A model generated the notes under the pieces. The model was not told where the DNA came from. It worked only from the letters and a program-made list of their open reading frames with translations, and searched no databases. A DNA stretch of 64,000 nucleotides from an uncultured Bacilli bacterium (GTDB lineage: Bacteria > Bacillota_I > Bacilli_A > RF39 > UBA660): positions 16,683-80,682 of the forward strand of contig CANRPK010000002.1 in NCBI GenBank assembly GCA_947632455.1, in the 5' to 3' direction. Shown here one piece after another: positions 1-64,000 of this stretch (positions within the stretch are counted from its first letter, which is position 1; each line of letters starts with the position of its first letter). Both the position numbers and the translations under genes were made by a program.

Positions 1-128
1 TACATACCATCTTGATTTTTATAATCTCGGGAAACCGCTACTGTAATCATTGTTCTAACAGTCCCATCGGCACTCTCTCTAACCTCGGGATCTTGTGTAA
101 GTCTTCCAACCAATGTTATATTATTCAC
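1..128 (-). CDS. ssb: single-stranded DNA-binding protein, N-terminal fragment running off the window edge
   Basis: Absent from the ORF track because it is truncated. Minus-strand GTG at 126-128 sits 8 nt after GGAGG (136-140). The translation VNNITLVGRLTQDPEVRESADGTVRTMITVAVSRDYKNQDGM fits the canonical SSB OB-fold N-terminus (LVGRLTxDPExR). Confidence 0.75.
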   Translation of the reverse strand, partial: MNNITLVGRLTQDPEVRESADGTVRTMITVAVSRDYKNQDGM

Positions 129-274
129 AAATATACCTCCCTTCTTAAAGGCGAGTATATCATTAAAAATATCCTTGGTCAAAAAACAAAATTTACTAAT
201 TATATATATAATTTTATATACTTATTGCTCAAATTTTATTAAATTATCTTATATTTTTACTAAATATTTGTAAC

Positions 275-1570
275 TCAATAACTTTTTAATAATCTATTAA
301 GTTCTACTGCATATTCTAAAGGAAGTTCATGTTTAAAATCTTTAATAAAACCCATCACTAAGAGTTCTTTAGCTACTTCTTCACTAAGTCCTTTACTCAT
401 CAAGTAAAATAATTGTTCTTTATTTACTTTCGAAATAGTCGCTTCATGCTCAATAATTGAAGAATTATTTTCCACTATATTATTTGGGAAAGTATCACTT
501 TTACTTTTACTATCTAAAATTATTGTATCGCATTTTACTGAAGCTCGGGAATTAACTGCCTTCTTACTAATCTTAGTTGTCCCTCGATAAACACTTAATC
601 CTCCATTTAAAGAAATAGATTTACTTACAATATTACTTTTAGTATTTTTGCCTAAATGGATCATTTTCGCTCCAGCATCCAATTTTTGCCCTTCATTTGC
701 ATAGGCAATACTAATTGAATTTCCACAAGCTCTATCTCCTTTTAAGATACATGATGGATATTTCATCGTTACTTGTGAACCAATATTGCCGTCAATCCAC
801 TGCATTAATCCATCTTCTTCAACTATAGCTCTTTTAGTTACTAAATTATATACATCTTTACTCCAATTTTGAATAGTTGAATATTTACATTTAGCATGTT
901 TACCTACATATATTTCTACCACACCAGCATGTAGTGAAGTTGAAGAATAACTCTTTGCTGTACAACCTTCTATGTATTCAACTTCCGCATAATCATCAAC
1001 AATTATGATTGTTCTTTCAAATTGTCCCAAATTTTCTGTATCAATTCTAAAATAACTTTGTAAAGGTCTGTCTAACTTGACATGTTTAGGAATATATATA
1101 AAAGAACCCCCACTCCAAAAAGCTCCATTTAAAGCTGTAAATTTATTTTCATCATATTTAACTAAATTATTAAAGTATTTTTTAAATAATTCTGGTTCTT
1201 TTTTTAAAGCTTCATCAGTACTTGTAAATATAACTTTACTATCTTTATCTTTAATATTATGATACACTACTTCACTTTCATATTGGTTAGTAACTCCATA
1301 TAAATATTCTTGTTCAGCTTTAATAACTCCTAAATCACAAAATGTATCTTTTATCTCTGGTTCTACTTGATCCCAATTATCAGTCATTGCATTTTTATTA
1401 TCTTTATAATAAGTTATAGCATCAAAATCAATATTTAATTCTGGACCAAAATTAGGATAATCTAAAGAATTAAAAGCCTCTAATGCTTTCAATCTAAAAT
1501 CTAACATCCATTGTGGTTCATTTTTTTTCTTGCTAAGTTCAATTACATATTTTTTATCAATTTTTTGCAT
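275..1570 (-). CDS. sufB: Fe-S cluster assembly protein SufB
   Basis: C-terminal half (GNSISIAYANEGQKLDAGAKMIHLG...IIEHEATISKVNKEQLFYLMSKGLSEE) is typical of SufB/SufD. Preferred start is ATG 1568-1570 (MQKID) behind GGGGA; the track start at 1582 is a TTG. The stop is TGA. Confidence 0.9.
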   Translation of the reverse strand: MQKIDKKYVIELSKKKNEPQWMLDFRLKALEAFNSLDYPNFGPELNIDFDAITYYKDNKNAMTDNWDQVEPEIKDTFCDLGVIKAEQEYLYGVTNQYESEVVYHNIKDKDSKVIFTSTDEALKKEPELFKKYFNNLVKYDENKFTALNGAFWSGGSFIYIPKHVKLDRPLQSYFRIDTENLGQFERTIIIVDDYAEVEYIEGCTAKSYSSTSLHAGVVEIYVGKHAKCKYSTIQNWSKDVYNLVTKRAIVEEDGLMQWIDGNIGSQVTMKYPSCILKGDRACGNSISIAYANEGQKLDAGAKMIHLGKNTKSNIVSKSISLNGGLSVYRGTTKISKKAVNSRASVKCDTIILDSKSKSDTFPNNIVENNSSIIEHEATISKVNKEQLFYLMSKGLSEEVAKELLVMGFIKDFKHELPLEYAVELNRLLKSY

Positions 1571-1697
1571 TTTTATCCCCAAAAATATTATACAATAATT
1601 TTTTTTATTTGTTTAGTTTATTTTTTAATGTTTTAGGTTGTCTTTTCAAATAAATACTGCTATAATTATAATAATAGAGAAAGTCGAGGGGATTATT

Positions 1698-2030
1698 ATG
1701 CGTGATTCCGATTTAAGTAAAAGCAAAATAATTAATATAAATGACTTTATATTTCGTCAAAATTTAGAATTCTATCCTAATTTAAATGGTATAACATGTG
1801 AAGATAATGTTCTTTATTTAAAAAAAGATAATAAAATTATTGATAGTGTTCCTCTAACTTTTGACCTTAGAACTCTTCCTGGAGAAGCTTGGAATGTTAC
1901 TCCTGAAGAATTTCTTGACATAATTAAATTAAATAAAGATTGCAAAGGTTTATATAAATTTTTAGAACTAATTGAAAAATATGCTTTTGATCCGTTTATA
2001 AAACCTGAATATACTGGAGGTGAAGCCTAA
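1698..2030 (+). CDS. hypothetical protein (110 aa)
   Basis: ATG at 1698 follows GAGGGG. The stop overlaps the next start (TAATG at 2028-2032). No recognisable motif. Confidence 0.5.
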   Translation: MRDSDLSKSKIININDFIFRQNLEFYPNLNGITCEDNVLYLKKDNKIIDSVPLTFDLRTLPGEAWNVTPEEFLDIIKLNKDCKGLYKFLELIEKYAFDPFIKPEYTGGEA

Positions 2031-2410
2031 TGAACAAAGAAGTATTAATGGGAGATATTAATTCTCATATGAAACGTTATTTTAGTGCTAAAGATAATTT
2101 TAATTTATTAACCGAAGACAATAAAATGTTAATTGGTAAAGTTGAGCAATATATTGCAAATCTTCCCGAAGGATCAGAAATAAAAAATATGATTAATGAG
2201 CAAATTGATGAATATTCCTCTGAAACTAAAAGTTTAGGCGATACTAAAAGCATGAATTTAGCTTATGATTTAAAGCAAGGTCAAGCACTTGTAAGAGTTA
2301 AAAAAGAAAATACTGAATACTCTTCGAGAGCCGCTTTTATCAATATTGCTATCCTTCTTTACGGGGTACTAAATATTGGTCTTATCTTAGCCACAGCTTT
2401 ATTGAAGTAG
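2030..2410 (+). CDS. hypothetical tail-anchored membrane protein (126 aa)
   Basis: Translationally coupled to the upstream ORF. Has a single C-terminal hydrophobic helix (AAFINIAILLYGVLNIGLILATALL). Confidence 0.5.
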   Translation: MNKEVLMGDINSHMKRYFSAKDNFNLLTEDNKMLIGKVEQYIANLPEGSEIKNMINEQIDEYSSETKSLGDTKSMNLAYDLKQGQALVRVKKENTEYSSRAAFINIAILLYGVLNIGLILATALLK

Positions 2411-2459
2411 AAATACTTCTTTTCTTTTATTTAAAATTATGTTATAATTCCTAATACAT

Positions 2460-2828
2460 GGGGTAGTTTATGGTTTCGACATATATTACTAGGTATGATT
2501 GCAAGTGGGCGTGACACCTTAAGTCTAAAATTAAAATTAAATGACAAGAATGAAAGTTCTTTTGCTTCAAATGCTTTTGCATTTGCCTAATTAATAATAA
2601 GGAATAGCAAGCTTCTAAGTAATTTTCTTATAGGTTATTTAGAGGTTCATATATATAAGATATACTACTATATTTGATTAGGATATTGTAGTGAATATTT
2701 TACTAATCTAGTTATTTTATAGGTTGGTCTTGAGCCAGTAAAATAATAAAATTTAAATCAAGCTAAACTTGTAGATGTTATATCATAGGGTATATTGGAC
2801 AGGGGTTCAACTCCCCTCTACTCCACCA
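2460..2828 (+). ncRNA. ssrA: tmRNA (SsrA), 369 nt
   Basis: 5' GGGGTAG pairs with the 3' CTACTCC-A-CCA, including the G3:U identity pair. T-arm is GGGGTTCAACTCCCC. The internal tag ORF GAC..TAA (2543-2590) encodes (A)DKNESSFASNAFAFA. Upstream promoter is TGTTATAAT (2441-2448). Confidence 0.93.
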
Positions 2829-2869
2829 AATAGATACCAAACTCGAAAAAATCCGAGTAAAAATAGAAA

Positions 2870-2896
2870 ACGTACTTGATAAAAGTGCGTTTTTTT
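2870..2896 (+). terminator. rho-independent terminator of ssrA
   Basis: ACGTACTT-gataa-AAGTGCGT hairpin followed by TTTTTT. Confidence 0.7.
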
Positions 2897-2938
2897 GTTA
2901 TTATGTATTTGTCAAGGAAACTTGCATAAAATAAAAAA

Positions 2939-3022
2939 GGAACATTCAATGTCGCATGTTGAGTGTTGCCATATAGTTTGCATCACCTAAATCATTGCTG
3001 AGTTAGGTGATTCTTTTATTTT
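2939..3022 (+). ncRNA. putative antitoxin sRNA A (convergent, overlaps the toxin 3'UTR and stop codon)
   Basis: Upstream TTGTCA (2909-2914) and TAAAAT/TAAAAA (2927-2937). Hairpin 1 is AACATTCAA (2941-2949) with TTGAGTGTT (2959-2967). The terminator hairpin is ATCACCTAA (2982-2990) with TTAGGTGAT (3003-3011), followed by a TCTTTTATTTT run. The exact 5' end is uncertain. Confidence 0.45.
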
Positions 3023-3099
3023 AGGATTACAAATAGTAATACTATAAGTAAAAGGATAATGATAATCAAAAAGAAAATTAGAAAATCTTTTTTTGACAT
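3016..3099 (-). CDS. putative type I toxin A, 27-aa hydrophobic peptide MSKKDFLIFFLIIIILLLIVLLFVILK
   Basis: Too short for the ORF track. ATG 3097-3099 lies 7 nt after GGGAGGTG, and the stop is TAA. Composition is a charged N-terminus (KKD) followed by a continuous hydrophobic helix. A paralog sits at 3463-3546. Confidence 0.6.
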   Translation of the reverse strand: MSKKDFLIFFLIIIILLLIVLLFVILK

Positions 3100-3161
3100 C
3101 TTATCACCTCCCTTCAATTAAGAAGCTCGGCAATCACCCAACTATTAAATGTTCCAAATTA

Positions 3162-3190
3162 ATTATATCAAACTTTTGTTCTTAAAACAA
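3162..3190 (-). promoter_or_regulatory. promoter of toxin A
   Basis: Minus strand reads TTGTTT, a 17-nt spacer, then TGATATAAT (extended -10). This leaves a ~55-nt 5'UTR. Confidence 0.6.
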
Positions 3191-3379
3191 TATGCTCTAT
3201 AAAAATTTATGACAATTTAAAAACTATAAATAAATAATGATCGCTATAAACTAACAGATTGTCGTACTCTTGCCAGTGTCATTTTTATTAGATCTATTAA
3301 AACTCATATAGAGAACTTGCAAAAAGATCTTTTTTATGTTATTATGTATTTGTCAAGGAAACTTGCATAAAATAAAAAA

Positions 3380-3464
3380 GGAACATTCAATATGCTAATG
3401 TTGAGTGTTGCCATATAATGTGCATCACCTAATTCAAAGCAGTTGAGTTAGGTGATTTTCTTTT
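3380..3464 (+). ncRNA. putative antitoxin sRNA B
   Basis: Same upstream block as sRNA A. Hairpin 1 is 3382-3390 with 3401-3409: same stems, different loop. The terminator hairpin is ATCACCTAA (3424-3432) with TTAGGTGAT (3448-3456), followed by TTTCTTTT. Confidence 0.45.
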
Positions 3465-3546
3465 ATATTAAAACTATAAATAGTAATAATACTAATAGGA
3501 AGATAAGAATGATTAAAGATAGAATTAAAAAATCTTTCTTATACAT
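3463..3546 (-). CDS. putative type I toxin B, 27-aa hydrophobic peptide MYKKDFLILSLIILIFLLVLLLFIVLI
   Basis: ATG 3544-3546 follows GGGAGGCG, and the stop is TAA. It is a paralog of toxin A; the shared M-x-KKDFLI start and all-hydrophobic body persist despite many nucleotide changes. Confidence 0.6.
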   Translation of the reverse strand: MYKKDFLILSLIILIFLLVLLLFIVLI

Positions 3547-3608
3547 ACTATCGCCTCCCTTCAATTAAGAAGCTCGGCAATCACCCAACTATTAAATGTT
3601 CCAAGTTA

Positions 3609-3637
3609 ATTATATCAAACAAACGTTCTTTGCACAA
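3609..3637 (-). promoter_or_regulatory. promoter of toxin B
   Basis: Minus strand reads TTGTGC, a 17-nt spacer, then TGATATAAT. Confidence 0.6.
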
Positions 3638-3755
3638 TAAAAATCGATATCAAAATTGGCATTTTCAAAACCAGAAAAATACATAGATTATTTAATTAAT
3701 ATAATTATTTTAAAAATAATGTTATAATACATGATTAACAAGGAGAAATGATAAA

Positions 3756-4748
3756 ATGGTTAATTTAAAACATGAACTTACAGTAGATGATTTAATCGTA
3801 GAGTATATGATATATAAAGTAAATAATGGATATGAACCTCAATTTTCCACATCAGAATTTATAAACTTTCTATACTTTTTTACTAGTAAAATGCCCGTTA
3901 AAGATGCATTATATGAAAATGAAAAATTATTTAAAAGATTTTTTGAAAGAAAAGCCGAAAGTGATTGGGCTCACACTATAGATTGGCATACACATAAACA
4001 AGAAATAATTCCCCATATGGATATGATATATAATGAAGATAATGATGATTATATCATAAAAGCTAATTATCGATTAAGTGATTATGACAAAAGCCTATTA
4101 AATACTTATTTTATAGATAATGGCATGAGCAAATTTGAAGATTTTCAAGGAACAGCTGCAAAAATTAGAAGTATTATTGGCAAATATTTATTAGATCAAC
4201 CAAAAAGAAAAATAGATGAGACTACGGCTATTGATGAACATTCTTTAAACGTTGGTAAGTATGTTACTGCCGAACTAATTAGAAATATTTGGAGAAGTCA
4301 TATAAATAGACTAATTGACAATCATAAATGGCCAGAACAATGTAAAGATATTGATAAATACTTATTTACTATAGATTTAGCTGAAATTATTGGACTTAAC
4401 TCAATAAAAAAAGACTTATTAGATTTTTATACAGTGATTTCTAGAAGAATTGCAATTTTATATCAACAAGATAAAAATTTGAAAATCAGTAATTATGGAA
4501 GCTATTTGGCAAAAGCAAATTATGAATTATTAATCAAAGATTACCAACAAACATTTGAAATAGCTTTTGGAAAATATAAAAGTTCACTAAATATAGATTT
4601 AGCATCATCAACATTCAAAGAAAGTCATGAACTAAATGGTATATGTATGTGGGATGAAGAGCCCGAAATTAAAACTACAATTTCTCAAATTAAAAGTGAT
4701 AATGTCAAAAAATTAGTAAGATCTTTAGATAAACATACTCAAAAATAA
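3756..4748 (+). CDS. hypothetical protein (330 aa), no recognisable domain
   Basis: Long ORF behind AAGGAG, with promoter TGTTATAAT at 3720-3728. Predicted soluble. No motif I can assign. Confidence 0.6.
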   Translation: MVNLKHELTVDDLIVEYMIYKVNNGYEPQFSTSEFINFLYFFTSKMPVKDALYENEKLFKRFFERKAESDWAHTIDWHTHKQEIIPHMDMIYNEDNDDYIIKANYRLSDYDKSLLNTYFIDNGMSKFEDFQGTAAKIRSIIGKYLLDQPKRKIDETTAIDEHSLNVGKYVTAELIRNIWRSHINRLIDNHKWPEQCKDIDKYLFTIDLAEIIGLNSIKKDLLDFYTVISRRIAILYQQDKNLKISNYGSYLAKANYELLIKDYQQTFEIAFGKYKSSLNIDLASSTFKESHELNGICMWDEEPEIKTTISQIKSDNVKKLVRSLDKHTQK

Positions 4749-4789
4749 TTAAAATATATATTACAATTACTATAATAAAATTAATTGAC

Positions 4790-4829
4790 ACTCAAACTTA
4801 TTAAATTATCTATAAAGTTTGAGTTTTTT
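4790..4829 (+). terminator. rho-independent terminator
   Basis: ACTCAAACTT, a 15-nt loop, AAGTTTGAGT, then TTTTT. Confidence 0.75.
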
Positions 4830-4930
4830 ATTGAGTACATCAAGTTTTAAAAGAAAGAAAAAAGTAAAATAATAAATTTCATTTTAAAATCATTTAATTA
4901 TGCTATAATTATTTATATTAAGAGGTAATT

Positions 4931-7621
4931 ATGAATGCTAAAAGAAATATTAAATACGATAATATAAAAGGTTTATTAATTTTTTTTGTTGTCTTAGCCC
5001 ATCTTCTATATTCTTTAAAATATTATAATAATAGTCTAAGTGCCTTCATTACTAGGTTTATTTATACTTTTCATATGCCTCTCTTCTTAATAATATCCGG
5101 TATATTTTCAAAAAAGGTAGATAAAAAATCTTTATTAAATATATTACTCCTTTTTATTCTTCTAAATATTAGCTATACCCTCTATGACTATCTTACTACC
5201 TCTAGTCTTAACCTCTTTAGTATTAAATATTCTGCTTGGTATTTAATCGCACTATTTATTTATCGTTTAATAATTTATCTTGATAAAAATAATATTATTT
5301 CTACTCATAAAAAAACTTTTCTAATTACCCTATTTATCATAACTAATTTAATCAGTTTTCTAAATATTCCTTATAATCGTTTAATCAGTTACTCTTTCTT
5401 TTTCTTTCTAGGCTATTCTATTAATTTTTCTGCTATTAAAATATCTAAAAAATTAAGTATTATAGGTCTAATAATTAGTATCTTACTACTTTTAAATATT
5501 GCCTCTCTTCCTCTAGCTTTAAACTTTTTTATGGCTTCTCCCCTTTTAGATTTTAATTTTTTATTTCTCCGTATATTTACTTATTTAATTGTTATTTTCT
5601 TATTTATCTTTATATATAATCTTATTTCATCTAAGAATATTCCCTTTATTACTAAATGGGGTGAAAATTCTTTAAGTATTTATATGTTTCATCGCTTACT
5701 TACTATTATTATAACTAATAATTTTATAAATAACACTTACTTTTATTTAATTGTATTATTATCATCATTCCTAATTTGTTTTATCTTTAGTAATAACCAT
5801 TTTAAAAAATATCTAAAAAACGCTAAATATATTATTATTTCTATTATTATTTTATTAATTTTAATTTTCTTAAACTATCTTCATTTAACAAATAAATCTT
5901 CAATTAAACCATCTTATCTATCTCTAGAAGAATATAATAATATTAACAATAGTATTTCTCTTGGATTTGTTGGTGATTTAATTTTATTAGAAAATCAAGT
6001 TAAAAATTCTTATCTAAATAACACTTATAACTTTGATTATATGTTTGATCAGGTTGCAGATTATTTCCAAGATGTTGATTATATGATGGGTGTTTTAGAG
6101 GGTCCAGTAGATGATAATAAACCCTATTCGATTGGTAATTTTGATGATGGTAAAACTATTAAACTTAATTATCCTAGTGCTTTTTTATCTAGTATTAAAA
6201 AAAGTGGTATCGACTTAGTTACTGTAGCCAATAATCATCTTCTTGATCAAGATATATCTAGCATAAATACCACTATAACTAACTTAAATAAATATAACCT
6301 AAACTATATTGGTACTAATAATCGTTATAAACTAATTGATATCAAAGGTTTAAAAATTGGTATTTTAGCCTATACTTATGGCCTTAATTATCAAACAGAA
6401 GACAATTTATTTAATAATTTAAATATTACTAATTATATAGTACCTTCTCAAAGTAAATATTTTGAAGAAACTAAAGCTTTAGTTACTAAAGATTTTGCTG
6501 ATTTAAAAAAAGCTAATGTTGATTTAATCGTAGTGCTTCCCCATTATGGTACCCAATTTTCTACTGAACCCGATGAAATGCAAAGAACTTGGAATAAAAT
6601 ATTCGCAGATTTAGGTGCCAATATTATTTTTGGTAGTCATTCTCATATTGTTCAACCAGTCGAATATATTGGAAAGACTTTAATATTTAATAGTGTCGGT
6701 AATTTTGTTAATTCTTATATCGAACATCATGGAGATATTTCTTTCATGGCTAAAGCTTATATTAATTTAGAAACTAAAGATGTTATTGCCGGTGGTATCA
6801 TTCCTTTACTAGCTATTAAAGATTCTAATCTAGGTTATTACTCTACTCCTATATATAAAAGTTATCCTAATAATTATGATCAAAAAAAATTAGCTGATGC
6901 TAATTCCTTTGTTACTAAAATAACTCTCCACCAAAATATTAATATTAAAGATATAGAAGAAGAATATTATGTTTTTAAAGATGGTTATAAAAAACATTTA
7001 AAAAATAACTTAAGCCTAACTAGTTCTGATCAAGAAAGTTTAATTTATCAAAGTATTAATAAATATCAAAATATTTGTTTTATTGGTGATAGTATCACAG
7101 CCGGAACTAAAAATGGTCATGTTGCTTGGTACGAACCTTTAATGTCTTTATTTACTGATAAAAATGTTTATAATTATTCTAAAGGCGGATATACTTCTTC
7201 TGATATTCTAACTAACTTCAAAGATAAACTTTCTACTTCTTCTTGTGAATTAAGTATCATCAATATTGGTACTAATGATATTCGCTATAACTTAAATAGT
7301 ACAGAAAATTATATTGCCAATATTAAAGAAATAATTTCTTTACTTCCAAATAGTAAAATAATTCTTCTATCTCCATTTCGACCTACTAATAAAGATAAAT
7401 ATTTTAAAACTAATACTCAAAATAAATTAGCTTTATATAATTTATATGATCGTGAACTTCAAAAACTAGCTAATAATTCTCATATTTATTATCTTAATGT
7501 TAATAATTATATAAATAAAGTTATAAAAGAAGATGGAGAAGAATTATTTTTACTTGATGGTATTCATCCTAATAATAATTATGGTGTTCTTTTATATTCT
7601 TATGCCACAATGCGTATATAA
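4931..7621 (+). CDS. triple-domain envelope protein: acyltransferase-3 (10+ TM), CapA/PGA_cap metallophosphatase-like, and SGNH/GDSL hydrolase
   Basis: The N-terminal ~330 aa are polytopic and begin like the AT3/OatA family (NIKGLLIFFVVLAHL). The middle carries CapA-type motifs (GDLILLEN, VTVANNHLLD, LPHYGTQF, GSHSHIVQP). The C-terminus has SGNH blocks (FIGDSITAG, GTNDIRYN, DGIHPN). Confidence 0.7.
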   Translation: MNAKRNIKYDNIKGLLIFFVVLAHLLYSLKYYNNSLSAFITRFIYTFHMPLFLIISGIFSKKVDKKSLLNILLLFILLNISYTLYDYLTTSSLNLFSIKYSAWYLIALFIYRLIIYLDKNNIISTHKKTFLITLFIITNLISFLNIPYNRLISYSFFFFLGYSINFSAIKISKKLSIIGLIISILLLLNIASLPLALNFFMASPLLDFNFLFLRIFTYLIVIFLFIFIYNLISSKNIPFITKWGENSLSIYMFHRLLTIIITNNFINNTYFYLIVLLSSFLICFIFSNNHFKKYLKNAKYIIISIIILLILIFLNYLHLTNKSSIKPSYLSLEEYNNINNSISLGFVGDLILLENQVKNSYLNNTYNFDYMFDQVADYFQDVDYMMGVLEGPVDDNKPYSIGNFDDGKTIKLNYPSAFLSSIKKSGIDLVTVANNHLLDQDISSINTTITNLNKYNLNYIGTNNRYKLIDIKGLKIGILAYTYGLNYQTEDNLFNNLNITNYIVPSQSKYFEETKALVTKDFADLKKANVDLIVVLPHYGTQFSTEPDEMQRTWNKIFADLGANIIFGSHSHIVQPVEYIGKTLIFNSVGNFVNSYIEHHGDISFMAKAYINLETKDVIAGGIIPLLAIKDSNLGYYSTPIYKSYPNNYDQKKLADANSFVTKITLHQNINIKDIEEEYYVFKDGYKKHLKNNLSLTSSDQESLIYQSINKYQNICFIGDSITAGTKNGHVAWYEPLMSLFTDKNVYNYSKGGYTSSDILTNFKDKLSTSSCELSIINIGTNDIRYNLNSTENYIANIKEIISLLPNSKIILLSPFRPTNKDKYFKTNTQNKLALYNLYDRELQKLANNSHIYYLNVNNYINKVIKEDGEELFLLDGIHPNNNYGVLLYSYATMRI

Positions 7622-7678
7622 AAAAATAACTAGTCAAAACTTAAATTTTACTTTATAATTATACATGAGGTAATATAT

Positions 7679-8050
7679 ATGAAAGAATTAATTTTAAAAA
7701 AATGTAATAGTTGTCAAGCTATGGTTAAAGTAATCACTGATTGTCATTGCCCTTGTGGTATTAATTGTTGTGATGAACCTATGGAAGAAATTAAAGCTAA
7801 TACAGTTGATGCTAGCTTTGAAAAACATGTTCCTACCTATGAAATTAAAGACAATATAATTAATGTTACAGTAAATCATGTCATGGAAGAAAATCATTAT
7901 ATTGAATGGATAATGTTTGTCACTGAAAATACTGAACAAACAGTTTATCTTAAAAATGCTAAAGAAGCCAAAGCTACATTCCCTTATCAAAAAGGTATAT
8001 TGTATGCTTATTGTAATAATCATGGCTTATGGAGTAATGAAGTAAAATAG
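7679..8050 (+). CDS. dfx: desulfoferrodoxin (2Fe superoxide reductase)
   Basis: N-terminal desulforedoxin-like Cys cluster (CNSC...CC). The C-terminal SOR centre has EKHVP, HxxxxH (NHVMEENHYIEW) and CNNHGLW. Confidence 0.85.
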   Translation: MKELILKKCNSCQAMVKVITDCHCPCGINCCDEPMEEIKANTVDASFEKHVPTYEIKDNIINVTVNHVMEENHYIEWIMFVTENTEQTVYLKNAKEAKATFPYQKGILYAYCNNHGLWSNEVK

Positions 8051-8070
8051 GAATTTATATTCCTATTTTT
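8048..8070 (+). terminator. rho-independent terminator of dfx
   Basis: TAGGAAT-ttat-ATTCCTA followed by TTTTT. Confidence 0.65.
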
Positions 8071-8094
8071 AACTATCTAAAAAAGAGGTATAAT

Positions 8095-8673
8095 ATGCTA
8101 TCACAATTAAAAAAGTTTTTAAATAATCCTAATGGTTTAAAAATATTGGAATTAGTAGTAACTATTATAATTGCCTACTTTACTGCCAAAATTACTGCTA
8201 AAAATAGCCGTAAAAATCTAACAACCCAATATTTCAAAGAAAAAGGTATAGAAACCCAAGAAAAAATTTTAAAATTTTGGTCAAATTTATTTATGGATAA
8301 ATTTGATATCAAAGAATCTTATAATGATGCTTTTCATGAAAATATTGACGATGATGTACATATATTAAATCTAATTAATAAAGAAAGTTATATTTATTGC
8401 TCAGCCAAAACTATTAAAGCTATCAAAGACTATCAACAATATGTATATAAAATAAATGATAATAAACACAAAAAAACTAGCTTATCTCCTATGATCCAAA
8501 TAGCTTTAATAACCCGTATAATAAGTCGTATGAAATATGATTTTACTGGCGAAAAAGTTCATGAATTAGATTTATTACAAATAAAAATCAAAGATTTAAA
8601 ATTTTTCCATTTATTCATATATAAATTTATAATAATTTATGCTAATTTAAAAGATATAATATTAAATTTCTAA
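8095..8673 (+). CDS. hypothetical membrane-anchored protein (192 aa)
   Basis: ORF behind AGAGG. Has an N-terminal TM helix (ILELVVTIIIAYFTAKI). No known motif. Confidence 0.5.
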   Translation: MLSQLKKFLNNPNGLKILELVVTIIIAYFTAKITAKNSRKNLTTQYFKEKGIETQEKILKFWSNLFMDKFDIKESYNDAFHENIDDDVHILNLINKESYIYCSAKTIKAIKDYQQYVYKINDNKHKKTSLSPMIQIALITRIISRMKYDFTGEKVHELDLLQIKIKDLKFFHLFIYKFIIIYANLKDIILNF

Positions 8674-8674
8674 C

Positions 8675-8699
8675 TAAAAAAAGTCTTAAAAAAGACTTT
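8675..8699. terminator. bidirectional terminator (ORF 8095 on plus, tRNA-Gln on minus)
   Basis: AAGTCTT-aaaa-AAGACTT flanked by an A-run and a T-run. The minus-strand reading has TTTTTT after the stem. Confidence 0.55.
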
Positions 8700-8709
8700 A
8701 TAAATAAAT

Positions 8710-8785
8710 TGGCTGCCCTGGTTGGATTCGAACCAACGAAATAATAGGTTCAGAGCCTACCGCCTTACCGCTTGGCTACAGGGCA
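8710..8785 (-). tRNA. tRNA-Gln (anticodon CUG), CCA encoded
   Basis: Hand-folded cloverleaf. Acceptor is TGCCCTG/CAGGGCA. The anticodon loop CTCTGAA carries CTG. T-arm is GTTGG-TTCGAAT-CCAAC. Discriminator G followed by CCA. Confidence 0.9.
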
Positions 8786-8804
8786 ATAAAAAACCAAAAT
8801 AGGT

Positions 8805-9362
8805 TTATTTAATTCTTTCTAATCTAATTGGTTTATTTTTTTCAATAGCGTCCAAATAATTCATTAAACAAGTATCGGAAATATGTTCATATCCGTGTTC
8901 TTTTAATTTTGCTTCTTTTGCTTCTGAAGTTAATCCTAAATTACCCATAGGAACAATCTTTAAAGTTCCTGTTGCAGTATTAATCATTAGAACAAATAAA
9001 TAAATTATACACATTGAATCTACTACCCGTTCTTCATATATCTTTTGTAAAATTTTATTTTTCCTTTTAAATTTATGTACTTTTAAATCTACTAAAGGAT
9101 TTTTACAAACTAACCCTGTAAAACTATCATTTTCTACATCTGTTATACTAAAAGCATCAGCTTCTCTTAAAAGTTGAATATCTAAAGCTAAATTCTCAGG
9201 ATATCCACTAAATAAAATATCAAAAGTCCGATAACTAACTAATTTTCCTTTAGAATTAACTTCAGTTTTAACCTCACTATTATAAATATCTAATCTTACT
9301 CCTAATTTATCTAAAACAATATCATAACAGTAAGAAAACCCCTTATCTAATTTAAAATCCAT
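8805..9362 (-). CDS. hypothetical protein (185 aa)
   Basis: Preferred start is ATG 9360-9362 (MDFKL) behind GGAGAGGTGAGGG; the track start is a GTG 9 nt upstream. No motif recognised. Confidence 0.5.
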   Translation of the reverse strand: MDFKLDKGFSYCYDIVLDKLGVRLDIYNSEVKTEVNSKGKLVSYRTFDILFSGYPENLALDIQLLREADAFSITDVENDSFTGLVCKNPLVDLKVHKFKRKNKILQKIYEERVVDSMCIIYLFVLMINTATGTLKIVPMGNLGLTSEAKEAKLKEHGYEHISDTCLMNYLDAIEKNKPIRLERIK

Positions 9363-9378
9363 AACCCTCACCTCTCCA

Positions 9379-9996
9379 TTATTTTTTCCTTGTAATTTTA
9401 ACTAAATTTTTATTATCAAACACTAATTCAATTACTCTTATTCCATCCCAAGTACCATCAACTATTGCTTCATCATTATAATTTAGTATTAATCTGTTAT
9501 CTAAATTAAAACCTTCTGTGCAATACTCTGTAAGGAAACTTGTTATTGCCACATTATGAGTAAACATTGCAATACATTTATCTTTATCATTTTCTAAAAC
9601 TTTAAAAATAAATCTCATCATTCTTCTTTTTACTTCATTTAATGATTCTCCCCCATTTAATTTATAATTAAAGTCATTTTCTTGCATTTCATTTACTACT
9701 CTAATTTTTTTATCACCTAAATTGCCAATAATTCTTTCTCCTAATTCATCACGAATATTTAAAGGTAACTCTAAATCATTTGCTAAATATTTAGCCGTTC
9801 CAATACTCATTACATAATTTGAAGCATAAATAACATTTACTTTTTGTAAATCAGGATCTTTAGCTAATTTCCTACTTTCTTCTTCTCCTTCAATACTTAA
9901 AATTCTTTTTTCCCGTCTATTAACTAATGATTCATTATCTGAAAAATTAAGATTATTCATTGTAAGTCCATTATTAATTAAATAGATTGTTGTCAA
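9379..9996 (-). CDS. histidine-phosphatase (PGAM-like) superfamily protein with a degenerate catalytic motif
   Basis: Overall pattern matches cofactor-dependent PGAM/phosphatases (IYLI-x-x-G-x-T, IYAS..., GGES, FTHNVAI). However, the N-terminal RHG is NNG, and the Arg after the IYAS block is missing. Confidence 0.5.
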   Translation of the reverse strand: MTTIYLINNGLTMNNLNFSDNESLVNRREKRILSIEGEEESRKLAKDPDLQKVNVIYASNYVMSIGTAKYLANDLELPLNIRDELGERIIGNLGDKKIRVVNEMQENDFNYKLNGGESLNEVKRRMMRFIFKVLENDKDKCIAMFTHNVAITSFLTEYCTEGFNLDNRLILNYNDEAIVDGTWDGIRVIELVFDNKNLVKITRKK

Positions 9997-10511
9997 TTTA
10001 TAATCACTCCTAACACACCATAACTAAAAATTAACATTATTATTCCAGCCATTATAACCCCCGCAACTGCCGCTAAAGCTGACTTCTTTTTATCCATTCC
10101 AAGCATTGCCGCAATTAAACAACCCGTCCAAGCTCCAGTCCCTGGTAAAGGTATTCCAACAAATAAAACTAAACCTAAATATTTTAATCTTTCAATTTGC
10201 TTCTTTTTACTATTAGCTTTATTTTCTAACTTAATAATCCATTTTCCTAATCTTTTACAATTACTTTTTATATAATCAAATATTTTCGTAATAAACCCTA
10301 AAATAAAAGGTATAGGAATAATATTACCTAAAAAGCAAACTATAAAACTTGGTATCATTGGTGCTTTCATTAAAGCTGCCGCAATTAAGCCCCCTCTAAG
10401 TTCTAAGATTGGTAATAAAGAAATAATAAACATTACTATATATTTATCATACCATAAACTAGTAAAGCTTCCAAATATTCCTACTACAAATTTTGTAATT
10501 TTCTGAGCCAT
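9993..10511 (-). CDS. small multidrug-export-like membrane protein (Sm_multidrug_ex / COG2426 type)
   Basis: Four TM segments with the ILELRGG and PLPGTGAWTG signatures. Confidence 0.65.
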   Translation of the reverse strand: MAQKITKFVVGIFGSFTSLWYDKYIVMFIISLLPILELRGGLIAAALMKAPMIPSFIVCFLGNIIPIPFILGFITKIFDYIKSNCKRLGKWIIKLENKANSKKKQIERLKYLGLVLFVGIPLPGTGAWTGCLIAAMLGMDKKKSALAAVAGVIMAGIIMLIFSYGVLGVIIN

Positions 10512-10576
10512 ATTCTTCCCTCTATTTAATTATATATTAAAATTGAATTACTCGCAAGAAATAACAAGAAAAATTA

Positions 10577-11248
10577 TTATTTTCCTAACCTCAAAGTAAC
10601 ATCTAAATCATAGACTTCTCCAAAAAGTCTAAAATTTTCTACACTTAATAATTGACTCATTTTATCATTCAAATTTTTAGTTAATAAATATTTTTCTATT
10701 AATTCATCATTATAGCCATGTTCTCTTAATTTATTCTTAAACATTTCTATTTGTACTGTATATTCATTTATAAATAAATATACTTCTCCTTGTTTACTTA
10801 AAGTTACAGCCTCATAATCATTATAAATAGATCCTGTTGGAATCCATCTAATATTTACTAAACCTAAAGCTAATAGTTCCATAAATATATCCATCTCTTT
10901 TTTAGTAAAACTACTACTAATATTTTCTTTTCTAATATTATCTAAAAACTGTATTTTTCTAAGAACAAAAGCTTTTAAATCTAAACTATCTAAAAAAGCT
11001 TTAGCATTAGATTGTATACTATTTAAAACATCTTTAATAGTATAATTATTATCTAAAACTGTATTAAAGTCATAACCTTCTTTAAACTTATATTTATTAT
11101 TTTTTAATTCAAAATATTTATTAATTATTTTAAAGTCAGCATTTATAATTCTTTTATCCATTAAATTACTTAAAATAATAATATCATTTGAATCAATTTC
11201 TCCATCAAATTTTAATAACGCTCCAGCAACTAATTGTTCTAAAAACAT
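10577..11248 (-). CDS. hypothetical protein (223 aa)
   Basis: ORF with an AGAAGG RBS. No recognisable domain. Confidence 0.5.
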   Translation of the reverse strand: MFLEQLVAGALLKFDGEIDSNDIIILSNLMDKRIINADFKIINKYFELKNNKYKFKEGYDFNTVLDNNYTIKDVLNSIQSNAKAFLDSLDLKAFVLRKIQFLDNIRKENISSSFTKKEMDIFMELLALGLVNIRWIPTGSIYNDYEAVTLSKQGEVYLFINEYTVQIEMFKNKLREHGYNDELIEKYLLTKNLNDKMSQLLSVENFRLFGEVYDLDVTLRLGK

Positions 11249-11366
11249 TTTCTACCTTCTTTCTCAAGTATTTTTTATTATAAAACAATGCTAAAACTTT
11301 TACAATAACAATTTACAAATGTCTCATAATAAATTATAATCTCATATTAGAAAGACGTGATTATAT

Positions 11367-11876
11367 ATGTTAAATGTTGTATTATTTGAACCTGAAATTC
11401 CTGGTAATACAGGTAATATTATGCGCACATGTGTTGCAACTAACACTACTCTTCATCTTATTAAGCCCTTAGGTTTTTCCCTAGAAGAAAAATATATAAA
11501 AAGAAGCGGTGTTAATTATATTGATAAATGTAAATACTACGTTTATGAAAACATTGATGAATTTTTTGCTAAAAATAAAGGAGAATACTTTTTCTTTACA
11601 AGATATGGTCATCAACCTCATTCTACCCCAAATTATAATCTTATAAATGATAATATTTATCTTATCTTTGGTAAAGAATCTACTGGTATTCCTCGCACTA
11701 TTTTAAAACCTTATATCGATCGCTGCTATCGTATTCCTATGACTGCTAATGTTAGAGCTCTAAATTTATCTAATTCCGTCGCTATTGCTGTTTATGAAGT
11801 TCTTCGTCAAAGAAATTATGAAGGTCTACTTTTTGATGAACCCCATAAAAGTAAAACATTCATTGAAGAAGCATAA
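11367..11876 (+). CDS. trmL: tRNA (cytidine/uridine-34 2'-O)-methyltransferase, SpoU/TrmL family
   Basis: LFEPEIPGNTGNIMRTC, LIFGKESTGIP and LNLSNSVAIAVYE are the three SPOUT motifs of TrmL/YibK. Confidence 0.85.
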   Translation: MLNVVLFEPEIPGNTGNIMRTCVATNTTLHLIKPLGFSLEEKYIKRSGVNYIDKCKYYVYENIDEFFAKNKGEYFFFTRYGHQPHSTPNYNLINDNIYLIFGKESTGIPRTILKPYIDRCYRIPMTANVRALNLSNSVAIAVYEVLRQRNYEGLLFDEPHKSKTFIEEA

Positions 11877-11886
11877 AAAAACTGAT

Positions 11887-12633
11887 TTAGCAACCAGTTT
11901 CATTATCACAAGAATTATCTTCTATTTCTTTAAATAGATCTTTAAAAATTTCTTTTAATTCTTTCTTTTCATCATCATTTAGTCCTAACCATGGATCTGT
12001 TTGACTTTCAACAGTTCCTTCATGGAACCCAACGATTTCTCCATCTTTTACTACCACTACAGTTGGCGCATATAATCTCTTTTCTTTAGTATCATAATCT
12101 TTTTTACCACTTGTTATTTTATATTCAGTTAGATATTCATCTAATTTTTCTAAAATACCATAATAAGCTTCTGTACCTTCTTTAGTATTAACAACTTTTT
12201 TCTTCTTTACTTCAAAAGTTGAACGAATATCTTTAACATCAACATAATATAAATTTTCAAGCTTTGCTTCATCAAAAGTTTCTACTAAAGTCTCAACTAA
12301 ACTACGGCACCAAGGACATGAATTAAAACCAAAATAAATAACTCCTGTACCATTTTCTAATACATCTAATATTTCTTCATCAGTTTTAATTTGTACTGGA
12401 TTATTTTCTTTTAAAGATACTTTTAAATATTCTTTATCACTATCATTAGTTGTGCCATTTAAACTTTCATATTGTTTTTTAAACTCCTTAGAAGATTCTG
12501 TAGCAACTCTTTCTTTTTCTTCAGTTTTATCTTTATCATCATTTCTATCTTGATAATCTAAATAAAACTTTGTACCTATAGCTAAAACTAATACAACCCC
12601 TACAATTAATCCTATTATTCTTTTCTTATCCAT
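11887..12633 (-). CDS. membrane-anchored thioredoxin-fold protein (CxxC)
   Basis: N-terminal TM helix followed by FGFNSCPWCRS (a thioredoxin-like CPWC active site). Confidence 0.6.
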   Translation of the reverse strand: MDKKRIIGLIVGVVLVLAIGTKFYLDYQDRNDDKDKTEEKERVATESSKEFKKQYESLNGTTNDSDKEYLKVSLKENNPVQIKTDEEILDVLENGTGVIYFGFNSCPWCRSLVETLVETFDEAKLENLYYVDVKDIRSTFEVKKKKVVNTKEGTEAYYGILEKLDEYLTEYKITSGKKDYDTKEKRLYAPTVVVVKDGEIVGFHEGTVESQTDPWLGLNDDEKKELKEIFKDLFKEIEDNSCDNETGC

Positions 12634-12682
12634 AAAAACACCACCTAAATAAATTTTATCTCATTTAGGTTAAAATATCAAG

Positions 12683-12823
12683 TTAAAAACGAATATAAAC
12701 AATCATTGCCCCTAAAAATAATAAAGCAATTAATTGAGCAATTATAATCCATTTATTTCGTGCATTAATTTTTTTATACTTCAATATTTCAGCATTTAAA
12801 TCTTTTATTTCTTTATTATCCAT
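12683..12823 (-). CDS. small membrane protein (46 aa) MDNKEIKDLNAEILKYKKINARNKWIIIAQLIALLFLGAMIVYIRF
   Basis: Below the track cutoff. ATG lies 5 nt after GAGGTGA. Has one C-terminal TM helix. It fills an otherwise empty gap. Confidence 0.45.
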   Translation of the reverse strand: MDNKEIKDLNAEILKYKKINARNKWIIIAQLIALLFLGAMIVYIRF

Positions 12824-13001
12824 AAAATCACCTCATATTATATTAATATTATAAAATATAATTATTAAATTATGTAAAAATAATCATAATAAAAAGTAAA
12901 CCAAATGTAAATTATAACTTATTATAGACAAAATAAGCAATTTATAGTATAATTAAGTATAGTTATGAACTTTACTTTATACTTTTGAAAGGAAGATTTA
13001 A

Positions 13002-14678
13002 ATGAAAAATGATAATATAAGTACGTCCATAGTCGCTTTAGGTGGCTTAGGCGAAGTTGGCAAAAATATGTATGTCATAACTCATAATGATGAAATAATT
13101 ATAATTGATGCTGGAGTTATGTTCCCTGAAGATGATCTTTTAGGTATAGATTATGTTATTCAAGATGTTAGTTATTTAAAACAAAATGAAAGCCATATCA
13201 AAGGCTTATTTATAACTCATGGTCATGAAGATCATATTGGTGGTATTTCTTTTCTTTTAAATACTGTTAATATTCCTAAAATATATGCATCTAAAATAGC
13301 TTCTGATCTAATTGTCAAAAAATTAATTGATCGTAATATTAACTATGATAATATAGAAGTAGTAAACGAAGATAGTGTAATCAAAACTAAATATTTTACT
13401 ATTGAATTTATTGATACTACTCACTCAATACCGGGTTCTTTTGCTATTGCTGTTCATACTCCTAATGGTACCATTTTTGAAACTGGAGATTTTAAATTTG
13501 ATTTAACTCCAATCGGTCCTATGGCTAATATTCATAAAATGGCTGAGATTGGTAAAAAAGGTGTAACTCTTTTATTAAGTGATTCTACTAATGCTTTATC
13601 TGAAGGTTTTTCTAAAAGTGAATCTAGTGTGGATGAAGCCTTAAATGATATTATATCTAAACATTATGGCCGTGTAATCATAGCTACCTTTGCTTCCAAT
13701 ATTTATCGTATTAAACATATTGTCGAAACTTGTCGTAAAAATAATCGTAAAATTATCATTGTTGGTCGTTCCATGGAAACTAGTGCTGAATTAGCCGCCA
13801 ATAATGGTTTAATTGAAGATAAAACAATTTTTATTGATAATAATCAAGCCAAAAGCTTAAAGAAAAAAGAAATATGTATTTTATGTACTGGTACTCAAGG
13901 TGAACCACTAGCTGCATTATCAAGAATAGCTAATGGTATGCATAAACAAATAACTTTAATGCCTGATGATTTAGTTGTTTTCTCTTCTTCACCAATCCCA
14001 GGAAATGCTGCTAGTATTAATCATGTAATTAATAAATTATATTTAAAAGGAGTTAAAGTATACACCAATAAAACATTCAATGATGTTCATACTTCCGGAC
14101 ATGCTAAAGAAGAAGAATTAAAATGGATGTTAAGAATTATTAAACCAACTTATTTTATGCCTATGCATGGTGAATATCGCATGCTTAAAAAACATGGCGA
14201 AATTGCTGAAGCTTGTGGCATCCCAAAAGAAAATGTTTTTATCTGTGAAAATGGTGAAATGTTAAATCTTAATCATGGTGTTGTAACTCGTGGAGAAACT
14301 GTTAAAAATGGTGATGTATATGTTGATGGTTCCAGAATTGGTGATATAGGTTCTCAAGTTATTAAAGATCGTAAATTAATGTCTAGCGATGGTATATTAG
14401 TTACTATTCTAAATATCAATACTTTAACTAGAGAGTTATTAATTAAACCCAATGTTACTACTAGAGGATTTATTATGGTTAATGAAAATCCTGAATTAAT
14501 AAGTAAAATTGAACACAAAATAACGGAAATTGTTAATAAATTCTTAAAATCAACCCCATATAACTATACTGATTTAAAAAATCAAATTATCTTAGAATTA
14601 TATCCCTATATTAATGAATTAACCGGTAGACGACCTATTATTCTACCAGTAATTATGGAAGTAAATAGAGCAAACTAG
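13002..14678 (+). CDS. rnj: ribonuclease J
   Basis: Beta-CASP metallo-beta-lactamase: ALGGLGEVGKNMY, HGHEDHIGG, and a C-terminal domain of typical length (558 aa). Confidence 0.92.
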   Translation: MKNDNISTSIVALGGLGEVGKNMYVITHNDEIIIIDAGVMFPEDDLLGIDYVIQDVSYLKQNESHIKGLFITHGHEDHIGGISFLLNTVNIPKIYASKIASDLIVKKLIDRNINYDNIEVVNEDSVIKTKYFTIEFIDTTHSIPGSFAIAVHTPNGTIFETGDFKFDLTPIGPMANIHKMAEIGKKGVTLLLSDSTNALSEGFSKSESSVDEALNDIISKHYGRVIIATFASNIYRIKHIVETCRKNNRKIIIVGRSMETSAELAANNGLIEDKTIFIDNNQAKSLKKKEICILCTGTQGEPLAALSRIANGMHKQITLMPDDLVVFSSSPIPGNAASINHVINKLYLKGVKVYTNKTFNDVHTSGHAKEEELKWMLRIIKPTYFMPMHGEYRMLKKHGEIAEACGIPKENVFICENGEMLNLNHGVVTRGETVKNGDVYVDGSRIGDIGSQVIKDRKLMSSDGILVTILNINTLTRELLIKPNVTTRGFIMVNENPELISKIEHKITEIVNKFLKSTPYNYTDLKNQIILELYPYINELTGRRPIILPVIMEVNRAN

Positions 14679-14680
14679 CT

Positions 14681-15547
14681 CTATTTTTCTTTTATTATGG
14701 GATGTCTTAATTTTCCATCTTTAGTTTTTTCTAAAAAAGCTACAGTAACTTTCATTTTAGGTTCAATATATATTGCTTCTTCTTTAAAGTTTTCAAAACA
14801 ATTTTTTCCTTGTTTAAACTTTTTTATCTTCTTCATAATATCAGTTTTAGCCCCTACACTTACCTTACCTACATAATATAAACCATTTTTTCTTTTTTCT
14901 CCTAAAAGTAAACTATATTTTTCTTTTTTAAAAATATACCCATGAATATAAAATTCTCCATCTTTAATATTTTTTATCTTAATCCAGCTATCTACCCTCT
15001 TATTTGGTATATATAAACTACTCTTTTCTTTTGCAACTATTCCCTCTAAATTTAATTTTTTTATTGCCCTAAATAATTTTTTACCATCATCATACATAAT
15101 CGTTTTAATAAATATATCTCTATCCGGATATTTGTTTAAAATCTTTTTTCTTTCTATTAATTTTAAATTAGTTATATCTTTATTTTCATATATAATATCA
15201 AAAACCATAAAATAAATAGGAATTTTCTCTTGTATCTCTTTAGTTAAAATTTTTAAATGACTTCGAGTTTGTAATAATTGAAAATTTGGTTTCCCCTTAT
15301 CTAAAGCTATAATTTCTCCATCAAAAATAATCTTATTATTGCCAACTATTTCTTTTATTTTTTCTAATTCTGGATATAAATTAGTTATGTCTTTCCCATT
15401 TCTACTAATTATTTTAAAATAATTTTTACTAACATAAATGAATGCTCGATAACCATCAAATTTTACTTCATAAATAAAATTTTTATCATTAACCACTTTG
15501 CTTTTTTCAACTAAAAGCATTGGTCTTAAATTAAAATCATTAAACAT
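14681..15547 (-). CDS. ligD: ATP-dependent DNA ligase, ligase-domain-only LigD-like NHEJ ligase
   Basis: Adenylation motif I EVKFDGYR. At 288 aa there is no polymerase/primase or phosphoesterase domain. The start overlaps the end of ku. Confidence 0.8.
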   Translation of the reverse strand: MFNDFNLRPMLLVEKSKVVNDKNFIYEVKFDGYRAFIYVSKNYFKIISRNGKDITNLYPELEKIKEIVGNNKIIFDGEIIALDKGKPNFQLLQTRSHLKILTKEIQEKIPIYFMVFDIIYENKDITNLKLIERKKILNKYPDRDIFIKTIMYDDGKKLFRAIKKLNLEGIVAKEKSSLYIPNKRVDSWIKIKNIKDGEFYIHGYIFKKEKYSLLLGEKRKNGLYYVGKVSVGAKTDIMKKIKKFKQGKNCFENFKEEAIYIEPKMKVTVAFLEKTKDGKLRHPIIKEK

Positions 15548-16289
15548 TTTTTAAGCTTAACTCCAAAGCTGTCATTAAATCTTTAATATTTTTGCCTTGT
15601 TTAGCTTTTACTTTCTTAGGCTTTTTACCGTCTAATTTATTACTTATCATTTCTTTAATTTTATCCTGAGCTTCATCTTTTAATTCTTCTGGTTTAAATT
15701 TCATTTTTAAAGAATTAATTAAATCTATTGCTAAGGTCAATTCTTTTTTAGTAAACTTTGCTTCACTCACTTCTTCTGGTATTATAATTTCTTCTAGAAA
15801 ATATAATGTATTCATAATTAAACCATCCTCACTAAGTCTTAAAACTACATAATAAAACTTAGTCCCAATAATTGTTTTCGCTACCGCGACCTTTTTAGTT
15901 GCCTCTAACGCAGCCTTAAATAAACTAAAAGCTTTACTTTTTGTACTTACACTAACAAAATAACTTTTCTCTAAAAATATAGGTTCTATTTCCTTCATAT
16001 CTACAAAACCAACAATTTCAATTACTTTTTCTTCATCGCTTTTAAGCATTTCAAATTCTTCATTACTAATTGTTACATAATCATCTTTTTTATATTGATA
16101 ACCTCTAATAATATCTGCCTGTTTAACTTCTTTCTTACAATGCGGACAATATTTTATATATTTAATTCTAGTTAAACATTTTTTATGTAATTGATTAAAA
16201 GCCACATCATTATTTTTTATTATTGGTCTAATTTCTACAGGAATACTTACTAATCCAAAAGATATAGTCGTTTTTTTCAATCTAACCAC
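15540..16289 (-). CDS. ku: Ku DNA end-binding protein
   Basis: ISFGLVSIPVEI...FNQLHKKC...IRGYQY matches the bacterial Ku core. Has a Lys-rich C-terminal tail. Confidence 0.88.
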   Translation of the reverse strand: MVRLKKTTISFGLVSIPVEIRPIIKNNDVAFNQLHKKCLTRIKYIKYCPHCKKEVKQADIIRGYQYKKDDYVTISNEEFEMLKSDEEKVIEIVGFVDMKEIEPIFLEKSYFVSVSTKSKAFSLFKAALEATKKVAVAKTIIGTKFYYVVLRLSEDGLIMNTLYFLEEIIIPEEVSEAKFTKKELTLAIDLINSLKMKFKPEELKDEAQDKIKEMISNKLDGKKPKKVKAKQGKNIKDLMTALELSLKNV

Positions 16290-16338
16290 CTATTATTAAA
16301 GTATCAAAAAAACTTATTTTTATACTAATAAAGCTAGA

Positions 16339-17307
16339 TTATTTTAATAACCTAGCTATACTTTCATTATTCATACTATCAAAAATTTTATTAGCAACAT
16401 CTAATACTCTTAAAGGATCCATAGCTATTGCCGACTCTCCACTAAACATAATTGATTTAGCTCCTCTAGAAAAAACATCATATAAATCATTTACTTCGGC
16501 TCTAGTTGGATATATATTCTTTTTCATCGATTTTAGAAAACCTGTACCAACCACTAATTTCTTATCAGTTTTTAAAACACGATCAATTATTATTTTAGAT
16601 ATTTCTCCTAATTCAAAAGGCATTACCACTCCTAAATCTCCTCTTGCAATCATAATTCCATCACTAACATCTAAAATTTCTTCAAAATTTTCTAAAGCTG
16701 AAATAGTCTCTACTTTACTCATTATTTTAGTTTTAGCCTTAAATTCATCTCGTAAATCTTTTATTTTAATAACATCCGCGGCATTTCTTACAAAAGATAA
16801 TGCAATCCAATCAACCTTTAAAGTAAAGGCCTTTTTTATATCTTCAAAATCTTTATTGTTTAAAAAATCCAAACTTTCATTTATTCTTTTACAATATACT
16901 CCTGCATCATTTTTTAATAATCCATCGTTTAAAACTTTAAATTTCCTATTATTTTGAACTTCTAAAATAATTTGTGCATCATCAATTTTTATAATGTCAT
17001 TTCTTTGTAAACCACTAACATCACAACTAAACTTCAAATCTTTATTTAAAGTTAATATTTCCCCCGCTTTTACTTCTTTATTATTAGAAACCAATACTCT
17101 AACTTCTGGACCTTTTGTATCCATCATCGTTAAAATATTATAACCTTTAGCTTTTAATCTATTTATTCTTTCAATCATTTTTTCTAAATCATAATCTATA
17201 TGTGACATATTAAATCTAATAATTCTCATACCTCGATCATAAAGTAAAGTTAATATTTCATCATCATCAATTTTAGGACCCATTGTACATATATATTCTT
17301 GTTTCAT
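16339..17307 (-). CDS. pyruvate kinase-like protein, barrel domain only (no C-terminal domain)
   Basis: ICTMGPK, RFNMSH, MDTKGPEVRV, MIARGDLGV and YPTRAEVNDL match PK A/B domains. The ORF stops at 322 aa, where canonical PKs continue for ~120 aa or more. Confidence 0.65.
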   Translation of the reverse strand: MKQEYICTMGPKIDDDEILTLLYDRGMRIIRFNMSHIDYDLEKMIERINRLKAKGYNILTMMDTKGPEVRVLVSNNKEVKAGEILTLNKDLKFSCDVSGLQRNDIIKIDDAQIILEVQNNRKFKVLNDGLLKNDAGVYCKRINESLDFLNNKDFEDIKKAFTLKVDWIALSFVRNAADVIKIKDLRDEFKAKTKIMSKVETISALENFEEILDVSDGIMIARGDLGVVMPFELGEISKIIIDRVLKTDKKLVVGTGFLKSMKKNIYPTRAEVNDLYDVFSRGAKSIMFSGESAIAMDPLRVLDVANKIFDSMNNESIARLLK

Positions 17308-17371
17308 TTAATCATCCTTTTTTGCCTTTAAAAGTATACCATAAATATCTAAAAAGTCAAATAAAAAGAAG

Positions 17372-18925
17372 CTATCTAGCCTCTTCTATTGCTCTTGTTT
17401 CCCTTATTACATTAATTTTAATAGTTCCCGGATATTGCATTTCCGCTTCTATTCTTTCCTTTATATCTCTTGCCATTTTATAACTTTGAGCATCATCAAT
17501 TTCATCAGGTCTTACAATAACTCTAATTTCTCGACCTGCTTGTACAGCAAAAGTTTTTTCAACTCCTTCAAAAGAATTACCAATCTCTTCAAGTTGACTT
17601 AATCTCTTCATGTAATTATCAAGAGTATCATTACGGGCTCCTGGTCTTGCGGCTGATAAAGTATCTGCAATTTCCACCAACACTGATATAACGCTAGTCG
17701 CATCTTTATCTCCATGATGAGATTCAATCGCATTTATTACTACCTCATCTTCATGATACTTACGAGCTAAATCTGCACCTATTTCTACATGGGAACCTTC
17801 TATTTCAAAATCAATCGCTTTACCAATATCATGTAATAAACCTGCTCTTTTCGCTAAAGCTACATTTTCACCTAACTCTTGCGCCATAAGTCCTGTTAAA
17901 TTAGCCACTTCTATCGAATGCTTAAGGGCATTTTGTCCATAGCTAGAACGATATTTAAGCTTACCTACTAAATTTACTAATTCTGGTTCCATTTTAACAA
18001 TACCTAAATCATATAAAGCCTGATTACCAACTTCCATAATTTTTGTATTTATATCTTTTAAAGTTTTATCATAAACTTCTTCAATTCTAGCCGGATGAAT
18101 TCTTCCATCCTTAATTAAAGTCTCAATCGTAACTTTGGCAATTTCTCTTCTTAATGGATCAAATGAAGAAATAACAATCGCTTCTGGAGTATCATCAATT
18201 ATTAAATCTACTCCCGTAACAGATTCAATAGTTCTAATATTTCTTCCTTCTCTTCCAATTAGTCTACCCTTCATTTCATCATTAGGTAAATCAATCGTAC
18301 TTACAGTTTGTTCACTAGCCACATCTTCTGCATATCTTTCCATGCTAGAGACAATTATTTGTTTGGCTTTTTCATGAGCTTCCAATTTGGCATTTCTCTC
18401 CTGATCCTTGATATAATCAGCAATTTCTTTAGCCATTTCATTTTCTACTCGCTTCATAATTAAATCATGAGCTTTTTCTTTTGAAAATTTTGATATTCTT
18501 TCTAATTCTTCTAACTCTTGTTTTAGAAGTTCATCCATTTTAAGCTCTTTTTCTTGCAATTCTTTTTGCTTTGCTAATAAATTATTTTCTTTTTCTTCAA
18601 TCGTAATATCTTTTTTTTGCAACATTTCTTCTCTTTTATCTAAAGAAGCTTCTCTTTGCAATAATCTTGTTTCGTTCTCTTTTATTTCCGCTTTCTTTTC
18701 TTTAATTTCTTTATCAGTTTCTTGTTTTATTCTAAATGATTCTTCTTTAAGTTCCATTAAAGAATCTCTTTTATGTTTATCTGCTTCTTTTTTAGCATCT
18801 TCAATTAATTTATTAGCTCTATTTTCATTTTGGTTATTTTTAATTACATTTATAATTAAAACAATTCCAAAACCAACAAAAAATCCAATTACAAGAGTTA
18901 AAATGGACATAGCATTAAATTCCAT
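17372..18925 (-). CDS. rny: ribonuclease Y
   Basis: N-terminal TM, a long coiled coil, a KH domain ([12 protein letters not shown]) and an HD domain (LLHDIGK). Confidence 0.93.
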
Positions 18926-19016
18926 TTTAAAATCTCCTAACTCTATTTATAGATTATAATATATCTATACCATAATTATAATGGTTATTTATAAATTACG
19001 CAAGAAAAAAGAGTGA

Positions 19017-20057
19017 TTATTTTTCATCTTCTACTTTTTCTTCACTCTTTACTTGACCAAATCCATAATGATTTCTTACTTTTTGTTCAATTTCATCTCT
19101 TAATTTAGGATTTTCTTTTAAATATATTTTAACATTTTCCTTGCCTTGACCTATCTTCTCACCATTATAAGCATACCATGCTCCACTTTTTTCTAAAATA
19201 TCTAAAGAAGCCGCAATATCAATTAACTCTCCTTCTCTTGATATTCCCTCACCATACATTATATCAACACAAGCTGTTTTAAATGGTGGTGCAACTTTAT
19301 TTTTTACTACTTTAATATTTGTTTTATTACCAATTATTTGCTCTCCAACTTTTATTTGTTCAGCCCTTCTAATATCTAATCTAATTGTTGCATAAAATTT
19401 AAGTGCTCTTCCACCCGGTGTAGTCTCAGGATTACCAAACATAACTCCAACTTTTTCTCTTAACTGATTTATAAATATTGCCGTAGTTTTAGTTTTATTT
19501 ATTGTTCCAGATAATTTTCTTAAAGCTTGTGACATCAACCTGGCTTGTAAACCAACATGACTATCACCCATTTCCCCATCTATTTCGGCTTGTGGAACTA
19601 AAGCTGCGACTGAATCAATAACTATAATACTTACAGCTTCACTTCTAACTAACGCATCACATATTTCTAAAGCTTGTTCTCCTGTATCTGGTTGAGAAAG
19701 TAACAACTCATTTATATCTACTCCTAAAGCCTTCGCGTAAACTGGATCTAAGGCATGTTCAGCATCAATAAAAGCCGCTCTACCTCCCAATTTTTGAGCC
19801 TCAGCAATCGCTTGTAAAGCAATAGTAGTTTTTCCACTAGATTCTGGTCCATAAATTTCAATAATTCTTCCCTTAGGAAAACCCCCAACTCCTAAAGCTA
19901 TATCCAAAGCTAAAGAACCACTTGAAGTAACATCAATCTTTGTATGTTCATCGCTTCCTAATTTCATTATTGCCCCAGCACCAAATTGTTTTTCTATATC
20001 AGCTAAAACCTGTTCTAACGCCTTATCTTTATTCTTTTCATCCTTAACTTGTTTCAT
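19017..20057 (-). CDS. recA: recombinase RecA
   Basis: GPESSGKTT Walker A and the full-length RecA pattern. Confidence 0.97.
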
Positions 20058-20123
20058 TTATATAAATCCTTTCTTAGTGCACTTTCATTTTATTATAAAA
20101 ACTTATATTTGTCAATAGTTTTT

Positions 20124-20137
20124 CGAACATATGTATA
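20124..20137. promoter_or_regulatory. LexA (Cheo-type) box CGAACATATGTATA in the recA / orf126 divergent region
   Basis: Perfect left half CGAAC-N4 and a degenerate right half. 12/14 identical to the box at 24155-24168, and related to the one at 24201-24214. Confidence 0.6.
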
Positions 20138-20198
20138 TATTATACTTCAGTGTTGCTAAACCATACTGGTTATGTTAAAATAAAACTAAGGAGGAAAT

Positions 20199-20579
20199 AT
20201 GTCAAACTATGAAACATTAATGGCGAATAGTTTTAATCTTAAAAACTATCATGGAAGCAAAGATGAAAAAATTGCTTTACGTACATTAGCTACCGAAATG
20301 TCTGTTGCAACAGATTTTAATTTTGGTGAACCCGGAGAATCTAAAACTAATTTCGCAACAACTTTTAATTTTTTAATTGGCCTAGACAAACAAGATTTAG
20401 ACTTAGGAGGTTATTTATTAATTTCTAAATTATTTCAAATAAGACCAGAAGCATATATGGATTATAGTGGTGCTAGAATGTGGTATGAAACTAATAAAGA
20501 CCAATTTGATAATGCTTATGGAGCAGTTTTAACTTATATGAGAGAAAATAATCCTGAATTGCTTCCTCAAACTAGATAA
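20199..20579 (+). CDS. hypothetical protein (126 aa), divergent from recA
   Basis: Strong RBS AAGGAGG. No recognisable motif. Confidence 0.55.
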   Translation: MSNYETLMANSFNLKNYHGSKDEKIALRTLATEMSVATDFNFGEPGESKTNFATTFNFLIGLDKQDLDLGGYLLISKLFQIRPEAYMDYSGARMWYETNKDQFDNAYGAVLTYMRENNPELLPQTR

Positions 20580-20596
20580 TAATCTAGTTTTTTTCA
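20570..20596 (+). terminator. rho-independent terminator
   Basis: AACTAGAT-aata-ATCTAGTT followed by TTTTTTT. Confidence 0.75.
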
Positions 20597-20617
20597 TATT
20601 AAAAGCATATAATGTAT

Positions 20618-20810
20618 TTGACATATTATAAAAAATGTGTATAATTATTAATGCAAGTACATGGCAGGGTTATTATTTCTTATAATGTGTTTATTGCCAA
20701 TTTGGAGTAAAAGTATTTCGAGACTGCCTCAAAAAGAAATTACCTAAATAAACTCCCTATAAGAAATATAACTATTCCTTTGTATTTAAATTATAGAAAG
20801 GAGAAATAAA
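20618..20810 (+). promoter_or_regulatory. rpsD promoter plus ~165-nt leader (candidate S4 autoregulatory leader)
   Basis: TTGACA (20618-20623), a 16-nt spacer, then TGTGTATAAT. The untranslated leader is unusually long for a ribosomal protein gene. In Bacillus, rpsD is autoregulated through its leader. Confidence 0.5.
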
Positions 20811-21413
20811 ATGGCAAGATATACTGGACCAGCTTATAAAAAATCTCGTAGATTAAATTTTTCTACTTTAGAAAATGGTAAAGATTTAGCAAAACGTCCT
20901 TACGCTCCAGGTCAACATGGTAATGATCATCGTAAAAAATTAAGTGAATATGGTGTTCAATTACAAGAAAAACAAAAAGTAAGAATTATGTATGGCCTAA
21001 ATGAAAAACAATTTAGAAGATTATTTGAACGTGCTTCTAAAATGAAAGGCGTTACTGGCGAAAATATGTTAAAATTATTAGAATCTCGTTTAGATAATAT
21101 TGTTTATCGTATGGGACTTGCTAATACTAGACGTGGTGCTAGACAAGTAGTTAATCATGGACATATTTTAGTTAATGGTACTAAAGTTAATATTCCATCA
21201 TACTCTTGTAAACCAGGCGATGTTATTTCCGTTAAAGAAAACTCTGTAGGACATCCTGCTATTAAAGCTTCTCTAGAAGCTAAAAATAGTATTCCAGCTT
21301 TCGTTACTTTCGATGCTAATAAAATGTCTGGAACTTATGTAAGATATCCTGATAGAAGTGAATTAAACGCTGAAATTAATGAATCATTAATCGTTGAATT
21401 CTACAACAGATAA
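20811..21413 (+). CDS. rpsD: 30S ribosomal protein S4
   Basis: [15 protein letters not shown]... is a full-length S4. Confidence 0.97.
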
Positions 21414-21417
21414 AAAA

Positions 21418-21442
21418 CTATTCCAAAAAGAATAGCTTTTTT
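21418..21442 (+). terminator. terminator after rpsD
   Basis: CTATTC-caaaaa-GAATAG followed by CTTTTTT. Confidence 0.5.
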
Positions 21443-21447
21443 ATTGC

Positions 21448-22713
21448 TTATTTTTCCATTTTTATGATTGTCATTTCTTTTGTATTAATCTCTTTTATTA
21501 CTTCTCTTACTTCTTCTATTGTAATATCTGCATATATATCTTTTAAATTAGGAATTATATCTCCATAATATATTATATAATTTTGAATTAAACTATTAAC
21601 ATTTTCTACATCTTCATAATTTAATACTAAAGTCGCAATAGATGAATTTATTTTTCGCTTTAGCGTTTCTTCATCAATAGTTAAATTATCTAAAGCCCAA
21701 ACTATCCTTTTAATAGCTTCATCAACATATTTACTTTCTAAAGTAATATCAATTATTACATAATCATCTTGAACATATCTTGCTGTATTTATAAAAGTTA
21801 TAAGTTCATCTTTAAGTAATTCTTCTTTTAAATCTGATGTATCTCCAAAATTACTAGCTAAAATAATATTTAAAATAATATTTAATTTTACTAAATCTAT
21901 TTTCTTAAAAGCTTTTCTTTCTATTTTAAGCCCTATTTTAGCTTTAGGAACTTCAACATTCCCTTTTATTTCTAAATAATCTTTTACTACTTTTCTTGGC
22001 TCTTTTATTTCTGTTAATTTAAATTCTTTAAATTTTTTAAATTCCTTTTTATATAAATTCTCATTAACTAATTTTTCTATTTCATAAGGATTAACATTCC
22101 CAGTTACAACTAAAAACATATTTTGTGGTTGATAAAAAGTATTATATACTAACTTTATATCTTCTAGGCCAATCTTTTTTATATCACTAACTTCTCCGGA
22201 AATTAAATATTTATATTTTTCTTTATGAAAAATACATTTATTAAATTCATTATTCAAATTACTAAAAGGTTGATCTTTCCCCATATTTATTTCTGAGGCA
22301 ATAATCCCCTTCTCTTTTTTAATTATTTCTTTGGTAAAAAAGGGATTATAAACATAATCTAATAAATTATTTAAATTATCTTCTATTTTGCTTGTACCAT
22401 ATACTAAATAACTGGTATATTTATAAGTAGTAAAAGCATTAATATCACTTCCTAAAGGATCAAATAAATCATTAGCTGTTTTATTTTTATCTACATTAAA
22501 TTTTATATGCTCCATAAAATGTGCAATTCCATTTGGTACTTCAAACTTCTCATTATCTATCATAAATTCCGTATGTAAAGAACCAAATTTGACATTTAAA
22601 GATAAATAAAAACTTTTGGCATACTCATTATTCCATATATAAATTGGTAATCCCTGTTTAGAGATAGTATAATATATTTGTTCATCAATTCCTTTTATTT
22701 TAATTGTTTCCAT
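21448..22713 (-). CDS. M16 family zinc peptidase (active HxxEH subunit)
   Basis: GIAHFMEHIKF inverted zincin motif. Paired with an upstream M16 homolog, as in ymfF/ymfH. Confidence 0.8.
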   Translation of the reverse strand: METIKIKGIDEQIYYTISKQGLPIYIWNNEYAKSFYLSLNVKFGSLHTEFMIDNEKFEVPNGIAHFMEHIKFNVDKNKTANDLFDPLGSDINAFTTYKYTSYLVYGTSKIEDNLNNLLDYVYNPFFTKEIIKKEKGIIASEINMGKDQPFSNLNNEFNKCIFHKEKYKYLISGEVSDIKKIGLEDIKLVYNTFYQPQNMFLVVTGNVNPYEIEKLVNENLYKKEFKKFKEFKLTEIKEPRKVVKDYLEIKGNVEVPKAKIGLKIERKAFKKIDLVKLNIILNIILASNFGDTSDLKEELLKDELITFINTARYVQDDYVIIDITLESKYVDEAIKRIVWALDNLTIDEETLKRKINSSIATLVLNYEDVENVNSLIQNYIIYYGDIIPNLKDIYADITIEEVREVIKEINTKEMTIIKMEK

Positions 22714-23974
22714 CTTGTTCTTTCCCTTCTAAAATAAAAGTAATATTTGGCTTTATTTTACTTGCTACTTTAATTACTTCATCTCTTGTAATATCTTTTA
22801 TTAATTTAATTCTTTCATCTATAAGTGGTAAATCATCAAATATATTAAAAACATAATTATTGAGAACTCCTCCTGGATTATCTAAAGCTAAATTAAGAGC
22901 AAATATAAAATTTTCTTTAGCATATTCTAATTCTTCATCACTAAACATCCCATTTTTCATTTCTTTAAAAGCCTGATTAATTAATTTTTGAGCTTTTTTA
23001 ATATCTTTTTTGTTTATTGAAGTTTGCACCACTAATAAATTATCATATTTAAGATATAAACTTTTTACTCCATAACATAATGAATTTTTTTCTCTTAATA
23101 ATTGATAAAGCTTAGAATTTAATCCCCCTGCGCCTAAAATATAATTATAAAAATAAAAAGTTATAATTTTTTCTTTATCCGTTAAATCACTAATATTATA
23201 TATATTTACTAAATTACTTTCTAAGAAATTACTCTTTTCTTTAATAACTTGAACTTTCTTTCTCTCTTCATTATTTACATATAAAGATAATTCTTTTGTT
23301 TTAATAATAGGATTTTTAAAATATTTAAAAATTAAATTAGCTACTTCATCCATATCTATATTTCCCACTATAAATATATCACAATTCGAATTCATCATTT
23401 TTTTATAAGCTTCATATAATGTTTTTGGACTAATAGCCTCTAAATCTTCTAAAGAACCCATTACTCCATAACTACTAGGACTATTACTATCTAAATTACT
23501 TAGAGCTTTTTTTAATGTTGTTCTATTAATATCTTCATTAATACTTAATATATCATCATGAATTCTATTTTTTACTATTTTAAAATTTTTAATATCAAAC
23601 TCCGAAGCTTCTATAAACGGATTTAAAATCATTTCAAATGGTAATTTTATTACTTCTTCTAAATATTTAGAATCATCAACATACTTTGGTGCTAAAAAAC
23701 TTAAAACAAATGAAGTCATAAAACATTTACCAACTTTATTAACTACTCCATAAAAACTAGCTTGATATAGTTCTTCTAACTTTTTTCCTACTTCTTTTCT
23801 TGATGGATATTTAGCTGAACAATCCGTCATAATATCCGCTAGCATAGTTTTATTTAATGCCTCTTCTTTTATAGCTTCATCTCTAAATATAATCTCCATA
23901 TTTACTGTTTTAAATTTATTTGTTTTAATTGTATAAATATTAAAAGATGGGTATTCATATTTTTTATATTCCAT
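22700..23974 (-). CDS. M16 family peptidase-like protein (no HxxEH, probably the non-catalytic partner)
   Basis: M16 fold pattern, but the position of HxxEH reads MLADIM. Preferred start is ATG 23972-23974 (MEYKK) behind AGGTG. Confidence 0.7.
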   Translation of the reverse strand: MEYKKYEYPSFNIYTIKTNKFKTVNMEIIFRDEAIKEEALNKTMLADIMTDCSAKYPSRKEVGKKLEELYQASFYGVVNKVGKCFMTSFVLSFLAPKYVDDSKYLEEVIKLPFEMILNPFIEASEFDIKNFKIVKNRIHDDILSINEDINRTTLKKALSNLDSNSPSSYGVMGSLEDLEAISPKTLYEAYKKMMNSNCDIFIVGNIDMDEVANLIFKYFKNPIIKTKELSLYVNNEERKKVQVIKEKSNFLESNLVNIYNISDLTDKEKIITFYFYNYILGAGGLNSKLYQLLREKNSLCYGVKSLYLKYDNLLVVQTSINKKDIKKAQKLINQAFKEMKNGMFSDEELEYAKENFIFALNLALDNPGGVLNNYVFNIFDDLPLIDERIKLIKDITRDEVIKVASKIKPNITFILEGKEQDGNN

Positions 23975-24024
23975 AATACACCTCATTTTTTATTATAACA
24001 CAAATAATGTTTTTTATTAATCTT

Positions 24025-24117
24025 TTATCCCATTCTTAATCCTAAGGCTAAAATACCTATAAAAATAACAAAATAAAATAATAAAGCTCCTCCATAATTT
24101 ACTAAAACTTTTTTCAT
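24025..24117 (-). CDS. 30-aa membrane peptide MKKVLVNYGGALLFYFVIFIGILALGLRMG, divergent from lexA
   Basis: Below the track cutoff. ATG lies 6 nt after GAGGGAG. Has one TM helix. Its predicted promoter contains a LexA box. Confidence 0.5.
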   Translation of the reverse strand: MKKVLVNYGGALLFYFVIFIGILALGLRMG

Positions 24118-24138
24118 AATAACTCCCTCTTTCTAACA

Positions 24139-24174
24139 CGAACATTATATCGCAAATACATGTGTTCGCTCAAG
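24139..24174 (-). promoter_or_regulatory. promoter of the 30-aa peptide with an embedded LexA box
   Basis: Minus strand reads TTGAGCGAACACATGTATTTGCGATATAATGTTCG. That is -35 TTGAGC, the LexA box CGAACACATGTATT (24155-24168) overlapping the -35 and spacer, -10 TATAAT, then a second CGAAC half-site (24139-24143 on the plus strand). Confidence 0.55.
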
Positions 24175-24200
24175 TAGCTATTTTAAATTTTACAATAATT

Positions 24201-24240
24201 AATACATTTGTTTGACAGTCATACGTTTTTGTGCTATTAT
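24201..24240 (+). promoter_or_regulatory. lexA promoter with an overlapping LexA-box-like site
   Basis: TTGACA (24212-24217), a 17-nt spacer, then TATTAT. AATACATTTGTTTG (24201-14; reverse complement CAAACAAATGTATT) overlaps the -35 and matches the peptide box at 12/14 positions. Confidence 0.5.
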
Positions 24241-24260
24241 GAATATGGAGGTAATACAAA

Positions 24261-24887
24261 ATGGAAAATTTAAAACAAATTACTGAAAAACAAAATAATG
24301 TATTAGACTATATAAAAAAATTCTCAGCGGAGCATGGCTATCCCCCATCTATAAGAGAAATAGGAAAAGGCTTAGGTTTATCTAGTCCAGCGACTGTTCA
24401 TACTCATGTAAAAAAATTATGTAATGCAGGATATTTAAAAGTTGATAATAATAAATTTCGAGCTATGGAATTACTTGTAGATAATGAATATGAAGAAAAA
24501 AATGAAGAAATAGTTAAAGTCCCACTTTTAGGAAAAATTACTGCCGGTTCTCCGATTGAAGCTATTGAACGTCCCAATGAATTCTTTAGTCTTCCTGCTA
24601 GTTTAATTCCGGCTAAAGAAACTATTTTTACCCTAAATGTAAGTGGTGAATCCATGATCAATGCTGGTATTTTTGATGGTGATGTTGTTATTGTAAAAAA
24701 ACAAAATACTGCTCGTAATGGTGATATCGTCGTCGCTATGACTGATGCCAATGAAGTAACTTTAAAAACCTATTATAAAGAAAATGGTCATTTCCGTTTA
24801 CAACCTGAAAATGATACAATGGCCCCTTTTATTTTTGATAACATTACCATTTTAGGTAAAGCTATTGGTTTATATCGTAAATTCTAA
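24261..24887 (+). CDS. lexA: LexA repressor
   Basis: N-terminal wHTH (SIREIGKGLGLSSPATVHTHVKKL), an AG cleavage site region, and the S24 peptidase Ser/Lys (GESM...VTLK). Confidence 0.95.
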   Translation: MENLKQITEKQNNVLDYIKKFSAEHGYPPSIREIGKGLGLSSPATVHTHVKKLCNAGYLKVDNNKFRAMELLVDNEYEEKNEEIVKVPLLGKITAGSPIEAIERPNEFFSLPASLIPAKETIFTLNVSGESMINAGIFDGDVVIVKKQNTARNGDIVVAMTDANEVTLKTYYKENGHFRLQPENDTMAPFIFDNITILGKAIGLYRKF

Positions 24888-24895
24888 AAAAGAAC

Positions 24896-27091
24896 TTAAC
24901 CAAGTTCTTTTTTTATTTGTTTAATTAAATTATTAATATCTTGCGTATTTTCATCTAATAATTCTAATCTAAAGACATCTATACCCAATTTTTTTAAATC
25001 TTTAATATTATTTATTAAATTAATCTTTTTATCACCCATAATATGAGTATACTTATCTTTTAAAATTTTAAAAGTTCCCATTTTATTTTCTAAATAATAA
25101 TCTTTATTTGCATCTAATTCCATATTATTAATTAAATTATATTTCATTATCATATACTCTAAAGAGCCATAACCTATTATTTCTACTTCTATTTTATTAT
25201 CTAAATGTTGGATAAAATCATTTATTTGATCTAATTTAAGTTCAGGACTTATAGTTATTCGTTTAACCTTCATACTAGCTAAAAGATTTCCATAAGAGCT
25301 ATTAACAACATTCAAAAAATAATCACTAACAACTTCATTATTTGTACAATACTTTAAACTACCAGTCTCACCAATTAATAATTTAGTATTAAAGTAATCT
25401 TTATGTTGCTCTATAACTCTATCTAAACGTAAATAAATATTATCTAAATAGCCGTATTTTTCCATTAAGTACTCATCAGTCAAATATATATAATCTACTT
25501 TATTATTAATTAAAGCTTTTAATTGTTCTTCATTTCTTGCTAAAGCACTTATTTTTATTTTTTTATTATTTCTTTTAAAAACTTTTAATTCTTCTAATGC
25601 TAATTTTTTAGGTTCTCTTACTCTACATCTTTTATCTTCTAATTTTTGCACTAATTCTCTTCTAATTTCATTTAAATAACCTACTGGAATAAAAATATTA
25701 TCAGCAATATCTAAATCTAAATTATTAACTTTAAACGGTGTATTTCCAAGTTTACTTAAAATTTGTCCAATTCTTTCTTTAGAAATAGGCATACTCTTAG
25801 CCTTACTAACAATATCTCCTTCATAAATAACTTCATTAGCTAGATCTGTATACTTAATAATTAATTTTTCATTTTCATGAGCATATCCATAAATATTTAT
25901 TCCAATTTGCTTTTTTAAGCCATTATCAATTTGTTCTTTAAGCTTTTTATTAAAAGTTAAATATACCTTTCCTAATTGTTCTAATACTACTTTATTTTGA
26001 ACCTCAACAATATCATCTTTTTTAGCTTTATTAATTAATTCATCTCTTTTATTATATAAAAAATTTACATACATACCTTCTTGATTAGGTAATCTTATAG
26101 CATCTCCTTGATTAAGTTCATGATTAAGCTTAATTCGTATTCTTTTTTTATTAAAAGATATAACGTCTCCAATTTCCACGCCTAAATGATTAGAAGACTT
26201 TAAACTTATAAATTCTTTATCACTATTATTAAATAAATAACCTTTTGTAAATCCCCTATTATATAAACTCTTTAAATTAAATATTTCTTCTTCAGTTAAC
26301 TTATAATTAACATCATCTAAAATTTTTCGATATATCCTCGTTACATATCCAACATATTCTGGACTTTTCATTCTTCCTTCAATTTTAAAACTAAGAACCC
26401 TACTTTTATTAAGCTCTAACCCATAATTAGTGGTATTTAATTCTTTAGGACTAAGTAAATATTGGTTATGTATTATATTCTTATCATCACATTTTAAGTC
26501 ATATAAAACTCGACATAAACCTGCACATTCCCCACGATTACCACTTCTTCCAGTTTTAAATGCCGAAAATAAACATTGACCAGAATAACAAATACATAAT
26601 GCCCCATGAATAAATACTTCTAATTCCATTTTAGTATCTAGCTTATTTATATCTTTTAGGCTCATTTCTCTAGCTAGTACTACTCGTTTTACTCCTAATT
26701 TTTCTAAAAATTTTATTTGTTCAATATTATGAGTATGGGCTTGCGTTGATGCATGAATATCTAAATCTGGAAAATACTTTCTTATTAAAACCATTAACCC
26801 AATATCTTGGACAATTAAAGCATCTACCCCAATATTATTTAAATATTCAATATATTCTAAAACTTCTTTTATTTCTTCCTCATAAATAATTGTATTAACT
26901 GTAACATATACTTTTACACCATATAAATGAGCATAATTTACCGCTTGAGCTAATTCTTCTAAAGAAAAATTCTTGGCAAACTTTCTTGCCCCATAATTTT
27001 TTCCAGCTAAATATACTGCATCAGCTCCATTATTAACCGCGGCCCTTAAAGCTTCAAAATCTCCAGCTGGACTAAGTAATTCTTTTTTCAT
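24896..27091 (-). CDS. U32 family peptidase / prephenate-dependent RNA hydroxylase-like protein (long fused form)
   Basis: ELLSPAGDFEALRAAVNNGADAVYLAG and the Cys-rich EGRMKSPEY region are typical of U32. Confidence 0.8.
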   Translation of the reverse strand: MKKELLSPAGDFEALRAAVNNGADAVYLAGKNYGARKFAKNFSLEELAQAVNYAHLYGVKVYVTVNTIIYEEEIKEVLEYIEYLNNIGVDALIVQDIGLMVLIRKYFPDLDIHASTQAHTHNIEQIKFLEKLGVKRVVLAREMSLKDINKLDTKMELEVFIHGALCICYSGQCLFSAFKTGRSGNRGECAGLCRVLYDLKCDDKNIIHNQYLLSPKELNTTNYGLELNKSRVLSFKIEGRMKSPEYVGYVTRIYRKILDDVNYKLTEEEIFNLKSLYNRGFTKGYLFNNSDKEFISLKSSNHLGVEIGDVISFNKKRIRIKLNHELNQGDAIRLPNQEGMYVNFLYNKRDELINKAKKDDIVEVQNKVVLEQLGKVYLTFNKKLKEQIDNGLKKQIGINIYGYAHENEKLIIKYTDLANEVIYEGDIVSKAKSMPISKERIGQILSKLGNTPFKVNNLDLDIADNIFIPVGYLNEIRRELVQKLEDKRCRVREPKKLALEELKVFKRNNKKIKISALARNEEQLKALINNKVDYIYLTDEYLMEKYGYLDNIYLRLDRVIEQHKDYFNTKLLIGETGSLKYCTNNEVVSDYFLNVVNSSYGNLLASMKVKRITISPELKLDQINDFIQHLDNKIEVEIIGYGSLEYMIMKYNLINNMELDANKDYYLENKMGTFKILKDKYTHIMGDKKINLINNIKDLKKLGIDVFRLELLDENTQDINNLIKQIKKELG

Positions 27092-27140
27092 AAAACATCG
27101 TCTATATTATAACATATCTTCTATTTTTAGTAAATTAATG

Positions 27141-27214
27141 CATATAAAAAGGAGAACAAGGTAAAATCTTTTAACAAAGATGTTAACTAGCTCTTACCTT
27201 CCAAACTCTCCTTT
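27141..27214 (-). terminator. long-stem rho-independent terminator of rmuC
   Basis: Nested pairings AAAGGAGA/TCTCCTTT, AAGGTAA/TTACCTT and ATCTTT/AAAGAT. The minus-strand reading is followed by TTTTTAT. Confidence 0.6.
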
Positions 27215-27278
27215 ATCATTATATCTAGCTTAGAAAAGAAAATCAATATTATTGATAAAAAATAAACATACTTTACAA

Positions 27279-28370
27279 TTATTCACTAATTAAAGTATCA
27301 TCATTATTAGTAAGTTTATTTACATCAACCTGATTAATAGAATCAAATCTCTTCGTTATCTTTTCACTTGTCGTATTAAGTTCTTCAACATTTTTATTTA
27401 CCGCATTAATACTTCTAGCCAGTTTATCCCAACGCTCTTTATATCTTGAAAATTCAATAGCAAGTTTATTTAATTCTTCATGAATTACTTTAGCATATTT
27501 ATCTCTTTCCATATTTTTTAAAATCATTTCTATAACTGTTAAAGTACTCATTAATGTTGTGGGACTAGTAATCCAAACTTTTTTATTATAAGCATAATTA
27601 AGTAAATCGGAATGATAGGCATTTACTTCCGCGAATATCGCCTCAGCGGGTAAAAACATTATGGCTTCATTTGCTGTTTCTCCCGGAATAATATATTTTG
27701 AACTTATGGCATCTATATGTTTTTTAAAATCGTTTTTAAAATTCTTTTCCGCGATCATTCTATCCGCCGGACTAAGTTTTTTATCAGTCATTCGCTCGTA
27801 ATTTTCTAAAGGAAATTTAGAATCTATTGCAATCGTTCCAAGCGGCGCAGGCGCATATAATATTGCATCAACAATAAAACCATTACTCATTTTATGTTGA
27901 ATATCATAAATACCATTAGCCACACTTCCGAAAGCATTCTCTAAAATAAAATTCAAATTTACTTCCCCAAAAATACCTCTTGATTTTTTATCTGTTAATA
28001 TACTTTGTAAAGAAATAATATCACTACTTAATCCATCTATTTTCTTTTGAGCTTCATCTATCTTTGATAATCTTTCTAAAACATTAGCAAATGTCTTATT
28101 AGTCTTTTCTAAAGATTCATCTAATCTTTCCGTAACTTTATTGTTAATTTCACTTAATCTTCTTAAAATATTTTCATTTAAATTATCAAAATCTTTTCTT
28201 AAATCACTAGCAAAATTAACTTTAAACTCACCTATTTCTTTAACTAGTTCTAATTCTAGTTTGCCCATTTTTTCAATTAATTCACTTTCTTTGTTATCTT
28301 GCTTTTTAAATAAATTAATAAATAATAAAATAATTGTAATACCAAGTAATCCAATAATTATATAATCCAT
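27279..28370 (-). CDS. rmuC: DNA recombination protein RmuC
   Basis: N-terminal TM and coiled coil, plus a C-terminal RmuC nuclease-like region (AILYAPAPLGTIAIDSKFPLE...MFLPAEAIFAE). Confidence 0.8.
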   Translation of the reverse strand: MDYIIIGLLGITIILLFINLFKKQDNKESELIEKMGKLELELVKEIGEFKVNFASDLRKDFDNLNENILRRLSEINNKVTERLDESLEKTNKTFANVLERLSKIDEAQKKIDGLSSDIISLQSILTDKKSRGIFGEVNLNFILENAFGSVANGIYDIQHKMSNGFIVDAILYAPAPLGTIAIDSKFPLENYERMTDKKLSPADRMIAEKNFKNDFKKHIDAISSKYIIPGETANEAIMFLPAEAIFAEVNAYHSDLLNYAYNKKVWITSPTTLMSTLTVIEMILKNMERDKYAKVIHEELNKLAIEFSRYKERWDKLARSINAVNKNVEELNTTSEKITKRFDSINQVDVNKLTNNDDTLISE

Positions 28371-28382
28371 TTTTAAACACCT

Positions 28383-28970
28383 CTACTTCAATTTTAATTT
28401 TTTATTAACTATATAACTAAATATATAAGCTATCACTAATAACACTATTACTCTAATTAAATAAATTGGATTTTTAATACTTTCAACTAAGCTAACTCCA
28501 ATAAAGCCCCAAAAATAAACTAAAAATATTTTTCCAATCATTAAAGAACATAGAAATTTTTTAACTTTCATTTTAGAAACACCCGCTGCAATATTTATTA
28601 AAAATGCTGGCGTAAAAGGAATAGCAATTATAGTTGTAAGTTCTTCAAATTTTATATTCGTAATATATTTAATTGTTTCCTCACTAATTAACCCTTTTTT
28701 CTTTAAATGACTATATAACCATGATTGGACTTTCCTTCTAAATAAACAAAAAGAAATAAAGCAACCCAAACAAGTAAAGAACCATGAAATTAAAAAGCCC
28801 CATATATTTCCAAAAGCCAAAAAATTAATTGTTATAAATACAAATAATGGCAATATTGGTAACATTGATTCAATTAATATACAAAAACAACCTACAAATG
28901 GTCCCCACATTCCTAAACTTTGTATTGCCTCATTAATAAAAGAATCTATTGCTTCAAACATATTAACCAC
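28383..28970 (-). CDS. TVP38/TMEM64 (DedA-related, VTT domain) membrane protein
   Basis: Polytopic, with a typical VTT-domain hydrophobic pattern. The start is ambiguous (GTG 28970 or ATG 28961). Confidence 0.55.
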   Translation of the reverse strand: MVNMFEAIDSFINEAIQSLGMWGPFVGCFCILIESMLPILPLFVFITINFLAFGNIWGFLISWFFTCLGCFISFCLFRRKVQSWLYSHLKKKGLISEETIKYITNIKFEELTTIIAIPFTPAFLINIAAGVSKMKVKKFLCSLMIGKIFLVYFWGFIGVSLVESIKNPIYLIRVIVLLVIAYIFSYIVNKKLKLK

Positions 28971-29028
28971 TATCTTTATTATAATACTTTTTAAACCTAA
29001 ATTATACTTAAAAACTATTTAATTGACA

Positions 29029-31035
29029 TTAAAATATTAAATTAATTCCCCAAGCAATAAACATTCCTACTAAAAGTGGTATTATAAACGCTAAAAACGT
29101 ATAATAATTACTATTAGTTTCTTTTTTTATTGTTAATAATGTTGTAGAACAAGGATAATGAAACATCATCAAAACTATAAAACATATCGCCGTTTTAATT
29201 CCCCAATTATTCATTATTAAAATTTCTTTTAATGCACTTACACTTGTAAAATTTGTTAAAGAAGAAGTCTTAAGATATCCCATAATCATCGCTGGAATTA
29301 CTATCTCATTTGCCGGAAATCCTAATAATAAAGCAAGAATAACTACTCCATCAACCCCTAATATTTTACCTATCGGATCTAAAAAATTACTAATTAAACT
29401 AAGAATAGGTTCATTATTTATTTTAATATTAGCTATTCCCCAAATAATAAATCCTGCAAAAATAGCCACTTTAACAGCTCTTCCTAAAACATATATTGCT
29501 CTATTTTTAAAACTATATTTTATAGTTTCAATAATATTAGGAAAACGATAAGGCGGTAATTCTAAAGTAAAACTTGAAGCTTTACCCTTTAATATAGTTT
29601 TAGATAAAACAAAACTAATTATAAAAGTTAATAAAATTCCCCCACCCATAAATAAAGTTAAAATTAAAGCACACCATAAACTAGAATATTTATTAGTAAA
29701 ATTTAAGAAAAACATCGTTATAACTGCAATAAGTGTAGGAAATTTTCCATTACATGGTACAAAAACATTTGTTAAAATTGCAAGTAACCTCTCCCTTTTA
29801 GAATCTATTATTCTTGCTCCAGTTACTCCGACCGCATTACAACCAACCCCCATACACATAGTAAGGGCTTGCTTACCACAAGCATTACATTTCGAAAAAG
29901 CTTTATCCATATTAAAAGCAATTCTTGGTAATACTCCTAAATCTTCTAAAAAAGTAAATAATGGAAAGAAAATCAGCATTGGTGGCATCATCACTGAAAC
30001 AACCCAATATAATGTTTTATAAACCCCATTTACTAATAAATCATTAATTACTTTAGGTACTCTAATAAAATTTAGAAAATTAGCTATATTATCTTCTAAA
30101 CCTTGAAAGAAATTAAATAATAAATTTGATGGTCCATTAGCTCCTTTAATAGTTAAATAAAAGATCAAAAATAAAAATATTAACATAATTGGTATACCCC
30201 ATAACTTACTAGTTAATATCCGATCAATCTTAAGTACTTTCTCTTCATAGTCTTTCTTTTTATAATAAACTACATTTTTTAATTTACTAACCACTATCTT
30301 TCTTATTTTAATAGCTACCTCTAAATTAATATCTACTTTCTCTAATCTTTCTTTAGACTTTTTAGTATTATCACTTAAATTAATTAAATTATTTTTTCTA
30401 AATTTATCTATATAATATTGATTATTCTCTAAAACTCTTAATGCCATCCATTTCTTATTTTTTGAGGATTCTTTAATATCTTTCTCTACCATTTTTATAC
30501 TATCTTCTAATATACCATAATCAATATTTAAATAATCACTTTCCTTTGCTTCTCTAATAGTTTTAAGTAATTCTTCTAATCCCACTTTTTCTTTAGCACT
30601 CATTTTTACTAATGGTAAATTTAAATTATTTTTTAATACCTCATAATTTATTGTAATCCCCTTTTTAATTGCTTCATCAATTAAATTAATACATACTACA
30701 ACCTTCTTAAATATCTCTTGAGTTTGAACAACTAAATTAATTCCCTTATCTAAACTTGTTGCGTCACAAACTACCACGGCAACATCAAAAAGACCATCAA
30801 AAATAAAATCTGTTGCGACCACTTCTTCTTTACTTCTAGCTAAAAGTGAATAAGTCCCAGGTAAATCATAAAATTCATATTTTATACTTTCAAAAACACA
30901 TTCTCCCTTTGTAAATTCCACGGTTTTTCCTGCCCAATTTCCTGTATGTACATCATTTTTAGTGAGGGCATTATAAATAGTTGATTTCCCCACATTTGGG
31001 GTTCCTATTAACGCTACTTTAATTGTTTTCATCAT
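29029..31035 (-). CDS. feoB: ferrous iron transporter FeoB
   Basis: N-terminal G-domain (GTPNVGKST, DLPGTYS), the gate motif, and a polytopic C-terminus. Confidence 0.93.
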   Translation of the reverse strand: MMKTIKVALIGTPNVGKSTIYNALTKNDVHTGNWAGKTVEFTKGECVFESIKYEFYDLPGTYSLLARSKEEVVATDFIFDGLFDVAVVVCDATSLDKGINLVVQTQEIFKKVVVCINLIDEAIKKGITINYEVLKNNLNLPLVKMSAKEKVGLEELLKTIREAKESDYLNIDYGILEDSIKMVEKDIKESSKNKKWMALRVLENNQYYIDKFRKNNLINLSDNTKKSKERLEKVDINLEVAIKIRKIVVSKLKNVVYYKKKDYEEKVLKIDRILTSKLWGIPIMLIFLFLIFYLTIKGANGPSNLLFNFFQGLEDNIANFLNFIRVPKVINDLLVNGVYKTLYWVVSVMMPPMLIFFPLFTFLEDLGVLPRIAFNMDKAFSKCNACGKQALTMCMGVGCNAVGVTGARIIDSKRERLLAILTNVFVPCNGKFPTLIAVITMFFLNFTNKYSSLWCALILTLFMGGGILLTFIISFVLSKTILKGKASSFTLELPPYRFPNIIETIKYSFKNRAIYVLGRAVKVAIFAGFIIWGIANIKINNEPILSLISNFLDPIGKILGVDGVVILALLLGFPANEIVIPAMIMGYLKTSSLTNFTSVSALKEILIMNNWGIKTAICFIVLMMFHYPCSTTLLTIKKETNSNYYTFLAFIIPLLVGMFIAWGINLIF

Positions 31036-31252
31036 TTACCTCAATATTCTTAGCATCTATATTTCTAAGGGCAATTATATTATTATTTATTTTATAAGCT
31101 TTAGGATCTTTAAAAGGACTAATAAGTACACATTTTACTTTATTATTGGGAATAAATCCCAAATCTAATAATCTCCTTTTTAAAGAACTATCTCTTACTT
31201 TTTCAACCACTACTTCTTTATTTAAAGAAATAGTATCTAAAGTCATAATCAT
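31019..31252 (-). CDS. feoA: FeoA family protein
   Basis: 77-aa SH3-like FeoA pattern (RRLLDLGF). Overlaps the start of feoB. Confidence 0.85.
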   Translation of the reverse strand: MIMTLDTISLNKEVVVEKVRDSSLKRRLLDLGFIPNNKVKCVLISPFKDPKAYKINNNIIALRNIDAKNIEVNDENN

Positions 31253-31276
31253 TTTTTTACTCTCCTCATATAATTT

Positions 31277-31294
31277 ATTAGTTTCCTTAAACTA
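31277..31294. promoter_or_regulatory. palindromic operator candidate TTAGTTTCCTTAAACTAA
   Basis: A 7-4-7 perfect inverted repeat between feoA and the divergent DtxR-family gene. Its ends (TTAG...CTAA) resemble the DtxR/IdeR box TTAGGTTAGCCTAACCTAA. Confidence 0.45.
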
Positions 31295-31335
31295 ACAACT
31301 ACTTTAATATATGTAAAATAAAGGATAGTGTTATT

Positions 31336-31737
31336 ATGCATGAAGAATTTTTTACTCTTACTAATTATTTACATAACAATAATGATATAACTTACGCTAT
31401 GGAAGATTATTTAGAAATGCTTTTTCGTAAACAAAAAGATAAACTTACTATTACTAAATTAAGTAAACTTTTAAATATAAAAAAATCATCCTGTAGTAAG
31501 ATGATTTCTAAATTAAAAAATCATAATTTAGTTATAGTTCAAAATAATAATTTACTATTAACTTCTAAAGGTTTAAAAATAGCTAAATATTTATATAAAA
31601 GACATAATATTTTAACTACATTTTTAACTAAATTAAATAAAAATCAATTTTCTTTAGATCAAGTAGAAAAAATAGAACATTTTATTGATCCCATAACTCT
31701 TAAAAATATTGAAAAACTAATTCATAATATAATTTAA
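31336..31737 (+). CDS. DtxR/MntR family metal-dependent repressor (short form)
   Basis: MEDYLEMLF, an HTH (ITKLSKLLNIKKSSCSKMISKL), and LTSKGLKIAKYLYKRHNILTTFL. Confidence 0.75.
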   Translation: MHEEFFTLTNYLHNNNDITYAMEDYLEMLFRKQKDKLTITKLSKLLNIKKSSCSKMISKLKNHNLVIVQNNNLLLTSKGLKIAKYLYKRHNILTTFLTKLNKNQFSLDQVEKIEHFIDPITLKNIEKLIHNII

Positions 31738-32412
31738 TAAAATTGGTGCTAAAATAATTAATAGAATTATCGGAATAAAAAATAATACACTAATAACACT
31801 TATTTTAGTTGGTAATTTAGCTATTTCAGCTTTTACGTCTAATATTTGCTTTTGTCTTAAATAATCTATTTGATTATATAAAGAATCCACTATATTAGTC
31901 CCATAAATATTAGCTTGAACCATATTTAATATTGCATTATTTATTGCCTCACTAGGTATTCTCTTTTTTAAAGCCTCCAAAGCTTCATTAATACTTTTCC
32001 CTAATTTAACTTCATGAAGCATTGTTTTAAATTCTAAAGATATTTCAGAATCTATATTTTCAACTGTTAAATCTAAGGCATGCTTTAAACTTCTACCACC
32101 CTCTAAAGTTAAAACCAAAACTTCAAAAAAGAATATAGCTTCTTTCTCTAACTTTTTTCCTCTTTTTTTGATATTATAATCATAAACAAAATATTCAAAT
32201 AATATATAAAAAATAAGAGCAATAACTGGTGCTAAAATAGCCCCATATTTACAAGTAAATAATATAATAATAAAAATACTTATTACCAAAGCTAATCTTA
32301 TATTTAAAAATGTTTCTACTTTTAAAGCTTTACTACCTAATTTTTTTTCTTTAGCTTCTAATCTTTTAATAGTACTATTTAAATATATTTTATTAATAAA
32401 TGATCTTTTCAT
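31717..32412 (-). CDS. tadC: type II secretion F-domain platform protein, TadC-like
   Basis: T2SSF-type membrane protein. Last gene of the tad operon. Confidence 0.7.
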   Translation of the reverse strand: MKRSFINKIYLNSTIKRLEAKEKKLGSKALKVETFLNIRLALVISIFIIILFTCKYGAILAPVIALIFYILFEYFVYDYNIKKRGKKLEKEAIFFFEVLVLTLEGGRSLKHALDLTVENIDSEISLEFKTMLHEVKLGKSINEALEALKKRIPSEAINNAILNMVQANIYGTNIVDSLYNQIDYLRQKQILDVKAEIAKLPTKISVISVLFFIPIILLIILAPILLNYIMN

Positions 32413-33407
32413 AACTTCACCTCAAGTACTCTTTTGATAATTAAAATATATAGTGTATATAATAAAATTATAAAAACTAAACAAATAATTCCTAAAGGTG
32501 TTTCTACTAAAGGTTTAAAATATAAAGGATTTAATAAAGCAATTATCATAATAAATATAAAAGGTAATAATACTAATAATTTAAATACAAATCTACTAGT
32601 CGCCGTTAAACTATTAAGTTCATTTTTTAAATTCTTTTTATCAAAAAAAGATCTTTCTATTAATGAAAATACTTTTATAATATCTCCACCCGTTTTATTT
32701 AAAAGTGTAAGTGAAGAAGTAATATATTTTGCATCTTCTAATTTAACTCTTTCATAAAATCTTTCAAATACTACATCTAAACTAAGACCATAAGTTATAT
32801 CTAAATATATCTTTTTAAACTCATCTTGAATAGGTCCATCTAGTTCATCCTTAACTACCTCCACCGCTTGCATTATATTTCTACCACTTTTAAAAGCATT
32901 ATTCATAATAATAATTGCTTTTAATAAATCATTTTCAATTCTTTTTCTTTTCTGTTGAAATTTAATTTTTAAATAAATATCTGGAAGTATAAAACTTAAT
33001 AAGAAGGCTATTAGTAATACCATTATATCTATTTTTTCTTTTTGTAAACTAAAAGATAATAATCCTAGTAACATAACTAAGAACGCTAATAAAAACTTAT
33101 ATGCGACAAAAAACATTCCATTTTTCTTTTTTTGAGCTTCATAACTAATATATTTATTATACTTTGTCGCATATTTTGTTAATACTTCTGAATGTCCTAA
33201 TATTTTTGATAATTCTAAAACTAACTTTTCTATTAAAATTTTAAACTTATCTAAAATTGATCCATCATCATCTACTTTGTTAGTATTTATTGCAAATCTA
33301 GCAATTCTTTTTTCTAATTTTAAAACATAAGAAAGTCGAAGTAAATAAACTATTACTCCTAAAATAATTAATATTAAAATGATTTGTAATATTCTTGCTC
33401 CGACCAT
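32409..33407 (-). CDS. tadB: type II secretion F-domain platform protein, TadB-like
   Basis: T2SSF pattern, adjacent to the CpaF ATPase gene. Confidence 0.7.
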   Translation of the reverse strand: MVGARILQIILILIILGVIVYLLRLSYVLKLEKRIARFAINTNKVDDDGSILDKFKILIEKLVLELSKILGHSEVLTKYATKYNKYISYEAQKKKNGMFFVAYKFLLAFLVMLLGLLSFSLQKEKIDIMVLLIAFLLSFILPDIYLKIKFQQKRKRIENDLLKAIIIMNNAFKSGRNIMQAVEVVKDELDGPIQDEFKKIYLDITYGLSLDVVFERFYERVKLEDAKYITSSLTLLNKTGGDIIKVFSLIERSFFDKKNLKNELNSLTATSRFVFKLLVLLPFIFIMIIALLNPLYFKPLVETPLGIICLVFIILLYTLYILIIKRVLEVKL

Positions 33408-33417
33408 TTTAACTCCT

Positions 33418-34845
33418 CTATTCTTTTGGACCTATACCTTCATATTTTCCTCGATAATATAAAGTTTGTACTTTACTATCTTCCTCTAACTTAGGCTTTA
33501 CTTCTTCCGGCTTTTGATAATTAGGATTAAAAATATCTTCAATATCACTAATTCCTCTAGCTAAAATCTTTTTATAAACTCTCGGTATTCCTTCATATAA
33601 AATAAATTCTCCATCAACTTCTCCAGTCTCAGTTAAACCTTTTTGTTTAAAAGCAAATATTTCTTTTAATTTAATTTCACCATCATTTAAACCTTCAAGT
33701 TCACATATACTTGTAATCTTTCTTTTTCCATCCCCCATTCTTTCAATATTAACTACTAAATCTATAGCACTAATAATATACTCTCTTACAGCTTTAACTG
33801 GAATATCCATGCCTCCCATTAAAACCATTGTTTCTAATCTATTTAAAGCATCTATTGGTCCATTTGCATGCATTGTCGTAAGTGAACCTTCATGTCCCGT
33901 ATTCATTGCTTGTAGCATATCAAAAGCTTCTTTACCTCTTACTTCTCCGACAATTATTCTATCAGGCCGCATTCTAAGACTATTAATAACTAAATCTCTA
34001 ATGGTTATCTCATTATTACCTGCATAATTAGTAGTCCTAGTCTCCAAAGATATTACATGCCCTTGTTCTAATTTTAATTCCGCGGCATCTTCAATCGTTA
34101 TAATTCTTTCATTTTCCCCAATAAAACCACTTAAAATATTTAAAAGTGTTGTTTTACCTGAACCAGTACCTCCACAAATAATCATATTTAACTTTCCTCT
34201 AACCGCTGCATCCAAAAATCTAGCCATATAAGGAGTTAATGTTCCCACTCTAATTAATTCATCAATACTGCTCATTGATTCTTTGAATTTTCTAATAGTA
34301 ACTACTGGCCCTTTCGTTGAAAGTGGTGGAATAACCGCATTAATTCTTGAACCATCTAATAACCTAGAATCCACCATCGGATTAGAAGCATCTATTGTTC
34401 TTCCTAAAGGTTGAATAAGTCTTTGTACTGTTCTAATAATATGCTCATCATTAATAAAAGACACACTATCATCTCTACTTATTACTCCATCTATTTCTAT
34501 ATATATTTCATTAGGAGAATTAATCATAATTTCGGTAATATTTTTACTATTTAATAATTCTGTAATAGGTCCATATCCATTAATTTCATTATCAATTAAA
34601 TTATATAAATGACTTCTCTCTAAATTCGATAAATCATATCCTTCAATCGTTTTATCAATTAAATCATTAATCCATTCATTTAAAGTTGTATCATTAGGCA
34701 TTTCTCGATCAATTAAATTTTCTACAATTTCCGTTCTTAATTTATCTAATAATTTTTTATCTTTAAATATTTCATAATCACTAATTATATTTACTTTAGT
34801 TTCTTTACTTTTTATATCAAAAGCATCTCTTAAACTTTGTTTCAT
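33418..34845 (-). CDS. tadA: CpaF/TadA family secretion ATPase
   Basis: Walker A GGTGSGKTT, Asp/His boxes (IITIEDAAEL, RMRPDRIIVGEVRG, TGHEGSLTTMHAN). Confidence 0.92.
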   Translation of the reverse strand: MKQSLRDAFDIKSKETKVNIISDYEIFKDKKLLDKLRTEIVENLIDREMPNDTTLNEWINDLIDKTIEGYDLSNLERSHLYNLIDNEINGYGPITELLNSKNITEIMINSPNEIYIEIDGVISRDDSVSFINDEHIIRTVQRLIQPLGRTIDASNPMVDSRLLDGSRINAVIPPLSTKGPVVTIRKFKESMSSIDELIRVGTLTPYMARFLDAAVRGKLNMIICGGTGSGKTTLLNILSGFIGENERIITIEDAAELKLEQGHVISLETRTTNYAGNNEITIRDLVINSLRMRPDRIIVGEVRGKEAFDMLQAMNTGHEGSLTTMHANGPIDALNRLETMVLMGGMDIPVKAVREYIISAIDLVVNIERMGDGKRKITSICELEGLNDGEIKLKEIFAFKQKGLTETGEVDGEFILYEGIPRVYKKILARGISDIEDIFNPNYQKPEEVKPKLEEDSKVQTLYYRGKYEGIGPKE

Positions 34846-35606
34846 GCTTCTACCCCTTCATTATACATATCACTAATAAGTTGCATTAAAGATGTATAAT
34901 CTCTACTAAATAAAATTGGCATTTTATCATCTAAAGTAATTATCTTTCCATCCATAATTATACTATCAATATTTTTAATATAAAAATCTTTAGAAATAAC
35001 ATAATCAACATTAGAATTAATAATATTTTTTATATCATATAAACTAAAATATTTCCTAAATGGATAAATACTTTCATTTAATACTATTTTATAATTATTA
35101 TAATTAATATCTTTTAATATAGTTAAAATACTTCGCATATTCTTTAAATCTAAAGGATCATTAGTAACTAAAAATATTAACTTATCTACTAAATCCATGA
35201 CTGAAATATTAATATCATTTAATATATGACTAGTATCTATTAAAACAATATCATAATTATATACTGCTTTATCAATTACTAATTCTACATATTTAGCATC
35301 AATCTTATTAGCTTGTCTAGGATCTTTAGGACTAGCTAAAACATCTATATAATTATCATATTTTGTAATATAATCTTTAAAATCTTTATAACGATTATTA
35401 TTATAATCATCTATAAAATTATAAATACTTTTATTAACATTTACATTTAAAGATGTAGCAATTCCCCCACTAGCTAAATCAAAATCAATAATTAATACTT
35501 TTTTTTCTAAAGTCTCATATAACCCCGCTAAATTTAAAGTAGTAATTGTTTTTCCTACTCCTCCTTTTGCTGATGTTATACATATTGCTATACCCTTACT
35601 ATTCAT
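34842..35606 (-). CDS. tadZ: ParA/MinD-type ATPase, CpaE/TadZ-like
   Basis: Deviant Walker A SAKGGVGKT. Preferred start is ATG 35604-35606 behind GGGTGA. Confidence 0.75.
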   Translation of the reverse strand: MNSKGIAICITSAKGGVGKTITTLNLAGLYETLEKKVLIIDFDLASGGIATSLNVNVNKSIYNFIDDYNNNRYKDFKDYITKYDNYIDVLASPKDPRQANKIDAKYVELVIDKAVYNYDIVLIDTSHILNDINISVMDLVDKLIFLVTNDPLDLKNMRSILTILKDINYNNYKIVLNESIYPFRKYFSLYDIKNIINSNVDYVISKDFYIKNIDSIIMDGKIITLDDKMPILFSRDYTSLMQLISDMYNEGVEA

Positions 35607-35620
35607 ATATTCACCCACTT

Positions 35621-35992
35621 TTATTCAATCATAATTTTGTTATTTAATTTATACCCCATAACATCTACTTTTATTTTATAACTATCTATTCCAATAATAT
35701 TTCCAAAAATACTTTCTATTTCTATTTCATTTCTAATTCTTATTTTATCATTATTTATATCAACTTTTAAATTAGTTATATCTATATTATTTTCTTTAAA
35801 TAGTTTTTCTATTTTATCTTGTTTATTTTCTTCATCAATTACATCTTTTATTATCATTCTACTTACATTTTCTAATTTAGCATGAGCATTACTAATAACT
35901 CCAATATCAACTACAAAAGCCCACATCATAATTATTAAAGGAATAAATATTATAAATAAAATTAATACTTGTCCATTTTTATCCAGTCTCAT
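35621..35992 (-). CDS. TadG/TadE-like pseudopilin (Tad_N type N-terminus)
   Basis: Has an MRLDKNG-QVLILF leader and hydrophobic segment, followed by DIG, as in TadG N-termini. Confidence 0.55.
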   Translation of the reverse strand: MRLDKNGQVLILFIIFIPLIIMMWAFVVDIGVISNAHAKLENVSRMIIKDVIDEENKQDKIEKLFKENNIDITNLKVDINNDKIRIRNEIEIESIFGNIIGIDSYKIKVDVMGYKLNNKIMIE

Positions 35993-36317
35993 TTAAAATA
36001 CTCCTTGATACTTCTATTTTATAAGGATTTTTAAGTATTAAATTTAATCCTGGTGTTATAATACTAATATTTTTATAAATAGTTAAATTTGTTAAAGTAT
36101 CTTCCTTTTTTACATCAATCTCTTCTATATCTAACTTATTTTTAATATTTTCTTGAGACTCACCCTTCTTATATAAATCTACTACATCACTTATTTGATC
36201 TTCCAATCTAATTTTCATATAAAAAAGTTTACCTATATCAAAAACTCCTAATAAAAGGATTAAAAACACCGGTAATATTATAATAAATTCAACTAATGCT
36301 TGCCCTTTTTTTTTCAT
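35979..36317 (-). CDS. tadE: TadE-like pseudopilin
   Basis: MKKKG-QALVEFIIILPVF carries the G/xxxxEF processing motif of TadE. Confidence 0.7.
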   Translation of the reverse strand: MKKKGQALVEFIIILPVFLILLLGVFDIGKLFYMKIRLEDQISDVVDLYKKGESQENIKNKLDIEEIDVKKEDTLTNLTIYKNISIITPGLNLILKNPYKIEVSRSILNETG

Positions 36318-36340
36318 TTTTTACCCCTTTTAAGTGCCAG

Positions 36341-36532
36341 TTAATCTCCCTTACATTTTCCCTCGCCAGGTTTATCACCTTTTATATATTCTTCATCAAC
36401 AAGGCTGCAAGAAGTTTTAGTTAAAGCATCTTTTAAATACCCACCAAAATAATTAACAAGTGCAATCGCAATAACACTAATTAAAGCCACGATAAGTATA
36501 TATTCCACTAATGCCTGACCGCGCTTATTCAT
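36341..36532 (-). CDS. flp: Flp family type IVb pilin (63 aa)
   Basis: MNKRG-QALVEYILIVALISVIAIA carries the Flp G/xxxxEY motif. Preferred start is ATG 36530-36532 behind GGGTGAGGG. Confidence 0.8.
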   Translation of the reverse strand: MNKRGQALVEYILIVALISVIAIALVNYFGGYLKDALTKTSCSLVDEEYIKGDKPGEGKCKGD

Positions 36533-36555
36533 AACCCTCACCCTTATCATAATTA

Positions 36556-36584
36556 ATCATATAATAAAAACCTTAAAAAGTCAA
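36556..36584 (-). promoter_or_regulatory. promoter of the flp-tad operon
   Basis: Minus strand reads TTGACT, a 17-nt spacer, then TATGAT. Confidence 0.55.
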
Positions 36585-36646
36585 TTTTTAGCTAATTATT
36601 TATCATAAAAAATAATATTTATGATACAATTATTATAGGTGATTAA

Positions 36647-36979
36647 ATGTTTATAAGAACAAATAAAAAAAAGTATAACATTATTTTAGCCGACACTTTT
36701 TCTAAAAGATTAAAAGGTCTTATGGGTAAAACCAATATTGATTATGGTATGCTTTTTCCAAATTGTAATTCTATTCATACTTATTTTATGAAAGAAAATA
36801 TAGATATAATTGGTTTAAATTCTAATAATGAAGTAATATATAAATATGAAAATCTAGATAAAAATCGTATTATTAAAATAAATAATGATCATAAAAAAAC
36901 TAGCATTTTAGAAATGCCAGCTAATTCTACTAAAAAAATTGCTATTGGTACTATCCTAATATTTAATGAAGATGCTTAA
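36647..36979 (+). CDS. DUF192 (COG1430) family protein
   Basis: ADTFSKRLKGLMGK...GMLFPNCNSIHTYFM...IDIIGL fits the DUF192 signature. Confidence 0.7.
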   Translation: MFIRTNKKKYNIILADTFSKRLKGLMGKTNIDYGMLFPNCNSIHTYFMKENIDIIGLNSNNEVIYKYENLDKNRIIKINNDHKKTSILEMPANSTKKIAIGTILIFNEDA

Positions 36980-36991
36980 ATCTTCTTTTTT
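36968..36991. terminator. bidirectional terminator between the DUF192 gene and obg
   Basis: GAAGAT-gcttaa-ATCTTC followed by TTTTTT. Confidence 0.55.
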
Positions 36992-38264
36992 ATTCTTTAA
37001 ATTCAAAGATATAACCACAAATTTGTACTTCATCTCCCCGTTTTGCTCCCAACTTTTCTAATTCTTCTTCTACGCCCATTCCTTTTAGTTTTCTAGCAAA
37101 ACGTACAACGGCATCATCTTCATTAAATCTTGTCATTTTAAATAATTTTTCTAATTCCGCTCCTTCAAGCACCCAAACATCACCATCTTTACTTATTGTA
37201 AATGGTCGTTCATTTTTAAATTTATAAACAACATGACTTTCTAATTCTTCATCATCATATAAAGAAGATGCTTCTACTTCATCTAACAAATCCGCTATTC
37301 TATTAATTAATTTATCTAAACCTTTAGCATTTAATGCACTAACTTCAATTATCTCTTTATCAAAGAAAGTTTTCTTAAATTCAATTAAATTATCTTTAGC
37401 CCCATCTAGATCCATTTTATTAGCCACGATAATTTCCTTTTTTTGAGCTAATTTATCACTATATTTTTCTATTTCTTTTCTAATTACTAGATAATCATCA
37501 ATCGGATTTCTATTTTCTGCAGCTCCCATATCAATCACGTGAGCAATTATTTTTGTTCTCATCGCGTGTCTTAAAAATTTATGACCTAAACCTACCCCTT
37601 CACTAGCTCCCTCAATTAGTCCAGGTAAATCTGCCATAACATAACTTCGGCCATCTTTTAAATTAACTACCCCTAAATTTGGAGCCAATGTTGTAAAATG
37701 ATAACTAGCAATTTTAGGAGTAGCCCCACTAATCATTGATAATATAGTTGACTTACCAACACTAGGAAGTCCCACAATTCCTACATCCGCGAGCATTTTT
37801 AATTCTACTTTTAAAATTCTAAGTTCTCCTGGTTCTCCTAATTCACTAATTCTTGGCGCCGTATCACTATGAGTTTTAAAAGCCGCATTACCACGACCTC
37901 CTCTTCCTCCTTTAGCTACAACTACTTCACTATTTTCCCCTACTAAATCAGCTATAACTAAATTAGTATCTAAATCAATAATTGTTGTTCCTTCCGGTAC
38001 TTTAATTATAACATCTTTGGCATCAGCCCCTTGTCTATTAGCGCCTTTGCCATTTTCTCCTTTTTCTCCTTTAATTATTTTATTGTATCTTAAATCAATT
38101 AAAGTTTTAAGTCCTTTATCAACTTTAAAAATAATACTTGCACCAGCCCCACCATTTCCACCATCAGGACCGCCCATTGCTACATATTTTTCTCGTCTAA
38201 AAGATGTACAACCATCTCCACCTTTACCAGCAATAACCTTTACTGTTAATTCATCTACAAACAT
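36990..38264 (-). CDS. obg: GTPase Obg/CgtA
   Basis: MFVDEL start, a Gly-rich Obg fold (GGDGGNGG), G-domain (GLPSVGKST, DLPGLIEGA, NKMD), and a C-terminal OCT domain. The track start is 24 nt too far upstream. Confidence 0.95.
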   Translation of the reverse strand: MFVDELTVKVIAGKGGDGCTSFRREKYVAMGGPDGGNGGAGASIIFKVDKGLKTLIDLRYNKIIKGEKGENGKGANRQGADAKDVIIKVPEGTTIIDLDTNLVIADLVGENSEVVVAKGGRGGRGNAAFKTHSDTAPRISELGEPGELRILKVELKMLADVGIVGLPSVGKSTILSMISGATPKIASYHFTTLAPNLGVVNLKDGRSYVMADLPGLIEGASEGVGLGHKFLRHAMRTKIIAHVIDMGAAENRNPIDDYLVIRKEIEKYSDKLAQKKEIIVANKMDLDGAKDNLIEFKKTFFDKEIIEVSALNAKGLDKLINRIADLLDEVEASSLYDDEELESHVVYKFKNERPFTISKDGDVWVLEGAELEKLFKMTRFNEDDAVVRFARKLKGMGVEEELEKLGAKRGDEVQICGYIFEFKE

Positions 38265-38277
38265 AATTTCATCTCCA

Positions 38278-39018
38278 TTATTCAGCAATTTTTATATCTT
38301 CATACGTATTTAAAACATCTCTTTTAGCTTTACCATCTTCATAATAATATTTACATTCTACTAAAGATATTTTATCTTCTTCTACTAAAGGCTCTAATAC
38401 ATATATTTGTCCATCTTCATATTTAGCTAATATTTGTTCACTATCATCATAAAATATTTGTAAATCAGTAATATAGTAAACACTTTCATCTTTAATAACC
38501 GCTCCATTAGGAACTAATAAATCTCCTAAATCATCAAATAAGAAATAAAAACTTTTATTATAATTACCATAACAATTAATCTCTAATAAAATATAATCTT
38601 TATCTTCAATTTTAATTATTTGAATATCATCTATATTTAATTTTATATTATTTATATCTTCATTAGAAAATACTTCTTCCGCTGAAACATCCTCAATATC
38701 TAATTTAGAAATTATATTTTCATTAATAATATTTCCTCCATCAAAATACACTAATAATTCTAAAAAACCTTCATTCAATTCTTTTTCTAATTGAACTTTA
38801 TATTCAAATTTAATCTTATGTCTTTGTCCATTTAAATATACATTATAAAGTTCAGCTAAAACATTACCATTAAAATTACTACTAACAAGTTCAATAACTT
38901 CTCCCTGAGAATTAACTACATCTCTTCTAACTCCCCGAGAATTTAAAGTATAAACAGTTATTCCAATTATTCCTGATAATGCAATAATGCCAATGATTAA
39001 ACTTAGTATTTTTTTCAT
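38278..39018 (-). CDS. hypothetical N-terminally anchored extracytoplasmic protein (246 aa)
   Basis: Signal/anchor MKKILSLIIGIIALSGIIGITVY. No known motif. Confidence 0.5.
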   Translation of the reverse strand: MKKILSLIIGIIALSGIIGITVYTLNSRGVRRDVVNSQGEVIELVSSNFNGNVLAELYNVYLNGQRHKIKFEYKVQLEKELNEGFLELLVYFDGGNIINENIISKLDIEDVSAEEVFSNEDINNIKLNIDDIQIIKIEDKDYILLEINCYGNYNKSFYFLFDDLGDLLVPNGAVIKDESVYYITDLQIFYDDSEQILAKYEDGQIYVLEPLVEEDKISLVECKYYYEDGKAKRDVLNTYEDIKIAE

Positions 39019-39070
39019 AAAGCTAAACTCCTAACACCATTATTATATCAATAAACATTATTTTTTAAAA

Positions 39071-39097
39071 CAAAAAAAATCACTAAATTGTGATTTA
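39071..39097 (-). terminator. terminator closing the upstream pilin-like operon
   Basis: Minus strand reads AAATCAC-aattta-GTGATTT followed by TTTTTTT. It overlaps the stop codon of ORF 39095. Confidence 0.65.
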
Positions 39098-40090
39098 CTT
39101 AAATATATTAAATAATTTATTTTTGTTAGAACCATTTCCGCTAAGTCTTGAAAAACCTAAAGATATTAAGAAATCATCTAAGATTGGTTCTCTTTCTTTC
39201 TTATCATCTAAATAAGGTATACTAAAGAATACTTTACTATTAACCTCATTTTCAAAATCATTAACATCTTTATTAGTAAGAATACTCTTATTTAAAACAA
39301 TCTTTTTATCTTTTAATTTCTCAAATATTTCTCGATCATTTCTTACTAACTTATTAAGCTTAATTAATCCCGGTTCAATTAAATATATTACTTCATTACA
39401 TAATTCATTATGAATAGAATCATTTAAATCAACCAAAATTACTTCAGCTTCTGGATTATTGGCAATATTAAATGATAAATCATTATCTAAAGTTGTCTTT
39501 AAACTTTTATCATTAAAATATCTAAAATCTTCTCTATTTACTTCTAATGCCACTACATTGTAAGCCACTTCTAAATGTCTTTTTAACATATATATTAAAG
39601 TTGTAGCTCCAGCATGAGCTGTAACATTTCTAAAACCAATAATTCGAAGTCCTCCACTGCCTGTTCCAGAAAAAGTATCAAATTCCACTAGACTAACATC
39701 ATCTGAATTACTTAAATTGTGATATTGAGCTACATCTTTATATGAATTAGGATTATCAATCAAAAATTTAACTGCATTTATATTTCTTGTAAAATTATAA
39801 ATTCCCATAGATACTAATTGCGATAAATATCCCCCACTATTAACCATTGCTGAATCATCTAATAATAAAATTACTTTATTCATATCAAAATTAACAGATA
39901 ATTTTTGAATATTTTTTATATTTTGATAATCTTTTATTGCAGTTATATCAATAATCATTTTATTAAAGTAAAAATTTGTAAATTGTTTAACTAAATCTTC
40001 AATTTCAAATTCCCCATTAATACTCTTTATCACATCTATATCTAAAGTAGATAATAAATTTTGATATTTATTAGAAACAATTACATTCAT
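39095..40090 (-). CDS. TadZ/CpaE-like protein with a degenerate P-loop (receiver-like N-domain plus ParA-like C-domain)
   Basis: The segment IIGFRNVTAHAGATTLIYMLKRHL sits where ParA/MinD proteins carry KGGxGKTT, followed by a hhhhD (VILVDLN) Walker-B-like strand. The N-terminal ~110 aa have an alternating beta-alpha pattern. Assignment is by pattern only. Confidence 0.4.
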   Translation of the reverse strand: MNVIVSNKYQNLLSTLDIDVIKSINGEFEIEDLVKQFTNFYFNKMIIDITAIKDYQNIKNIQKLSVNFDMNKVILLLDDSAMVNSGGYLSQLVSMGIYNFTRNINAVKFLIDNPNSYKDVAQYHNLSNSDDVSLVEFDTFSGTGSGGLRIIGFRNVTAHAGATTLIYMLKRHLEVAYNVVALEVNREDFRYFNDKSLKTTLDNDLSFNIANNPEAEVILVDLNDSIHNELCNEVIYLIEPGLIKLNKLVRNDREIFEKLKDKKIVLNKSILTNKDVNDFENEVNSKVFFSIPYLDDKKEREPILDDFLISLGFSRLSGNGSNKNKLFNIFK

Positions 40091-40092
40091 TT

Positions 40093-40575
40093 TTATCCTC
40101 CTATTACTGCACTATACATAGCTCCATCAGAATCCAAGAAATTTGATGTTGTTCCTCTTACATTAAAACCAGCCGCAGTTCCAATAATTGGTAAATTAAA
40201 TTTATAGAAAACTCCAACTTGATAATATGTTGTTGACTTTATTCCTCTATATTTTTGAATACAATAATAATATTTAGCCCCAGGACGAGCCTGCTCTAAA
40301 TTAGTACTAGATAAAGACAAACCTCCATAAACTCCTCTTTTAGTACTTTTTGTACAAACTCCCGTCGCACTATAACCATTATATCTTAAATAATTATTTA
40401 TTAGAGCCACAGAAGTTTCATTTAAGCCTTCATATTTTTCTATGATACTCACAACTTCATTTTTTACTCTTATTGTCTTTGAATAATTAATTGTTAAAAT
40501 TATAAAAGCTACAAATAAGAATATAAATGTTATCATTAAACCCATTAACCATGAGCCACCTATTGAAGATCGCAC
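40093..40575 (-). CDS. TadE-sized pseudopilin-like protein B (160 aa)
   Basis: GTG start behind AGGTGA. Has an MRSSIGG leader and a 22-aa hydrophobic helix. Paralog of ORF 40585 (shared INYSK..VKNE..I and YYQV..FY..LPII blocks). Confidence 0.5.
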   Translation of the reverse strand: MRSSIGGSWLMGLMITFIFLFVAFIILTINYSKTIRVKNEVVSIIEKYEGLNETSVALINNYLRYNGYSATGVCTKSTKRGVYGGLSLSSTNLEQARPGAKYYYCIQKYRGIKSTTYYQVGVFYKFNLPIIGTAAGFNVRGTTSNFLDSDGAMYSAVIGG

Positions 40576-40584
40576 TTATATCAC

Positions 40585-41094
40585 CTACCTACACCATTCA
40601 TAATTAGCTGCTTGATATTCACATTCATTTGGTGCGTAAATTCTGGCAGTTTCACCCATAACTGATAAGTTAAACACTGATTTAATTATTGGTAAATCTA
40701 ATTGATAAAAAAGCTTTACTTGATAATACAAGGCATTAGGAAGTTCCGAATTACCATTAAGTCTAATTGCTTTAACACAAAATGCTGCATTTTGAGCGCC
40801 TTTACCAATTAATTCTCCATTTCTTCTATATCCATACCAATCACTATCACATCTACCTTGACTATGATATGAAACATCTCCAAAATAATCACTTATTTGT
40901 TCAGCAAAATTATAACAAATACCAACACTTCGATCAGTACATACTCCCCCTTGATTTTTTATAATATTTACAATTTCATTTTTAACATTATATGCCTTAG
41001 AATAATTAATTGATAAACTAATATAACCGGCAAAAAGTAACACTAAAGCAATAACAAGTCCAAATAAAGAAACACCGCCGACTGACTCTCTCAT
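40585..41094 (-). CDS. TadE-sized pseudopilin-like protein A (169 aa)
   Basis: Has an MRESVGG leader and a hydrophobic helix. Contains 6 Cys. Paralog of ORF 40093. Confidence 0.5.
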   Translation of the reverse strand: MRESVGGVSLFGLVIALVLLFAGYISLSINYSKAYNVKNEIVNIIKNQGGVCTDRSVGICYNFAEQISDYFGDVSYHSQGRCDSDWYGYRRNGELIGKGAQNAAFCVKAIRLNGNSELPNALYYQVKLFYQLDLPIIKSVFNLSVMGETARIYAPNECEYQAANYEWCR

Positions 41095-41107
41095 TACCTC
41101 ACCTAAA

Positions 41108-41362
41108 TTAACCTTTCCATGGACACATAATTTTTTGACTAGGATGACCTTTTACATAACACTCTACTAAGCCATCTGTCACAATACAATTTCCATTTGA
41201 ATCACGATTGGTACAAGTACAGATTGCTTCATTACAACTAGCATTTCTTTTAAAACTTCCTCTAATACTTGGCCAAATTACTGTAAAGAAAAAAAGAGAC
41301 AACCCAGCAACTATTGTCACAACAATAATAGTCATATTAAGTTCGCCTTGTGCCTCTTTCAT
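41108..41362 (-). CDS. Cys-rich small pilin-like protein 3 (84 aa)
   Basis: MKEAQG-ELNMTIIVVTIVAGLSLFFFTVIWPSI followed by a 6-Cys C-terminal domain. Has its own RBS AGGAGG. Confidence 0.6.
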   Translation of the reverse strand: MKEAQGELNMTIIVVTIVAGLSLFFFTVIWPSIRGSFKRNASCNEAICTCTNRDSNGNCIVTDGLVECYVKGHPSQKIMCPWKG

Positions 41363-41379
41363 TTTTCTTTCCTCCTATT

Positions 41380-41634
41380 TTATGTAGTTGTTGCACTATT
41401 ATCTGGATTTGGACAAGTTATAGGTTGAGTACTTATTTGTCCATTATCATCGATGTAGTAGCAAGAACAAGTCTTTCCTGAGCAAGTACATGACGAAGTA
41501 TTTGCACATTGATTATTTCTTTGAATTGTAGTTTTTATACTTGGCCATACAAAAGCATAAAAGAATGCTGCTACAGCTGCAATAGCAACTACTGTAATAA
41601 CGGTCATATTTAATTCTCCAGTAGCTTCCTTCAT
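41380..41634 (-). CDS. Cys-rich small pilin-like protein 2 (84 aa)
   Basis: MKEATG-ELNMTVITVVAIAAVAAFFYAFVWPSI followed by a 6-Cys domain. RBS AGGAGGG. Confidence 0.6.
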   Translation of the reverse strand: MKEATGELNMTVITVVAIAAVAAFFYAFVWPSIKTTIQRNNQCANTSSCTCSGKTCSCYYIDDNGQISTQPITCPNPDNSATTT

Positions 41635-41650
41635 TTATTATTCCCTCCTT

Positions 41651-41899
41651 TTATGTTGTCGCAGTATTATCCGGATTTGGGCACGTTACAGGTCCCGCCT
41701 CTTGTCCATTATCGTCAATATAATAACATGAACATGTTTTACCGTTACATGTACAAGATGAAGTATTTGCACATTGATTATTTCTTTGAATTGTAGTTTT
41801 TATACTTGGCCATACAAAGGCATAAAAGAATGCTGCTACAGCTGCAATAGCAACTACTGTAATAACAGTCATATTTAATTCTCCAGTAGCTTCCTTCAT
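41651..41899 (-). CDS. Cys-rich small pilin-like protein 1 (82 aa)
   Basis: Its first 141 nt differ from protein 2 at only 2 positions. The C-terminal 6-Cys domain is diverged. RBS AAGGAGG. Confidence 0.6.
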   Translation of the reverse strand: MKEATGELNMTVITVVAIAAVAAFFYAFVWPSIKTTIQRNNQCANTSSCTCNGKTCSCYYIDDNGQEAGPVTCPNPDNTATT

Positions 41900-41930
41900 T
41901 TACCATTCCTCCTTTTATTTTTCTATAAAC

Positions 41931-41959
41931 ATTATAACCAATTTTAATTAAAATATCAA
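41931..41959 (-). promoter_or_regulatory. promoter of the Cys-rich/pseudopilin operon
   Basis: Minus strand reads TTGATA, a 17-nt spacer, then TATAAT. Confidence 0.6.
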
Positions 41960-42051
41960 TATGAACATAATCATTTTGTAAAATAAAATTAAAATTATTG
42001 TTAAAGGCCCCAAATATATGATAATATTAAATAAGAAATAGAGTTGATTAT

Positions 42052-42702
42052 ATGAAAGAACAAATTATAAATTTCTTTAAAGGCTTAGGTACCATATTTC
42101 TTTACTTTTTTCTAGCCGCCGTAGGTTATATATTATTTAAAGACTATTATACTAGCTCTAATATTATAGTCTCATCATTATCTCAATTAGGTACTTACAT
42201 AATAATTTTAATTGGCTTATGTATTGTTTATCATGAAAGATTAATTGAAGATTTTCAAAACTTTAAAAAAGAAAACTTAAAAATTGCTCTTAAATATTGG
42301 CTTATTGGTCTAGGAGTTATGTTAGCAACCAATCTTGTAATTAATTCCATTATTCATACCATTCCCGCTAATGAAAGTGCTAATCGTGAATTTTTAGCCC
42401 AATTTCCTTTAAGTGGTCTTTTAATTGTTGCCATCATTGGTCCTATTACTGAAGAATTAACTTTTAGAGCTAGCTTTAAAAATGCATTCAAAAATTGGTT
42501 ACCATTTTGTCTTGTTACTGCCTTCTTCTTTGGCTTAGCCCATATTGCTGAACCAAACTTATTAGAACTCCTATATATCATCCCTTATGGAGCTCTAGGT
42601 TTCTTCTTTGCTAAAGCTTTTTATGAAACAGATAATATATATTCTTCAATATTTATTCATATGTTACATAATACTCTAGCCGTATTACTAATATCTATTT
42701 AA
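42052..42702 (+). CDS. CPBP family intramembrane glutamic endopeptidase (CAAX protease/Abi type)
   Basis: EELTFR, FGLAH and HMLHN motifs within a polytopic protein. Confidence 0.8.
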   Translation: MKEQIINFFKGLGTIFLYFFLAAVGYILFKDYYTSSNIIVSSLSQLGTYIIILIGLCIVYHERLIEDFQNFKKENLKIALKYWLIGLGVMLATNLVINSIIHTIPANESANREFLAQFPLSGLLIVAIIGPITEELTFRASFKNAFKNWLPFCLVTAFFFGLAHIAEPNLLELLYIIPYGALGFFFAKAFYETDNIYSSIFIHMLHNTLAVLLISI

Positions 42703-42711
42703 GAGGTCAAT

Positions 42712-43536
42712 ATGAAAAAAAATGAAAATAAAAAAAAGCACCCTATATTTACATTTATAAGTATTCTAATTATTTTAATATTTGTTATCTTTTTATATGG
42801 TTATTATATTGAACCTTATAATTTAAAAATAAAAGAAATTCCTATATATAATAAAAGTTTAATAAAGGATTATAATGGTCTTAAAATAGCCCACTTTTCT
42901 GATTTACATTATGGCCGCACTACCAATGAAAAAGAACTTAAAAAAATTGTCAATGAATTAAATAAATTAAGACCAGATATTGTTATTTTTACTGGTGATT
43001 TATTTGATAGTAAAAAATTAGCCGAAGATAATGCCCAATTAGTAACAAAGTATTTTAACCAAATAGAAGCTAATCTAGCTAAATATGCTATAATTGGTGA
43101 TTATGATACTAAATATTTACCTACTTATAATACTATATTAGAAAATTCTTCTTTTACTCTTTTAGATAATGAAGCAAATTTAATATATTATAAAAGTACT
43201 ACTCCTATTAATATAATTGGTTTAACAGACACTAGCAATATCAAAGATTTATACGATAATGACTATTTTAATATTACCATTATTCATAAACCAGATGATG
43301 TTTCTAAATTATCTAACACTAAACTTGTTTTCGCTGGTCATTCTTTAGGAGGCCAAATAAAAATTCCATTTTTAGGCGGAATTAAAAAAATATCTGGTGC
43401 TAATAAATATTTAGAAGAACATTATAAAATAAAAGATATTGATCTATATATATCTAATGGCTTAGGTACACAAGATTTTAGTTTTAGATTATTTAACACC
43501 CCTTCTATTACTTTATATAGATTATATAATTCCTAA
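42712..43536 (+). CDS. membrane-anchored metallophosphoesterase (YkuE-like)
   Basis: IAHFSDLHYG, FTGDLFD, GDYD, and GHSLGGQ in place of GHTHGGQ. Confidence 0.75.
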   Translation: MKKNENKKKHPIFTFISILIILIFVIFLYGYYIEPYNLKIKEIPIYNKSLIKDYNGLKIAHFSDLHYGRTTNEKELKKIVNELNKLRPDIVIFTGDLFDSKKLAEDNAQLVTKYFNQIEANLAKYAIIGDYDTKYLPTYNTILENSSFTLLDNEANLIYYKSTTPINIIGLTDTSNIKDLYDNDYFNITIIHKPDDVSKLSNTKLVFAGHSLGGQIKIPFLGGIKKISGANKYLEEHYKIKDIDLYISNGLGTQDFSFRLFNTPSITLYRLYNS

Positions 43537-43558
43537 AAGCTTAATAAGCTTTTTTTAT

Positions 43559-44188
43559 TTATAATAAATTTAAAATATTATGTACTAAATATATATATGA
43601 TAATAAATAAGCATTCCCTACTAATAATGCCCCAACAATATCAGAAAAATAATGTACTCCTAAAAATATCCGGCTATACCCAATAAGTAAAATAATTAAA
43701 ATAATAAATATTCCTAAAATTAATTTTATTGGTAATATTATTCCACTCATAATAATTAAAAATAATAAAAAGCCATAAAAACTAACTGCTCCAAACGTAT
43801 GCCCAGAAGGATAACTAAATCCCTTTTCATAAACTAATTGATTAATATTAGGTCTCATTCTTTTAAATAAATGTTTTAATAAACTTACCATACAAGCTTC
43901 TCCTAACATCAAACATGTAAATAAACACGCAATAACTTTACTATCTAAAAATAATAAAAATATTAAACAAGCCATCACAAAAAACTTTGCATCGGCTAAA
44001 TTTGTAAATGTCTTAAAAAAGCTAATAAAAGGCTCTTTTATTTTAATTCTATTATAAAATTTATTGTCCGTATTATTTATATAAGACTTTACAACTAATA
44101 TACTCCATATTAAAAATAATATTAATAAACCTAAAACTATCATATTAATCACTATTATAATTATACTTAAACTTTCAAATATTATCAA
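43559..44188 (-). CDS. PAP2 family lipid phosphatase
   Basis: KxxxxxxRP (KHLFKRMRP), PSGH and SRxxxxxHxxxD (SRIFLGVHYFSD) motifs. Confidence 0.8.
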   Translation of the reverse strand: MIIFESLSIIIIVINMIVLGLLILFLIWSILVVKSYINNTDNKFYNRIKIKEPFISFFKTFTNLADAKFFVMACLIFLLFLDSKVIACLFTCLMLGEACMVSLLKHLFKRMRPNINQLVYEKGFSYPSGHTFGAVSFYGFLLFLIIMSGIILPIKLILGIFIILIILLIGYSRIFLGVHYFSDIVGALLVGNAYLLSYIYLVHNILNLL

Positions 44189-44358
44189 TGCTATTTTTTT
44201 TAATTATGCTTTTCATTATACAAGTAAGTTTTATTACCATTTTATAATATAAGGCTAAAAGAAAAGTAACCCTTTCGAGTTACTTTTCCTAAATTGCTTT
44301 CATTCCAATTTTGAAAGCAATTTATATATTTATCTCGTTTTTCGAGTTTGTTATCTTT

Positions 44359-44443
44359 TGGTGCTCATAGAGAGAATCGAACTCTCACGACCTAAGTCGT
44401 AGCATTTTGAGTGCTATGCGTCTACCAATTCCGCCATATGAGC
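44359..44443 (-). tRNA. tRNA-Leu (anticodon CAA), CCA encoded
   Basis: GCTCATA acceptor, a long variable arm (CGACTTAGGTCG), anticodon loop CTCAAAA, T-arm GAGAGTTCGATTCTCTC. Two hairpins follow at 44261-44323. Confidence 0.9.
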
Positions 44444-44503
44444 AATTACTAATCTAGTATAACATAAAATCATAATTTTAACCACCAAAAAAATTAATTA
44501 TAC

Positions 44504-45118
44504 CTAATCTTCAATAATAATCCCCTTGTCATTAATTAAACTTAATAAATTTAATACTGATAATTTCGATCCGATTAAATCATCAATATTAATATTCACC
44601 TCTTTAAAACTACAAGTTTTCAAATCACATTTACTAATTTTAGTATCAATAAAGTTTTCCAAAGAAAATTCACAATAAAAAAATTCCGTGTTTATAAACT
44701 TGCTATGTCTATAAATATTTTCACGTAATATAACACGATCAAATTTCCCTTCAAAATCTATATTTTCCCATTTTGAATATTGAACTACACCCTCTAAAAA
44801 TTGCGTTTCACTAACCTTTGTTTCATAGATACTTGCATTTGTTAATTTGCAATTTATAAATCTAACTTTGCTGAAATTACATTCTATAAAATTAGTATTT
44901 AAAAACTCACAATTTATAAATTCTACTTTTACTAAAAAAGTATTGTCAAAATTTACATCTTTAAATTGACAATTAACAAATTTAACTTCTCTTATAGTTT
45001 GAAATTTAACTTCTATTTTTTCTAAATTTTCTTTTTCAAATTCTATATTACAAATATTAGTTTCTAAATATTCTTCAAAGTTTCCTTTCAAAAGTTTTCC
45101 ACTAAACTCCCACTTCAT
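44504..45118 (-). CDS. pentapeptide-repeat protein
   Basis: A run of A(D/N)LxX-type repeats (NCQFKDVNFDNTFLVKVEFINCEFLNTNFIECNFSKVRFINCKL...). Preferred start is ATG 45116-45118 behind AGAGGA, overlapping the scpB 3' end by 17 nt. Confidence 0.7.
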   Translation of the reverse strand: MKWEFSGKLLKGNFEEYLETNICNIEFEKENLEKIEVKFQTIREVKFVNCQFKDVNFDNTFLVKVEFINCEFLNTNFIECNFSKVRFINCKLTNASIYETKVSETQFLEGVVQYSKWENIDFEGKFDRVILRENIYRHSKFINTEFFYCEFSLENFIDTKISKCDLKTCSFKEVNINIDDLIGSKLSVLNLLSLINDKGIIIED

Positions 45119-45677
45119 CTTGATCCTCTTTATAAATAGAATTAAATAATTCCGGTGTTTGATCTTCAACCTTTTCTAAAGGTAATTCTGGTAATTCATT
45201 TATTGATGAAAGTCCAAAACAATCTAAAAATTCTCTTGTTGTTCGATATAAATTTGGTCTGCCCGGTAAAGTTGATTTACCAGCTTCTTTAATTAATCCT
45301 TTAGCTAATAAACGTCTAATAACATAAACACTTCCTACTCCTCGCATCTCATCTATTTCAATTCTTGTTATTGGTTGATTATAAGCAATAATCGCGAGAA
45401 CTTCTAAGGCAGATGGACTAAGACTATTAGCTTCCGGATCTTCAACTAATTTTTGATAATATTCTTTATGTTCTTCTTTAGTTGTAAGTTTAAAAACATC
45501 CCCTAAATAAGTAATTCTAAGTCCACGATCAGCATTTTCATAATTACTTTTTAATTTTAATAATAATTCTTTTGCTTCTTCAATATTTATACTCATTATT
45601 TCGCAAAGACTAGTTAAACTAATCCCTTCATCTCCTACAACAAATAATATTCCTTCTAAAATACCTAGCTTATTCAT
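45102..45677 (-). CDS. scpB: segregation and condensation protein B
   Basis: ILEGILFVVGDEGISL... wHTH repeats. ATG lies behind AAGGAGG. Follows scpA. Confidence 0.9.
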   Translation of the reverse strand: MNKLGILEGILFVVGDEGISLTSLCEIMSINIEEAKELLLKLKSNYENADRGLRITYLGDVFKLTTKEEHKEYYQKLVEDPEANSLSPSALEVLAIIAYNQPITRIEIDEMRGVGSVYVIRRLLAKGLIKEAGKSTLPGRPNLYRTTREFLDCFGLSSINELPELPLEKVEDQTPELFNSIYKEDQDEVGV

Positions 45678-46401
45678 GGACTTTCCTCCTTTCAATAATA
45701 ATTGGTTTAAAATTATCTTCTTGTTTTAATTCTATTTCTTCATTTTTACTCATAGTTAAAATTGATAAAAAAGTAACAATCAAAAAATCTCTTTCCATAT
45801 TATCAAATAAATCTAAAAATTCAATTTTATCTTTAACACTCAAAATTTTACGAATATCAATAATTCTTTTTTCAATACTATACTCTTTATGCGTAATTTT
45901 AGTATTAATAGGTCGAGAATATTTTTCTCTTTCCTTCAAATTTTTTAAAGCTTCAATTAATTGATCAACTAAAGCATTTTTAAAAACATATTTTGAATTA
46001 TCTACAATTTCATCTAAATTCGTAGGACTTTTCGTATAAAAGCAATTTCTTCTATTCATCATTTCTTCTAAAGAACTAGTAATTTGTTTATATTTTTCAT
46101 ATTCAATAATTTTCTTTCTTAAATCTTCTTCAGAATCTATATGAAATTCATCATTATTATCTTCAGTACTATCATCATTAACTAACATTTTACTTTTCAA
46201 ATGAATTAATTCCGCGGCCATGACTAAATAAGAACTAGCAATATCAATATTTTTATTTTTTTGTTCTTCAATAAATGTTAAATATTCTTCAATTATAATT
46301 TTAATATCTAAAGCATATATATCCATTTTAGAAGTTTTAACTAAATGCAAAAGAAGGTCTAAAGGACCCTCAAAATCATTTATACAAAACTTATAATCCA
46401 T
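45670..46401 (-). CDS. scpA: segregation and condensation protein A
   Basis: FEGPLDLLLHLV is the kleisin N-terminal signature. Confidence 0.9.
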   Translation of the reverse strand: MDYKFCINDFEGPLDLLLHLVKTSKMDIYALDIKIIIEEYLTFIEEQKNKNIDIASSYLVMAAELIHLKSKMLVNDDSTEDNNDEFHIDSEEDLRKKIIEYEKYKQITSSLEEMMNRRNCFYTKSPTNLDEIVDNSKYVFKNALVDQLIEALKNLKEREKYSRPINTKITHKEYSIEKRIIDIRKILSVKDKIEFLDLFDNMERDFLIVTFLSILTMSKNEEIELKQEDNFKPIIIERRKVHE

Positions 46402-46421
46402 CGCAATCCTCCATCTAGTTT

Positions 46422-47372
46422 TTATTCACAAGTAAATCCTTGAGCTTCCATTTCAAAACTTACTACTTTTGGTTCTGTACCTAAAGAAAATGTATCGGCA
46501 TTAAATAAATAAAATCTACTTGCGGTATTTAAATCTACATTAGTTGTAATATTAAACTCTCCACTTTCTTGACTTCCAGAGAAAAGGGAAATAACTCCAT
46601 CTTGCTCATCATAAGTCGCCGAAGCTAATCTATATTCATCATATTTTTGTAAATAATCACTCTCTGAAGACGCATAAGATAATGTTGCATCAATTTCTTG
46701 TAATTTATTATCTTCAAAAATATAAGATACATTTTCATGAGCATTACTACATACTAATTTTTCTACTCCCTCATCATTAGGACTAAGAAATATCGGTGGA
46801 TAATCAATAATATCTTTTTTAACTATTGATATTAATTTGACATTTAAAGCCACTCCTTCATTTAATTTATGAGATATTTGCATAGTTTGACCAATTCCTA
46901 TAGGAGCACTTTCCAAAATTTTTATTCTCTGTAATAAAGTTTGATCTTCATTATATACTTCAACATAATAATTTAAATTATTAAGTCTAATATTATTTGA
47001 AGTAGTATTTTCAGCTTTAAAACTTAAAGTGTTATTTTCTATATCTAAATTAAAATTATCAGCTTTTATATCTGGCGCTTCAATTTGTAAATCACTAGTA
47101 AGTTCACTAAGTACTTGATCTGGTTCATCTTCTGTTGGAGGAACTATTGGTTTAGGTACATACTGTGGATTTTCTATTGGTGCATCAGGATCTAAATATT
47201 GATTAATAAAATCTGAAATTTCTGGCATAAATACTATTGCCAAAATAAATACTGTCATAATTACAAAAATACCAAAAGAAGTTTTCTTTCTACTTTCAAA
47301 AACCCCTATTGTTGTTGCGTTAAGTTCATTTTGTTCTAATTTCATATTTTTAACTTTTTGTTTTTTAGCCAT
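46422..47372 (-). CDS. hypothetical N-terminally anchored protein (316 aa)
   Basis: TM helix FGIFVIMTVFILAIVFM followed by a Pro-rich linker. No known motif. Confidence 0.5.
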   Translation of the reverse strand: MAKKQKVKNMKLEQNELNATTIGVFESRKKTSFGIFVIMTVFILAIVFMPEISDFINQYLDPDAPIENPQYVPKPIVPPTEDEPDQVLSELTSDLQIEAPDIKADNFNLDIENNTLSFKAENTTSNNIRLNNLNYYVEVYNEDQTLLQRIKILESAPIGIGQTMQISHKLNEGVALNVKLISIVKKDIIDYPPIFLSPNDEGVEKLVCSNAHENVSYIFEDNKLQEIDATLSYASSESDYLQKYDEYRLASATYDEQDGVISLFSGSQESGEFNITTNVDLNTASRFYLFNADTFSLGTEPKVVSFEMEAQGFTCE

Positions 47373-47433
47373 AATAATTCCCTCTTATCCTTCTATATTA
47401 TAACAAAAAAATACATAAATAAAAAGAACTAAA

Positions 47434-47784
47434 TTAGTCCTTTGGTTCAAAAAATATTGTTAAAACTACCGCGAATATTACCGCCCCAACTATAGCCGCT
47501 CCTCCATTAGTTAAAATTCCTGTAAATATTCCTAATATTCCTTTACTTTGATATCCTTCAATTCCCCCTTTATATAATAAATATCCAAAGTTAGAAATTA
47601 TTGTAGAAGCTCCCCCTCCAGCTAACTTAATTAATTTATCATAGATACCTAAAAATCCTAAAATAGCTCCTAACACTGTAAACATTGAAGTAACATGTCC
47701 TGGTGTTAATTTTGTATTATCTAAAATAAGCTGGGCCACTAAACAAAATAAACCCGCGACTATAAAAGCCCATATAAAAGTCAT
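47434..47784 (-). CDS. spoVAE: stage V sporulation protein AE
   Basis: 116-aa polytopic protein of SpoVAEb type, third gene after spoVAC and spoVAD. Confidence 0.8.
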   Translation of the reverse strand: MTFIWAFIVAGLFCLVAQLILDNTKLTPGHVTSMFTVLGAILGFLGIYDKLIKLAGGGASTIISNFGYLLYKGGIEGYQSKGILGIFTGILTNGGAAIVGAVIFAVVLTIFFEPKD

Positions 47785-48758
47785 TATAATACCTCCAAAC
47801 TAACCGCATGAGCAATTCCTGGAATACCTAATTTTTGATTAGCCATAGTTACAGATTGTAAAGACCCTGTGGCTATTATTAATATTTTTTTATATTTTTT
47901 AGAATTTAATATTTTATCAAATAAAACTAAAGGTAACGCTACTGGTCCACTAGCCCCAGCATACGTTTCTTGACTATTAGTATAGATTTCACATCCAGCA
48001 TCCATATATTTTTTTAATTTAATATCATGTACTTTATCAAGCATCTCCAAAAATATTTCCTTTCCAACTTTTCCTAAATCTCCAGTTAATATTAAATCAT
48101 AATAATTAGCACTACGTTTCATTTCATTTAAATGGGTAACTAAAGTCTTAACTGCCGCTGGAGCCATAACTGCTCCCATATTATTTGTATCAGTTATTCC
48201 CATATCAACACTTTCCCCTATTGTTGCACTTTCAATTTGAATATTAGTTTTTTCATTTGTAAGTAAAGTTGCTACTGCACCAGTCGTAGTAAAAGTACTT
48301 GTATGCTTTTTAATTGCCCCGTATTCTATCGGATATCTAAATTGTCTTTCAGCATTTAAATTATGACTACTAGTTACATTTACTACTCTCTTAGCTAGTT
48401 TACCACTAATAAAAGTTGAAGCTACAATCAATTCTTGAGCAAAAGTACTACAAGCACTATATAATCCTAAATAAGGTATTTTAAATTTTGCCGCATTATA
48501 ACTACTAACACTAACTTGATTTGTTAAATCTCCTCCAATTAATAAATCAATCTTACTATCTGTTAATTTATTATAATTTAAAAGATTATCTACCACTACT
48601 TGTTGCATTTTTATTTCTGCTTGTTCAAATGTTTTTTCACCATAATAATAATCATCAATAGCTAAATCATAATTATTTAAAAGTCCATCTTTTTCTAAAG
48701 GTCCAACCAAAGAAAAATAATCTTTTAAATAAACATTATTAAATTTTTTACTAGCCAT
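47784..48758 (-). CDS. spoVAD: stage V sporulation protein AD
   Basis: Thiolase-like SpoVAD pattern, 324 aa, flanked by spoVAC and spoVAE. Confidence 0.85.
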   Translation of the reverse strand: MASKKFNNVYLKDYFSLVGPLEKDGLLNNYDLAIDDYYYGEKTFEQAEIKMQQVVVDNLLNYNKLTDSKIDLLIGGDLTNQVSVSSYNAAKFKIPYLGLYSACSTFAQELIVASTFISGKLAKRVVNVTSSHNLNAERQFRYPIEYGAIKKHTSTFTTTGAVATLLTNEKTNIQIESATIGESVDMGITDTNNMGAVMAPAAVKTLVTHLNEMKRSANYYDLILTGDLGKVGKEIFLEMLDKVHDIKLKKYMDAGCEIYTNSQETYAGASGPVALPLVLFDKILNSKKYKKILIIATGSLQSVTMANQKLGIPGIAHAVSLEVL

Positions 48759-49188
48759 TAATCATCACCTTCACAATCACTAATATAAAAGCACTTACTA
48801 TTCCATATAAAATAACACTTCCAGCTAATTTAAAAAAATTTGATCCTAACCCAGTAACTAAGCCTTCTTTTTTATAATCTAAAGCACTACTTGATACAGA
48901 ATGAGCAAATCCTGTTGTTGGTAATAATAATCCTGCTTTAGCTTTACACATCCAATTATCAAAAAAACCTAATGCTGTAAATAATGATGATACAAATATT
49001 ACAATTAAACAAGTCCATGTACTAGCATCTACTCTTGAAATATTTAAAATTCCCATTAATAATTGAATTATGCCCTCCACTAAAAAGCCAATCATTCCTC
49101 CCGTTAAAAATGCAAATAAAGCATTTTGGGTTTTATTTTCTTGGGGTTCATGCTTTTTTACTAACTTTTGATATTCATCTTTATTCAT
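48751..49188 (-). CDS. spoVAC: stage V sporulation protein AC
   Basis: TTGFAHSVSSSALDYKKEGLVTGLGSNFFKLAGSVILYG closely parallels Bacillus SpoVAC. Preferred start is ATG 49186-49188 behind GGAGG. Confidence 0.85.
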   Translation of the reverse strand: MNKDEYQKLVKKHEPQENKTQNALFAFLTGGMIGFLVEGIIQLLMGILNISRVDASTWTCLIVIFVSSLFTALGFFDNWMCKAKAGLLLPTTGFAHSVSSSALDYKKEGLVTGLGSNFFKLAGSVILYGIVSAFILVIVKVMING

Positions 49189-49245
49189 AATAACCTCCAC
49201 TCTTATTATGAAATAAATAAAAAAAGTTATACACAAAAAAAGTAC

Positions 49246-49755
49246 CTATGCTGGTACTTCTTCTGTCTCGTATAAAACAACTTTACCTTTTTTTAAACTT
49301 GCTTTAACATCAATAACTCTTTGATTAGATGAACCACAATATTTTAATAAAAAGCTATGTAACTCATCTTTATATTGACCATCTACTAAAACATCAATAT
49401 AATTTAAAACTTCTTTATCCATTAAATCTCTGTCCATTAAAAAACCAGACCATACCCAAATTGTTTTATTAGGATATACAGCTTTAAATCTCTTAGCTAA
49501 TTTAGTTGTCCCCTCAATATTTTTAGGATGCATTGGCTCGCCCCCTAAAATTGATAAACCTTCTATATAATCATACTTAGCCAAATCTAATATTTTTTCA
49601 ATTACTTCATCCGTAAACTCTTTTCCTCCGTTAAAATCATGAGTTTCAGGATTAAAGCAATTATAACAATTAAATGCACATCCCTGCATAAATATAGATA
49701 CTCTAACGCCTGGGCCATTAGATATATCCATCTTTCTTACTTTATTGTATCTCAT
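49246..49755 (-). CDS. nrdG: anaerobic ribonucleoside-triphosphate reductase activating protein
   Basis: Radical-SAM cluster CAFNCYNCFN. The size and position after nrdD also fit. Confidence 0.9.
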   Translation of the reverse strand: MRYNKVRKMDISNGPGVRVSIFMQGCAFNCYNCFNPETHDFNGGKEFTDEVIEKILDLAKYDYIEGLSILGGEPMHPKNIEGTTKLAKRFKAVYPNKTIWVWSGFLMDRDLMDKEVLNYIDVLVDGQYKDELHSFLLKYCGSSNQRVIDVKASLKKGKVVLYETEEVPA

Positions 49756-49757
49756 AA

Positions 49758-51920
49758 TTAAATTTCTTCTGCATCTTTATTATCTATATGCATAACTCTT
49801 TCTTTAATTTCTTGAGTTCTACCTTTATTCCAGAAATTAGAACCAATATAACCACAAGTTCTTCTTGCTACATTCATTTTATCATGGTCTCTATTTCCAC
49901 AATTAGGACAATACCATTCCATATTATCATCAATTAATATTTCTCCAGTATAACCACATTCATGACAATAATCAAGTTTAGTATTTAATTCTGCATACAT
50001 AATATTATCATAAATAAATTTAATAACTTCAATAACTGCCTCTAAGTTATTACTTAAATTAGGAGTTTCAATATAAGAAATAGCTCCTCCAGGACTTAAA
50101 GCTTGAAATTCACTTTCTAATTTTAACTTTGTAAAAGCATCTATTTCTTCAAATACTGGTACATGATAAGAATTAGTTATATAATCACGATCAGTTATAC
50201 CTTTAATAACTCCAAATCTTTCTCTTAAACATTTAGCAAATTTATAAGTTGTTGCTTCAATCGGAGTTCCATAAACACTGTAATCAATGTTTTCTGCTTC
50301 CTTCCAAGCTTTACAAACTTCGTTAAGTTTACGCATAACTTTTAATCCAAATTCTTTACCAATTCCATTATCAGTATGAGAATGACCTGTCATAAATTTA
50401 ACACATTCATATAAACCTGCATAGCCAAGTGAAATTGTTGAATATCCATTATGAAGTAAATCATGAATAGATTCACCTTTCTTAAGTCTAGCTAAAGCTC
50501 CATATTGCCATAAAATTGGTGCAACATCACTAGTAGCTTTAGAAAGTCTTTTATGTCTAATTTGTAGTGCTTTATGACATAACTCTAATCTTTCATCAAA
50601 AATTTTCCAGAATAGATCCATATCTTTATCACTTGATAATGCCACATCAACTAAATTAATTGTTACAACTCCTTGATTAAATCTACCATAGTATTTAGGT
50701 TTTCCATTTTCATCAACATAAGGAGTTAAGAACGAACGACATCCCATACATGGATAACATTGTCCATTTCCATTTTTATCAACTTTAAGTTGTTTCATAA
50801 TTTTTTCAGAAATATAATCCGGAACCATTCTCTTAGCTGTGCATTCTGCTGCAAGTTCTGTTAAATACCAATATTTACTATTCTCATGAATATTATCTTC
50901 TTCAAGAACATATAAAAGTTTAGGAAAAGCTGGAGTTATATAAACACCTTTTTCATTTTTCATTCCTTCAATTCTTTGTTTTAAAACTTCTTCAATAATC
51001 ATTGCAAGTTCTTCTTTATATTCATCTGTTTCTCCAAGATACATACAAACAGATAAGAAAGGAGCTTGTCCATTAGTTGTTGTCATTGAATTAATTTGAT
51101 ATTGGAATGTTTGTACTCCATCTTTTATTTCTTTTGCTAAATCATCTTTAGCATATTTTTCACAATCTTCTTTATTAAATTTTCTCGCTTTATATTTTTC
51201 TAAATAACGATTATAACTATCTCTAACGAATGGTGCTAAATGTGTTAAAGTAATTGTACAACCACCATATTGACTAGAATTAACCGCTGTAATAAGTTGA
51301 GTTGCAATCGTCATCGCGGTCAAAAATCTGTGTGGTTTTTCAATCATTACCCCATTAATATTAGTTCCATTTTGAAGCATATCTTCTAAATTTATTAAAT
51401 CACAATTATGTAAAGCATTTTGTGCAAAATAATCTGCATCATGAAAATGAATAATACCTTCATCATGAGCTTTAACTATATCTTCCGTAAGTAAAAATCT
51501 TCTTGTAATATCTGTACTTGTAATACCAGCTAAATAATCTCTTTGAGTTGTTACTACTTTAGCATTTTTATTTGAATTTTCCGTATTCCAATAATCACTT
51601 TCTCCATCAATTAATTCTTTAATTGATACATCAGTAGTATTACTTTTTCTTACTAATTCTCTTGTATAACGATAAGTTATATATTTTTTAGCTAATTTAT
51701 ATTTACCGATACTCATTAATTTTTCTTCAATTATATCTTGAATATCTTCTACAAGCATTCTTTTTTTACCAAGTTTTTCAATATATTTTATAATATTTTT
51801 TATTTGTGTACTACTAGCTTGATCTTCTTCTTCAACCTCAGCATTAGCCTTCATAATAGCTTGCTCAATTTTTTCTGGTGAGTAATCCACCATATGTCCA
51901 TCTCGTTTTATTATCTTCAT
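49758..51920 (-). CDS. nrdD: anaerobic ribonucleoside-triphosphate reductase
   Basis: ATP-cone N-terminus (IIKRDGHMVDY), a C-terminal Zn ribbon (CHECGY...CPNCG), and the glycyl-radical motif RTCGYIG. Confidence 0.95.
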   Translation of the reverse strand: MKIIKRDGHMVDYSPEKIEQAIMKANAEVEEEDQASSTQIKNIIKYIEKLGKKRMLVEDIQDIIEEKLMSIGKYKLAKKYITYRYTRELVRKSNTTDVSIKELIDGESDYWNTENSNKNAKVVTTQRDYLAGITSTDITRRFLLTEDIVKAHDEGIIHFHDADYFAQNALHNCDLINLEDMLQNGTNINGVMIEKPHRFLTAMTIATQLITAVNSSQYGGCTITLTHLAPFVRDSYNRYLEKYKARKFNKEDCEKYAKDDLAKEIKDGVQTFQYQINSMTTTNGQAPFLSVCMYLGETDEYKEELAMIIEEVLKQRIEGMKNEKGVYITPAFPKLLYVLEEDNIHENSKYWYLTELAAECTAKRMVPDYISEKIMKQLKVDKNGNGQCYPCMGCRSFLTPYVDENGKPKYYGRFNQGVVTINLVDVALSSDKDMDLFWKIFDERLELCHKALQIRHKRLSKATSDVAPILWQYGALARLKKGESIHDLLHNGYSTISLGYAGLYECVKFMTGHSHTDNGIGKEFGLKVMRKLNEVCKAWKEAENIDYSVYGTPIEATTYKFAKCLRERFGVIKGITDRDYITNSYHVPVFEEIDAFTKLKLESEFQALSPGGAISYIETPNLSNNLEAVIEVIKFIYDNIMYAELNTKLDYCHECGYTGEILIDDNMEWYCPNCGNRDHDKMNVARRTCGYIGSNFWNKGRTQEIKERVMHIDNKDAEEI

Positions 51921-51960
51921 ATTTACCTACTCCTTTTCCATTTACCATGGCAAAAGTATA

Positions 51961-51980
51961 GCATATTTAAAAAAATATGT
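51961..51980. promoter_or_regulatory. inverted repeat CATATTT-N4-AAATATG in the nrdD / crp-fnr divergent region
   Basis: 7-4-7 palindrome immediately upstream of a minus-strand TATACT (51955-51960), and ~25 nt upstream of the plus-strand TTGCAA-17-TATAAT promoter. Confidence 0.35.
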
Positions 51981-52037
51981 AATGATGCATTTGCAACATT
52001 TTACGATTTTTGTTATAATTTTTTTAAGAGGTGTAAA

Positions 52038-52685
52038 ATGATCAAAATTTTTAATCAAATTTCTGCCCAAAATAAAGTAAAATTATTAAGATTACTCAAA
52101 TCTCATAGCTTTACATTCCAAAATGAGACAAGTATACTGTCAACTGTAAAGTCAGATAACATTATCGGTATTATTGCCCAAGGATATGCTGAAATTATTC
52201 GTACCGACCATAATGGAAATGAAACAGTTATCGAACAACTTGAAAAAGAAGATATCTTTGGTACTGAAATATCTTCCTTAAAAAATGATGAATATGATAT
52301 CATCGCCAAAGAAAATAATACTGAAGTTATAATCATTGATTATAATAATATTATAAATTGTAAAGAAAATAATAAATCTTTTTATAATGAATTTATTAAA
52401 AATCTTTTTCAAATTCTAAACTTTAAACTCAAAGAAAAAAATGAACGTCTAAATATAATTACTAAAAAAACTATTCGTGATAAATTACTAGAATATTTTA
52501 GTATTGAATCCAAAAAACATGGATCAAGTTATGTTTATTTATTTTCTACTTTCACTGCCCTTGCTGACTTTTTAGCTATTGATAGAAGTGCCATGACTAG
52601 AGAACTTAAAAACTTAAAAGATGAAGGCTTAATTGAAGTAAAAGGAAAACGTATCACCCTACTATATAATGATAATTGGATTTAA
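52038..52685 (+). CDS. Crp/Fnr family transcriptional regulator
   Basis: cNMP-binding-like barrel and a C-terminal HTH (LADFLAIDRSAMTRELKNLKDEGLI). True start is ATG 52038 behind AGAGGTG; the track ORF starts inside nrdD. Confidence 0.8.
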   Translation: MIKIFNQISAQNKVKLLRLLKSHSFTFQNETSILSTVKSDNIIGIIAQGYAEIIRTDHNGNETVIEQLEKEDIFGTEISSLKNDEYDIIAKENNTEVIIIDYNNIINCKENNKSFYNEFIKNLFQILNFKLKEKNERLNIITKKTIRDKLLEYFSIESKKHGSSYVYLFSTFTALADFLAIDRSAMTRELKNLKDEGLIEVKGKRITLLYNDNWI

Positions 52686-52897
52686 TTTTTGATAAAAATT
52701 TTATTTCTTACATAATAAAAAAAGGAGAATAATATCTTTTTGAAGCCAGTATAAAATACATCTGCAACAATCTAAAGTAATTTAATTATACCATTTTAAA
52801 TTATTAAATTAATATTTTAATAACTACTATAATTTATATCAATTTACTAAGCAGTATTATACGTGATATAATATTTGCAAAGGAAAGGAGTAAAATT

Positions 52898-53719
52898 ATG
52901 AATAATCAGGTTACTAAATTATATATTTTAATTGCCTTTTTATGTGTGTTAATACTAGTATTAGGAGGTTATATTGCTTTTGATAAACTTCATAAAACTA
53001 AAGATGTAACAAACAATTCATCAAATTCTAATAATAATTTAGTTTCTAAATTAGACAATACTAAAGATTGGGTTTATGATGCAGAATATACAAAAAATGT
53101 AACTACTAATTCTTATTCAACATATTATGATGAAACATATTATGCAAAAGATATTGTTGTACCATATATCAATATTAATTCATCTTATGCAAACACAGCT
53201 AATAAAGAAATTAAAACCATATTTGATGATGCAATTAAAAGTTATAACGAAGGTGTAAACGATAAAATTACTTATGTAGATGAATGTGGATACCAAAAAT
53301 ATGTAAATAATAATAGTTTATCTGTATTATTAACTTATGGGGTTGGTGCTACCGATATTGTTCATCCTGAATACTACACATATAATATTGACTTAAAAAC
53401 AGGAAACCAATTATCTTATGAAGAGTTATATAATATAGCAGGTTTAAATTCTAGTAATATTGATACTATAGTTGAAAATGCAATCACTAAAATAATGAAA
53501 GATAGATTAAAAAATTTCGAAAATCAAGAAGATGGATCTTATCCTAATGGAACTAATTTTAATACTTATAACACCCAAAGTATTAATAATTATAAAAATT
53601 CTGTTAGTAATAATACCCTAAAATATTTCTTATCAAATGATGGAAAATTAAACATTATTGTTAAATTAAGCATTCCAGCTGGAACTGGTCAATTAGATAC
53701 TATTATTACAGTAGAATAA
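52898..53719 (+). CDS. hypothetical N-terminally anchored protein (273 aa)
   Basis: TM anchor and an Asn/Ser-rich linker. Weak resemblance to DUF3298/RsiV-type domains; not verifiable here. Confidence 0.45.
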   Translation: MNNQVTKLYILIAFLCVLILVLGGYIAFDKLHKTKDVTNNSSNSNNNLVSKLDNTKDWVYDAEYTKNVTTNSYSTYYDETYYAKDIVVPYININSSYANTANKEIKTIFDDAIKSYNEGVNDKITYVDECGYQKYVNNNSLSVLLTYGVGATDIVHPEYYTYNIDLKTGNQLSYEELYNIAGLNSSNIDTIVENAITKIMKDRLKNFENQEDGSYPNGTNFNTYNTQSINNYKNSVSNNTLKYFLSNDGKLNIIVKLSIPAGTGQLDTIITVE

Positions 53720-53751
53720 TATATTTATTATTTTTGCTACCAAAAATTATT

Positions 53752-53785
53752 AAATTGAGCATTTTAAAATTAGCTCAATTTTTAT
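53752..53785 (+). terminator. rho-independent terminator
   Basis: AATTGAGC, loop, GCTCAATT, then TTTT. Confidence 0.65.
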
Positions 53786-53934
53786 TTCTGCATTTATCAA
53801 TTATTGCAAAATAAAAACTCCATTCTTTTCTACATAAACCTTCAAAATTGAACAGAGCCCTCAACCAACCTTTTTGAAGCTGATACTTATATATTTTAAA
53901 CCTAAACTATAAAAATTTAGATTAATTTATCACT

Positions 53935-54008
53935 TGGAGGGGCCTACCAGATTTGAACTGGTGCTCGGGGAGTTGCAGTCCCATGCCTTACCACTTGGCT
54001 AAAGCCCC
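53935..54008 (-). tRNA. tRNA-Cys (anticodon GCA), CCA encoded
   Basis: Acceptor GGGGCTT/AGGCCCC, anticodon loop CTGCAAC, T-arm ACCAGTTCAAATCTGGT. Confidence 0.88.
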
Positions 54009-54122
54009 ATACTAATTATATTCACCAAAACCAGTAATATTATTGTATTATAATTATTTTAATTTGTCAATAAAATAGACCACAAATACGACTTTTAATT
54101 GAAGTATATTTATGATCTATTA

Positions 54123-55397
54123 TTAATTTAAAACTCTTTTAAGTTTTAAATTTTCCACTTTTTCTATTTTCTCAAAAATATCATAAGGATCTATCGAATC
54201 AACAAGCTCAGTGCAATTTTTCATAAACGCTAATGTATCATCACTTAATATTTTTATCATTTGTACAGCTAAATAATTACCAATAATATATGGATAAGTT
54301 TCATATAAACCAAAAGGATAAAGAATAAGGTTTGTTATACAATTATCACATTTTGTTTTAACCAATTTATCAATATTTAAAAAATCTGGATCTGCTTCTA
54401 AAATTTTATCAATATCTTCTTGAGTAAACCAACTAGTTAAATTTTTAATAGCATCTAAATTACTTTGATACTCATCTTCATAAGTTATCTGACCTTTTTC
54501 CAAATAACTTTTTAAATAATTAACTAAAGAAATATTTTGCATTATTAAACTAGCAGAATTTTTAAGACGATTTGCATTTATTGCGAGTAATTCATCTTCA
54601 CTAATTCCTTTAGCTTTTAAAAAGGATAATGCAACTAATTCATAAAAACAAGAAGAAAATTCTTTTAAAGTTAAAGGGATATTTTGTTCTTTTTTAATTG
54701 ATGAAATATAATGTGCAAATTCGTGAAAAAAAGTGGGAATATCACTAACATTATAATTTAAAGTTAAAAAAATATAATATCCATCATCTATTTTAGCCAC
54801 GAAATTTTCCAATTTACTTAAATCTGGAATTCCTATTTTTTTAACTAAATTATCTTTTTGTTGTACATCTAAATCATTTATAATAATTATTCTATTATTA
54901 GCTAAAGCTTCCAAATATATATTATACCAAGTTAAAGAAGGATCAATTTTTTCAAATAATTCTCTAATATATAAATTTTTAGTATTGATAGAAATTGGAC
55001 TAAATTCCCTACCGGGTACATCACTATTTTTCAAACAAATTCCAAATTGATCAACCATGATTAATAATAAAGAAGAAAAATTATTATATAAAAACTCATC
55101 AGTATTATCAATTTCTATATCCGAAACCTGTTCTTTATATATAAGTCTATTTATTGCTAAATTAAGTAATTCATTTAAAGCCAAAAATCGCCATTTATCT
55201 AAAGCCCAATTATAAATTATATCTTTATTTTCTTCCTTATCAATATCTAAAAGCATATTATTTTCTTTATCATAAGCATCCGCTAACATCCTATAAAATA
55301 TATCTTCATCACCATTAATATTAGCAGAAATAGAAGAACTTTTTTTCGTCTTAATAAATAATAAATTTATAAAAGATTTTAACAATTCTTGATCCAT
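54123..55397 (-). CDS. putative zinc metallopeptidase (HExxH; M3/oligoendopeptidase-like)
   Basis: FFHEFAHY motif in an all-helical protein. Preferred start is ATG 55395-55397 (MDQELL) behind GGTGA. Confidence 0.45.
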   Translation of the reverse strand: MDQELLKSFINLLFIKTKKSSSISANINGDEDIFYRMLADAYDKENNMLLDIDKEENKDIIYNWALDKWRFLALNELLNLAINRLIYKEQVSDIEIDNTDEFLYNNFSSLLLIMVDQFGICLKNSDVPGREFSPISINTKNLYIRELFEKIDPSLTWYNIYLEALANNRIIIINDLDVQQKDNLVKKIGIPDLSKLENFVAKIDDGYYIFLTLNYNVSDIPTFFHEFAHYISSIKKEQNIPLTLKEFSSCFYELVALSFLKAKGISEDELLAINANRLKNSASLIMQNISLVNYLKSYLEKGQITYEDEYQSNLDAIKNLTSWFTQEDIDKILEADPDFLNIDKLVKTKCDNCITNLILYPFGLYETYPYIIGNYLAVQMIKILSDDTLAFMKNCTELVDSIDPYDIFEKIEKVENLKLKRVLN

Positions 55398-55416
55398 TAA
55401 AATCACCAAGAAAATA

Positions 55417-55938
55417 TTATAACATAACTTTTCTATTTGTAAATAAAAAAAAAGTAACTCCCACATCTATCACAAATAATATAACCAATATAATTGTTAC
55501 ATACCAAGGAATTTTTGTAACTATTTTATCAATAATATTTCTTCCAATATAATTAATAAATGTTGCAAATAATCCCCATAATAAAGATATCTCTAAAGTA
55601 ATATAATGCCCATAATTAAAGGTAAAATTAGTATAATCCCAATATACTACATGAAATATTTTTTCAATTAACATTCCAGCACTAAATTCTATTAAAGCAA
55701 GTATTATTGTAATCAATATATAAAATAATATTATTTCTAACCATTTATGTAATTTAAATTGTTTTAAAAATTTATCCACTATAATTATTATTAAAATAGC
55801 AAATCCATATATAAAAGTCCAAGGCCCTTTAAGTACTCCACTATAAAATAAAGAATTAGTTACCATATTTTCAAAAAGAAATCCTAAAAAAGAATAAAAT
55901 AAAAATATATTAATATAATAAAAAATCTTTTTAATCAT
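55417..55938 (-). CDS. polytopic membrane protein (DUF1113 / putative ABC-transporter type IV-like)
   Basis: FYSFLGFLFEN and GPWTFIYG resemble that family. Pattern-level call only. Confidence 0.35.
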   Translation of the reverse strand: MIKKIFYYINIFLFYSFLGFLFENMVTNSLFYSGVLKGPWTFIYGFAILIIIIVDKFLKQFKLHKWLEIILFYILITIILALIEFSAGMLIEKIFHVVYWDYTNFTFNYGHYITLEISLLWGLFATFINYIGRNIIDKIVTKIPWYVTIILVILFVIDVGVTFFLFTNRKVML

Positions 55939-56441
55939 TTTATATACCCATTATATACTAATTCTGTATCTTTAACGACAATAAAGGCCTCCGGATCAAC
56001 TTCTTTAATATCCCAAATTACTTCTTTAGTAAGCCTACTTTTAACATCAATTATTAATAAATCTTTATTTTTATTTAAATTATCTTTCAATTCTATAACC
56101 ATCACTCCATAACCTTTATTTCTTAAAGCATCTATTAATTTATAATTATTTTTAGTTGTTACCACTTCTACACTATTAACAGTTTTTATAAATCTTCTTG
56201 ATAAGAAACCACCAATAAGTGTTCCAGTTGCGTACCCTAAACTATAAAATATTGGAATTAAAATACTATTTAAATCTGTATTCAAAGCTTTTCTTACCAC
56301 CATAAACCAAATAAAAGCTTCTAAAAAAGCTAAAATAGGTACCACTATACTTTTTTTCTTAACCATCATCATTGTTTTAAAAGTACATATTGATACATCT
56401 ACAATTCTTGCTAAAAATATTGATAAACAAGTAAAAAACAT
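55935..56441 (-). CDS. UPF0316 family membrane protein (DUF5698 + DUF2179)
   Basis: Parallels staphylococcal and Bacillus UPF0316 proteins (three TM segments, then a soluble domain ending ...PEAFIVV..). Preferred start is ATG 56439-56441 behind GGTGG. Confidence 0.6.
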   Translation of the reverse strand: MFFTCLSIFLARIVDVSICTFKTMMMVKKKSIVVPILAFLEAFIWFMVVRKALNTDLNSILIPIFYSLGYATGTLIGGFLSRRFIKTVNSVEVVTTKNNYKLIDALRNKGYGVMVIELKDNLNKNKDLLIIDVKSRLTKEVIWDIKEVDPEAFIVVKDTELVYNGYIK

Positions 56442-56473
56442 AATACCACCACTAGTATTATGCTCATTATTTT

Positions 56474-56752
56474 TTATTCCATAACTTTTAATATTCCCCA
56501 AACTATTAAAGCTATCACCACTACAAGAATTATTAATATTCCAATTATTTTATTTTCTTTTCTTGGTTTATAATCTATATCTTTTTGAACATTATATTTA
56601 TCACTTAATAAATTAATAATTCTTTTATTATTATTTTCTTCCCGCCAATTTTCTTGTTGTTTTTGAATTTGATTTTTATTCATCATCGCCCCACAATTAG
56701 GACAAATAAATCCATGTGATGGTAAAGCATGACCACATCTATCGCAAAACAT
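56474..56752 (-). CDS. zinc-ribbon membrane protein (92 aa)
   Basis: CDRCG...CPNCG ribbon and a C-terminal TM helix. Confidence 0.6.
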   Translation of the reverse strand: MFCDRCGHALPSHGFICPNCGAMMNKNQIQKQQENWREENNNKRIINLLSDKYNVQKDIDYKPRKENKIIGILIILVVVIALIVWGILKVME

Positions 56753-56756
56753 ATTA

Positions 56757-57509
56757 TCACCTCATTTTACGTTTCTGTATATGATAAGAAACTATTAAAG
56801 ATAGCCTATAAGGAGCAAACCTATTCATAAAAAGAGTTAACTTCATAAATAAAGTTGGAACAATAATCATCTTATTTTTAAATGTTTTATCTATTGCATA
56901 CTCTGCAACTTTATAAGAATTAGCTTCTCGTAAACTAAAAGTACCTTTAGCTACTTTATTAAATTCTGTTGCAACCGGTCCTGGACATAACGCACTAATA
57001 TGAACATTGCTCTTAGCTTGTCTTAATTCTTCATTAATTGCCATAGTTAATTTAGTAATATAATTTTTAGTCGCATAATATGTACTTAATCTTGGACCCG
57101 CCATAAAACCTGCACTTGAACAAACATTTAAAATATAGCCTTTATCTTTTTTTAACATATCTTGTAAAAATAATTTAGTTAAAATATGATATGCTCGAAT
57201 ATTTACATCAATCATTTTAAGTTCAACATCTAAATCTGTTTTACTAAACTCCCCAAATAAACCAAATCCAGCATTATTTATTAATAAATCTATATCCTCA
57301 TCTTTTACTTCCTGATAAAGTTCTCTTACTTCAGCTTCTATGCTTAAATCTTTTGGAATTATTTTAACCTTTACTTCCAATTCTTTAGCAAGTTCTTCTA
57401 ATCTTTCTTTTCTTCTCGCGACTAATATTAAATCAAAACCACGCTTAGCTAAAACTCTAGCCATATCTCTTCCAATTCCCGAAGAAGCTCCAGTAATAAG
57501 TGCCTTCAT
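56757..57509 (-). CDS. SDR family oxidoreductase
   Basis: TGASSGIG cofactor motif, NNAG, and the YxxxK (YYATK) catalytic motif. ATG lies behind AGGTGA. Confidence 0.85.
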   Translation of the reverse strand: MKALITGASSGIGRDMARVLAKRGFDLILVARRKERLEELAKELEVKVKIIPKDLSIEAEVRELYQEVKDEDIDLLINNAGFGLFGEFSKTDLDVELKMIDVNIRAYHILTKLFLQDMLKKDKGYILNVCSSAGFMAGPRLSTYYATKNYITKLTMAINEELRQAKSNVHISALCPGPVATEFNKVAKGTFSLREANSYKVAEYAIDKTFKNKMIIVPTLFMKLTLFMNRFAPYRLSLIVSYHIQKRKMR

Positions 57510-57518
57510 AATTTTCAC

Positions 57519-59138
57519 CTAAACTTTCTTTTCAATTACTTCTAATAACGCTGGAAGCATTTGTTTTTTTCTCGAAACTAAATTATCAATATATATTCCT
57601 TCTTCAACTTGTTTTAAATTAAATGCATCTTCAATTATACTTTTAGCTTTTTGATTATAAATTACATAAGAACCATTCTTATAAACATCGGTAATAAATA
57701 AAACACTACAAACATAATTTCCCATTGTTAACTCATCAAGTTTAGCTATATAATCATCCATATTTTTTTCTATTTCTTCTATATCCATTGTCATAACTTG
57801 CGAAATACCTAATTGATAATTACCCACACTATATGATTTAAAATCTTGATTTATAACTTCCCCTACACTTAAACCTTTTAAACTAGCCCCAGCTTTAAAC
57901 ATTTGATAACCATAATCATCTATATTAACTTTAGCTATTTTAGCTAGTTTACTAGCAACAAATATATCTTCTTCTGTTGTTGTTGGTGATTTAAAGACTA
58001 AAGTATCTGATAAAATAGCACTAAGCATTAAACCTGCCATATTTTTGGGAATAGCTACTTTATTTTCTAAAAACATATTATATATTATTGTACAAGTACA
58101 ACCAACCGGCATACTTCGAAAATTTATTGGCACATTAGTTCCAATACTACTTAAATTATGATGATCAATTATTTGAATAACTTCAGCTTCTTCTATTCCA
58201 ATCGCACTTTGTTCCAAACCATTATGATCTACCATAATAACTTTTTGTTTAACATAATCTTCCCCACTTGTTACTTTAAGTAAACCTAAACATTCATTTT
58301 TACTATTTACAACCGGATAATTAGTATGTCCCACTTTATTAGATAAACTAATAAAATCTGTACGATAATCTTTAACATTTACTGAAAAAGGCTTAGCATT
58401 TACATTAATAGATTTAATTTTATTACTTAAAATTACTTTATTAGCTGTCTCTAAACTATTATATTTACTTTCAATAATATTAACTTTATATTTTTCTGCC
58501 TTTTTAATTAATCTCTTAGGCATAATATGATTACCAGATAACACAATAAGTTTAACTTTAGACTCTATTGCATATTCAATAATTTTATATCTATCCCCAA
58601 CAATTAAAATATCATCATTGCTAACCACTACTTCATCTTGAAAAGTCTTTGATTGATAAGACGCTACCATAACATTTCCACTAATATCTTCATTAAACTT
58701 TAAAACTGCTCTTCCCATAACACAATCTAAAATATTTTCATAAGTAGTATCTACAATATCTTTATTTCCACTAATTAAATATTTAGCTATTTCTTTTAAT
58801 GTTACAAAACCTGTTAAAAGCTTTTTATTATCTACTAAAGGTATAGCAGTTATATTTTGTTTTTGCATATAATTAAAAGCTTTTAAAATCGCATCATCTT
58901 CATAAGTAAAAGCTTTTTTATTATATCTTATATCTTTTATTCTAACTTTAGTATCATTTAAATAATCAGGTTCTTTTACTTTAAAATAATCTAAAACAAA
59001 TTTAGTTTCATTATTTAAATGTCCTAATACTTTAGGAATAGTATTTTTTCCTTGTTCATTCATCAAATATGATAAAGCTATACTAGCACATACACTATCT
59101 GTATCTGGATTTTTATGACCAAAAATAAATGTTTGCAT
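57519..59138 (-). CDS. ppaC: CBS-domain-containing family II (DHH) inorganic pyrophosphatase
   Basis: GHKNPDTDS and DHH (IIDHHN) motifs, a CBS pair inserted after the first ~65 aa, and a DHHA2 C-terminus. Confidence 0.85.
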   Translation of the reverse strand: MQTFIFGHKNPDTDSVCASIALSYLMNEQGKNTIPKVLGHLNNETKFVLDYFKVKEPDYLNDTKVRIKDIRYNKKAFTYEDDAILKAFNYMQKQNITAIPLVDNKKLLTGFVTLKEIAKYLISGNKDIVDTTYENILDCVMGRAVLKFNEDISGNVMVASYQSKTFQDEVVVSNDDILIVGDRYKIIEYAIESKVKLIVLSGNHIMPKRLIKKAEKYKVNIIESKYNSLETANKVILSNKIKSINVNAKPFSVNVKDYRTDFISLSNKVGHTNYPVVNSKNECLGLLKVTSGEDYVKQKVIMVDHNGLEQSAIGIEEAEVIQIIDHHNLSSIGTNVPINFRSMPVGCTCTIIYNMFLENKVAIPKNMAGLMLSAILSDTLVFKSPTTTEEDIFVASKLAKIAKVNIDDYGYQMFKAGASLKGLSVGEVINQDFKSYSVGNYQLGISQVMTMDIEEIEKNMDDYIAKLDELTMGNYVCSVLFITDVYKNGSYVIYNQKAKSIIEDAFNLKQVEEGIYIDNLVSRKKQMLPALLEVIEKKV

Positions 59139-59171
59139 AACCCACTTCCATTCAATCTATAAAAATAATAA

Positions 59172-59210
59172 CATAAAAAAAATAAAAAGGAAAGTACAAT
59201 CCTTTCCTTT
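59172..59210 (-). terminator. rho-independent terminator after the histidine kinase gene
   Basis: Minus strand reads AAAGGAAAGG-attgta-CTTTCCTTT followed by TTATTTTTTTT. Confidence 0.7.
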
Positions 59211-59316
59211 AAAAGTGTGAGTTTGAGTTTATATGTTATAATCTTTTTTAAATATTTTTTAAAGTATCTTTCTTATCTATCTTTCTCCTTTCATGATTTA
59301 AGTATACTAAACCTAT

Positions 59317-59349
59317 GTGAAAAAGAAGTGAAAAGTAAGTGAAACTCTA
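59317..59349. repeat. three phased direct repeats GTGAAA(A) with an 11-nt period
   Basis: GTGAAAAAGAA / GTGAAAAGTAA / GTGAAACTCTA start at 59317, 59328 and 59339, immediately 3' of the kinase stop codon. Confidence 0.6.
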
Positions 59350-59359
59350 TCTATTTACA

Positions 59360-60736
59360 TTATTTACGGATTTTAAAATAAAATGTTGTTCCAACCCCTT
59401 CTTTACTTTTAACTCCATAATCAAATTTATGTTTTGATAATACTTCTTTTACTATTGATAAACCTATACCCGTTGATACAACATTTCTTTGATGTTTCTT
59501 TTCTACCCTATAGTATTTATCCCATATATAATTTATTTCTTCTTTTTTAATTCCTTTACCCGTATCTTTTATTTCTACTACATATTCTTTTTTATTATTA
59601 ATAACATTAATAAATACTTTTTTATCTTCTCCTGTATAATTTATCGCATTATTTACTAAATTATATATAACTTGTATTATTTTTTGCTTATCCGCTAAAA
59701 CTATCGCTTTATCAGGTACATTTACTATAAATTCATAATCTTCCATTGTTCTTAAAATATCATATCTTTTAAGAACATCTCTTATTACTTCACATAAATC
59801 AAATTGTTCTAAAGTTAAAACATCACTATTTGCTTGCATTTTAGATAAAGTTAAAATATCATTAACTAAAATATTTAATCTTTCGGCTTCATCAATAATA
59901 ACATTTAAATCTTTTTCTCTTTTTTCTTTATCTTTATAAGTTATATCTCTAACCATCTCCGCATAAGCTTTTATCATTGTAAGTGGTGTTTTTAAATCAT
60001 GTGATACATTCGCTAATAAATCTCTTCTTAATTCATCTATTTTAGATAAATCTTCTCCTACATGTTCCAAAGTTTTACTAAGTTCATTTATTTCTAAAAT
60101 ATCACTTCGATCAAAATGAATATTATAATTCCCCTCACCTAATTCTTTAGCTTTAAGAGTTATATTAGTAATTGGTTTAGTTATTTTAATAGATATAAAA
60201 TATGCAATAAAACATGCTAAAATAATTACAATAATTGTTATATATATAACTTGATTTCTTAAAATAATATTAGCACTATTAGTATCTTCTAATAAAGAAT
60301 ATATAAATACATATCCATTATCTACTTTAACTCCAGATAAAATAGCTTTTTTATCATTATCTTCATTAACTAATTTCAAATTTTTTATTTCTTTATTATC
60401 TCTAATAATATTATTTAAAATACTATTAATTCCACTATTATTAAGTTCACATCCTACCATTAATGTATTATAATTAATTGTATTTGTTGTTGTTAAATAC
60501 TTTATACAAACACTATTATCATAAGCAATATTTTCTAATTTACTATATAATTCATCTATTTCATAATCATGCACTTTTTGTGCTAAATTATTTATTTTTC
60601 TTTCTTGATATTTCTCATAACTATAACTAATAATTAAATCTTTAGCTATAGTTAATATTAACAAAATAGTAATACTAAATATCACTAAATAAGCTAAAGT
60701 TTTAACACTTAATTTAATTACTCTCTTTTCTTTCAA
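59360..60736 (-). CDS. sensor histidine kinase
   Basis: Two TM segments, a HAMP-like linker, H-box SHDLKTPLT, and N/G boxes (NLVNNAINYT, DTGKGI, GIGLSIV). Confidence 0.9.
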   Translation of the reverse strand: MKEKRVIKLSVKTLAYLVIFSITILLILTIAKDLIISYSYEKYQERKINNLAQKVHDYEIDELYSKLENIAYDNSVCIKYLTTTNTINYNTLMVGCELNNSGINSILNNIIRDNKEIKNLKLVNEDNDKKAILSGVKVDNGYVFIYSLLEDTNSANIILRNQVIYITIIVIILACFIAYFISIKITKPITNITLKAKELGEGNYNIHFDRSDILEINELSKTLEHVGEDLSKIDELRRDLLANVSHDLKTPLTMIKAYAEMVRDITYKDKEKREKDLNVIIDEAERLNILVNDILTLSKMQANSDVLTLEQFDLCEVIRDVLKRYDILRTMEDYEFIVNVPDKAIVLADKQKIIQVIYNLVNNAINYTGEDKKVFINVINNKKEYVVEIKDTGKGIKKEEINYIWDKYYRVEKKHQRNVVSTGIGLSIVKEVLSKHKFDYGVKSKEGVGTTFYFKIRK

Positions 60737-61382
60737 ATTTGTACCCCATTCCTCTTATAGTTTTAATACTATCACGATATTTCCCTAAACTATTTCTTAA
60801 TGTCTTTACATGGGTATCTACTGTTCTTTCATCACCATAAAAATCATAACCCCAAACATTCATCAAAATAGCTTCTCTGGATAATGCAATATTTTTATTT
60901 TGCATAAAGTATTTTAATAAATCATATTCTTTTGGCGTTAATTCTACTAACGAAGAATTTATTCTCACTTCATGAGCTAAATCATCTAAAACTAAATCAT
61001 CAAACTTATATATTACTTGATCATTCTGTAATCTTTTCATTATCGCTTTAATTCTTGCGACTAATTCTTTTGGTGAAAAAGGTTTTGTAATATAATCATC
61101 TATCCCTAAATCAAAACCATATAATTTATCAAATTCTTCACTTCTTGCTGATAAAATTATAAATGGCACATCTTTTATCTTTTTTATTTCTTTTATTGCT
61201 TGATATCCATCCATTTTAGGCATCATTATATCCATAATAACTAAATCAATATCATTTTTTTTCACTATTTCTATAGCTTCATTTCCATTACTTGCTTCTA
61301 ATACTTGATATTGTTCTAAAGTTAAATATTCTTTTACTACATCTCTAATTAATTCCTCATCATCACACACTAAAATTTTCAT
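60714..61382 (-). CDS. OmpR-family response regulator
   Basis: Receiver domain (DDEELIRD...DLVIMDIMMP...K) plus a winged helix (TVDTHVKTLRNSL...IRGMGYKF). Confidence 0.92.
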   Translation of the reverse strand: MKILVCDDEELIRDVVKEYLTLEQYQVLEASNGNEAIEIVKKNDIDLVIMDIMMPKMDGYQAIKEIKKIKDVPFIILSARSEEFDKLYGFDLGIDDYITKPFSPKELVARIKAIMKRLQNDQVIYKFDDLVLDDLAHEVRINSSLVELTPKEYDLLKYFMQNKNIALSREAILMNVWGYDFYGDERTVDTHVKTLRNSLGKYRDSIKTIRGMGYKFERKESN

Positions 61383-61416
61383 GAGTTACCTCCTAGAACA
61401 ATATTATAACAAAAAT

Positions 61417-61438
61417 GTGATAAAAATATGAAAAAAAA
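61417..61438. repeat. two 11-nt-phased GTGAtAA / aTGAAAA repeats in the TCS promoter
   Basis: They overlap the -35 region of the minus-strand TGTTATAAT promoter (61403-61411) of the RR-HK operon. Same motif, phase and orientation as 59317-59349. Confidence 0.4.
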
Positions 61439-61455
61439 GAAGGTTTCCCTTCTTT
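61429..61455 (-). terminator. terminator after ORF 61454
   Basis: Minus strand reads AAGAAGG-gaaa-CCTTCTT followed by TTTTTT. Confidence 0.65.
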
Positions 61456-62722
61456 AATAGCCAATCGTACACACATCTCCCCGATTATTATAAAAATCTC
61501 TTAACTCTCCACCAGTACTAGGAAGTTCTGAACCAGCTTCCGCTACTAATTCTTCATAACTCATAATTTTTGTAATATTTAAAGTCTTATCATCATCTCT
61601 AAATTCATAAGTTCCTGTAATATCTTTATAAGTTATTTCATTTCCTGTAGTTCCATTTTTAAGAGTATTATATTCTTCTTCTGTCAAAGTAAATGTATAT
61701 ATTCTTATACCAGTTTTGTTAAATTCACTATCTTTAATTCCATACTTAGTTACTACTGAATATTCATCAGTTTTATTACTACAATTTAAATATAAATCCG
61801 CAACAGTATCACTAACATTTAATTTAGCTTTAACTTTTGTCTCATTATTTGACGTATCTTTTACAATTATGGTTACAATATAATCTCCCGCTGTCTCTAA
61901 ATTTTTCTTTACTTCATCTTCATTTTCAAAAGCATAAAAACATTCTGTAGCATCTTCACAACTAGCTATAAAACTATTAACATCTAAGTTGCCTTTAACT
62001 CCAACTTGAACATCTTTTACCTTTACAACTGGCTTTACAGTATCCACAACTGTCGCAGTTCCTTTACGTACAATATCATTACATGTAACACTAAACTCAT
62101 ATTTAGCCCCTAATTCATCACTCTTTAACTTTGATGTATCTAAAGAGCAAGTATCTTTTGCTATTTTTCTTAATGTTACATAATCATCTATATTTAAAGA
62201 TATTTCTTCACCTAATTCAATCTTAACATCTTTAGCAATTATAGCCGGAGCATTCTGTCTTTTAGCCACCGTTAAAAATATATATACTCCCACTCCCACT
62301 GCTGTTAAAGCTAAAACTATAACAATTATAAATAATAATTTATTAGTTTTACTTCCTTGTTCCCCTGTTGTTGGAGCTTCATTTTTAATTGGTGGAGGCG
62401 TTACATCAGGTATATTAGCTATAGGCGGAACCGTTCCTATTTCATTTAAAAATGGTGTTTCATTTACATTACTTATTACTTCTGGTACATCATAATTTAT
62501 AGGTGCAACCGGTTCTAAAGGTACATCAGGCATAGGATTATTGCTTACTTCCGGTTGTTTATCTAAATCTAAAGTTTCTTCTTGATTGTTTACCTCAGGC
62601 GTTGATGAAGAAGCATTATTAACCTCTAAAGGTGGTGTATTTATTGATGGTTCACTATTATTTGCTGAACTATTATCTACATTTCCTAAAGATACGGCAT
62701 TTAATTCATCATTATTTTTCAT
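61454..62722 (-). CDS. hypothetical membrane-anchored surface protein (422 aa)
   Basis: Pro/Asn-rich N-terminal region, a central TM (LLFIIVIVLALTAVGVGVYIF), and a beta-rich C-terminal ectodomain. No motif assigned. Confidence 0.5.
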   Translation of the reverse strand: MKNNDELNAVSLGNVDNSSANNSEPSINTPPLEVNNASSSTPEVNNQEETLDLDKQPEVSNNPMPDVPLEPVAPINYDVPEVISNVNETPFLNEIGTVPPIANIPDVTPPPIKNEAPTTGEQGSKTNKLLFIIVIVLALTAVGVGVYIFLTVAKRQNAPAIIAKDVKIELGEEISLNIDDYVTLRKIAKDTCSLDTSKLKSDELGAKYEFSVTCNDIVRKGTATVVDTVKPVVKVKDVQVGVKGNLDVNSFIASCEDATECFYAFENEDEVKKNLETAGDYIVTIIVKDTSNNETKVKAKLNVSDTVADLYLNCSNKTDEYSVVTKYGIKDSEFNKTGIRIYTFTLTEEEYNTLKNGTTGNEITYKDITGTYEFRDDDKTLNITKIMSYEELVAEAGSELPSTGGELRDFYNNRGDVCTIGY

Positions 62723-62801
62723 AACTTCAGCCCCTTATCATATATAACATTATAACTTAAACTCCTCTAAAAAACAAGAAAAAAATACTTATTTAAGTAT
62801 T

Positions 62802-63893
62802 TTATCTTGTTAACTCTAAAGACATTGGATCTTCTTCTAATTCCTCATCCAATCTACCATAAACTACAACTGGACCATTAATTAAATCTAATTCTACTGT
62901 ATATCTAACTGCCGGCATTGGTACTAAACCAATATCCTCTACATAAGTTTCTGGGGTAATTAAAGTACGATATTTATTTCCTTCTAATACTAATTGTTCA
63001 CCATAAGAAGAACCTCTGCTTCTAAAAGATACATAATCATGAACACTTACTTCTAACACTAAATAATCTAATGCTCCATAAAAAGTTGGAAATTTTTTAA
63101 TATCTAAATAACTTTTATAAAAACCTTTAAAATAAACATTATATTGACCTTCCGCAGTTATTTGTTTATATATAGTATTTCTTCTACCACCATTATTCCA
63201 TTCACTACTATGTATTCTGTTATCTACTGAATTCATATTTACATAACCTTCAGAATAGTTATAAGCAGTAGCTTCCCCTAATACTGTTGCAAATGATACT
63301 ACTAAATTATCATAAGTTTCATTTCTTCTTGCTTCTACATATTCTAATTTTTTATCAGTTAAAATATTAAATAATTCTTCTATTTCCGAAAAATCTTCCC
63401 TAGCTCTTATCGCTTCAACAACTTCAGTACCATTTATATCAGCTTTATACGCTATAGCGTTTACCAAATCTTTATAAGATACTTCATAAGTATTTAATAT
63501 ATATTCTTGCATTTCGGCAATACCTAAAGTTTGAAATTCTTCTAAAGTTAATTTAACATTTTCTTCTTTAGGCTCTTCCACTACCACTATATCCTCTTCA
63601 ATAGGTTCTTCATCTAATTCAGTTGGTATCTCCAAAATTTTTGCCTTATTCCCAATAAAATTCTTTTTTAACTCAATATTTAATTTTTTTCGATACAAAT
63701 ATAAATCTACTTGTTCCATTTTAGGTACTTCTTGAGTTTTAGGCTTAACTGAAACTTCTTTATTTCCATTTAATGATAAAGCACAAATCAAAGCCGCTAA
63801 ACTACAAGTTATGGTATTAACACAAGCAGAATTACCTAAAATTTCTTTTAATGCTAATAATAATTTTTTATCTTTAATATCATTCCATTTCAT
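62802..63893 (-). CDS. hypothetical protein with a possible SleB/CwlJ-like cell-wall hydrolase domain
   Basis: The segment VLGEATAYNYSEGYVNMNSVDNRIHSSEW...IYKQITAEGQY resembles the Hydrolase_2 pattern (GEA...NR...QF). Preferred start is ATG 63891-63893 behind GAGGGA. Weak call. Confidence 0.35.
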   Translation of the reverse strand: MKWNDIKDKKLLLALKEILGNSACVNTITCSLAALICALSLNGNKEVSVKPKTQEVPKMEQVDLYLYRKKLNIELKKNFIGNKAKILEIPTELDEEPIEEDIVVVEEPKEENVKLTLEEFQTLGIAEMQEYILNTYEVSYKDLVNAIAYKADINGTEVVEAIRAREDFSEIEELFNILTDKKLEYVEARRNETYDNLVVSFATVLGEATAYNYSEGYVNMNSVDNRIHSSEWNNGGRRNTIYKQITAEGQYNVYFKGFYKSYLDIKKFPTFYGALDYLVLEVSVHDYVSFRSRGSSYGEQLVLEGNKYRTLITPETYVEDIGLVPMPAVRYTVELDLINGPVVVYGRLDEELEEDPMSLELTR

Positions 63894-64000
63894 AAAAACC
63901 ATTCCCTCTTTTTAATTTTATATTATCTTCAATCAATTCTTATGAAGAAAAATAAATAAGCTAATGTCTTTTGCTTATTTTTTTAATTCTAAAGTCATTC

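Follow-up and report, generated by a model that had tools for sequence, protein, structure and literature searches.

[quoted passage not shown] The proteobacterial toxins of the Ibs/Sib, ShoB and DinQ type are 19–27 aa long, hydrophobic almost throughout apart from one or two charged end residues, and occur in repeated, unannotated copies; Sib antisense RNAs span the whole ORF, and OhsC and AgrB are divergent. In the Bacillus systems the acting double-strand RNase is RNase III. T1TAdb distinguishes 24 type I TA families, the hallmarks of type I TA mRNAs being an SD/anti-SD pairing, 5' and 3' stem-loops and a 5'–3' long-distance interaction (PMC8594479). TxpA/RatA, BsrG/SR4 and BsrE/SR5 of Bacillus subtilis are 3'-overlapping systems; in the Fst and SprA1 families the site of functional pairing is the translation initiation region and not the overlap; and in hok/Sok (R1) and AapA1/IsoA1 (Helicobacter pylori) a 5'–3' interaction closes the full-length mRNA, which is stable and translationally inert (PMC8594479).

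The window considered here is the whole 64-kb stretch of DNA that was analysed, and directly behind its ssrA gene lie two repeats, each of which is quite probably a self-contained type I TA-like cassette of a previously undescribed family. As in TxpA/RatA, BsrG/SR4 and BsrE/SR5, a predicted convergent sRNA with its own promoter and terminator is complementary to the 3' part of the mRNA, and the SD is partly sequestered; the sequence-only reading had drawn the parallel with these same Bacillus pairs, and its core, two tandem unannotated cassettes with a hydrophobic peptide ORF and a convergent, 3'-overlapping antisense RNA, holds up against the >100 relatives described below. In contrast to these systems, whose peptides have 30–59 aa, the module peptides are unrelated and shorter (27–30 aa), the antisense reaches the stop codon but extends no further into the ORF, the mRNA pairs its 5' end with the region that the antisense targets, and the modules lie off prophages, behind tRNA/tmRNA genes or in core intergenic regions. 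With Fst/RNAII (par of pAD1) and SprA1/SprA1as the modules share an antisense that overlaps only the mRNA 3'UTR/terminator, a Gram-positive type, ~30-aa single-helix peptides, a translation-limiting mRNA 5' structure and tandem or multiple copies. They differ in an overlap of ~90 nt with two hairpins, in sRNA pairing with the 5'UTR outside the overlap that is hardly stronger than for shuffled sequences, and in the lack of an Fst-type peptide match in Pfam or NCBIfam; moreover, group A peptides do not carry the charged C-terminal tail of Fst and TxpA. The likeness to hok/Sok and AapA1/IsoA1, a predicted 5'–3' long-distance interaction in the mRNA, is one of function and not of membership: hosts are of Gram-positive type, the peptides are unrelated, and the antisense lies opposite the 3'UTR, whereas that of hok/Sok and AapA1/IsoA1 targets the 5' region after 3' trimming has opened the mRNA. 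In the modules the antisense is directed at the 3' segment used by the closing helix, so that trimming of the 3' end would take its target away. Finally, the module peptides resemble the Ibs/Sib, ShoB and DinQ toxins in being very short, hydrophobic, repeated and unannotated, but the antisense geometry is different and no sequence similarity was detected. All the mRNA hallmarks listed above are present in the predicted folds of the module mRNAs, and because a Gram-positive 3'-overlap is combined with a Gram-negative-style 5'–3' closure, the modules offer a natural test case for an antisense RNA that displaces an intramolecular helix.

The ssrA locus and the module family

The ssrA (tmRNA) gene (2460–2828, plus strand; ARAGORN; Rfam RF00023, 118.7 bits) encodes the tag DKNESSFASNAFAFA, and module 1 begins immediately past its CCA end. 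Between the CCA and a terminator lies a small hairpin, ACTCG-N8-CGAGT (2841–2858, plus strand), seen in the sequence and in junction comparisons, and because relatives have it behind various tRNA/tmRNA genes, it appears to form the module's left end. The terminator hairpin with its T-run (2865–2895, plus strand; terminator scan) probably ends ssrA transcription and insulates module 1. The two tandem direct repeats that had been proposed from the sequence are borne out by block alignment: they measure ~320 nt each (2874–3192 and 3315–3639), with 90% identity over 341/347 aligned nt, and consist of block a (2874–2950/3315–3391, 92% identity), block b (2956–2994/3398–3436, 92%) and block c (3011–3192/3458–3639, 81%) at offsets of 441–447 nt. 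A 37-nt 5'UTR block and a 54-nt 3' block each occur exactly twice, against none expected from shuffles. Each repeat also has the two hairpins downstream of the ORF, the distal one with a T-run, that had been described.

Comparative sequence analysis identifies the ORF, both promoters, all helices and the strand on which selection acts. It draws on >100 related modules from MAGs of uncultured low-GC Bacilli and from metagenomes of rabbit, human and ground squirrel gut, the collection, which consists throughout of MAGs or metagenomes, having been assembled by exact-pattern scans and by nhmmer, a check that the sequence-only reading had proposed (130 matches, 84 distinct complete modules). The patterns of the two collection scans prescribed 18 nt in the 5'UTR and 21 nt at the 3' end, where conservation is thus a consequence of ascertainment. 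Tandem same-strand copies were found at 14/109 loci, copies occur in unrelated genomic contexts, and no synteny was found between the window and other carrier loci. The module ORFs are almost never called by gene finders, and a concatenated peptide query against a set of 5.8 billion proteins gave only five matches, all unnamed, so that protein-based annotation overlooks the family completely. Tandem copies, occasional inactivated copies and uncalled ORFs are habits of type I TA systems. The modules add a large and structurally well-supported family from uncultured low-GC gut Bacilli, and the 84-module alignment suffices for covariance models with which to annotate MAGs.

No match for the family was found in Pfam, NCBIfam, Rfam or, by profile search, PDB, in keeping with the earlier statement that the peptides could not be placed in a named family, and literature searches turned up no description of it. 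Of the Pfam and NCBIfam toxin models run against 40 family peptides, HokA alone reached E<=1, with E=0.1 for 2/40. Two sub-threshold Rfam matches, both to copy 1 only, were rejected: the Enterococcus sRNA_1300 model (RF02862) scored 20.9 bits against a gathering threshold of 48.8 (E 0.045) and did not recur at E<=1 in 16 other family loci, and the BsrG model scored 11.2 bits against 55 (E 9.6). Since such matches were not reproduced in the 16 other loci we take them as chance; the RatA/SR models matched neither the window nor 16 further loci.

The peptide ORF and its promoter

On the minus strand each repeat has a 27-codon hydrophobic ORF preceded by a GGGAGG SD, as the sequence-only reading had stated: ORF 1 (MSKKDFLIFFLIIIILLLIVLLFVILK and stop) runs from the ATG at 3099 to the stop at 3016–3018 with its SD at 3107–3112, and ORF 2 (MYKKDFLILSLIILIFLLVLLLFIVLI and stop) from the ATG at 3546 to the stop at 3463–3465 with its SD at 3554–3559. 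The module 2 ORF has an orthologous subgroup in L028, L019, L050 and L148. The minus-strand TTGnnn-17 promoters previously pointed out are likewise present, TTGTTT-17-TGaTATAAT at 3190–3162 (predicted start G3155) and TTGTGC-17-TGaTATAAT at 3637–3609 (predicted start G3602), and are conserved across the family, in which the TTG columns reach 99/99/90%, those of the −10 box T90 A98 T88 A89 A63 T98%, and GG at mRNA +1 99%.

In all peptides of the family (66 distinct sequences, 24–36 aa) a hydrophobic stretch of ~20 residues comes after a basic N-terminus. When relatives were checked for ORFs disrupted within a retained repeat, an outcome that had been named as contrary to the TA interpretation, the ORF proved intact in 79 of the 82 distinct mRNAs (96%); four inactivated family copies have lost the start codon or acquired a premature stop. 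Median dN/dS was 0.19 and 0.32, with 99% of pairs below 1, values that are rough for 27–30 codons of low-complexity sequence; variability by codon position follows the order 2<1<3, alternative frames are closed or have dN/dS >1, indels are of whole codons and the SD spacing is conserved. To judge by these alignments, the peptide ORF is kept open and is under purifying selection. Hence the earlier view of the conservation as regulatory rather than coding was only half right, because the peptide too is constrained (dN/dS 0.19).

Such constraint, together with the promoters and structures, would be equally compatible with an antisense-regulated gene for a small membrane protein that is not a toxin (e.g. 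a regulatory or accessory peptide), the level of which the sRNA tunes, and the lack of a toxin family match and of the charged C-terminal tail of Fst/TxpA-type toxins in group A peptides speaks for it. We nevertheless regard this explanation as rather improbable, given the several layers of repression (SD hairpin and panhandle, see below), the tandem amplification of copies and their placement in unrelated genomic contexts, the loss of the start codon or the premature stop in some of them, and a modular 'selfish' organisation that is typical of type I TA systems and unusual for housekeeping small proteins.

Predicted structures of the two convergent RNAs

The predicted toxin mRNAs span 2928–3155 (~228 nt; fold −69.5 kcal/mol, z −7.9) and 3369–3602 (~234 nt; −68.4 kcal/mol, z −6.2) on the minus strand. 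In the fold of mRNA 1, the 5' end pairs with both arms of the terminator hairpin, GGAACAUUUAAU (3155–3144) with 2939–2950 and GUUGGGUGAUUGCC (3142–3129) with 2958–2970, the U-tail lying at 2928–2938, and mRNA 2 has the same 5'–3' closing helix. This helix, of ~25 bp, joins the first ~27 nt of the mRNA to the two arms of its own terminator hairpin and is present in 81/82 MFE folds as well as in the RNAalifold consensus; folding, too, had been proposed as a check, and it yields covarying hairpins in addition to the closure. The cells of the closing helix are paired in 90.7% of cases, versus 36–50% when the partner is slid, and 20 of its 25 pairs show double-sided changes (10.4±1.3 shuffled), a number that 0/500 shuffles reach. 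On the mRNA strand G·U exceeds A·C by 169:21 (8:1), and the duplex between 5'UTR and 3' end has −34.1 kcal/mol with the cognate partner, −25.0 with a non-cognate one and −11.1 when shuffled. Since the local terminator hairpin on the mRNA strand likewise covaries, helix and hairpin are alternatives, and covariation alone gives no ranking. On this modelling the toxin mRNA forms a panhandle of the hok/AapA1 kind. The mRNA layout given in the sequence-only reading thus holds for promoter, SD, ORF and hairpins, but missed the panhandle, which is the dominant structural feature.

The SD is in addition predicted to be occluded (family median P(unpaired) 0.12): the folds of both mRNAs contain a hairpin, at 3107–3126 in module 1, between the SD (3107–3112) and the anti-SD GCUUCUU (3120–3126), of which relatives have the compensatory variants CCUCC/GGAGG and CAUCU/GGAUG. 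The SD is paired in every modelled state, whether free, sRNA-bound or 3'-truncated. In the family the modelled occlusion upon sRNA binding shows a trend of 33 vs 9, the two window copies being unchanged or opposite, and modelling of these two copies gives no support for an SR4-like translational switch on sRNA binding. The four inactivated copies and heavy predicted translational repression are the only hints, and indirect ones, towards toxicity of the peptide.

On the plus strand the antisense promoters are TTGATA-17-TGtTATTAT at 2876–2904 (promoter scan 10/12, with TG; TTGATA 2876–2881, TG 2896–2897, TATTAT 2899–2904) and TTGCAA-17-TGtTATTAT at 3317–3345 (promoter scan and family conservation). 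Family columns are TTG 100/100/96%, TG 100/92% and, for T/A/n/n/A/T of the −10 box, 100/100/-/-/99/99%, with a purine at +1 (2911) in 99%. Both the mRNA and the antisense promoter fit a TTG-17-TGnTAnnAT conservation profile and show sigma-A-type column conservation at positions outside every search pattern. The previously suggested TTGTCA...TAAAAT promoter has to be abandoned in favour of this better, family-wide conserved one further upstream: its 12-nt spacer is too short, TTGTCA is part of a covarying stem-loop, and TAAAAT, the conservation of which was partly imposed by the metagenome search pattern, is also the complement of the mRNA U-tail. With the promoter at 2876–2904, the sRNA would start near 2911 (3352 in module 2) and be ~110 nt long; the convergent antisense RNA complementary to the mRNA 3'UTR that had been postulated is supported, but its length of ~85 nt is not.

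Predicted sRNA 1 (2911–3021, ~110 nt; fold z −3.6, supported by alifold and pair counts) comprises a 5' stem-loop with a GAAA loop (2911–2925), an A-rich linker (2926–2938), hairpin HP1 (2939–2970), terminator hairpin HP2 (2982–3011) and a U-run (3012–3022) that overlaps the peptide stop codon; predicted sRNA 2 (3352–3466, ~115 nt; fold z −5.9, terminator scan) has HP1 at 3380–3412, its terminator hairpin at 3424–3456 and its U-run at 3457–3466. The sRNA hairpins are 98–100% canonical on the plus strand, where G·U to A·C ratios are 65:24 in HP1, 48:7 in HP2 and 28:14 in the 5' stem-loop, which covaries and is more stable on the plus strand in 63 members vs 17. The bias of the antisense hairpins is thus on the opposite strand from that of the closing helix, and for HP1 and HP2 it points to selection on a plus-strand RNA.

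Complementarity between sRNA and mRNA is perfect throughout the ~90 nt of 3'UTR, a stretch that takes in the U-tail, the two hairpins and the stop codon, and cofolding gives a median gain of −96 kcal/mol; in these models the mRNA U-tail is fully and the sRNA A-linker half unpaired. Outside the overlap, the 5'UTR:sRNA duplex has a median of −18.7 kcal/mol, against −14.3 when shuffled (5th percentile −20.5), and is weaker than the cis 5'–3' pairing in 78/79 members. For targeting of the 5'UTR or the ribosome site by the sRNA in the manner of Fst, this gives no clear improvement over shuffles, and such pairing was not adopted; a 7-bp match, AUCACCU:AGGUGAU, exists in copy 1 and not in copy 2.

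Pairing outside the overlap that is barely above shuffled values would also be expected if the plus-strand hairpins were only a bidirectional terminator, serving the peptide mRNA and an upstream tRNA/tmRNA gene, with the peptide gene regulated only in cis, and the tRNA/tmRNA genes behind which 23/84 modules lie do need terminators. This is very unlikely, however, considering that the upstream promoter shows the conservation of a genuine extended −10 promoter, including a purine at +1, that a separate terminator lies upstream of it, that a covarying 5' stem-loop favouring the plus strand is situated between promoter and HP1, and that G·U pairs in HP1 and HP2 are tolerated on one strand only, the plus strand.

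Proposed control and placement at tRNA and tmRNA ends

For the TA-like cassette we suggest a mechanism in which transcription, toxicity, the strand-invasion route and the involvement of an RNase are drawn from analogy with described systems. The minus strand would give rise to a ~228-nt mRNA encoding the presumed toxin, a single-helix membrane peptide of 27 aa, and two cis structures, the local hairpin hiding the SD and the panhandle of 5' end and terminator-hairpin arms, would keep this mRNA inert and stable. The sRNA of ~110 nt would be made from the plus strand under an extended −10 promoter of its own. Its single-stranded, A-rich linker may then nucleate on the free U-tail of the mRNA, after which the sRNA may invade the closing helix; a double-strand RNase would find a substrate in the long duplex so formed, its formation would strip the mRNA of its protected 5' end, and synthesis of the peptide would be prevented. 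As in the TxpA/RatA-type systems, the outcome is likely to be duplex-dependent mRNA decay.

More tentatively, and as a possibility that we do not favour, toehold strand-invasion control by the antitoxin may be joined with a miniature element repeatedly placed at tRNA/tmRNA CCA ends. Antitoxin RNA and mRNA 5' end would then compete for the same 3' segment, the sRNA opening the protective panhandle (A-linker on U-tail) instead of blocking the ribosome site, and a ~450-bp cassette without a recombinase of its own would be set exactly at the CCA ends of diverse genes, supplying the tRNA/tmRNA terminator with its own −35 box inside the terminator loop. In module 1 the sRNA −35 TTGATA is located at the apex of the terminator hairpin, and of the tRNA-adjacent modules 16/19 have an upstream terminator hairpin, vs 18/65 of the others.

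The tie to these genes is strong, with 23 of the 84 modules adjoining a tRNA or tmRNA gene at its 3' end, and raises the testable question of how cassettes so small are moved or what keeps them at these sites. As to an integrase-type att duplication, the ssrA 3' end is not repeated in the window, and the tRNA 3' end has no significant repeat at the far boundary of tRNA-adjacent modules; neither inverted termini nor target duplications of modules were found. There is likewise no evidence for a plasmid or phage origin: module 1 has no blastn match among plasmids and phages, and a single pattern-scan match on a viral contig, unconfirmed by nhmmer, was set aside as chance.

Homology between modules starts no more than a few nt from the CCA of various tRNA/tmRNA genes, some copies are preceded by short remnants resembling tRNA ends and assemblies break at the repeat, all of which would suit a non-coding repetitive or mobile element tied to tRNA 3' ends in which the small ORF is incidental. 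That idea is scarcely credible in view of an ORF that stays open in 96% of the distinct copies although these encode 66 different peptides, of dN/dS well below 1 in the ORF frame only, with whole-codon indels and conserved SD spacing, and of the missing termini, target duplications and far-boundary repeats. Within the TA-like tandem itself, a short motif just left of module 2, GTACTCTTGCCA (3264–3275, plus strand), resembles by eye the ssrA 3' end CTACTCCACCA and may be a remnant of a tRNA or tmRNA end.

Two organised cassettes behind ssrA

The analyses presented here identify, within 0.9 kb after ssrA (the tmRNA gene; 2460–2828, plus strand; ARAGORN and Rfam), two direct repeats, and bear out a sequence-only reading that had described tandem, organised modules there. 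A repeat search paired 2874–2950 with 3315–3391, 2956–2994 with 3398–3436 and 3011–3192 with 3458–3639, at offsets within 441–447 nt; the copies are 90% identical over ~345 nt (pairwise alignment), and a 37-nt 5'UTR block and a 54-nt 3' block each occur exactly twice in 64 kb, with zero expected. On the minus strand each repeat holds every element that reading had listed: a promoter (TTGnnn-17-TGaTATAAT) with a predicted mRNA start at G3155 (copy 1) or G3602 (copy 2), a 56-nt leader, a GGGAGG Shine–Dalgarno sequence (SD), a 27-codon ORF (MSKKDFLIFFLIIIILLLIVLLFVILK in one repeat, MYKKDFLILSLIILIFLLVLLLFIVLI in the other) and two hairpins 3' of the ORF, the second followed by a U-run. Four metagenome contigs of the same organism (L001–L004), encoding the identical 330-aa protein of 3756–4748, all end inside module 2, so the repeat breaks short-read assemblies. 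The ORFs flanking the ssrA region (1638–2030, 2030–2410 and 3756–4748) had no Pfam or NCBIfam match, and no SmpB-type gene lay next to ssrA among the ORFs scanned. The inter-module spacer carries a near-perfect AT-rich palindrome, TTTTATTAGATCTATTAAAA (3283–3302).

Relatives were retrieved with an exact 5'UTR 18-mer (ten loci in species-representative genomes, all uncultured Bacilli MAGs, mostly from rabbit gut) and with a 21-base gapped 3'-end pattern (at least 120 loci in the metagenome collection, human-gut and ground-squirrel assemblies included, with full-length nhmmer homology for 98 among those listed). The family set comprises 84 distinct complete modules among the matches listed, duplicates removed; since the patterns fixed 18 (5'UTR) and 21 (3' end) positions, conservation at these is not evidence. 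The module had no blastn match in plasmid and phage collections and nothing above threshold in Rfam. The Enterococcus sRNA_1300 model, matching 2884–3018 at 20.9 bits (E 0.045), was absent from 16 other family loci, and we judged the match to be chance.

A gene for a short hydrophobic peptide and a predicted convergent antisense RNA

Substitution patterns indicate that the peptide ORF is a real gene. Among the matches listed, the family encodes 66 different peptides of 24–36 aa in two groups: group A, to which those of the window belong (MxKKDFLI...LLFVILK, 24–27 aa), and group B (MKKRTFIIKVLRYISIILLLLTLLVLVIKK, about 30 aa). Median pairwise dN/dS is 0.19 in the 27-aa set and 0.32 in the 30-aa set, and below 1 in 99% of pairs; variability by codon position runs 2<1<3. 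Of the other frames, +1 is never open and +2 yields ratios above 1. The ORF is not generally disrupted where the repeat is kept, being open in 79 of 82 distinct mRNAs among the family matches listed, and four copies (L116:2057–2411, L142:25–392, L073:82–450 and L159:1499–1862) keep the RNA elements with an ORF inactivated by a stop at codon 4 or by ATG changed to ATA or ACG. In one of these a 17-A run follows the lost start. Gene callers miss almost all of these peptides: among 5.8 billion proteins searched, the matches were five unnamed calls with N-terminal extensions.

Both promoters are conserved across the family, judging from the aligned modules. For the mRNA, the 84 modules listed have a −35 TTG at 99/99/90%, a −10 of T90 A98 T88 A89 A63 T98 % and GG at +1 in 99%. 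For the antisense RNA, the sequence-only reading had proposed TTGTCA–TAAAAT, which has a spacer of 12 nt; a promoter scan gave instead TTGATA-17-TATTAT with a TG extension (plus strand, 2876–2904 and 3317–3345), the family profile of which, at columns outside any search pattern, is TTG 100/100/96%, TG 100/92%, T/A/n/n/A/T 100/100/–/–/99/99% and a purine at +1 (2911) in 99%. TTGTCA instead supplies the 5' arm of a small stem-loop (GUCAAG-GAAA-CUUGC) that covaries in relatives (CAAG/CUUG, GAAG/CUUC, GAGA/UCUC). Its plus-strand form is the more stable one in 63 members versus 17, GAAA being the commonest loop. Considering this conserved promoter and the covarying stem-loop, we predict an sRNA of ~110 nt, starting near 2911 or 3352, rather than the ~85 nt first suggested.

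mRNA closure and the proposed mode of action

The full mRNAs of the two window copies fold with z-scores of −7.9 and −6.2, and their first 27 nt are predicted to pair with both arms of the mRNA's own terminator hairpin. This 5'–3' closure recurs in the MFE structure of 81 of 82 relatives listed, and RNAalifold places it in its consensus for the joined UTRs. With 47 diverse UTR pairs aligned by MAFFT after removal of the ORF, 90.7% of cells in the closing helices are paired, versus 36–50% when slid, and 20 of 25 pairs show double-sided changes versus 10.4±1.3 after shuffling (0/500 shuffles reach the observed value); the covariation score is 0.346 against a control of 0.205. Moreover, the 5' partner (GGAACAUU...), which lies outside the metagenome pattern, is complementary in loci retrieved through the 3' pattern, and the 5'UTR:3'-end duplex has a median of −34.1 kcal/mol for cognate, −25.0 for non-cognate and −11.1 for shuffled partners.

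Folding and covariation also came out in favour of the earlier reading, as mRNA and sRNA helices both covary, each with a strand-specific G·U bias. G·U : A·C is 169 : 21 for the closing helices on the mRNA strand; for the sRNA terminator hairpin HP2 it is 4 : 37 on the mRNA strand and 48 : 7 on the sRNA strand, and for the local hairpin HP1 65 : 24 on the sRNA strand. These opposite biases indicate that the same DNA is selected for a long-range mRNA helix and for local antisense-RNA hairpins, which is strong though indirect evidence for transcription and function of both strands. On the mRNA strand, too, the local hairpin covaries (88% paired) and so stays a valid alternative fold, for example during termination. 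The SD is predicted to pair with an upstream anti-SD (GCUUCUU:AGGGAGG in the window, CCUCC:GGAGG in group B, a compensated CAUCU:GGAUG in one relative), with a median P(unpaired) of 0.12.

The cassette probably works as a toxin–antitoxin pair. The sRNA matches the mRNA 3'UTR with perfect complementarity, and cofolding the two yields a median gain of −96 kcal/mol. Since the U-tail of the mRNA is predicted to be entirely single-stranded and its complement in the sRNA, an A-rich linker, about half unpaired, we suggest that the linker nucleates there and that the sRNA would then invade the closing helix. RatA, SR4 and SR5 form antisense duplexes with their mRNAs that lead to RNase III cleavage, and by analogy the duplex may trigger such cleavage here; once the panhandle opens, the 5' end of the mRNA would be exposed as well. 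Duplexes between the sRNA and the 5'UTR or ribosome site were hardly more stable than those of shuffled sequence (−18.7 versus −14.3 kcal/mol). A change in how accessible the SD is when the sRNA binds showed up as only a weak family trend, absent in the window copies.

The layout is that of the Gram-positive 3'-overlap type I families which the T1TAdb paper (PMC8594479) summarises. The Bacillus comparison made from sequence therefore holds for layout; the overlap leaves the ORF free, a trait shared with Fst and SprA1, and the predicted mRNA closure resembles that of hok and AapA1. That no named family fits was upheld: the window peptides matched no Pfam or NCBIfam model, 40 representative family peptides matched no toxin family there and no PDB chain, no defining sequence or RNA model of the named families tested fitted the cassettes, and the literature searched held no description of the family. 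Within the known type I class, we place the cassettes in a new family whose regulatory arrangement is distinct; the type I interpretation is supported, with transcript boundaries corrected and mRNA closure added.

Placement beside tRNA genes and elsewhere

A tRNA or tmRNA gene lies within 300 nt, mostly 10–40 nt, of 23 of the 84 modules listed (27%), a lower bound given further truncated tRNAs at contig ends. The neighbour (tmRNA, or tRNA for Leu, Glu, His, Gly, Arg, Ala, Ser, Lys or Thr) invariably lies on the side of the sRNA promoter, co-oriented with the sRNA, with none on the opposite side in these 84; examples are window 2829–2904 and the family loci L038, L041, L047, L057, L079, L120 and L156, among others. 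Inter-module homology starts within a few nucleotides of CCA ends that belong to different genes, and the upstream terminator hairpin carries the sRNA −35 at its apex in 16 of 19 tRNA-adjacent versus 18 of 65 other modules. A small hairpin without a U-run (ACTCG-N8-CGAGT, 2841–2858) separates the tmRNA CCA from the terminator, and near-identical ones follow tRNA-Leu (L038), tRNA-Glu (L156, L146) and another tmRNA (L041).

Several modules without a tRNA neighbour, window copy 2 among them, are preceded by 7–12-nt tRNA-end-like motifs; such short motifs occur in L028, L030, L073, L085, L122 and L155. By eye, GTACTCTTGCCA before module 2 (3264–3275) resembles the ssrA end, CTACTCCACCA, and the GTGTCA that follows (to 3279) resembles the post-CCA sequence of relatives (CCA then GTGACG in L044 and L047); this stretch, 3264–3279, may have been left by a previous insertion at the end of ssrA. 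Searches found no tRNA-end repeat at the far boundary of tRNA-adjacent modules, no second ssrA end within the window, and no integrase, recombinase or att duplication near the modules. The other tRNA genes of the window (8713–8785, 44362–44443 and 53938–54008, all minus strand) adjoin no family module, as nhmmer found only the two copies behind ssrA. Other copies occupy ordinary chromosomal contexts, and 14 of 109 loci among the matches listed carry copies in tandem on the same strand. On one JGI contig a group A module lies between gyrB and gyrA (L165:4001–4183), which points to insertion into core-gene intergenic regions.

Follow-up and report, generated by a model that had tools for sequence, protein, structure and literature searches.

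The window, the whole 64,000-nt stretch of DNA analysed here, belongs to a 1.54-Mb assembly of 126 contigs with 30% G+C, and the relatives of its lexA come from uncultured gut Bacilli of the RF39 or 'Mycoplasma sp. CAG:776' type, with rabbit samples the source of many. Reading the minus strand at 24025-24174, divergent from lexA, we find TTGAGCGAACACATGTATTTGCGATATAATGTTCGTGTTAGAAAGAGGGAGTTATTATG followed by the open reading frame (ORF) MKKVLVNYGGALLFYFVIFIGILALGLRMG; the order of elements is TTGAGC, GAACACATGTATTTGCGA, TATAAT, GTTCGTGTTAGAAA, GAGGGAG, TTATT and ATG (Table 1). An earlier, sequence-only reading of this DNA had described a promoter, two CGAAC half-sites, a ribosome-binding site (RBS) and a 30-aa ORF in this interval, and each of them is present there. 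We infer a transcription start for the peptide near 24137, which would give a leader of about 20 nt. At the RBS position, AAGGAG or AGAGG is kept in about 28 relatives. On the other strand, the promoter scan rates the divergent lexA promoter as stronger than the peptide promoter, and the product of lexA is a complete LexA (Pfam Peptidase_S24, 1.9e-32; LexA_DNA_bind, 5.1e-19). An overlapping 42-aa ORF (24145..24017) was rejected, as it starts inside the -10 hexamer, has no RBS and lies in a non-conserved frame.

Table 1. Features of the lexA-peptide locus and genomic copies of the variant LexA-type box (window positions unless a contig is named)
Feature	Position	Strand	Basis
Membrane-peptide gene, 30 aa, single helix (MKKVLVNYGGALLFYFVIFIGILALGLRMG, stop included)	24025..24117	-	family HMM, codon-position entropy, pN/pS
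Ribosome-binding site GAGGGAG, 5 nt 5' of ATG	24123..24129	-	sequence and conservation
Peptide promoter: -35 TTGAGC (24173..24168), 18-nt spacer, -10 TATAAT (24149..24144)	24144..24173	-	promoter scan, 10/12
LexA box 1, CGAACACATGTATT, predicted operator	24155..24168	-	recurrence in genome and conservation
Possible LexA box 2, CGATATAATGTTCG	24139..24152	-	Cheo-like box scan of window
lexA promoter, TTGACA (24212-24217)-17-TGcTATTAT, TG extension	24201..24240 (box included)	+	promoter scan
lexA, 208 aa, Ala-Gly cleavage site and Ser/Lys catalytic motifs	24261..24887	+	Pfam and motifs read from translation
Promoter of the M16 peptidase pair, TTAATA-17-TGtTATAAT	23992..24020	-	promoter scan
Two M16-family peptidase genes downstream of the peptide (context, outside the module)	21448..23986	-	Pfam
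CGAACA-N-ATGTAT copy 1, between recA and a divergent 126-aa orphan	20124-20137		
CGAACA-N-ATGTAT copy 2, peptide promoter	24155-24168		
CGAACA-N-ATGTAT copy 3, over the start codon of a 114-aa orphan	contig C3		

The peptide gene is conserved beside lexA

We compared 80 lexA loci from species-level representative genomes, 75 of them Bacilli-type, with Clostridial loci as the outgroup. Of the Bacilli-type loci, 54 of 75 have, divergent from lexA, a small RBS-bearing ORF that encodes one hydrophobic helix; such ORFs are the equivalents in related genomes for which the sequence-only reading had proposed a search. Within the close clade, whose LexA proteins are 85-94% identical, 28 peptide copies align gap-free through the helix. 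G9, G10, Y15, V17, F19 and G21 are invariant and I18 nearly so, giving the family helix motif GGxxxxYxVIFxG; all invariant residues fall in the helix and none in the tail. The window ORF carries every one of them, in a helix that follows the profile core K-x-x-GG-x4-Y-x-VIF-x-G.

Column entropies in the clade alignment sum to 19.6, 10.1 and 28.9 for codon positions 1, 2 and 3, and the mean pairwise pN/pS of the clade peptides is 0.47. Variability that is highest at the third position and lowest at the second, together with this ratio, argues for a translated and constrained sequence. A profile hidden Markov model (HMM) built from 27 clade members finds the window ORF as a single copy in its own genome (E=1.2e-13, 51 bits), the next match reaching only E=0.18. 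The occurrence in 54 of 75 loci, the coding pattern of substitution and this HMM score bear out the proposal that the ORF is a genuine gene.

A profile search of 1.84 billion representative proteins (E up to 0.001) recovers 84 clusters at 50% identity, almost all of 43-50 aa, and a protein search with a 43-aa relative as query returns only 4 clusters, all unnamed. No family in Pfam, NCBIfam or PHROGs matches the peptide, and relaxing the Pfam and NCBIfam searches to E up to 10 yields no match either for it or for its 43-50-aa relatives. The peptide had been called unannotated, which holds insofar as it is nameless; its exact 30-aa sequence is nonetheless already in public protein collections, on 8 contigs. 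Against more distant lexA-adjacent peptides the clade HMM scores weakly (best E=0.003), and homology between these and the window clade is weakly supported, mainly by shared position, promoter architecture and topology. From its conservation, we conclude that the 30-aa ORF is a real conserved gene and a member of an unnamed family of lexA-adjacent peptides in RF39-type Bacilli.

The peptide promoter carries a predicted LexA operator

Box 1 overlaps the final base of the -35 hexamer and fills the promoter spacer. Its left half is perfect and its right half is degenerate, with GTAT instead of GTTC. A 14-bp LexA-type box directly follows the -35 in all 50 of the 50 loci in which the peptide ORF lies directly behind the promoter, which agrees with the earlier proposal of a LexA-type operator, as judged by sequence, in this promoter. 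More distant relatives have the canonical arrangement TTGACA-CGAAC-N4-GTTCG-...-10 in the same place, and the consensus for the window clade is TTGnnCGAACAnATGTATnTGCGATATAATGTTCGTGTAAGGAG. The window peptide has its own LexA-box promoter beside lexA, TTGAGCGAACACATGTATT...TATAAT, as is typical of the family.

Several observations tie this promoter to the peptide gene. The conserved block spans exactly from the -35 to the RBS, and conservation collapses just upstream of the -35. In L002 and L028, the box-bearing promoter has stayed with the peptide despite a 0.9-kb insertion between it and lexA. Relatives that lack the peptide have also lost the LexA-box promoter and have kept the promoter of the M16 peptidase genes. 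The insertion itself (about 2100-3000 in L002 and about 2090-3000 in L028) carries a gene for a 218-260-aa multi-pass membrane protein. A further variation upstream of lexA is found in L065, where a LexA-box promoter is followed by a 68-aa ORF with no Pfam match, a 46-aa membrane peptide and a terminator, an order of elements that reads as a two-gene SOS unit.

Matches to CGAAC-N4-GTTCG with up to two mismatches occur five times in the window against 2.7 expected, a number that by itself is not above chance. The significance of box 1 lies instead in its conservation across about 30 sister species and in the recurrence of the same variant at the recA, lexA and Y-family polymerase promoters. Box 2, which matches the Cheo consensus at 12 of 14 positions and includes a perfect GTTCG half, is centred 16 bp from the centre of box 1 and covers the -10 and the presumed start site. 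The sequence GCGATATAATGTTCGTG in this region is nearly invariant in the clade and is absent in L010 and L033. Box 2 is possibly an operator, or merely promoter and start-site sequence; its invariance is ambiguous because the -10 and start site that it overlaps would be conserved anyway. On the lexA side, a LexA box CAAACAAATGTATT (minus-strand reading, 24201-24214) overlaps the lexA -35, and CAAAC-N4-GT(TTG/TCG) lies over this hexamer in nearly all relatives. We infer that LexA represses the peptide gene.

The promoter could instead serve mainly the M16 peptidase operon, with the small ORF as a leader or upstream ORF that has no function of its own. A scan of 23600-24700 detects no intrinsic terminator, and with none between the peptide gene and the M16 genes, DNA damage probably also raises transcription of both peptidases by read-through. 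That such read-through is likely in the window clade speaks for the leader reading. Several features argue against this reading: it is the peptide sequence that is conserved, not merely an open frame; the M16 genes are served by an extended -10 promoter of their own, which is retained after loss of the peptide module; the module ends in an intrinsic terminator in L040, L054, L060, L063, L065 and L074; and in distant relatives unrelated genes such as tkt come after it. We therefore regard a mere leader function as very unlikely. The members of the close clade likewise have no hairpin between the peptide gene and the peptidase pair, and their M16 promoter is conserved.

Candidate LexA boxes in the genome share a degenerate right half

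The 1.54-Mb genome contains no perfect CGAAC-N4-GTTCG. The variant CGAACA-N-ATGTAT occurs three times (Table 1) against about 0.3 expected from base frequencies, and the recA, lexA and Y-family polymerase promoters share a degenerate form of the box, CGAACAnATGTATw. A close variant, CGAACAATAGTATA, fills the promoter spacer of the Y-family polymerase/YolD operon. By these boxes, lexA, recA, the Y-family polymerase and the peptide appear to form a minimal SOS regulon whose operator has drifted. All candidate SOS operators of the genome have the degenerate right half (GTAT), and relatives outside the clade keep canonical boxes. The recognition-helix region of LexA also differs between the two groups (HTHVKKLCNAGY versus HVHLNNLEEKGY), which hints that operator and repressor are drifting together. 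We considered a fixed change in the recognition helix as the cause of the drift and set it aside, as the differences exist and are not interpretable from sequence alone.

Other genes of this genome lie behind related boxes. The Y-family polymerase (IMS) gene (contig C24:10263-11871), which lies behind a LexA-box promoter and ahead of a YolD-like gene, is interrupted by a frameshift within a run of A; this may reflect either an error of assembly or a genuine pseudogene. Two orphan genes without a Pfam match lie behind the LexA-box variant and are candidate SOS genes: a 126-aa gene divergent from recA (window 20124-20579) and a 114-aa gene (C3:16454-16805) whose start codon is inside the box. 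The window also contains two tandem type-I-toxin-like cassettes, each with a LexA-like box AGAAC-N4-GTTTG in the toxin-strand reading (3169-3182 and 3616-3629). Each toxin promoter has the box exactly in its spacer, flanked by a -35-like hexamer and the GATATAAT -10, as in TTGTGCAA-AGAACGTTTGTTTG-ATATAAT, and the box recurs at seven more sites in the genome (C2:98839, 99248 and 99668; C7:44644; C50:637; C52:2700; C59:2061). In E. coli, tisB, dinQ and symE are SOS-controlled, and the same may hold for these cassettes. Within the assembly, contigs C17, C30 and C99 stand out from the 30% G+C bulk by a clearly higher G+C content and dense overlapping ORFs in all frames, and are probably foreign or mis-binned DNA.

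The peptide occupies the position of yneA and sosA

In B. subtilis the gene order is lexA / yneA yneB ynzC tkt. Among the relatives of the window, tkt (transketolase) is the next gene after the peptide in at least seven (L039, L048, L049, L060, L063, L066 and L075). In the Clostridial outgroup loci L077, L079 and L080, the same position behind two LexA boxes is held by a 101-110-aa protein with a membrane helix. The L077 and L079 proteins match the NCBIfam YneA model (NF010723) with 53 and 40 bits, and that of L077 also has a Pfam LysM domain. These YneA-model proteins at the same site agree with the earlier suggestion that the peptide sits in the yneA/sosA position. According to the SosA paper (PMC6851548), Bacillus, Listeria, Mycobacterium and Staphylococcus encode their SOS division inhibitor in a gene divergent from lexA.

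A search of the window's genome with the YneA model finds no YneA elsewhere. A 107-aa protein that scores 28.9 bits was rejected as YneA, since it has two LysM domains and no membrane helix. The genome encodes three SEDS proteins (C27:8039-9097, C1:78530-79618 and C3:33426-34463) and one CtpA-like S41 protease. In five further loci (L047, L057, L059, L061 and L062), the gene divergent from lexA instead encodes a protein of about 210 or more aa (MGKAILSYTLDK...) with no Pfam match; its promoter has a degenerate box only, making it a different occupant of this 'SOS slot'.

The window peptide is a tail-deleted member of its family

In the usual family member, of 43-50 aa, a basic N-terminus leads into one membrane helix, behind which come a conserved Ser-Arg and a polar or acidic tail of about 20 residues, often with the semi-conserved ending [VIL]-x-[VIL]-N-x. 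AlphaFold2 with the family alignment predicts one continuous helix over residues 3-45, with pLDDT values of 92-94 for the membrane-spanning stretch but 56-69 for the tail; in full-length family members, the tail is thus modelled as an extended helix. The window peptide has a helix at about residues 4-27 that is free of charged residues, and its C-terminus lies three residues past this helix. Absence of the tail motif from the window copy marks it as a variant of the family and does not exclude it from membership.

In a DNA alignment, about 50 nt encoding the tail are absent from the window locus and from L001 and L036. The lexA tree groups these three with L010 (SH-aLRT 93). It is therefore strongly supported that an ancestor of the window organism and its two sister species underwent a deletion of about 50 nt that removed the tail. 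The three loci are about 14% diverged at lexA, and all retain exactly 30 codons, the start codon, the RBS, the promoter and both boxes. In pairwise comparisons among them pN is about 0.12 and pS 0.33-0.50, on small counts of 6-10 synonymous and 8-9 non-synonymous differences per pair; purifying selection on the remaining 30-aa helix is strongly supported. An independent tail-less trio of 33 aa (L055, L056 and L072) shows pN of 0.01-0.04 against pS of 0.18-0.38, and further tail-less forms include L042 (34 aa) and library entries of 27-35 aa. Constraint in separate tail-less trios argues that the helix alone is maintained by selection in several lineages.

These data bear on the possibility that the 30-aa copy is a decaying remnant, inactivated by the deletion and heading for loss as in several sister species. 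The whole peptide module has been lost independently about six times in the close clade (L005, L008, L012, L013, L022 and L034/L035), so the peptide gene is dispensable. The tail-less copy might moreover be weakened, because YneA and SosA both need their extracellular parts (PMC13396833, PMC6851548), and the RBS of the trio, AGAGG, is weaker than the AAGGAG of the clade. Weighing against decay are the integrity of the codons, start, RBS, promoter and boxes in three diverged species, the low pN relative to pS, and the recurrence of tail-less forms, one trio of which is under strong constraint. On this evidence we judge the remnant reading improbable.

The same data speak to another reading, in which the hydrophobic N-terminus is an export sequence and the tail is released from damaged cells as a peptide signal. 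The semi-conserved end of full-length members would fit such a signal, but the window form and other tail-less forms that recur are reduced to the helix and yet remain constrained, the invariant residues are confined to the helix, and we see no signal-peptidase-type cleavage motif. We find an exported signal hardly credible.

Comparison with SidA, SosA, YneA and TisB

In architecture, and in architecture only, the window peptide resembles SidA of Caulobacter crescentus, an SOS-induced division inhibitor of 29 aa in the inner membrane (PMC4211646): each has about 30 residues, one helix and no extracellular domain, and is LexA-controlled, which for the window peptide is a prediction. SidA acts, or is predicted to act, on FtsW; for the window peptide this target is presumed. 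The two differ in other respects. An NCBIfam scan that included the SidA model (NF033228) gave no match to the peptide at E up to 10; SidA is alphaproteobacterial, has a different LexA box and is not encoded beside lexA, whereas the window peptide adjoins lexA and reached its SidA-like size by a recent tail deletion. The sequence-only reading had suggested a new class of SOS effector. This overstates the case, as the peptide is a tail-deleted member of a widespread family of 43-50-aa proteins and SidA, which that reading overlooked, is already a helix-only SOS inhibitor.

SosA of Staphylococcus aureus (77 aa, PMC6851548) resembles the family in being lexA-divergent and LexA-controlled, the latter a prediction for the family, with an N-terminal membrane helix. 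Its extracellular C-terminal part has no LysM domain and is predicted to form an extended helix, as in full-length family members, and its C-terminus is a likely target of CtpA; the window genome encodes a CtpA-like protease. At 77 aa, SosA is longer than the family (43-50 aa) and than the window copy, which has 30 aa and no extracellular part. The membrane-proximal extracellular part of SosA is essential, and a SosA lacking 40 C-terminal residues is among the truncations showing that the C-terminal part is functionally essential (PMC6851548); in this comparison the family is set apart from SosA by length and layout. YneA of Bacillus subtilis and Listeria (NF010723, PMC13396833) is likewise divergent from lexA, with LexA boxes in its promoter and tkt nearby, and it is single-pass with the N-terminus inside, as the family is predicted to be. 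YneA requires its LysM domain (PMC13396833), which the peptide lacks, and the YneA model does not match the peptide, although it does match the Clostridial outgroup proteins at the same site.

The peptide could also be an SOS-induced membrane toxin like TisB of the Escherichia coli TisB/IstR-1 system (29 aa, LexA-controlled, type I; PMC2826370, PMC11449926), depolarising the membrane and bringing about dormancy or persistence without blocking the divisome. Size, LexA-type promoter and hydrophobic helix are shared with TisB, and the genome encodes type I toxin-like cassettes. The peptide differs from TisB/IstR-1, however, in having no antisense RNA gene: the promoter scan finds no plus-strand promoter between 24025 and 24140, nor any opposite or beyond the ORF. 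The leader of about 20 nt leaves no room for the long, structured, translation-blocking leader of tisB, and the helix is uncharged, whereas TisB needs charged and polar residues for its function (PMC11449926). The family moreover keeps its position beside lexA, with the synteny of yneA and sosA, and its normal member has an extracellular tail. The analogy with TisB drawn in the sequence-only reading is thus a poor one, and we consider a toxin of this type distinctly improbable.

A candidate SOS division inhibitor

Small membrane proteins that hold up division while DNA is being repaired have been found in only a few cultured species. Considering its position, regulation and architecture, we favour as reasonably, if far from firmly, probable the reading that the peptide is a LexA-repressed SOS division inhibitor whose membrane helix acts on an FtsW-type septal synthase. 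In the undamaged cell, LexA bound to CGAACACATGTATT in the promoter spacer, and perhaps to CGATATAATGTTCG over the -10 and start site, would keep RNA polymerase off. DNA damage would lead to RecA-stimulated self-cleavage of LexA and free the peptide promoter. The short-leader mRNA would be translated at once and the peptide inserted with its N-terminus inside. The conserved helix would then dock on the septal peptidoglycan synthase, a complex of an FtsW-type SEDS protein and a PBP, delaying division until repair is complete. The tail-less window peptide would work in the manner of SidA, via the membrane helix alone.

The membrane helix of YneA binds FtsW at TM7, as shown in a 2026 study that predicts the same for SosA, ChiZ and SidA (PMC13396833); the way in which such proteins inhibit the synthase is still under investigation. 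It is conceivable, and we put it forward tentatively, that a bare membrane helix of 30 residues is enough for an SOS division checkpoint in a Gram-positive-type lineage, the tail being a regulatory handle that can repeatedly be dropped, for example a degron for a CtpA-like protease. A helix-only SOS inhibitor of this sort would be undescribed for Gram-positive-type bacteria.

Small LexA-controlled membrane proteins that are encoded beside lexA and slow division are already a well-known kind; what appears new at this locus is the natural deletion of the tail and the drift of the operator. Here a reduced genome of 1.5 Mb shows what would be a drifted LexA operator, CGAAC-N4-GTAT, throughout a minimal SOS regulon. 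If the helix does suffice, the family would represent a natural split of SosA/YneA-type inhibitors into a helix that targets and inhibits and a dispensable module for turnover, and the window peptide would be the smallest such effector outside Alphaproteobacteria. The family is unnamed, abundant in uncultured gut Bacilli and short enough for synthesis, and nature provides it in full-length and tail-less versions; comparing the two could show which part targets FtsW and which controls removal.

Follow-up and report, generated by a model that had tools for sequence, protein, structure and literature searches.

Among type IVa prepilins, Pseudomonas PilA (MKAQKG/FTLIE) carries a basic leader (+2) in front of a mature N-terminus in which Phe+1 and Glu+5 are conserved. 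Tad/Flp (type IVc) systems have short M-[KR]-x-x-x-G leaders directly followed by a hydrophobic helix, TadE proteins, and a two-domain TadZ protein, and a CpaB/RcpC-family protein is encoded together with a TadA/VirB11-type ATPase and then two polytopic membrane proteins. An operon of CpaF, PilC/GspF, and DUF5411 genes in Roseburia, Ruminococcus, and Eubacterium was predicted, by computation only, to be secretion-related; MKEATGELN subunits and a TadZ-like protein were not described there (Miller et al. 2022, PMC9523054).

We analysed a 64,000-nt stretch of DNA (the window) from an uncultured Bacilli bacterium of RF39/UBA660 (GCA_947632455.1, contig CANRPK010000002.1), which carries a six-gene cassette on its minus strand. 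Three genes for small proteins are followed by two genes for medium-sized proteins and one gene for a 331-aa protein, and all six ORFs lie at the coordinates given below. This cassette is probably the subunit half of an uncharacterised Tad-like system, belonging to the type IV filament superfamily, in gut and rumen Bacilli. As the initial annotation had stated, the products of the first five genes, which are adjacent (41899-40093), all start with M[KR][ES][AS]xG and continue into a hydrophobic helix of ca. 22 residues. Only these five were returned by a scan of the window ORFs of at least 40 aa for M[KR]xxxG plus a minimum of 19 hydrophobic or small residues in the next 22. The proposed promoter, TTGATA-17-TATAAT ahead of the first small gene (41931..41959, minus strand), scored highest in the region (11/12), but promoter-like sites were about as numerous in this AT-rich DNA (31) as expected from shuffling (29.8). 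Similarly, the proposed terminator after the 331-aa gene (39069..39096, minus strand) consists of a weak 7-bp AU-rich hairpin (-5.7 kcal/mol) and a U-run, but its z-score was -1.36 and it was not called in a terminator scan; it is possibly a leaky terminator.

The first small gene (41651..41899, minus strand) encodes an 82-aa pilin-like protein with the N-terminus MKEATG/ELNMT, a hydrophobic helix of ca. 22 aa, a WP, and a Cys-rich hypervariable tail. Its tandem duplicate (41380..41634, minus strand; 84 aa) has the same N-terminus, being identical over the first 53 residues, and differs in the tail. The second-type small gene (41108..41362, minus strand; 84 aa, MKEAQG/ELNMT), present as a single copy in nearly every related locus, encodes a paralogue of the 82-aa protein (38% identity, E=1.7e-19). 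Among 132 distinct N-termini from about 110 loci, conservation of the small proteins was M 100%, K 96%, E 92%, A 93%, T 75%, G 94%, E 93%, L 96%, N 98%, any residue, and T 91%. Their C-termini were hypervariable in length and sequence, as in pilins, and dN/dS was 0.19 in the N-terminal part and 0.49 in the C-terminal part. A family-model search with the 82-aa protein gave no significant match (archaeal Pilin_N, E=0.055). Weak similarities linked the small-protein helix to the N-terminal end of F-ATPase subunit b (E=0.24), the small proteins to a family of FeoB-associated Cys-rich membrane proteins (E=0.006-0.01), and the tails to knottin/defensin-like sequences (E from 0.005 to 0.1).

The two medium proteins are also paralogous (33% identity, E=2.5e-22), and they have one invariant Cys pair and two further nearly invariant pairs. 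The 169-aa protein (40585..41094, minus strand; MRESVG/GVSLF) is a candidate minor-pilin-like protein; in its AF2 model (pLDDT 80.9, pTM 0.70), a 45-residue N-terminal helix (4-48) and a second helix (58-73) accompany a five-strand beta-sheet. A Foldseek search of the PDB with this model returned no significant match and no pilin (best E=0.59). The gene for the 160-aa protein (40093..40575, minus strand; MRSSIG/GSWLM) starts with GTG; public gene calls shorten the product to 150 aa, but the GTG start is backed by orthologues beginning MR..IG from ATG.

These comparisons support treating the five proteins as one class, all members of which carry a common N-terminal signal. As in type IVa prepilins, a leader of six residues with Gly at its end directly precedes a hydrophobic helix that has a Pro some 22-25 residues along, and the N-terminus is conserved whereas the C-terminus varies. 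A short leader ending in Gly directly before a hydrophobic segment of ca. 20 residues was found in all five, and Gly6 occurred in 94% of the small, 79% of the 169-aa-type, and 91% of the 160-aa-type proteins, the remainder having Ser or Gln. The leader had been taken for a charged class III leader, but it proved to be neutral or acidic (net charge -0.9 in the small and 0 to +0.35 in the medium proteins), unlike Tad/Flp leaders. It contains Glu3, unlike type IVa leaders, and cleavage after Gly6 would leave Glu or Gly at the mature end. The mean N-flank charges were 0.02 and 0.35 for the two medium proteins, but +2.9 (Flp), +2.7 (TadE), and +1.6 (123-aa TadE-like protein) for the flanking Tad operon in these loci. 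The cassette proteins, with a neutral or acidic N-flank and a basic C-flank, thus show the reverse of the charges in these Flp/TadE-family proteins, which by the positive-inside rule could indicate an N-out topology. The reported absence of Glu+5 was borne out: position 11 was Thr in 91% of the small proteins and Phe or Leu in the medium proteins, and Glu sits at +1 in the small proteins. Likewise, the leader junctions (G/ELNMTV and G/GVSLFG) do differ from those of flp and tadE in the window (G/QALVEY and G/QALVEF), and the processing motifs G/XXXXEY (Flp) and G/XXXXEF (TadE/F) were absent from the cassette proteins. None of the pilin models (N_methyl, Flp_Fap, TadE, Pilin_N, and ComG) matched the five proteins above the cut-off; the sole match below it was to archaeal Pilin_N (E=0.025-0.06, 3/16 members). 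The A24 motif GxGDxK was absent from all ORFs of the window and the first 87 loci. Given the neutral or acidic leader, the missing Glu+5, the variable Gly6, and the lack of a pilin-model match and of an A24 motif in the window and the first 87 loci, canonical prepilin status is not supported; the broader description as candidate pilins plus a degenerate TadZ is supported by the context.

The 331-aa protein (39095..40090, minus strand) is TadZ-like in its two-domain architecture, as had been proposed. Its AF2 model (pLDDT 86.7, pTM 0.57) contains a receiver/flavodoxin-like N-domain, a variable linker, and a MinD/ParA-like C-domain, and a conserved amphipathic KLFNIFK lies at the C-terminus. TAHAGATT does occupy the P-loop position, forming the loop between a strand (149-155) and a helix (162-173) in the model. 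The family consensus GxKNxTxHAGATT has a lysine at neither P-loop position, unlike Tad/Flp TadZ and unlike the KGG-type deviant Walker A of Eubacterium rectale TadZ (3fkq). The latter was the only two-domain Foldseek match (E=1.2e-4, probability 1.00); identity was about 12%, and the uncertain orientation of the modelled domains kept the TM-score to only about 0.33. Matches to the C-domain were MinD, ParA, HypB, and FleN. Pfam and NCBIfam models, including ParA, CbiA, and AAA_31, did not match the protein, nor did PDB chains by sequence. It showed a weak similarity around Walker B to the TadZ of the window's own Tad operon (BLASTP E=6e-5, hhalign 7.5e-4). The family comprises more than 6,490 clusters at 90% identity (471 representatives at 50%), and relatives are encoded in at least 448 species genomes; among the family matches listed, none had a Pfam domain except one of 455 aa (ABC-transporter/SMC).

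In most relatives, the cassette is located directly downstream of genes for DUF5411, a CpaB/RcpC-family protein, a VirB11/TadA-type ATPase, and two polytopic membrane proteins; we call these full-system loci. Their gene order (L005-L006 and L034-L087) is E251, E1041, DUF5411, E268, ATPase, E297, E262, two small, two medium, the 331-aa-type gene, and copies of E126, with or without VirB6-like, VirB3-like, TraC-like, VirB4, M23, and VirD4 genes thereafter. All 11 E268 members tested matched RcpC/CpaB (best E=2e-8), and E268 matched TIGR03177 (5.7e-8). The ATPase, which with the two polytopic proteins stands directly upstream of the subunit genes in all full-system loci, matched T2SSE (2.5e-29), VirB11 (4e-33), and the TadA-family model TIGR03819 (4e-29). 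E297 and E262 did not match T2SSF models, and hhalign against the window's TadB and TadC was not significant; their designation as a platform therefore rests solely on gene position and membrane topology. DUF5411 carries the N-terminal signal of the five proteins.

A distant rumen lineage, in which the 331-aa-type protein shares 43-48% identity with the query, a 468-aa family member, has retained the core of DUF5411, CpaB-like, ATPase, E297, E262, small, medium, 331-aa-type, and E126 genes. Its small proteins are Flp-sized (51-58 aa), in line with the very small major subunits of Tad/Flp systems, and retain MKEASGELNMT in front of Cys-free, N/S/T-rich tails. The gene content of the locus family resembles Tad/Flp systems in the CpaB/RcpC-family protein, the ATPase followed by two polytopic proteins, the leader-helix arrangement, the TadE-like layout of the medium proteins, and the two-domain TadZ-like protein. 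Unlike Tad/Flp systems, the Flp_Fap, TadE, and T2SSF models gave no match, the TadZ-like gene comes after the pilin-like genes and not before the ATPase, tadV was found in none of the loci, and DUF5411, the T4SS-pilin-like E126, and a giant Cys-rich surface protein are additional conserved components. The operon of Miller et al. (PMC9523054) also has DUF5411 beside a Tad-type ATPase in gut Firmicutes and a large surface-protein gene, but differs in its recognisable PilC/GspF protein and its internalin-like protein. E126 was weakly similar to T4SS_pilin (E=3e-4) and E748 to VirB6-like models of Mycoplasma ICEs. Full-system loci often run straight into Gram-positive T4SS genes of the Mycoplasma-ICE type (VirB4, VirD4, MMCAP2_0566 VirB6-like, and Mbov_0395 pilin-like); unlike VirB2-like hairpins, the five cassette proteins are single-pass. 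Since neither the window nor several full-system lineages have these T4SS genes, they are outside the conserved core.

The window and its closest relatives form a monophyletic clade (window-type) nested within three successive full-system sister groups, indicating that the motor genes were lost or relocated in this clade. The seven genes that precede the cassette in full-system loci are missing from the site, as are the T4SS-pilin-like and T4SS genes that follow it, and the cassette operon contains no ATPase or platform gene, as had been noted. The site itself is the same in window-type and full-system loci, next to genes on the plus strand for a divergently transcribed CPBP/Rce1-like intramembrane glutamic protease (42052..42702; PF02517, E=1e-15), in which the EExxxR, FxxxH, and HxxxN motifs are intact as EELTFR, FGLAH, and HMLHN, and a membrane-anchored metallophosphoesterase (42712..43536), which always accompanies it. 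The CPBP gene adjoins the system in both locus types and is absent beside some relatives; some loci are bordered by a gene for a membrane-anchored CxxC thioredoxin-like protein. A gene for a 246-aa membrane-anchored protein (38278..39018, minus strand) follows the cassette solely in the window-type clade. It evolves fast (dN/dS 0.61), has its own promoter-like site (39069-39042), and its product is not CpaB-like; its membership of the cassette is uncertain. The cassette is under purifying selection in the window-type clade (dN/dS 0.10 for the 331-aa, 0.23 for the 169-aa, and 0.29 for the 160-aa protein), suggesting that, being motor-less, it must rely on a motor from another locus. In the window, a T2SSE-family ATPase and platform are encoded only by the separate Flp/Tad operon 3 kb downstream (31717..36550, minus strand), which consists of flp, tadE, and genes for a 123-aa TadE-like protein, a 258-aa TadZ with an intact KGGVGKT, TadA, TadB, and TadC. 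The suggestion that the cassette feeds this adjacent machine is not backed by conserved synteny: among the 14 window-type species whose sequence extends at least 8 kb downstream, the Tad operon was present there in 7 and absent in the other 7.

Other explanations were weighed against the subunit half of a Tad-like system. M[KR]E[AS]xG may be a sorting or maturation signal for the CPBP/Rce1-like protease, an enzyme active on the cytoplasmic side of the membrane, and not an A24 site; this would still allow filament subunits, and we regard it as unlikely. The protease retains its catalytic motifs, the window and the first 87 loci are devoid of the A24 motif, and the leader, unlike that of A24 substrates, shows unusual conservation and is not basic. 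Together with the metallophosphoesterase gene, the CPBP gene flanks all window-type loci in which the upstream flank is present (26 loci and the window) and also the full-system loci L005/L088, L036, L045, L050, L091, L092, and L093, the outer flanks of which differ (TyrS-FtsW-PTS-CotZ, PAP2-ScpAB, and others). However, every CPBP-linked locus comes from one bacterial lineage, so that inherited synteny can explain the adjacency, and a gene other than CPBP lies upstream in L034, L053, and L044 (a membrane thioredoxin-like gene in all three), in L055, and in the distant L096. Moreover, the genome must encode an A24 enzyme somewhere for its canonical Flp and TadE. It also seems improbable that the five proteins are uncleaved bitopic machine components, possibly N-out/C-in like F-ATPase subunit b, with the conserved N-terminus as a docking element and the Cys-rich tails as cytoplasmic metal-binding modules. 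The N/C flank charges (C-flank +0.65 in the small and +1.1 to +1.5 in the medium proteins) favour N-out, the weak likeness to the subunit-b anchor and the FeoB-associated family fits, and pilin matches are absent by sequence and fold. Hypervariable tails that are Cys-free and N/S/T-rich in the distant lineage are, in contrast, typical of exposed regions and not of cytoplasmic metal sites; the medium-protein Cys pairs suggest disulfides, a membrane-anchored CxxC thioredoxin-like gene lies beside some loci, DUF5411 with the same N-terminal signal has an acidic C-flank (-2.3) that predicts C-out, and tandem small-subunit copies are a pilin-like feature.

That motor and T4SS genes flanking the cassette in relatives are missing here, and that many full systems adjoin VirB4, VirD4, and VirB6-like genes with relatives among the Mycoplasma ICE proteins, would suit a decaying, functionless remnant of a conjugative element or a lost pilus system. 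This is very improbable in view of the six ORFs, all intact in about 25 window-type species, the dN/dS values (0.10-0.29), which are below those of full-system loci, and the full retention of the N-terminal motif. CPBP (Abi-type) proteins are frequently bacteriocin immunity proteins, and the knottin/defensin-like tail matches could be read as pointing to small Cys-rich bacteriocins with CPBP as an immunity or processing factor. There is hardly any likelihood of this, since neither a double-glycine or other bacteriocin leader nor a C39 or ABC exporter was found, a 22-residue membrane helix follows the six-residue leader, synteny with CpaB-like, ATPase, and TadZ-like genes is strict, and Cys-free versions of the small proteins exist.

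In a Tad-like system, the small proteins would be the major subunits, packed through their invariant N-terminal helix and exposing a hypervariable, here Cys-rich, tail, and the two medium paralogues may be minor or initiating subunits. The 331-aa protein would be a TadZ-like MinD/ParA scaffold, dead for ATP hydrolysis and probably membrane-bound via its C-terminal amphipathic helix, that recruits or positions the motor. That motor would be encoded elsewhere, and the canonical Tad operon, acting in trans, is the sole visible candidate. The cassette would then represent one half of a larger, self-contained, and widespread system, the motor half of which is missing at this site in the window.

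Six tightly packed ORFs, each preceded by its own Shine-Dalgarno-like sequence, occupied positions 41899-39095 (minus strand) and encoded three small proteins (82, 84, and 84 aa), two medium proteins (169 and 160 aa, the latter from a GTG start), and, as the last one, a 331-aa protein (Z331). The N-termini of the five smaller products were MKEATGE, MKEATGE, MKEAQGE, MRESVGG, and MRSSIGG, and a hydrophobic segment of ca. 22 residues directly followed each of them. A scan of all window ORFs of at least 40 aa for M[KR]xxxG plus a hydrophobic segment returned exactly these five, confirming the shared leader and hydrophobic helix that the initial annotation had reported. Pfam and NCBIfam scans of the six cassette proteins and of the neighbouring 246-aa membrane-anchored protein (p246) gave no significant match. 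The 82-aa and 84-aa genes (41380-41899, minus strand) were a recent tandem duplicate, whose products were identical in the first 53 residues and differed only in the Cys-rich tail; most relatives carried one small gene of this type and one of the type of the second 84-aa gene. Public gene calls place the start of the 160-aa ORF (40093-40575, minus strand) at Met11, giving 150 aa; an AGGTGA ribosome-binding site at the GTG start, together with the orthologues, supports the predicted 160-aa product with its MRSSIGG signal.

The proposed promoter at 41959-41931 was the best match of the region (11/12), but such matches were no commoner than in shuffled sequence. At the proposed terminator, an AU-rich hairpin with a U-run was present but weak (-5.7 kcal/mol, z = -1.36). 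A promoter-like TTTAAA-16-TATAAT with an extended -10 (TG present) was located just past this hairpin (39042-39069, minus strand), and the p246 gene may therefore form its own transcription unit.

At 90% identity the Z331 family fell into more than 6,490 clusters, and at 50% it had 471 representatives; no Pfam domain was found in it, save in one listed 455-aa hit with ABC-transporter/SMC domains. An alignment of 47 diverse members (A1) revealed a conserved N-domain, a variable and often low-complexity linker, and a C-domain with the consensus GxKNxTxHAGATT. Invariant residues were Glu E183 and Asp D221, the latter in a motif of a hydrophobic strand followed by D-L-N, and the C-terminus was a conserved amphipathic KLFNIFK or RVFGLFRR, which we infer to be reminiscent of the membrane-targeting helix of MinD. 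The AlphaFold model of Z331 (pLDDT 86.7) consisted of two alpha/beta domains, with TAHAGATT at the P-loop position, in the loop that joins strand 149-155 to helix 162-173. When this model was compared with the PDB by Foldseek, a single full-length two-domain match was obtained, which was TadZ of Eubacterium rectale (3fkq, E = 1.2e-4). Further strong matches linked the C-domain to MinD, ParA, FleN, and HypB, and another was to IcmF, which likewise pairs a Rossmann-like domain with a SIMIBI G-domain. A family profile search yielded no sequence relative of Z331 in the PDB, and the similarity to the 258-aa TadZ encoded in the window was weak and lay around Walker B (BLASTP E = 6e-5, hhalign E = 7.5e-4). 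The earlier description of Z331 as a degenerate TadZ is thus borne out for the predicted architecture, which is TadZ-like with a lysine-less P-loop, but not for membership of the TadZ family by sequence. The 258-aa TadZ lacks a receiver-like N-domain and consists of a ParA-like domain whose KGGVGKT is intact; Z331 reverses this combination, having the N-domain and a dead P-loop.

The decisive evidence came from the genomic context in relatives. A scan of one genome per species, in which a closer alignment (A2) was used because A1 was too variable for locus scanning, found a Z331 relative in at least 448 genomes, and 80 loci were fetched. The carriers were mostly uncultured gut Bacilli labelled 'Tenericutes', 'Mycoplasma sp. 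CAG:776', Candidatus Caccenecus, Onthocola, or Ventrenecus. Mapping of all ORFs in the loci with phmmer yielded two arrangements. In the window type (77-86% identity), PAP2 and the divergent Metallophos and CPBP (Rce1-like glutamic intramembrane protease) genes were followed by small, small, medium, medium, Z331, and p246, and then usually by Obg. In the full type (58-67% identity), the order was E251, E1041 (encoding a giant, secreted Cys-rich protein), DUF5411, E268, ATPase, E297, E262, small, small, medium, medium, Z331, and one to five copies of E126, after which VirB6-like, VirB3-like, TraC-like, VirB4, M23-lysozyme, and VirD4 genes often followed. E268 matched RcpC/CpaB in all 11 members tested, and it matched TIGR03177 at 5.7e-8; the p246 family showed no relation to this CpaB-like family by hhalign. 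The ATPase matched T2SSE, VirB11, and the TadA-family model TIGR03819 and was 27% identical to the TadA of the window. E297 and E262 are polytopic membrane proteins occupying the position of TadB/TadC, and no T2SSF homology was detectable against TadB, TadC, or Pfam. A distant rumen lineage, found in metagenomes with a 468-aa family member as the query (331-aa proteins 43-48% identical to it), retained the core of DUF5411, CpaB-like, ATPase, E297, E262, small, medium, Z331, and E126; its loci carried no T4SS genes, and its small protein, of 51-58 aa and Cys-free, still began with MKEASGELNMT. The context of a distant representative (P0323) lay on a 3.6-kb contig and was uninformative.

The full-type loci opened with a secreted, very Cys-rich protein of 1,040-1,160 aa (L005 1159-4284; L089 1476-4958 and 6721-9981), accompanied by a protein of ca. 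250 aa that has a C-terminal anchor in addition to a signal peptide. Neither matched a known family, their genes were sometimes duplicated jointly with the CpaB-like gene, and they may be adhesins or tip proteins. E126 (L005 11061-11441; also L044, L060, and L068) was a two-helix protein of ca. 120 aa with a weak T4SS_pilin / Mbov_0395 match, which came after the 331-aa gene in almost every full system, occurred in as many as five tandem copies, and was present even where T4SS genes were lacking. In two full-system lineages, a sortase gene was located directly 3' of the 331-aa gene (L091 17088-17816; L092 16958-17674). A membrane-anchored thioredoxin-like protein with a CSHC motif flanked the start of three loci (L034 1-327, L053 3-350, and L044 1-126; minus strand), and a similar protein is encoded at 11887-12633 of the window; the presence of such a gene at the flank would fit the formation of disulfides outside the cell in the Cys-rich components. 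The medium ORFs of eight relatives' loci encoded 330-518 aa rather than ca. 165 aa, as fusions or large C-terminal extensions (L063 7979-9523, L069 7967-9523, L080 908-2464, L081 228-1745, L019 8992-9984, L023 7016-8128, L025 1785-2801, and L027 8675-9688).

The Metallophos-CPBP pair found beside the window cassette also bordered the full-type locus of L005 (L088). A neighbour-joining tree of Z331, with its root on the rumen lineage, placed the 25 window-type sequences in a single clade nested within three successive full-type sister groups, indicating that the ancestor of this clade lost or relocated the seven upstream genes and the E126/T4SS genes. All the cassette ORFs were intact in about 25 species. 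The dN/dS ratios, which are approximate because dS was saturated at about 1.2, were 0.10 for Z331, 0.23 and 0.29 for the medium proteins, and 0.19 for the N-terminal part of the small proteins, lower than in the full-type loci; the tail of the small proteins gave 0.49-0.67. These ratios speak against a pseudogenised remnant, and that reading of the cassette was rejected.

Whether the five proteins are filament subunits was weighed on several lines of evidence. Among 132 distinct small-protein N-termini, conservation was M100 K96 E92 A93 T75 G94 E93 L96 N98 x T91, and the tail was hypervariable in length and sequence; a near-invariant signal with a hypervariable tail is the classic pilin pattern. 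The Tad-like locus in which the cassette of relatives sits, the tandem duplication of the small subunit gene, and a membrane-anchored CxxC thioredoxin-like gene alongside some full-type loci were also counted in favour of pilins. The model of the 169-aa medium protein (pLDDT 80.9, pTM 0.70) had an N-terminal helix of 45 residues, another helix, and a sheet of five strands, and the protein has one invariant and two nearly invariant Cys pairs; Foldseek with this model retrieved no pilin and nothing significant. DUF5411 has a related N-terminus (MKESYWGYWLI), but only the first 21 residues of the medium family aligned with it by hhalign, so that common descent past the signal was not shown. Pilin family models did not match any of the five proteins. 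The net charge of the leader was -0.9 in the small proteins and 0 to +0.35 in the medium ones, and the C-flank was basic; for Flp, TadE, and the TadE-like protein of the flanking Tad operon in these loci, the leader charge was +2.9, +2.7, and +1.6. Glu+5 was absent from the cassette leaders, and Gly6 was replaced by Ser or Gln in some second-copy small proteins and by Ser throughout one medium-protein subclade. The membrane helix of the small proteins (N.T....AIA..A.FF..VWP.I, 41108-41899) weakly resembled the anchor of F-ATPase subunit b (PDB 7p2y_b; E = 0.24 against the PDB, NCBIfam E about 0.05), which is N-out; the likeness is probably convergent and bears on topology. The Tad-like context therefore supports the proposal of candidate filament subunits with a degenerate TadZ-like protein, but not that of a canonical prepilin signal.

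The sole T2SSE-type motor within the 64-kb window was that of the canonical flp-tadE-TadZ-TadA-TadB-TadC operon (31717-36550, minus strand), about 2.5 kb downstream of the cassette beyond p246, Obg, and DUF192. A conserved link between the two was not upheld: among the 14 window-type species whose sequence extends at least 8 kb downstream, the Tad operon was there in 7 and absent in the other 7, and the canonical Tad machine may therefore possibly serve the cassette in trans. The DUF192 gene (36647-36979, plus strand), between Obg and flp, was present in all related loci carrying the Tad operon and absent in L007 and L032, which lack it, so DUF192 may belong to the Tad module. The canonical operon contained no prepilin peptidase gene, and a regex search for the A24 motif GxGDxK gave no real match in the ORFs of the window or of the first 87 loci; processing of this genome's canonical Flp and TadE must fall to an enzyme encoded elsewhere. 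CPBP and the metallophosphoesterase adjoined the system in both arrangements, with differing outer flanks, and this retained adjacency makes CPBP a candidate maturation enzyme. A universal linkage was rejected, since other neighbours replaced CPBP in some loci; all the CPBP-linked loci came from one lineage. Elsewhere in the window, a putative ATP-dependent DNA ligase (LigD-like) and a putative Ku, both identified by reading translations only, adjoined each other (14681-16289, minus strand), suggesting non-homologous end joining. This pair and a SpoVA operon (47434-49236) are notable for a small gut Bacilli genome of 25% G+C.

Among known systems, this one works most like the Tad (type IVc) pilus. 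Unlike that pilus, it has no Flp/TadE motif, T2SSF platform homology, TadZ Walker A, or tadV in the locus, and it has parts that the Tad pilus does not have, namely DUF5411, E126, and the giant Cys-rich protein. In the literature on Tad-like or T4SS-linked Firmicutes pili of this kind or on DUF5411, we found only a computational mention, a machine-learning prediction of a 'secretion-related' operon of CpaF, PilC, and DUF5411 in gut Clostridia (PMC9523054). On balance, we favour the view that the cassette is the subunit half of an uncharacterised Tad-like system, separated here from its motor. Cleavage after Gly6 and use of the Tad machine as the motor are clearly less probable than this. An unlikely reading is that MKEATGELN represents a new filament-subunit signal class in the type IV filament superfamily, neutral or acidic and without Glu+5. 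On this reading, the signal would either stay uncleaved or be matured by an enzyme that is not an A24 aspartic prepilin peptidase, the CPBP glutamic protease being the leading candidate, and the cassette could be detached from its motor and rely on a canonical Tad machine in trans.

If the reading of the cassette as filament subunits is right, the current pilin, platform, and TadZ models overlook a surface-filament system in at least 448 species genomes, most of them from uncultured Bacilli of the gut and rumen (labelled 'Bacilli bacterium', 'Tenericutes', 'Mycoplasma sp. CAG:776', and the like). The exposed hypervariable tails of the subunits suggest a role in host, phage, or cell-cell interaction. 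The window-type clade, which retains only the subunits and a TadZ-like scaffold under strong constraint, would be a natural experiment on two directly testable questions: whether a motor can accept the type IV filament subunits of another, and to what extent the elements of a class III signal (a basic leader, Gly-1, Glu+5, and an A24 peptidase) are obligatory.

Follow-up and report, generated by a model that had tools for sequence, protein, structure and literature searches.

Small cysteine-rich pilin-like proteins with conserved helices and variable heads in uncultured gut Bacilli: candidate subunits of a Tad-like filament

Our starting point was a group of three small genes in a 64,000-nucleotide stretch of DNA from an uncultured Bacilli bacterium. 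We refer to this whole stretch, which is very AT-rich (25.7% GC), as the window. The genes follow one another on the minus strand: g1 (41651-41899, 82 aa), g2 (41380-41634, 84 aa) and g3 (41108-41362, 84 aa). Each is an open reading frame with a ribosome binding site, AGGAGG, placed 7-9 nucleotides upstream of the ATG. The same reading frames are predicted by independent gene callers in metagenome contigs of the same organism, and database protein P0001 has the same sequence as the g2 product. All three proteins start with MKEA[TQ]GELNMT, continue with some 20 hydrophobic residues up to WPSI[KR], and contain exactly six cysteines, every one within the last ~40 residues. CxxC pairs are absent from g1-type proteins. 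Reading frames, AGGAGG motifs and translations hence agree with an earlier note on this DNA, which described three consecutive genes, each with its own ribosome binding site, sharing one layout and six cysteines. The same note called the genes a tandem triplet. They are indeed consecutive, but g3 is no third copy. While g1 and g2 are paralogs of a major type, called T1, with different head alleles, g3 belongs to a separate conserved orthologous class, T3. It ends CPWKG and is 39% identical to g1. A promoter-like site, TTGATA-17-TATAAT (41931-41959, minus strand), lies ~32 nucleotides upstream of g1 and has 11 of 12 matches, the best score in the region. Note that promoter-like sites overall are no more numerous than the shuffled expectation in this AT-rich region. 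By its position, the site is a candidate promoter of g1. No convincing terminator was found after g1, g2 or g3.

The two T1 genes have a mosaic relationship. The 5' block of g1 (codons 1-46; 41762-41899, minus strand) has its partner in g2 at 41497-41634, and codon-by-codon comparison finds 2 differences, both synonymous. A third synonymous change falls in codon 47. Hence, an earlier statement that 2 nucleotides differ across codons 1-47 is right for codons 1-46 and one change short at codon 47. Codons 48-66 have 12 synonymous differences, in agreement with the approximately 12 previously given for the next 19 codons. Counted over codons 47-62, there are 13 synonymous differences and one replaced codon (N/S at 52); beyond these lies a 2-codon indel, and then the sequences diverge. 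Third positions differ at 2 of 46 codons in the 5' block versus 13 of the 19 that follow (Fisher p=1.4e-7). This supports the sharp boundary, proposed at the outset, between a homogenised 5' part and a diverged 3' part, and the pattern recurs in other genomes. In a repeat search, the g1/g2 pair appears as a 234-nucleotide direct repeat with a spacing of 265 nucleotides.

Where a genome has two T1 genes (the window, L011 and L019), their first 40 codons differ at 1-3 nucleotides and their heads have diverged. Across species, T1 orthologs differ from g1 at a median of 18 of the first 99 nucleotides (33 codons), with only 3 amino acid changes (n=67). Since synonymous sites do diverge between species, identity of the helix block within a genome reflects homogenisation, not RNA constraint. 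Just past the breakpoint, g1 and g2 still encode identical residues although synonymous change is close to saturation, which makes the duplication an old one with a homogenised 5' half. These comparisons point to gene conversion as the process that keeps the helix-coding halves of g1 and g2 alike, with the heads apparently being old, distinct alleles.

The family to which these proteins belong is large. A protein search with g1 identified 2165 clusters at 90% identity, and a profile search of representatives gave 686 clusters at 50% identity (E<=0.001; lengths 43-142 aa). No Pfam domain occurs among the 2165 clusters and every named member is 'hypothetical'. Pfam and NCBIfam models, compared with g1-g3 and their neighbours, produced sub-threshold noise only (FeoB_associated, archaeal Pilin_N, knottin toxin and ATP synthase b). 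Literature searches (DUF5411, Tad/Erysipelotrichia, type IV filament/VirB4 and cysteine-rich Flp pilin) found no description of a Cys-rich MKEATGELNM family. The view that the family is undescribed is thus upheld by both the literature and the family models. With one genome scanned per species, at least 426 loci came to light, nearly all of them in MAGs of uncultured gut 'Bacilli', 'Tenericutes' or Erysipelotrichaceae. One MAG reported to carry the family is labelled [Clostridium] spiroforme. A phage origin was considered and rejected, because a scan of viral contigs found no relatives.

Within the family, residues 1-34 are near invariant (MKEATGELNMTV[VI]TVVAIAAVAAFFYAF[VI]WPxIK). The head varies around a cysteine framework and ends in a C-terminal tail rich in Ser, Thr, Asn and Gly. 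The cysteine count is 4 or 6 in 130 of 149 family representatives and is nearly always even, which is compatible with disulfides. The T1 class, including g1 and g2, combines the invariant N-terminus with a very variable head. Members of T3, such as g3, have a looser N-terminus and a C-terminus of the form C-x-[WYFN]-K-G. In nearly every related locus, a T1 gene is followed by a T3 gene. For 69 T1 genes from relatives, pairwise identity is 77% over residues 1-42 (pN/pS 0.25) versus 31% in the Cys-rich head (pN/pS 0.90). The equivalent T3 values are 56% for the N-terminal part (pN/pS 0.44) and 43% for the head (pN/pS 0.65). The combination of a conserved helix and a variable Cys-rich head, first suggested from the window alone, is supported by these figures.

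The cluster continues downstream of g3 on the minus strand. The gene m169 (40585-41094) encodes a minor-pilin-like protein that begins MRESVGG, with MRESVG as putative leader, and has a hydrophobic helix and 6 conserved cysteines. A second minor-pilin-like protein, m160 (40093-40575; MRSSIGG...), belongs to the m169 family and is always paired with m169. The consensus of this family is MKEAxGG, a hydrophobic stretch and six conserved cysteines. In a profile comparison, residues 1-29 of this family pair with residues 1-33 of the small proteins (E 0.0031). Next is p331 (39095-40090), a conserved cytoplasmic protein of 331 aa with 6490 database relatives and no Pfam domain. Weak CbiA/ParA matches occur in 5 of 33 members of its family, and hhalign finds a short local match to the TadZ of the window at the equivalent motif (E 0.0075), which is a hint and not homology. 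A profile search of PDB sequences with the p331 alignment gave no significant match. From the motif matches, it is plausible that p331 has a degenerate ParA/TadZ-like ATPase fold. In the lineage of the window, the cluster is closed by p246 (38278-39018), a membrane-anchored protein with no family match. Among 80 related loci, only those of the syntenic relatives L008 and L055 have homologs of p246. The cluster remains intact in this lineage, and dN/dS of 0.06-0.54 at dS near saturation indicates purifying selection (p331, 0.06-0.14; m169, 0.18-0.26; g3, 0.23-0.54). On the other side of g1, a CAAX/Rce1-like intramembrane protease (PF02517, E 1e-15) is encoded divergently at 42052-42702 on the plus strand. 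This gene directly adjoins the pilin-like genes in the window and its closest relatives (L007, L008, L013, L055 and L063). Of 80 relatives, 21 have it at the flank of the locus, and many loci with the cluster lack it. A functional tie between the protease and the cluster is speculative. Elsewhere in the window, feoAB were noted by eye at about 29-31.3 kb.

We modelled monomers with AF2, as the earlier note had proposed. The g1 model (pLDDT 82) consists of a helix at residues 7-44 (H7-28 and H30-44), kinked at Pro31, and a small sheet of three strands. That of m169 (pLDDT 86, pTM 0.78) has a helix at 6-48, a second helix at 58-73 and a four- to five-stranded sheet. In the models, both proteins show the general type IV pilin layout, in which a long N-terminal helix precedes an antiparallel sheet. 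Foldseek comparison of the two models with the PDB gave best E values of 0.3 and 0.27, with no pilin among the matches. Profile searches of PDB sequences, with the pilin and minor-pilin alignments, returned nothing significant. The predicted architecture of g1 and m169 thus fits the pilin reading, with no match to a solved pilin that would place them in a known pilin fold family.

Sequence models of pilins were searched too, another step outlined beforehand. The Flp_Fap model PF04964 had no match to g1, g2 or g3 at E<=1, and the same library detected the true Flp of the window (8.8e-8). N-methyl models and PF04021 (class III signal) similarly had no match to g1-g3. Archaeal Pilin_N reached E 0.055 with the small proteins, below its cutoff. 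When the pilin-like family was aligned to the window's Flp with hhalign, only 13 transmembrane columns were paired. The processing motif G/xxxxEY is absent: in MKEATG-ELNMTV, positions +1, +5 and +6 are Glu, Thr and Val. These results fit the previous description of proteins that are Flp-sized, lack the Flp motif and are not Flp. A putative six-residue, Gly-terminated leader followed by a hydrophobic stretch is common to g1-g3, m169 and m160. The usual Phe/Met at +1 and Glu at +5 are missing. K34 and R39 follow the helix and the N-terminus is roughly neutral; by themselves these charges do not predict an N-in orientation.

Filament machinery is represented in the window solely by a canonical Flp/Tad locus (31717-36550, minus strand), which lies 5 kb downstream, past obg. 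From Pfam matches, it encodes Flp, TadE, TadG-like, TadZ, TadA, TadB and TadC proteins, and it has neither CpaB nor a prepilin peptidase. Its Flp gene (36341-36550) specifies a true Flp with the motif G-QALVEY, and Flp and TadE both conform to G-QALVE[YF]. Its TadA shares only 27% identity with the ATPase found alongside the new family in relatives. We compared all components of a complete relative locus with the window by tblastn. The small genes, m169, m160, p331 and the 27%-identical TadA were all that was found; the window contains no dedicated ATPase or platform genes. There are also no type IV secretion system (T4SS)-like genes within the 64 kb of the window, and the cluster is nonetheless kept. 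In this lineage, the CAAX gene lies directly beside the pilin-like genes, and the machinery segment and secretion-like module are therefore not local. Since these modules are sometimes separated in other lineages, they may lie elsewhere in the same genome. No prepilin peptidase (A24) was found among the ORFs of the window or the genes of the conserved locus. Any peptidase must thus be unlinked, for the Flp/Tad and new systems alike.

To understand the wider context, we clustered the ORFs of 80 related loci and ran Pfam on representatives. A recurrent gene order emerges. It starts with an opposite-strand CAAX protease, sometimes with a membrane-anchored thioredoxin (found in 11 related loci), then proteins of ~247 aa and ~1000-1300 aa, and DUF5411. 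Next are CpaB/RcpC (PF16976), a ~365-aa T2SSE ATPase and membrane proteins of 298 aa and then 262 aa. The T1 and T3 genes come after these, followed by two ~160-aa proteins, a ~331-aa protein and one or more small T4SS_pilin-like proteins. The ~160-aa pair, which is the m169/m160 family, is present in 77 of 80 loci, and the ~331-aa protein, of the p331 family, in 73 of 80. Approximately three quarters of loci with room (about 49 of 63) have the T2SSE/CpaF-like ATPase upstream. Note that 'room' here means at least 5 kb, and that the figure combines 47 counted loci with 2 dropped solely by a length filter. This ATPase is 70-84% identical among loci, and its best solved relatives are CpaF (2e-17), FlaI (6e-16) and VirB11 (1.5e-15). 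No member of the 262-aa membrane family has a T2SSF match in Pfam. The two membrane-protein families give short local hhalign matches, located at the expected motif, to TadB/TadC of the window (E 0.17 and 0.011), again hints rather than homology. A YfhO glycosyltransferase (E 1.6e-145) adjoins the pilin-like genes in 7 related loci. Together, the even cysteine counts, membrane thioredoxin and YfhO fit a head that would be exported, disulfide-bonded and possibly glycosylated.

The far end of the locus resembles a secretion system. A T4SS_pilin-like gene follows the pilin and p331 unit in 42 of 56 loci with room, and TrbL-like or VirB4-like genes occur downstream in 25 of 44. Often, the distal module comprises a TrbL/VirB6-like protein, a ~100-aa protein, a TraC-like protein, a VirB4-like ATPase, a Peptidase_M23/lysozyme hydrolase, a ~250-aa protein and a VirD4 coupling protein. 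In a metagenome scan, the VirB4-like protein had 467 relatives, and a 255-aa protein of the same module, used as the query, had none. The pilin cluster directly precedes the secretion-like module in about a third of long contigs. In some loci, the two stay together and the CpaF-like ATPase is elsewhere. VirD4 is the last gene of the module, housekeeping genes lie on its flanks, and a search of the surroundings revealed no relaxase or integrase. An obvious integrative and conjugative element (ICE) is therefore unlikely.

We propose that g1-g3 encode structural subunits of an undescribed surface fibre, Tad-like (type IV filament-like), in uncultured gut Bacilli of low GC, and put the probability of this at roughly two in three. 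We favour this reading because the helix and head contrast sharply in conservation, the leader is common to the larger proteins, CpaB and a CpaF-like ATPase are syntenic, and the predicted shape is that of a lollipop. An initial suggestion that the genes form a pilin-like family is likewise backed by the conservation pattern, the CpaB/ATPase context and the AF2 shape. In the proposed filament, the leader MKEAxG would be six residues ending in Gly, as in type IV prepilin leaders, and the near-invariant hydrophobic helix of ~35 residues would pack in the filament core. The head of ~40 residues, predicted to be a three-stranded sheet with two or three disulfides and a Ser/Thr/Asn-rich tail, evolves fast and would be exposed. 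The paralogs g1 and g2 would be main subunits and g3 a different, conserved second subunit. Since g1 and g2 have the same core and distinct heads, one cell might be able to make two surface variants. The proteins m169 and m160, which have a leader in common with the small proteins, would be minor-pilin-like, and p331 a cytoplasmic accessory protein. The adjacent CpaB, CpaF-like ATPase and two membrane proteins would power assembly in most relatives. In the genome of the window, the assembly module may lie elsewhere or may have been replaced by the Flp/Tad machine 5 kb downstream. Several observations count against a filament: there is no similarity to known pilins, the leader is odd, the platform proteins are unrecognisable, and the locus has no peptidase and the window no local machinery.

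A more elaborate arrangement, which we consider unlikely, is a composite and chromosomally fixed machine. Here, the Tad-like filament would be functionally coupled to the VirB4/VirB6/VirD4 module, with the Cys-rich subunits forming the extracellular fibre. That reading, of filament and secretion modules working together, overlaps with another, in which the small proteins would be membrane-embedded or short pseudopilus-like parts of the VirB4/VirB6/VirD4 apparatus (a stalk, channel lining or anchor), and there would be no free extended pilus. The frequent T4SS_pilin-like (42/56) and TrbL-/VirB4-like (25/44) neighbours would be expected of such parts, as would the make-up of the full module, with its TraC-like protein, VirB4, cell-wall hydrolase and VirD4, and those loci in which the pilin cluster stays with this module, the CpaF-like ATPase being elsewhere. 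Yet the tightest and most frequent upstream partner is CpaB with the CpaF-like ATPase and two membrane proteins, and known T4SS pilins (VirB2/TrbC) have two helices, against one here. Hypervariable heads also favour exposure beyond the wall, and the lineage of the window keeps the cluster with no T4SS-like gene within 64 kb. We regard a role as parts of the secretion apparatus as unlikely.

Two further explanations dispense with both machines. It is very improbable that the genes encode small bitopic membrane proteins whose Cys-rich tail is cytoplasmic and binds metal, like FeoB-associated Cys-rich membrane proteins. The corresponding model, PF12669, matched g1 and g2 at 16.5-17.2 bits (E 0.006-0.01), which is below the cutoff of 27, and did not match g3. 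Positive residues do follow the helix of g1-type proteins, and feoAB are present in the same window (about 29-31.3 kb), but feoB is 10 kb away and outside the conserved synteny. The small proteins also lack CxxC pairs, and a metal-binding tail is hard to reconcile with tails that are hypervariable and rich in Ser, Thr, Asn and Gly, or with membrane thioredoxin and YfhO glycosyltransferase genes as neighbours in relatives. The least probable alternative, in our view, is that the proteins are precursors of secreted Cys-rich peptides of bacteriocin or RiPP type. The N-terminus would then be a leader, the variable part a core, and the CAAX protease a maturation or immunity factor. Such a pattern of conserved 'leader' and variable Cys/Ser/Thr-rich 'core' is seen, the divergent CAAX/Rce1-like protease often adjoins, and the head very weakly resembles knottin (Pfam Toxin_35) and antifungal proteins of fungi (E 0.011-0.5). 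However, the 'leader' is a 20-residue hydrophobic helix, conserved far beyond the needs of a signal or leader peptide. Neither the window cluster nor the conserved locus in the 80 relatives yielded a modification enzyme, ABC exporter or immunity gene, the CAAX gene is missing from many loci bearing the cluster, and the synteny is with filament and secretion ATPases. Secretion apparatus, metal-binding tail and peptide precursor are all weaker explanations than the filament.

Adhesion, DNA exchange and host interaction all depend heavily on type IV filaments, yet current models miss the pilins of most uncultured gut lineages. The new family is large (2165 clusters at 90% identity, and more than 400 species-level genomes) and specific to poorly known gut Bacilli, in one of whose most conserved loci its genes lie. 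The near-invariant N-terminus of 34 residues makes a convenient marker, and antibodies or probes could perhaps be directed at it. The hypervariable and predicted disulfide-rich heads are candidates for recognition of hosts, phage or partners. Frequent linkage to VirB4/VirD4 raises the idea of pilus-assisted transfer in monoderm bacteria. If the composite machine were real, with its wall hydrolase and no visible relaxase, it would represent pilus-assisted transfer of DNA or protein in monoderm, genome-reduced gut Bacilli. Its gene-converted paralogs, with their divergent heads, might then determine which partner or receptor is recognised, or help to escape phage and host immunity. Immune effects have already been associated with lineage-specific Tad-like pilins in a different uncultured gut clade (PMC11680825).

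Of the known systems, Flp/Tad (type IVc) pili are similar in the very small size of their subunits (about 50-90 aa), each with a short, Gly-ended leader and a single long hydrophobic helix. These are followed by two larger, TadE/TadF-like proteins with a common N-terminus and, in relatives, are adjoined by CpaB, a CpaF-like ATPase and a pair of polytopic membrane proteins. Conversely, the new family has no PF04964 match, lacks G/xxxxEY and has Glu at +1. Its proteins have a predicted 40-residue beta head with 4-6 cysteines, whereas Flp has hardly any head. Neither the platform proteins nor p331 can be recognised as TadB, TadC or TadZ, and there is no TadV in the locus.

With type IVa/IVb pilins and ComGC, the new family has in common a six-residue, Gly-ended leader, a conserved alpha-1 helix and a variable head. 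In many type IV pilins the C-terminal region is stabilised by disulfides, as predicted here. Mosaic or gene-converted paralogs are known in families of the pilE/pilS type, and g1 and g2 resemble these. Unlike type IVa/IVb pilins and ComGC, the family has no +1 Phe/Met, +5 Glu or N_methyl motif, its head is far smaller, and Foldseek finds no pilin for it. Filament modules combined with a VirB4/VirD4-type apparatus are known from IncI plasmids such as R64, with their thin (type IVb) pili, and from pilus-assisted ICE transfer. Those systems are mobile elements of diderm bacteria with relaxases. In contrast, the new locus is chromosomal, with housekeeping flanks and no relaxase or integrase seen, and its filament module is Tad-like.

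Two analogous cases come from gut bacteria. A predicted but uncharacterised T4P/T2SS-like operon, with CpaF, PilC/GspF and DUF5411, occurs in Roseburia, Ruminococcus and Eubacterium (PMC9523054). A TANB77-specific Tad-like cluster encodes pilin-like proteins that escape homology detection, one of which altered the response to immunotherapy in mice (PMC11680825). The pilin-like proteins of these two systems are 143-621 aa in length, are not reported to be Cys-rich and have Clostridia as hosts, and neither paper describes the MKEATGELNM family or a linked VirB4/VirD4 module. The likeness extends to several features. Uncultured or commensal gut Firmicutes are the hosts in each case, and CpaB and a CpaF-like ATPase are followed by single-helix 'pilin-like' proteins that models do not see. 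Furthermore, DUF5411 is common to the new locus and the operon of PMC9523054.

The Cys-rich cluster has a conserved divergent neighbour, encoding a CAAX/Rce1-like intramembrane protease. The gene lies on the plus strand at positions 42052-42702 of the window, and was found next to the locus in 21 relatives as well. The protease may process the MKEAxG leader of the pilin-like proteins, or it may be no more than a syntenic neighbour. Between the protease gene and the start of the locus, L029 (one of the related loci) encodes a membrane-anchored thioredoxin-fold protein (positions 1430-1870, minus strand). A further 10 loci have such a protein in the same position. This protein could serve as the extracytoplasmic disulfide oxidoreductase that acts on the many Cys-rich components. 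Seven loci (L039, L008, L064, L075, L076, L079, and L080) encode a YfhO membrane glycosyltransferase (PF09586, E = 1.6e-145) immediately next to the Cys-rich pilin genes. In L039 (positions 6138-9577) it is accompanied by a GT2 enzyme. The adjacency of YfhO hints that the Ser/Thr/Asn-rich heads of the pilin-like proteins are glycosylated.

The junction between the first pilin gene and the upstream gene for a 262-aa membrane protein is an insertion hot spot, as seen in L018, L024, L035, L047, and L060. The genes found there are unrelated between genomes, and encode an ORF6N protein, a PD-(D/E)XK transposase, a Na/Ca exchanger, a BclA_C protein, and an amidoligase. Note that p331, the conserved cytoplasmic protein of the cluster, is broken into ORFs of 94 and 250 aa in L083 (positions 1460-2444). 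This is a single low-coverage metagenome contig from the same organism, and the split reflects either misassembly or a variant with a frameshift.

Because spoVAC/spoVAD/spoVAEb-like genes (47434-49236) and feoAB (29029-31252) are present in the window, both on the minus strand, the organism appears to form spores and to take up ferrous iron. Both sets of genes fall outside the conserved synteny of the cluster.

In relatives, a chromosomal type IV secretion-like module directly follows the pilin/p331 cluster (L085, 11061-20999; L020, 12576-19210; L094, 6413-17753). The module is not in the window. Its genes encode T4SS_pilin-like, TrbL/VirB6-like, TraC-like, and VirB4-like proteins, an M23/lysozyme hydrolase, and a VirD4 coupling protein. 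Housekeeping genes flank the module, and neither a relaxase nor an integrase was seen with it in these relatives. The window contains a canonical Flp/Tad locus (31717-36550, minus strand), in which neither CpaB nor a prepilin peptidase is encoded. The locus looks complete, with Flp (G-QALVEY), TadE, TadG-like, TadZ, TadA, TadB, and TadC. Between this locus and the Cys-rich cluster lie obg and a DUF192 gene, and the same arrangement is found in L008.
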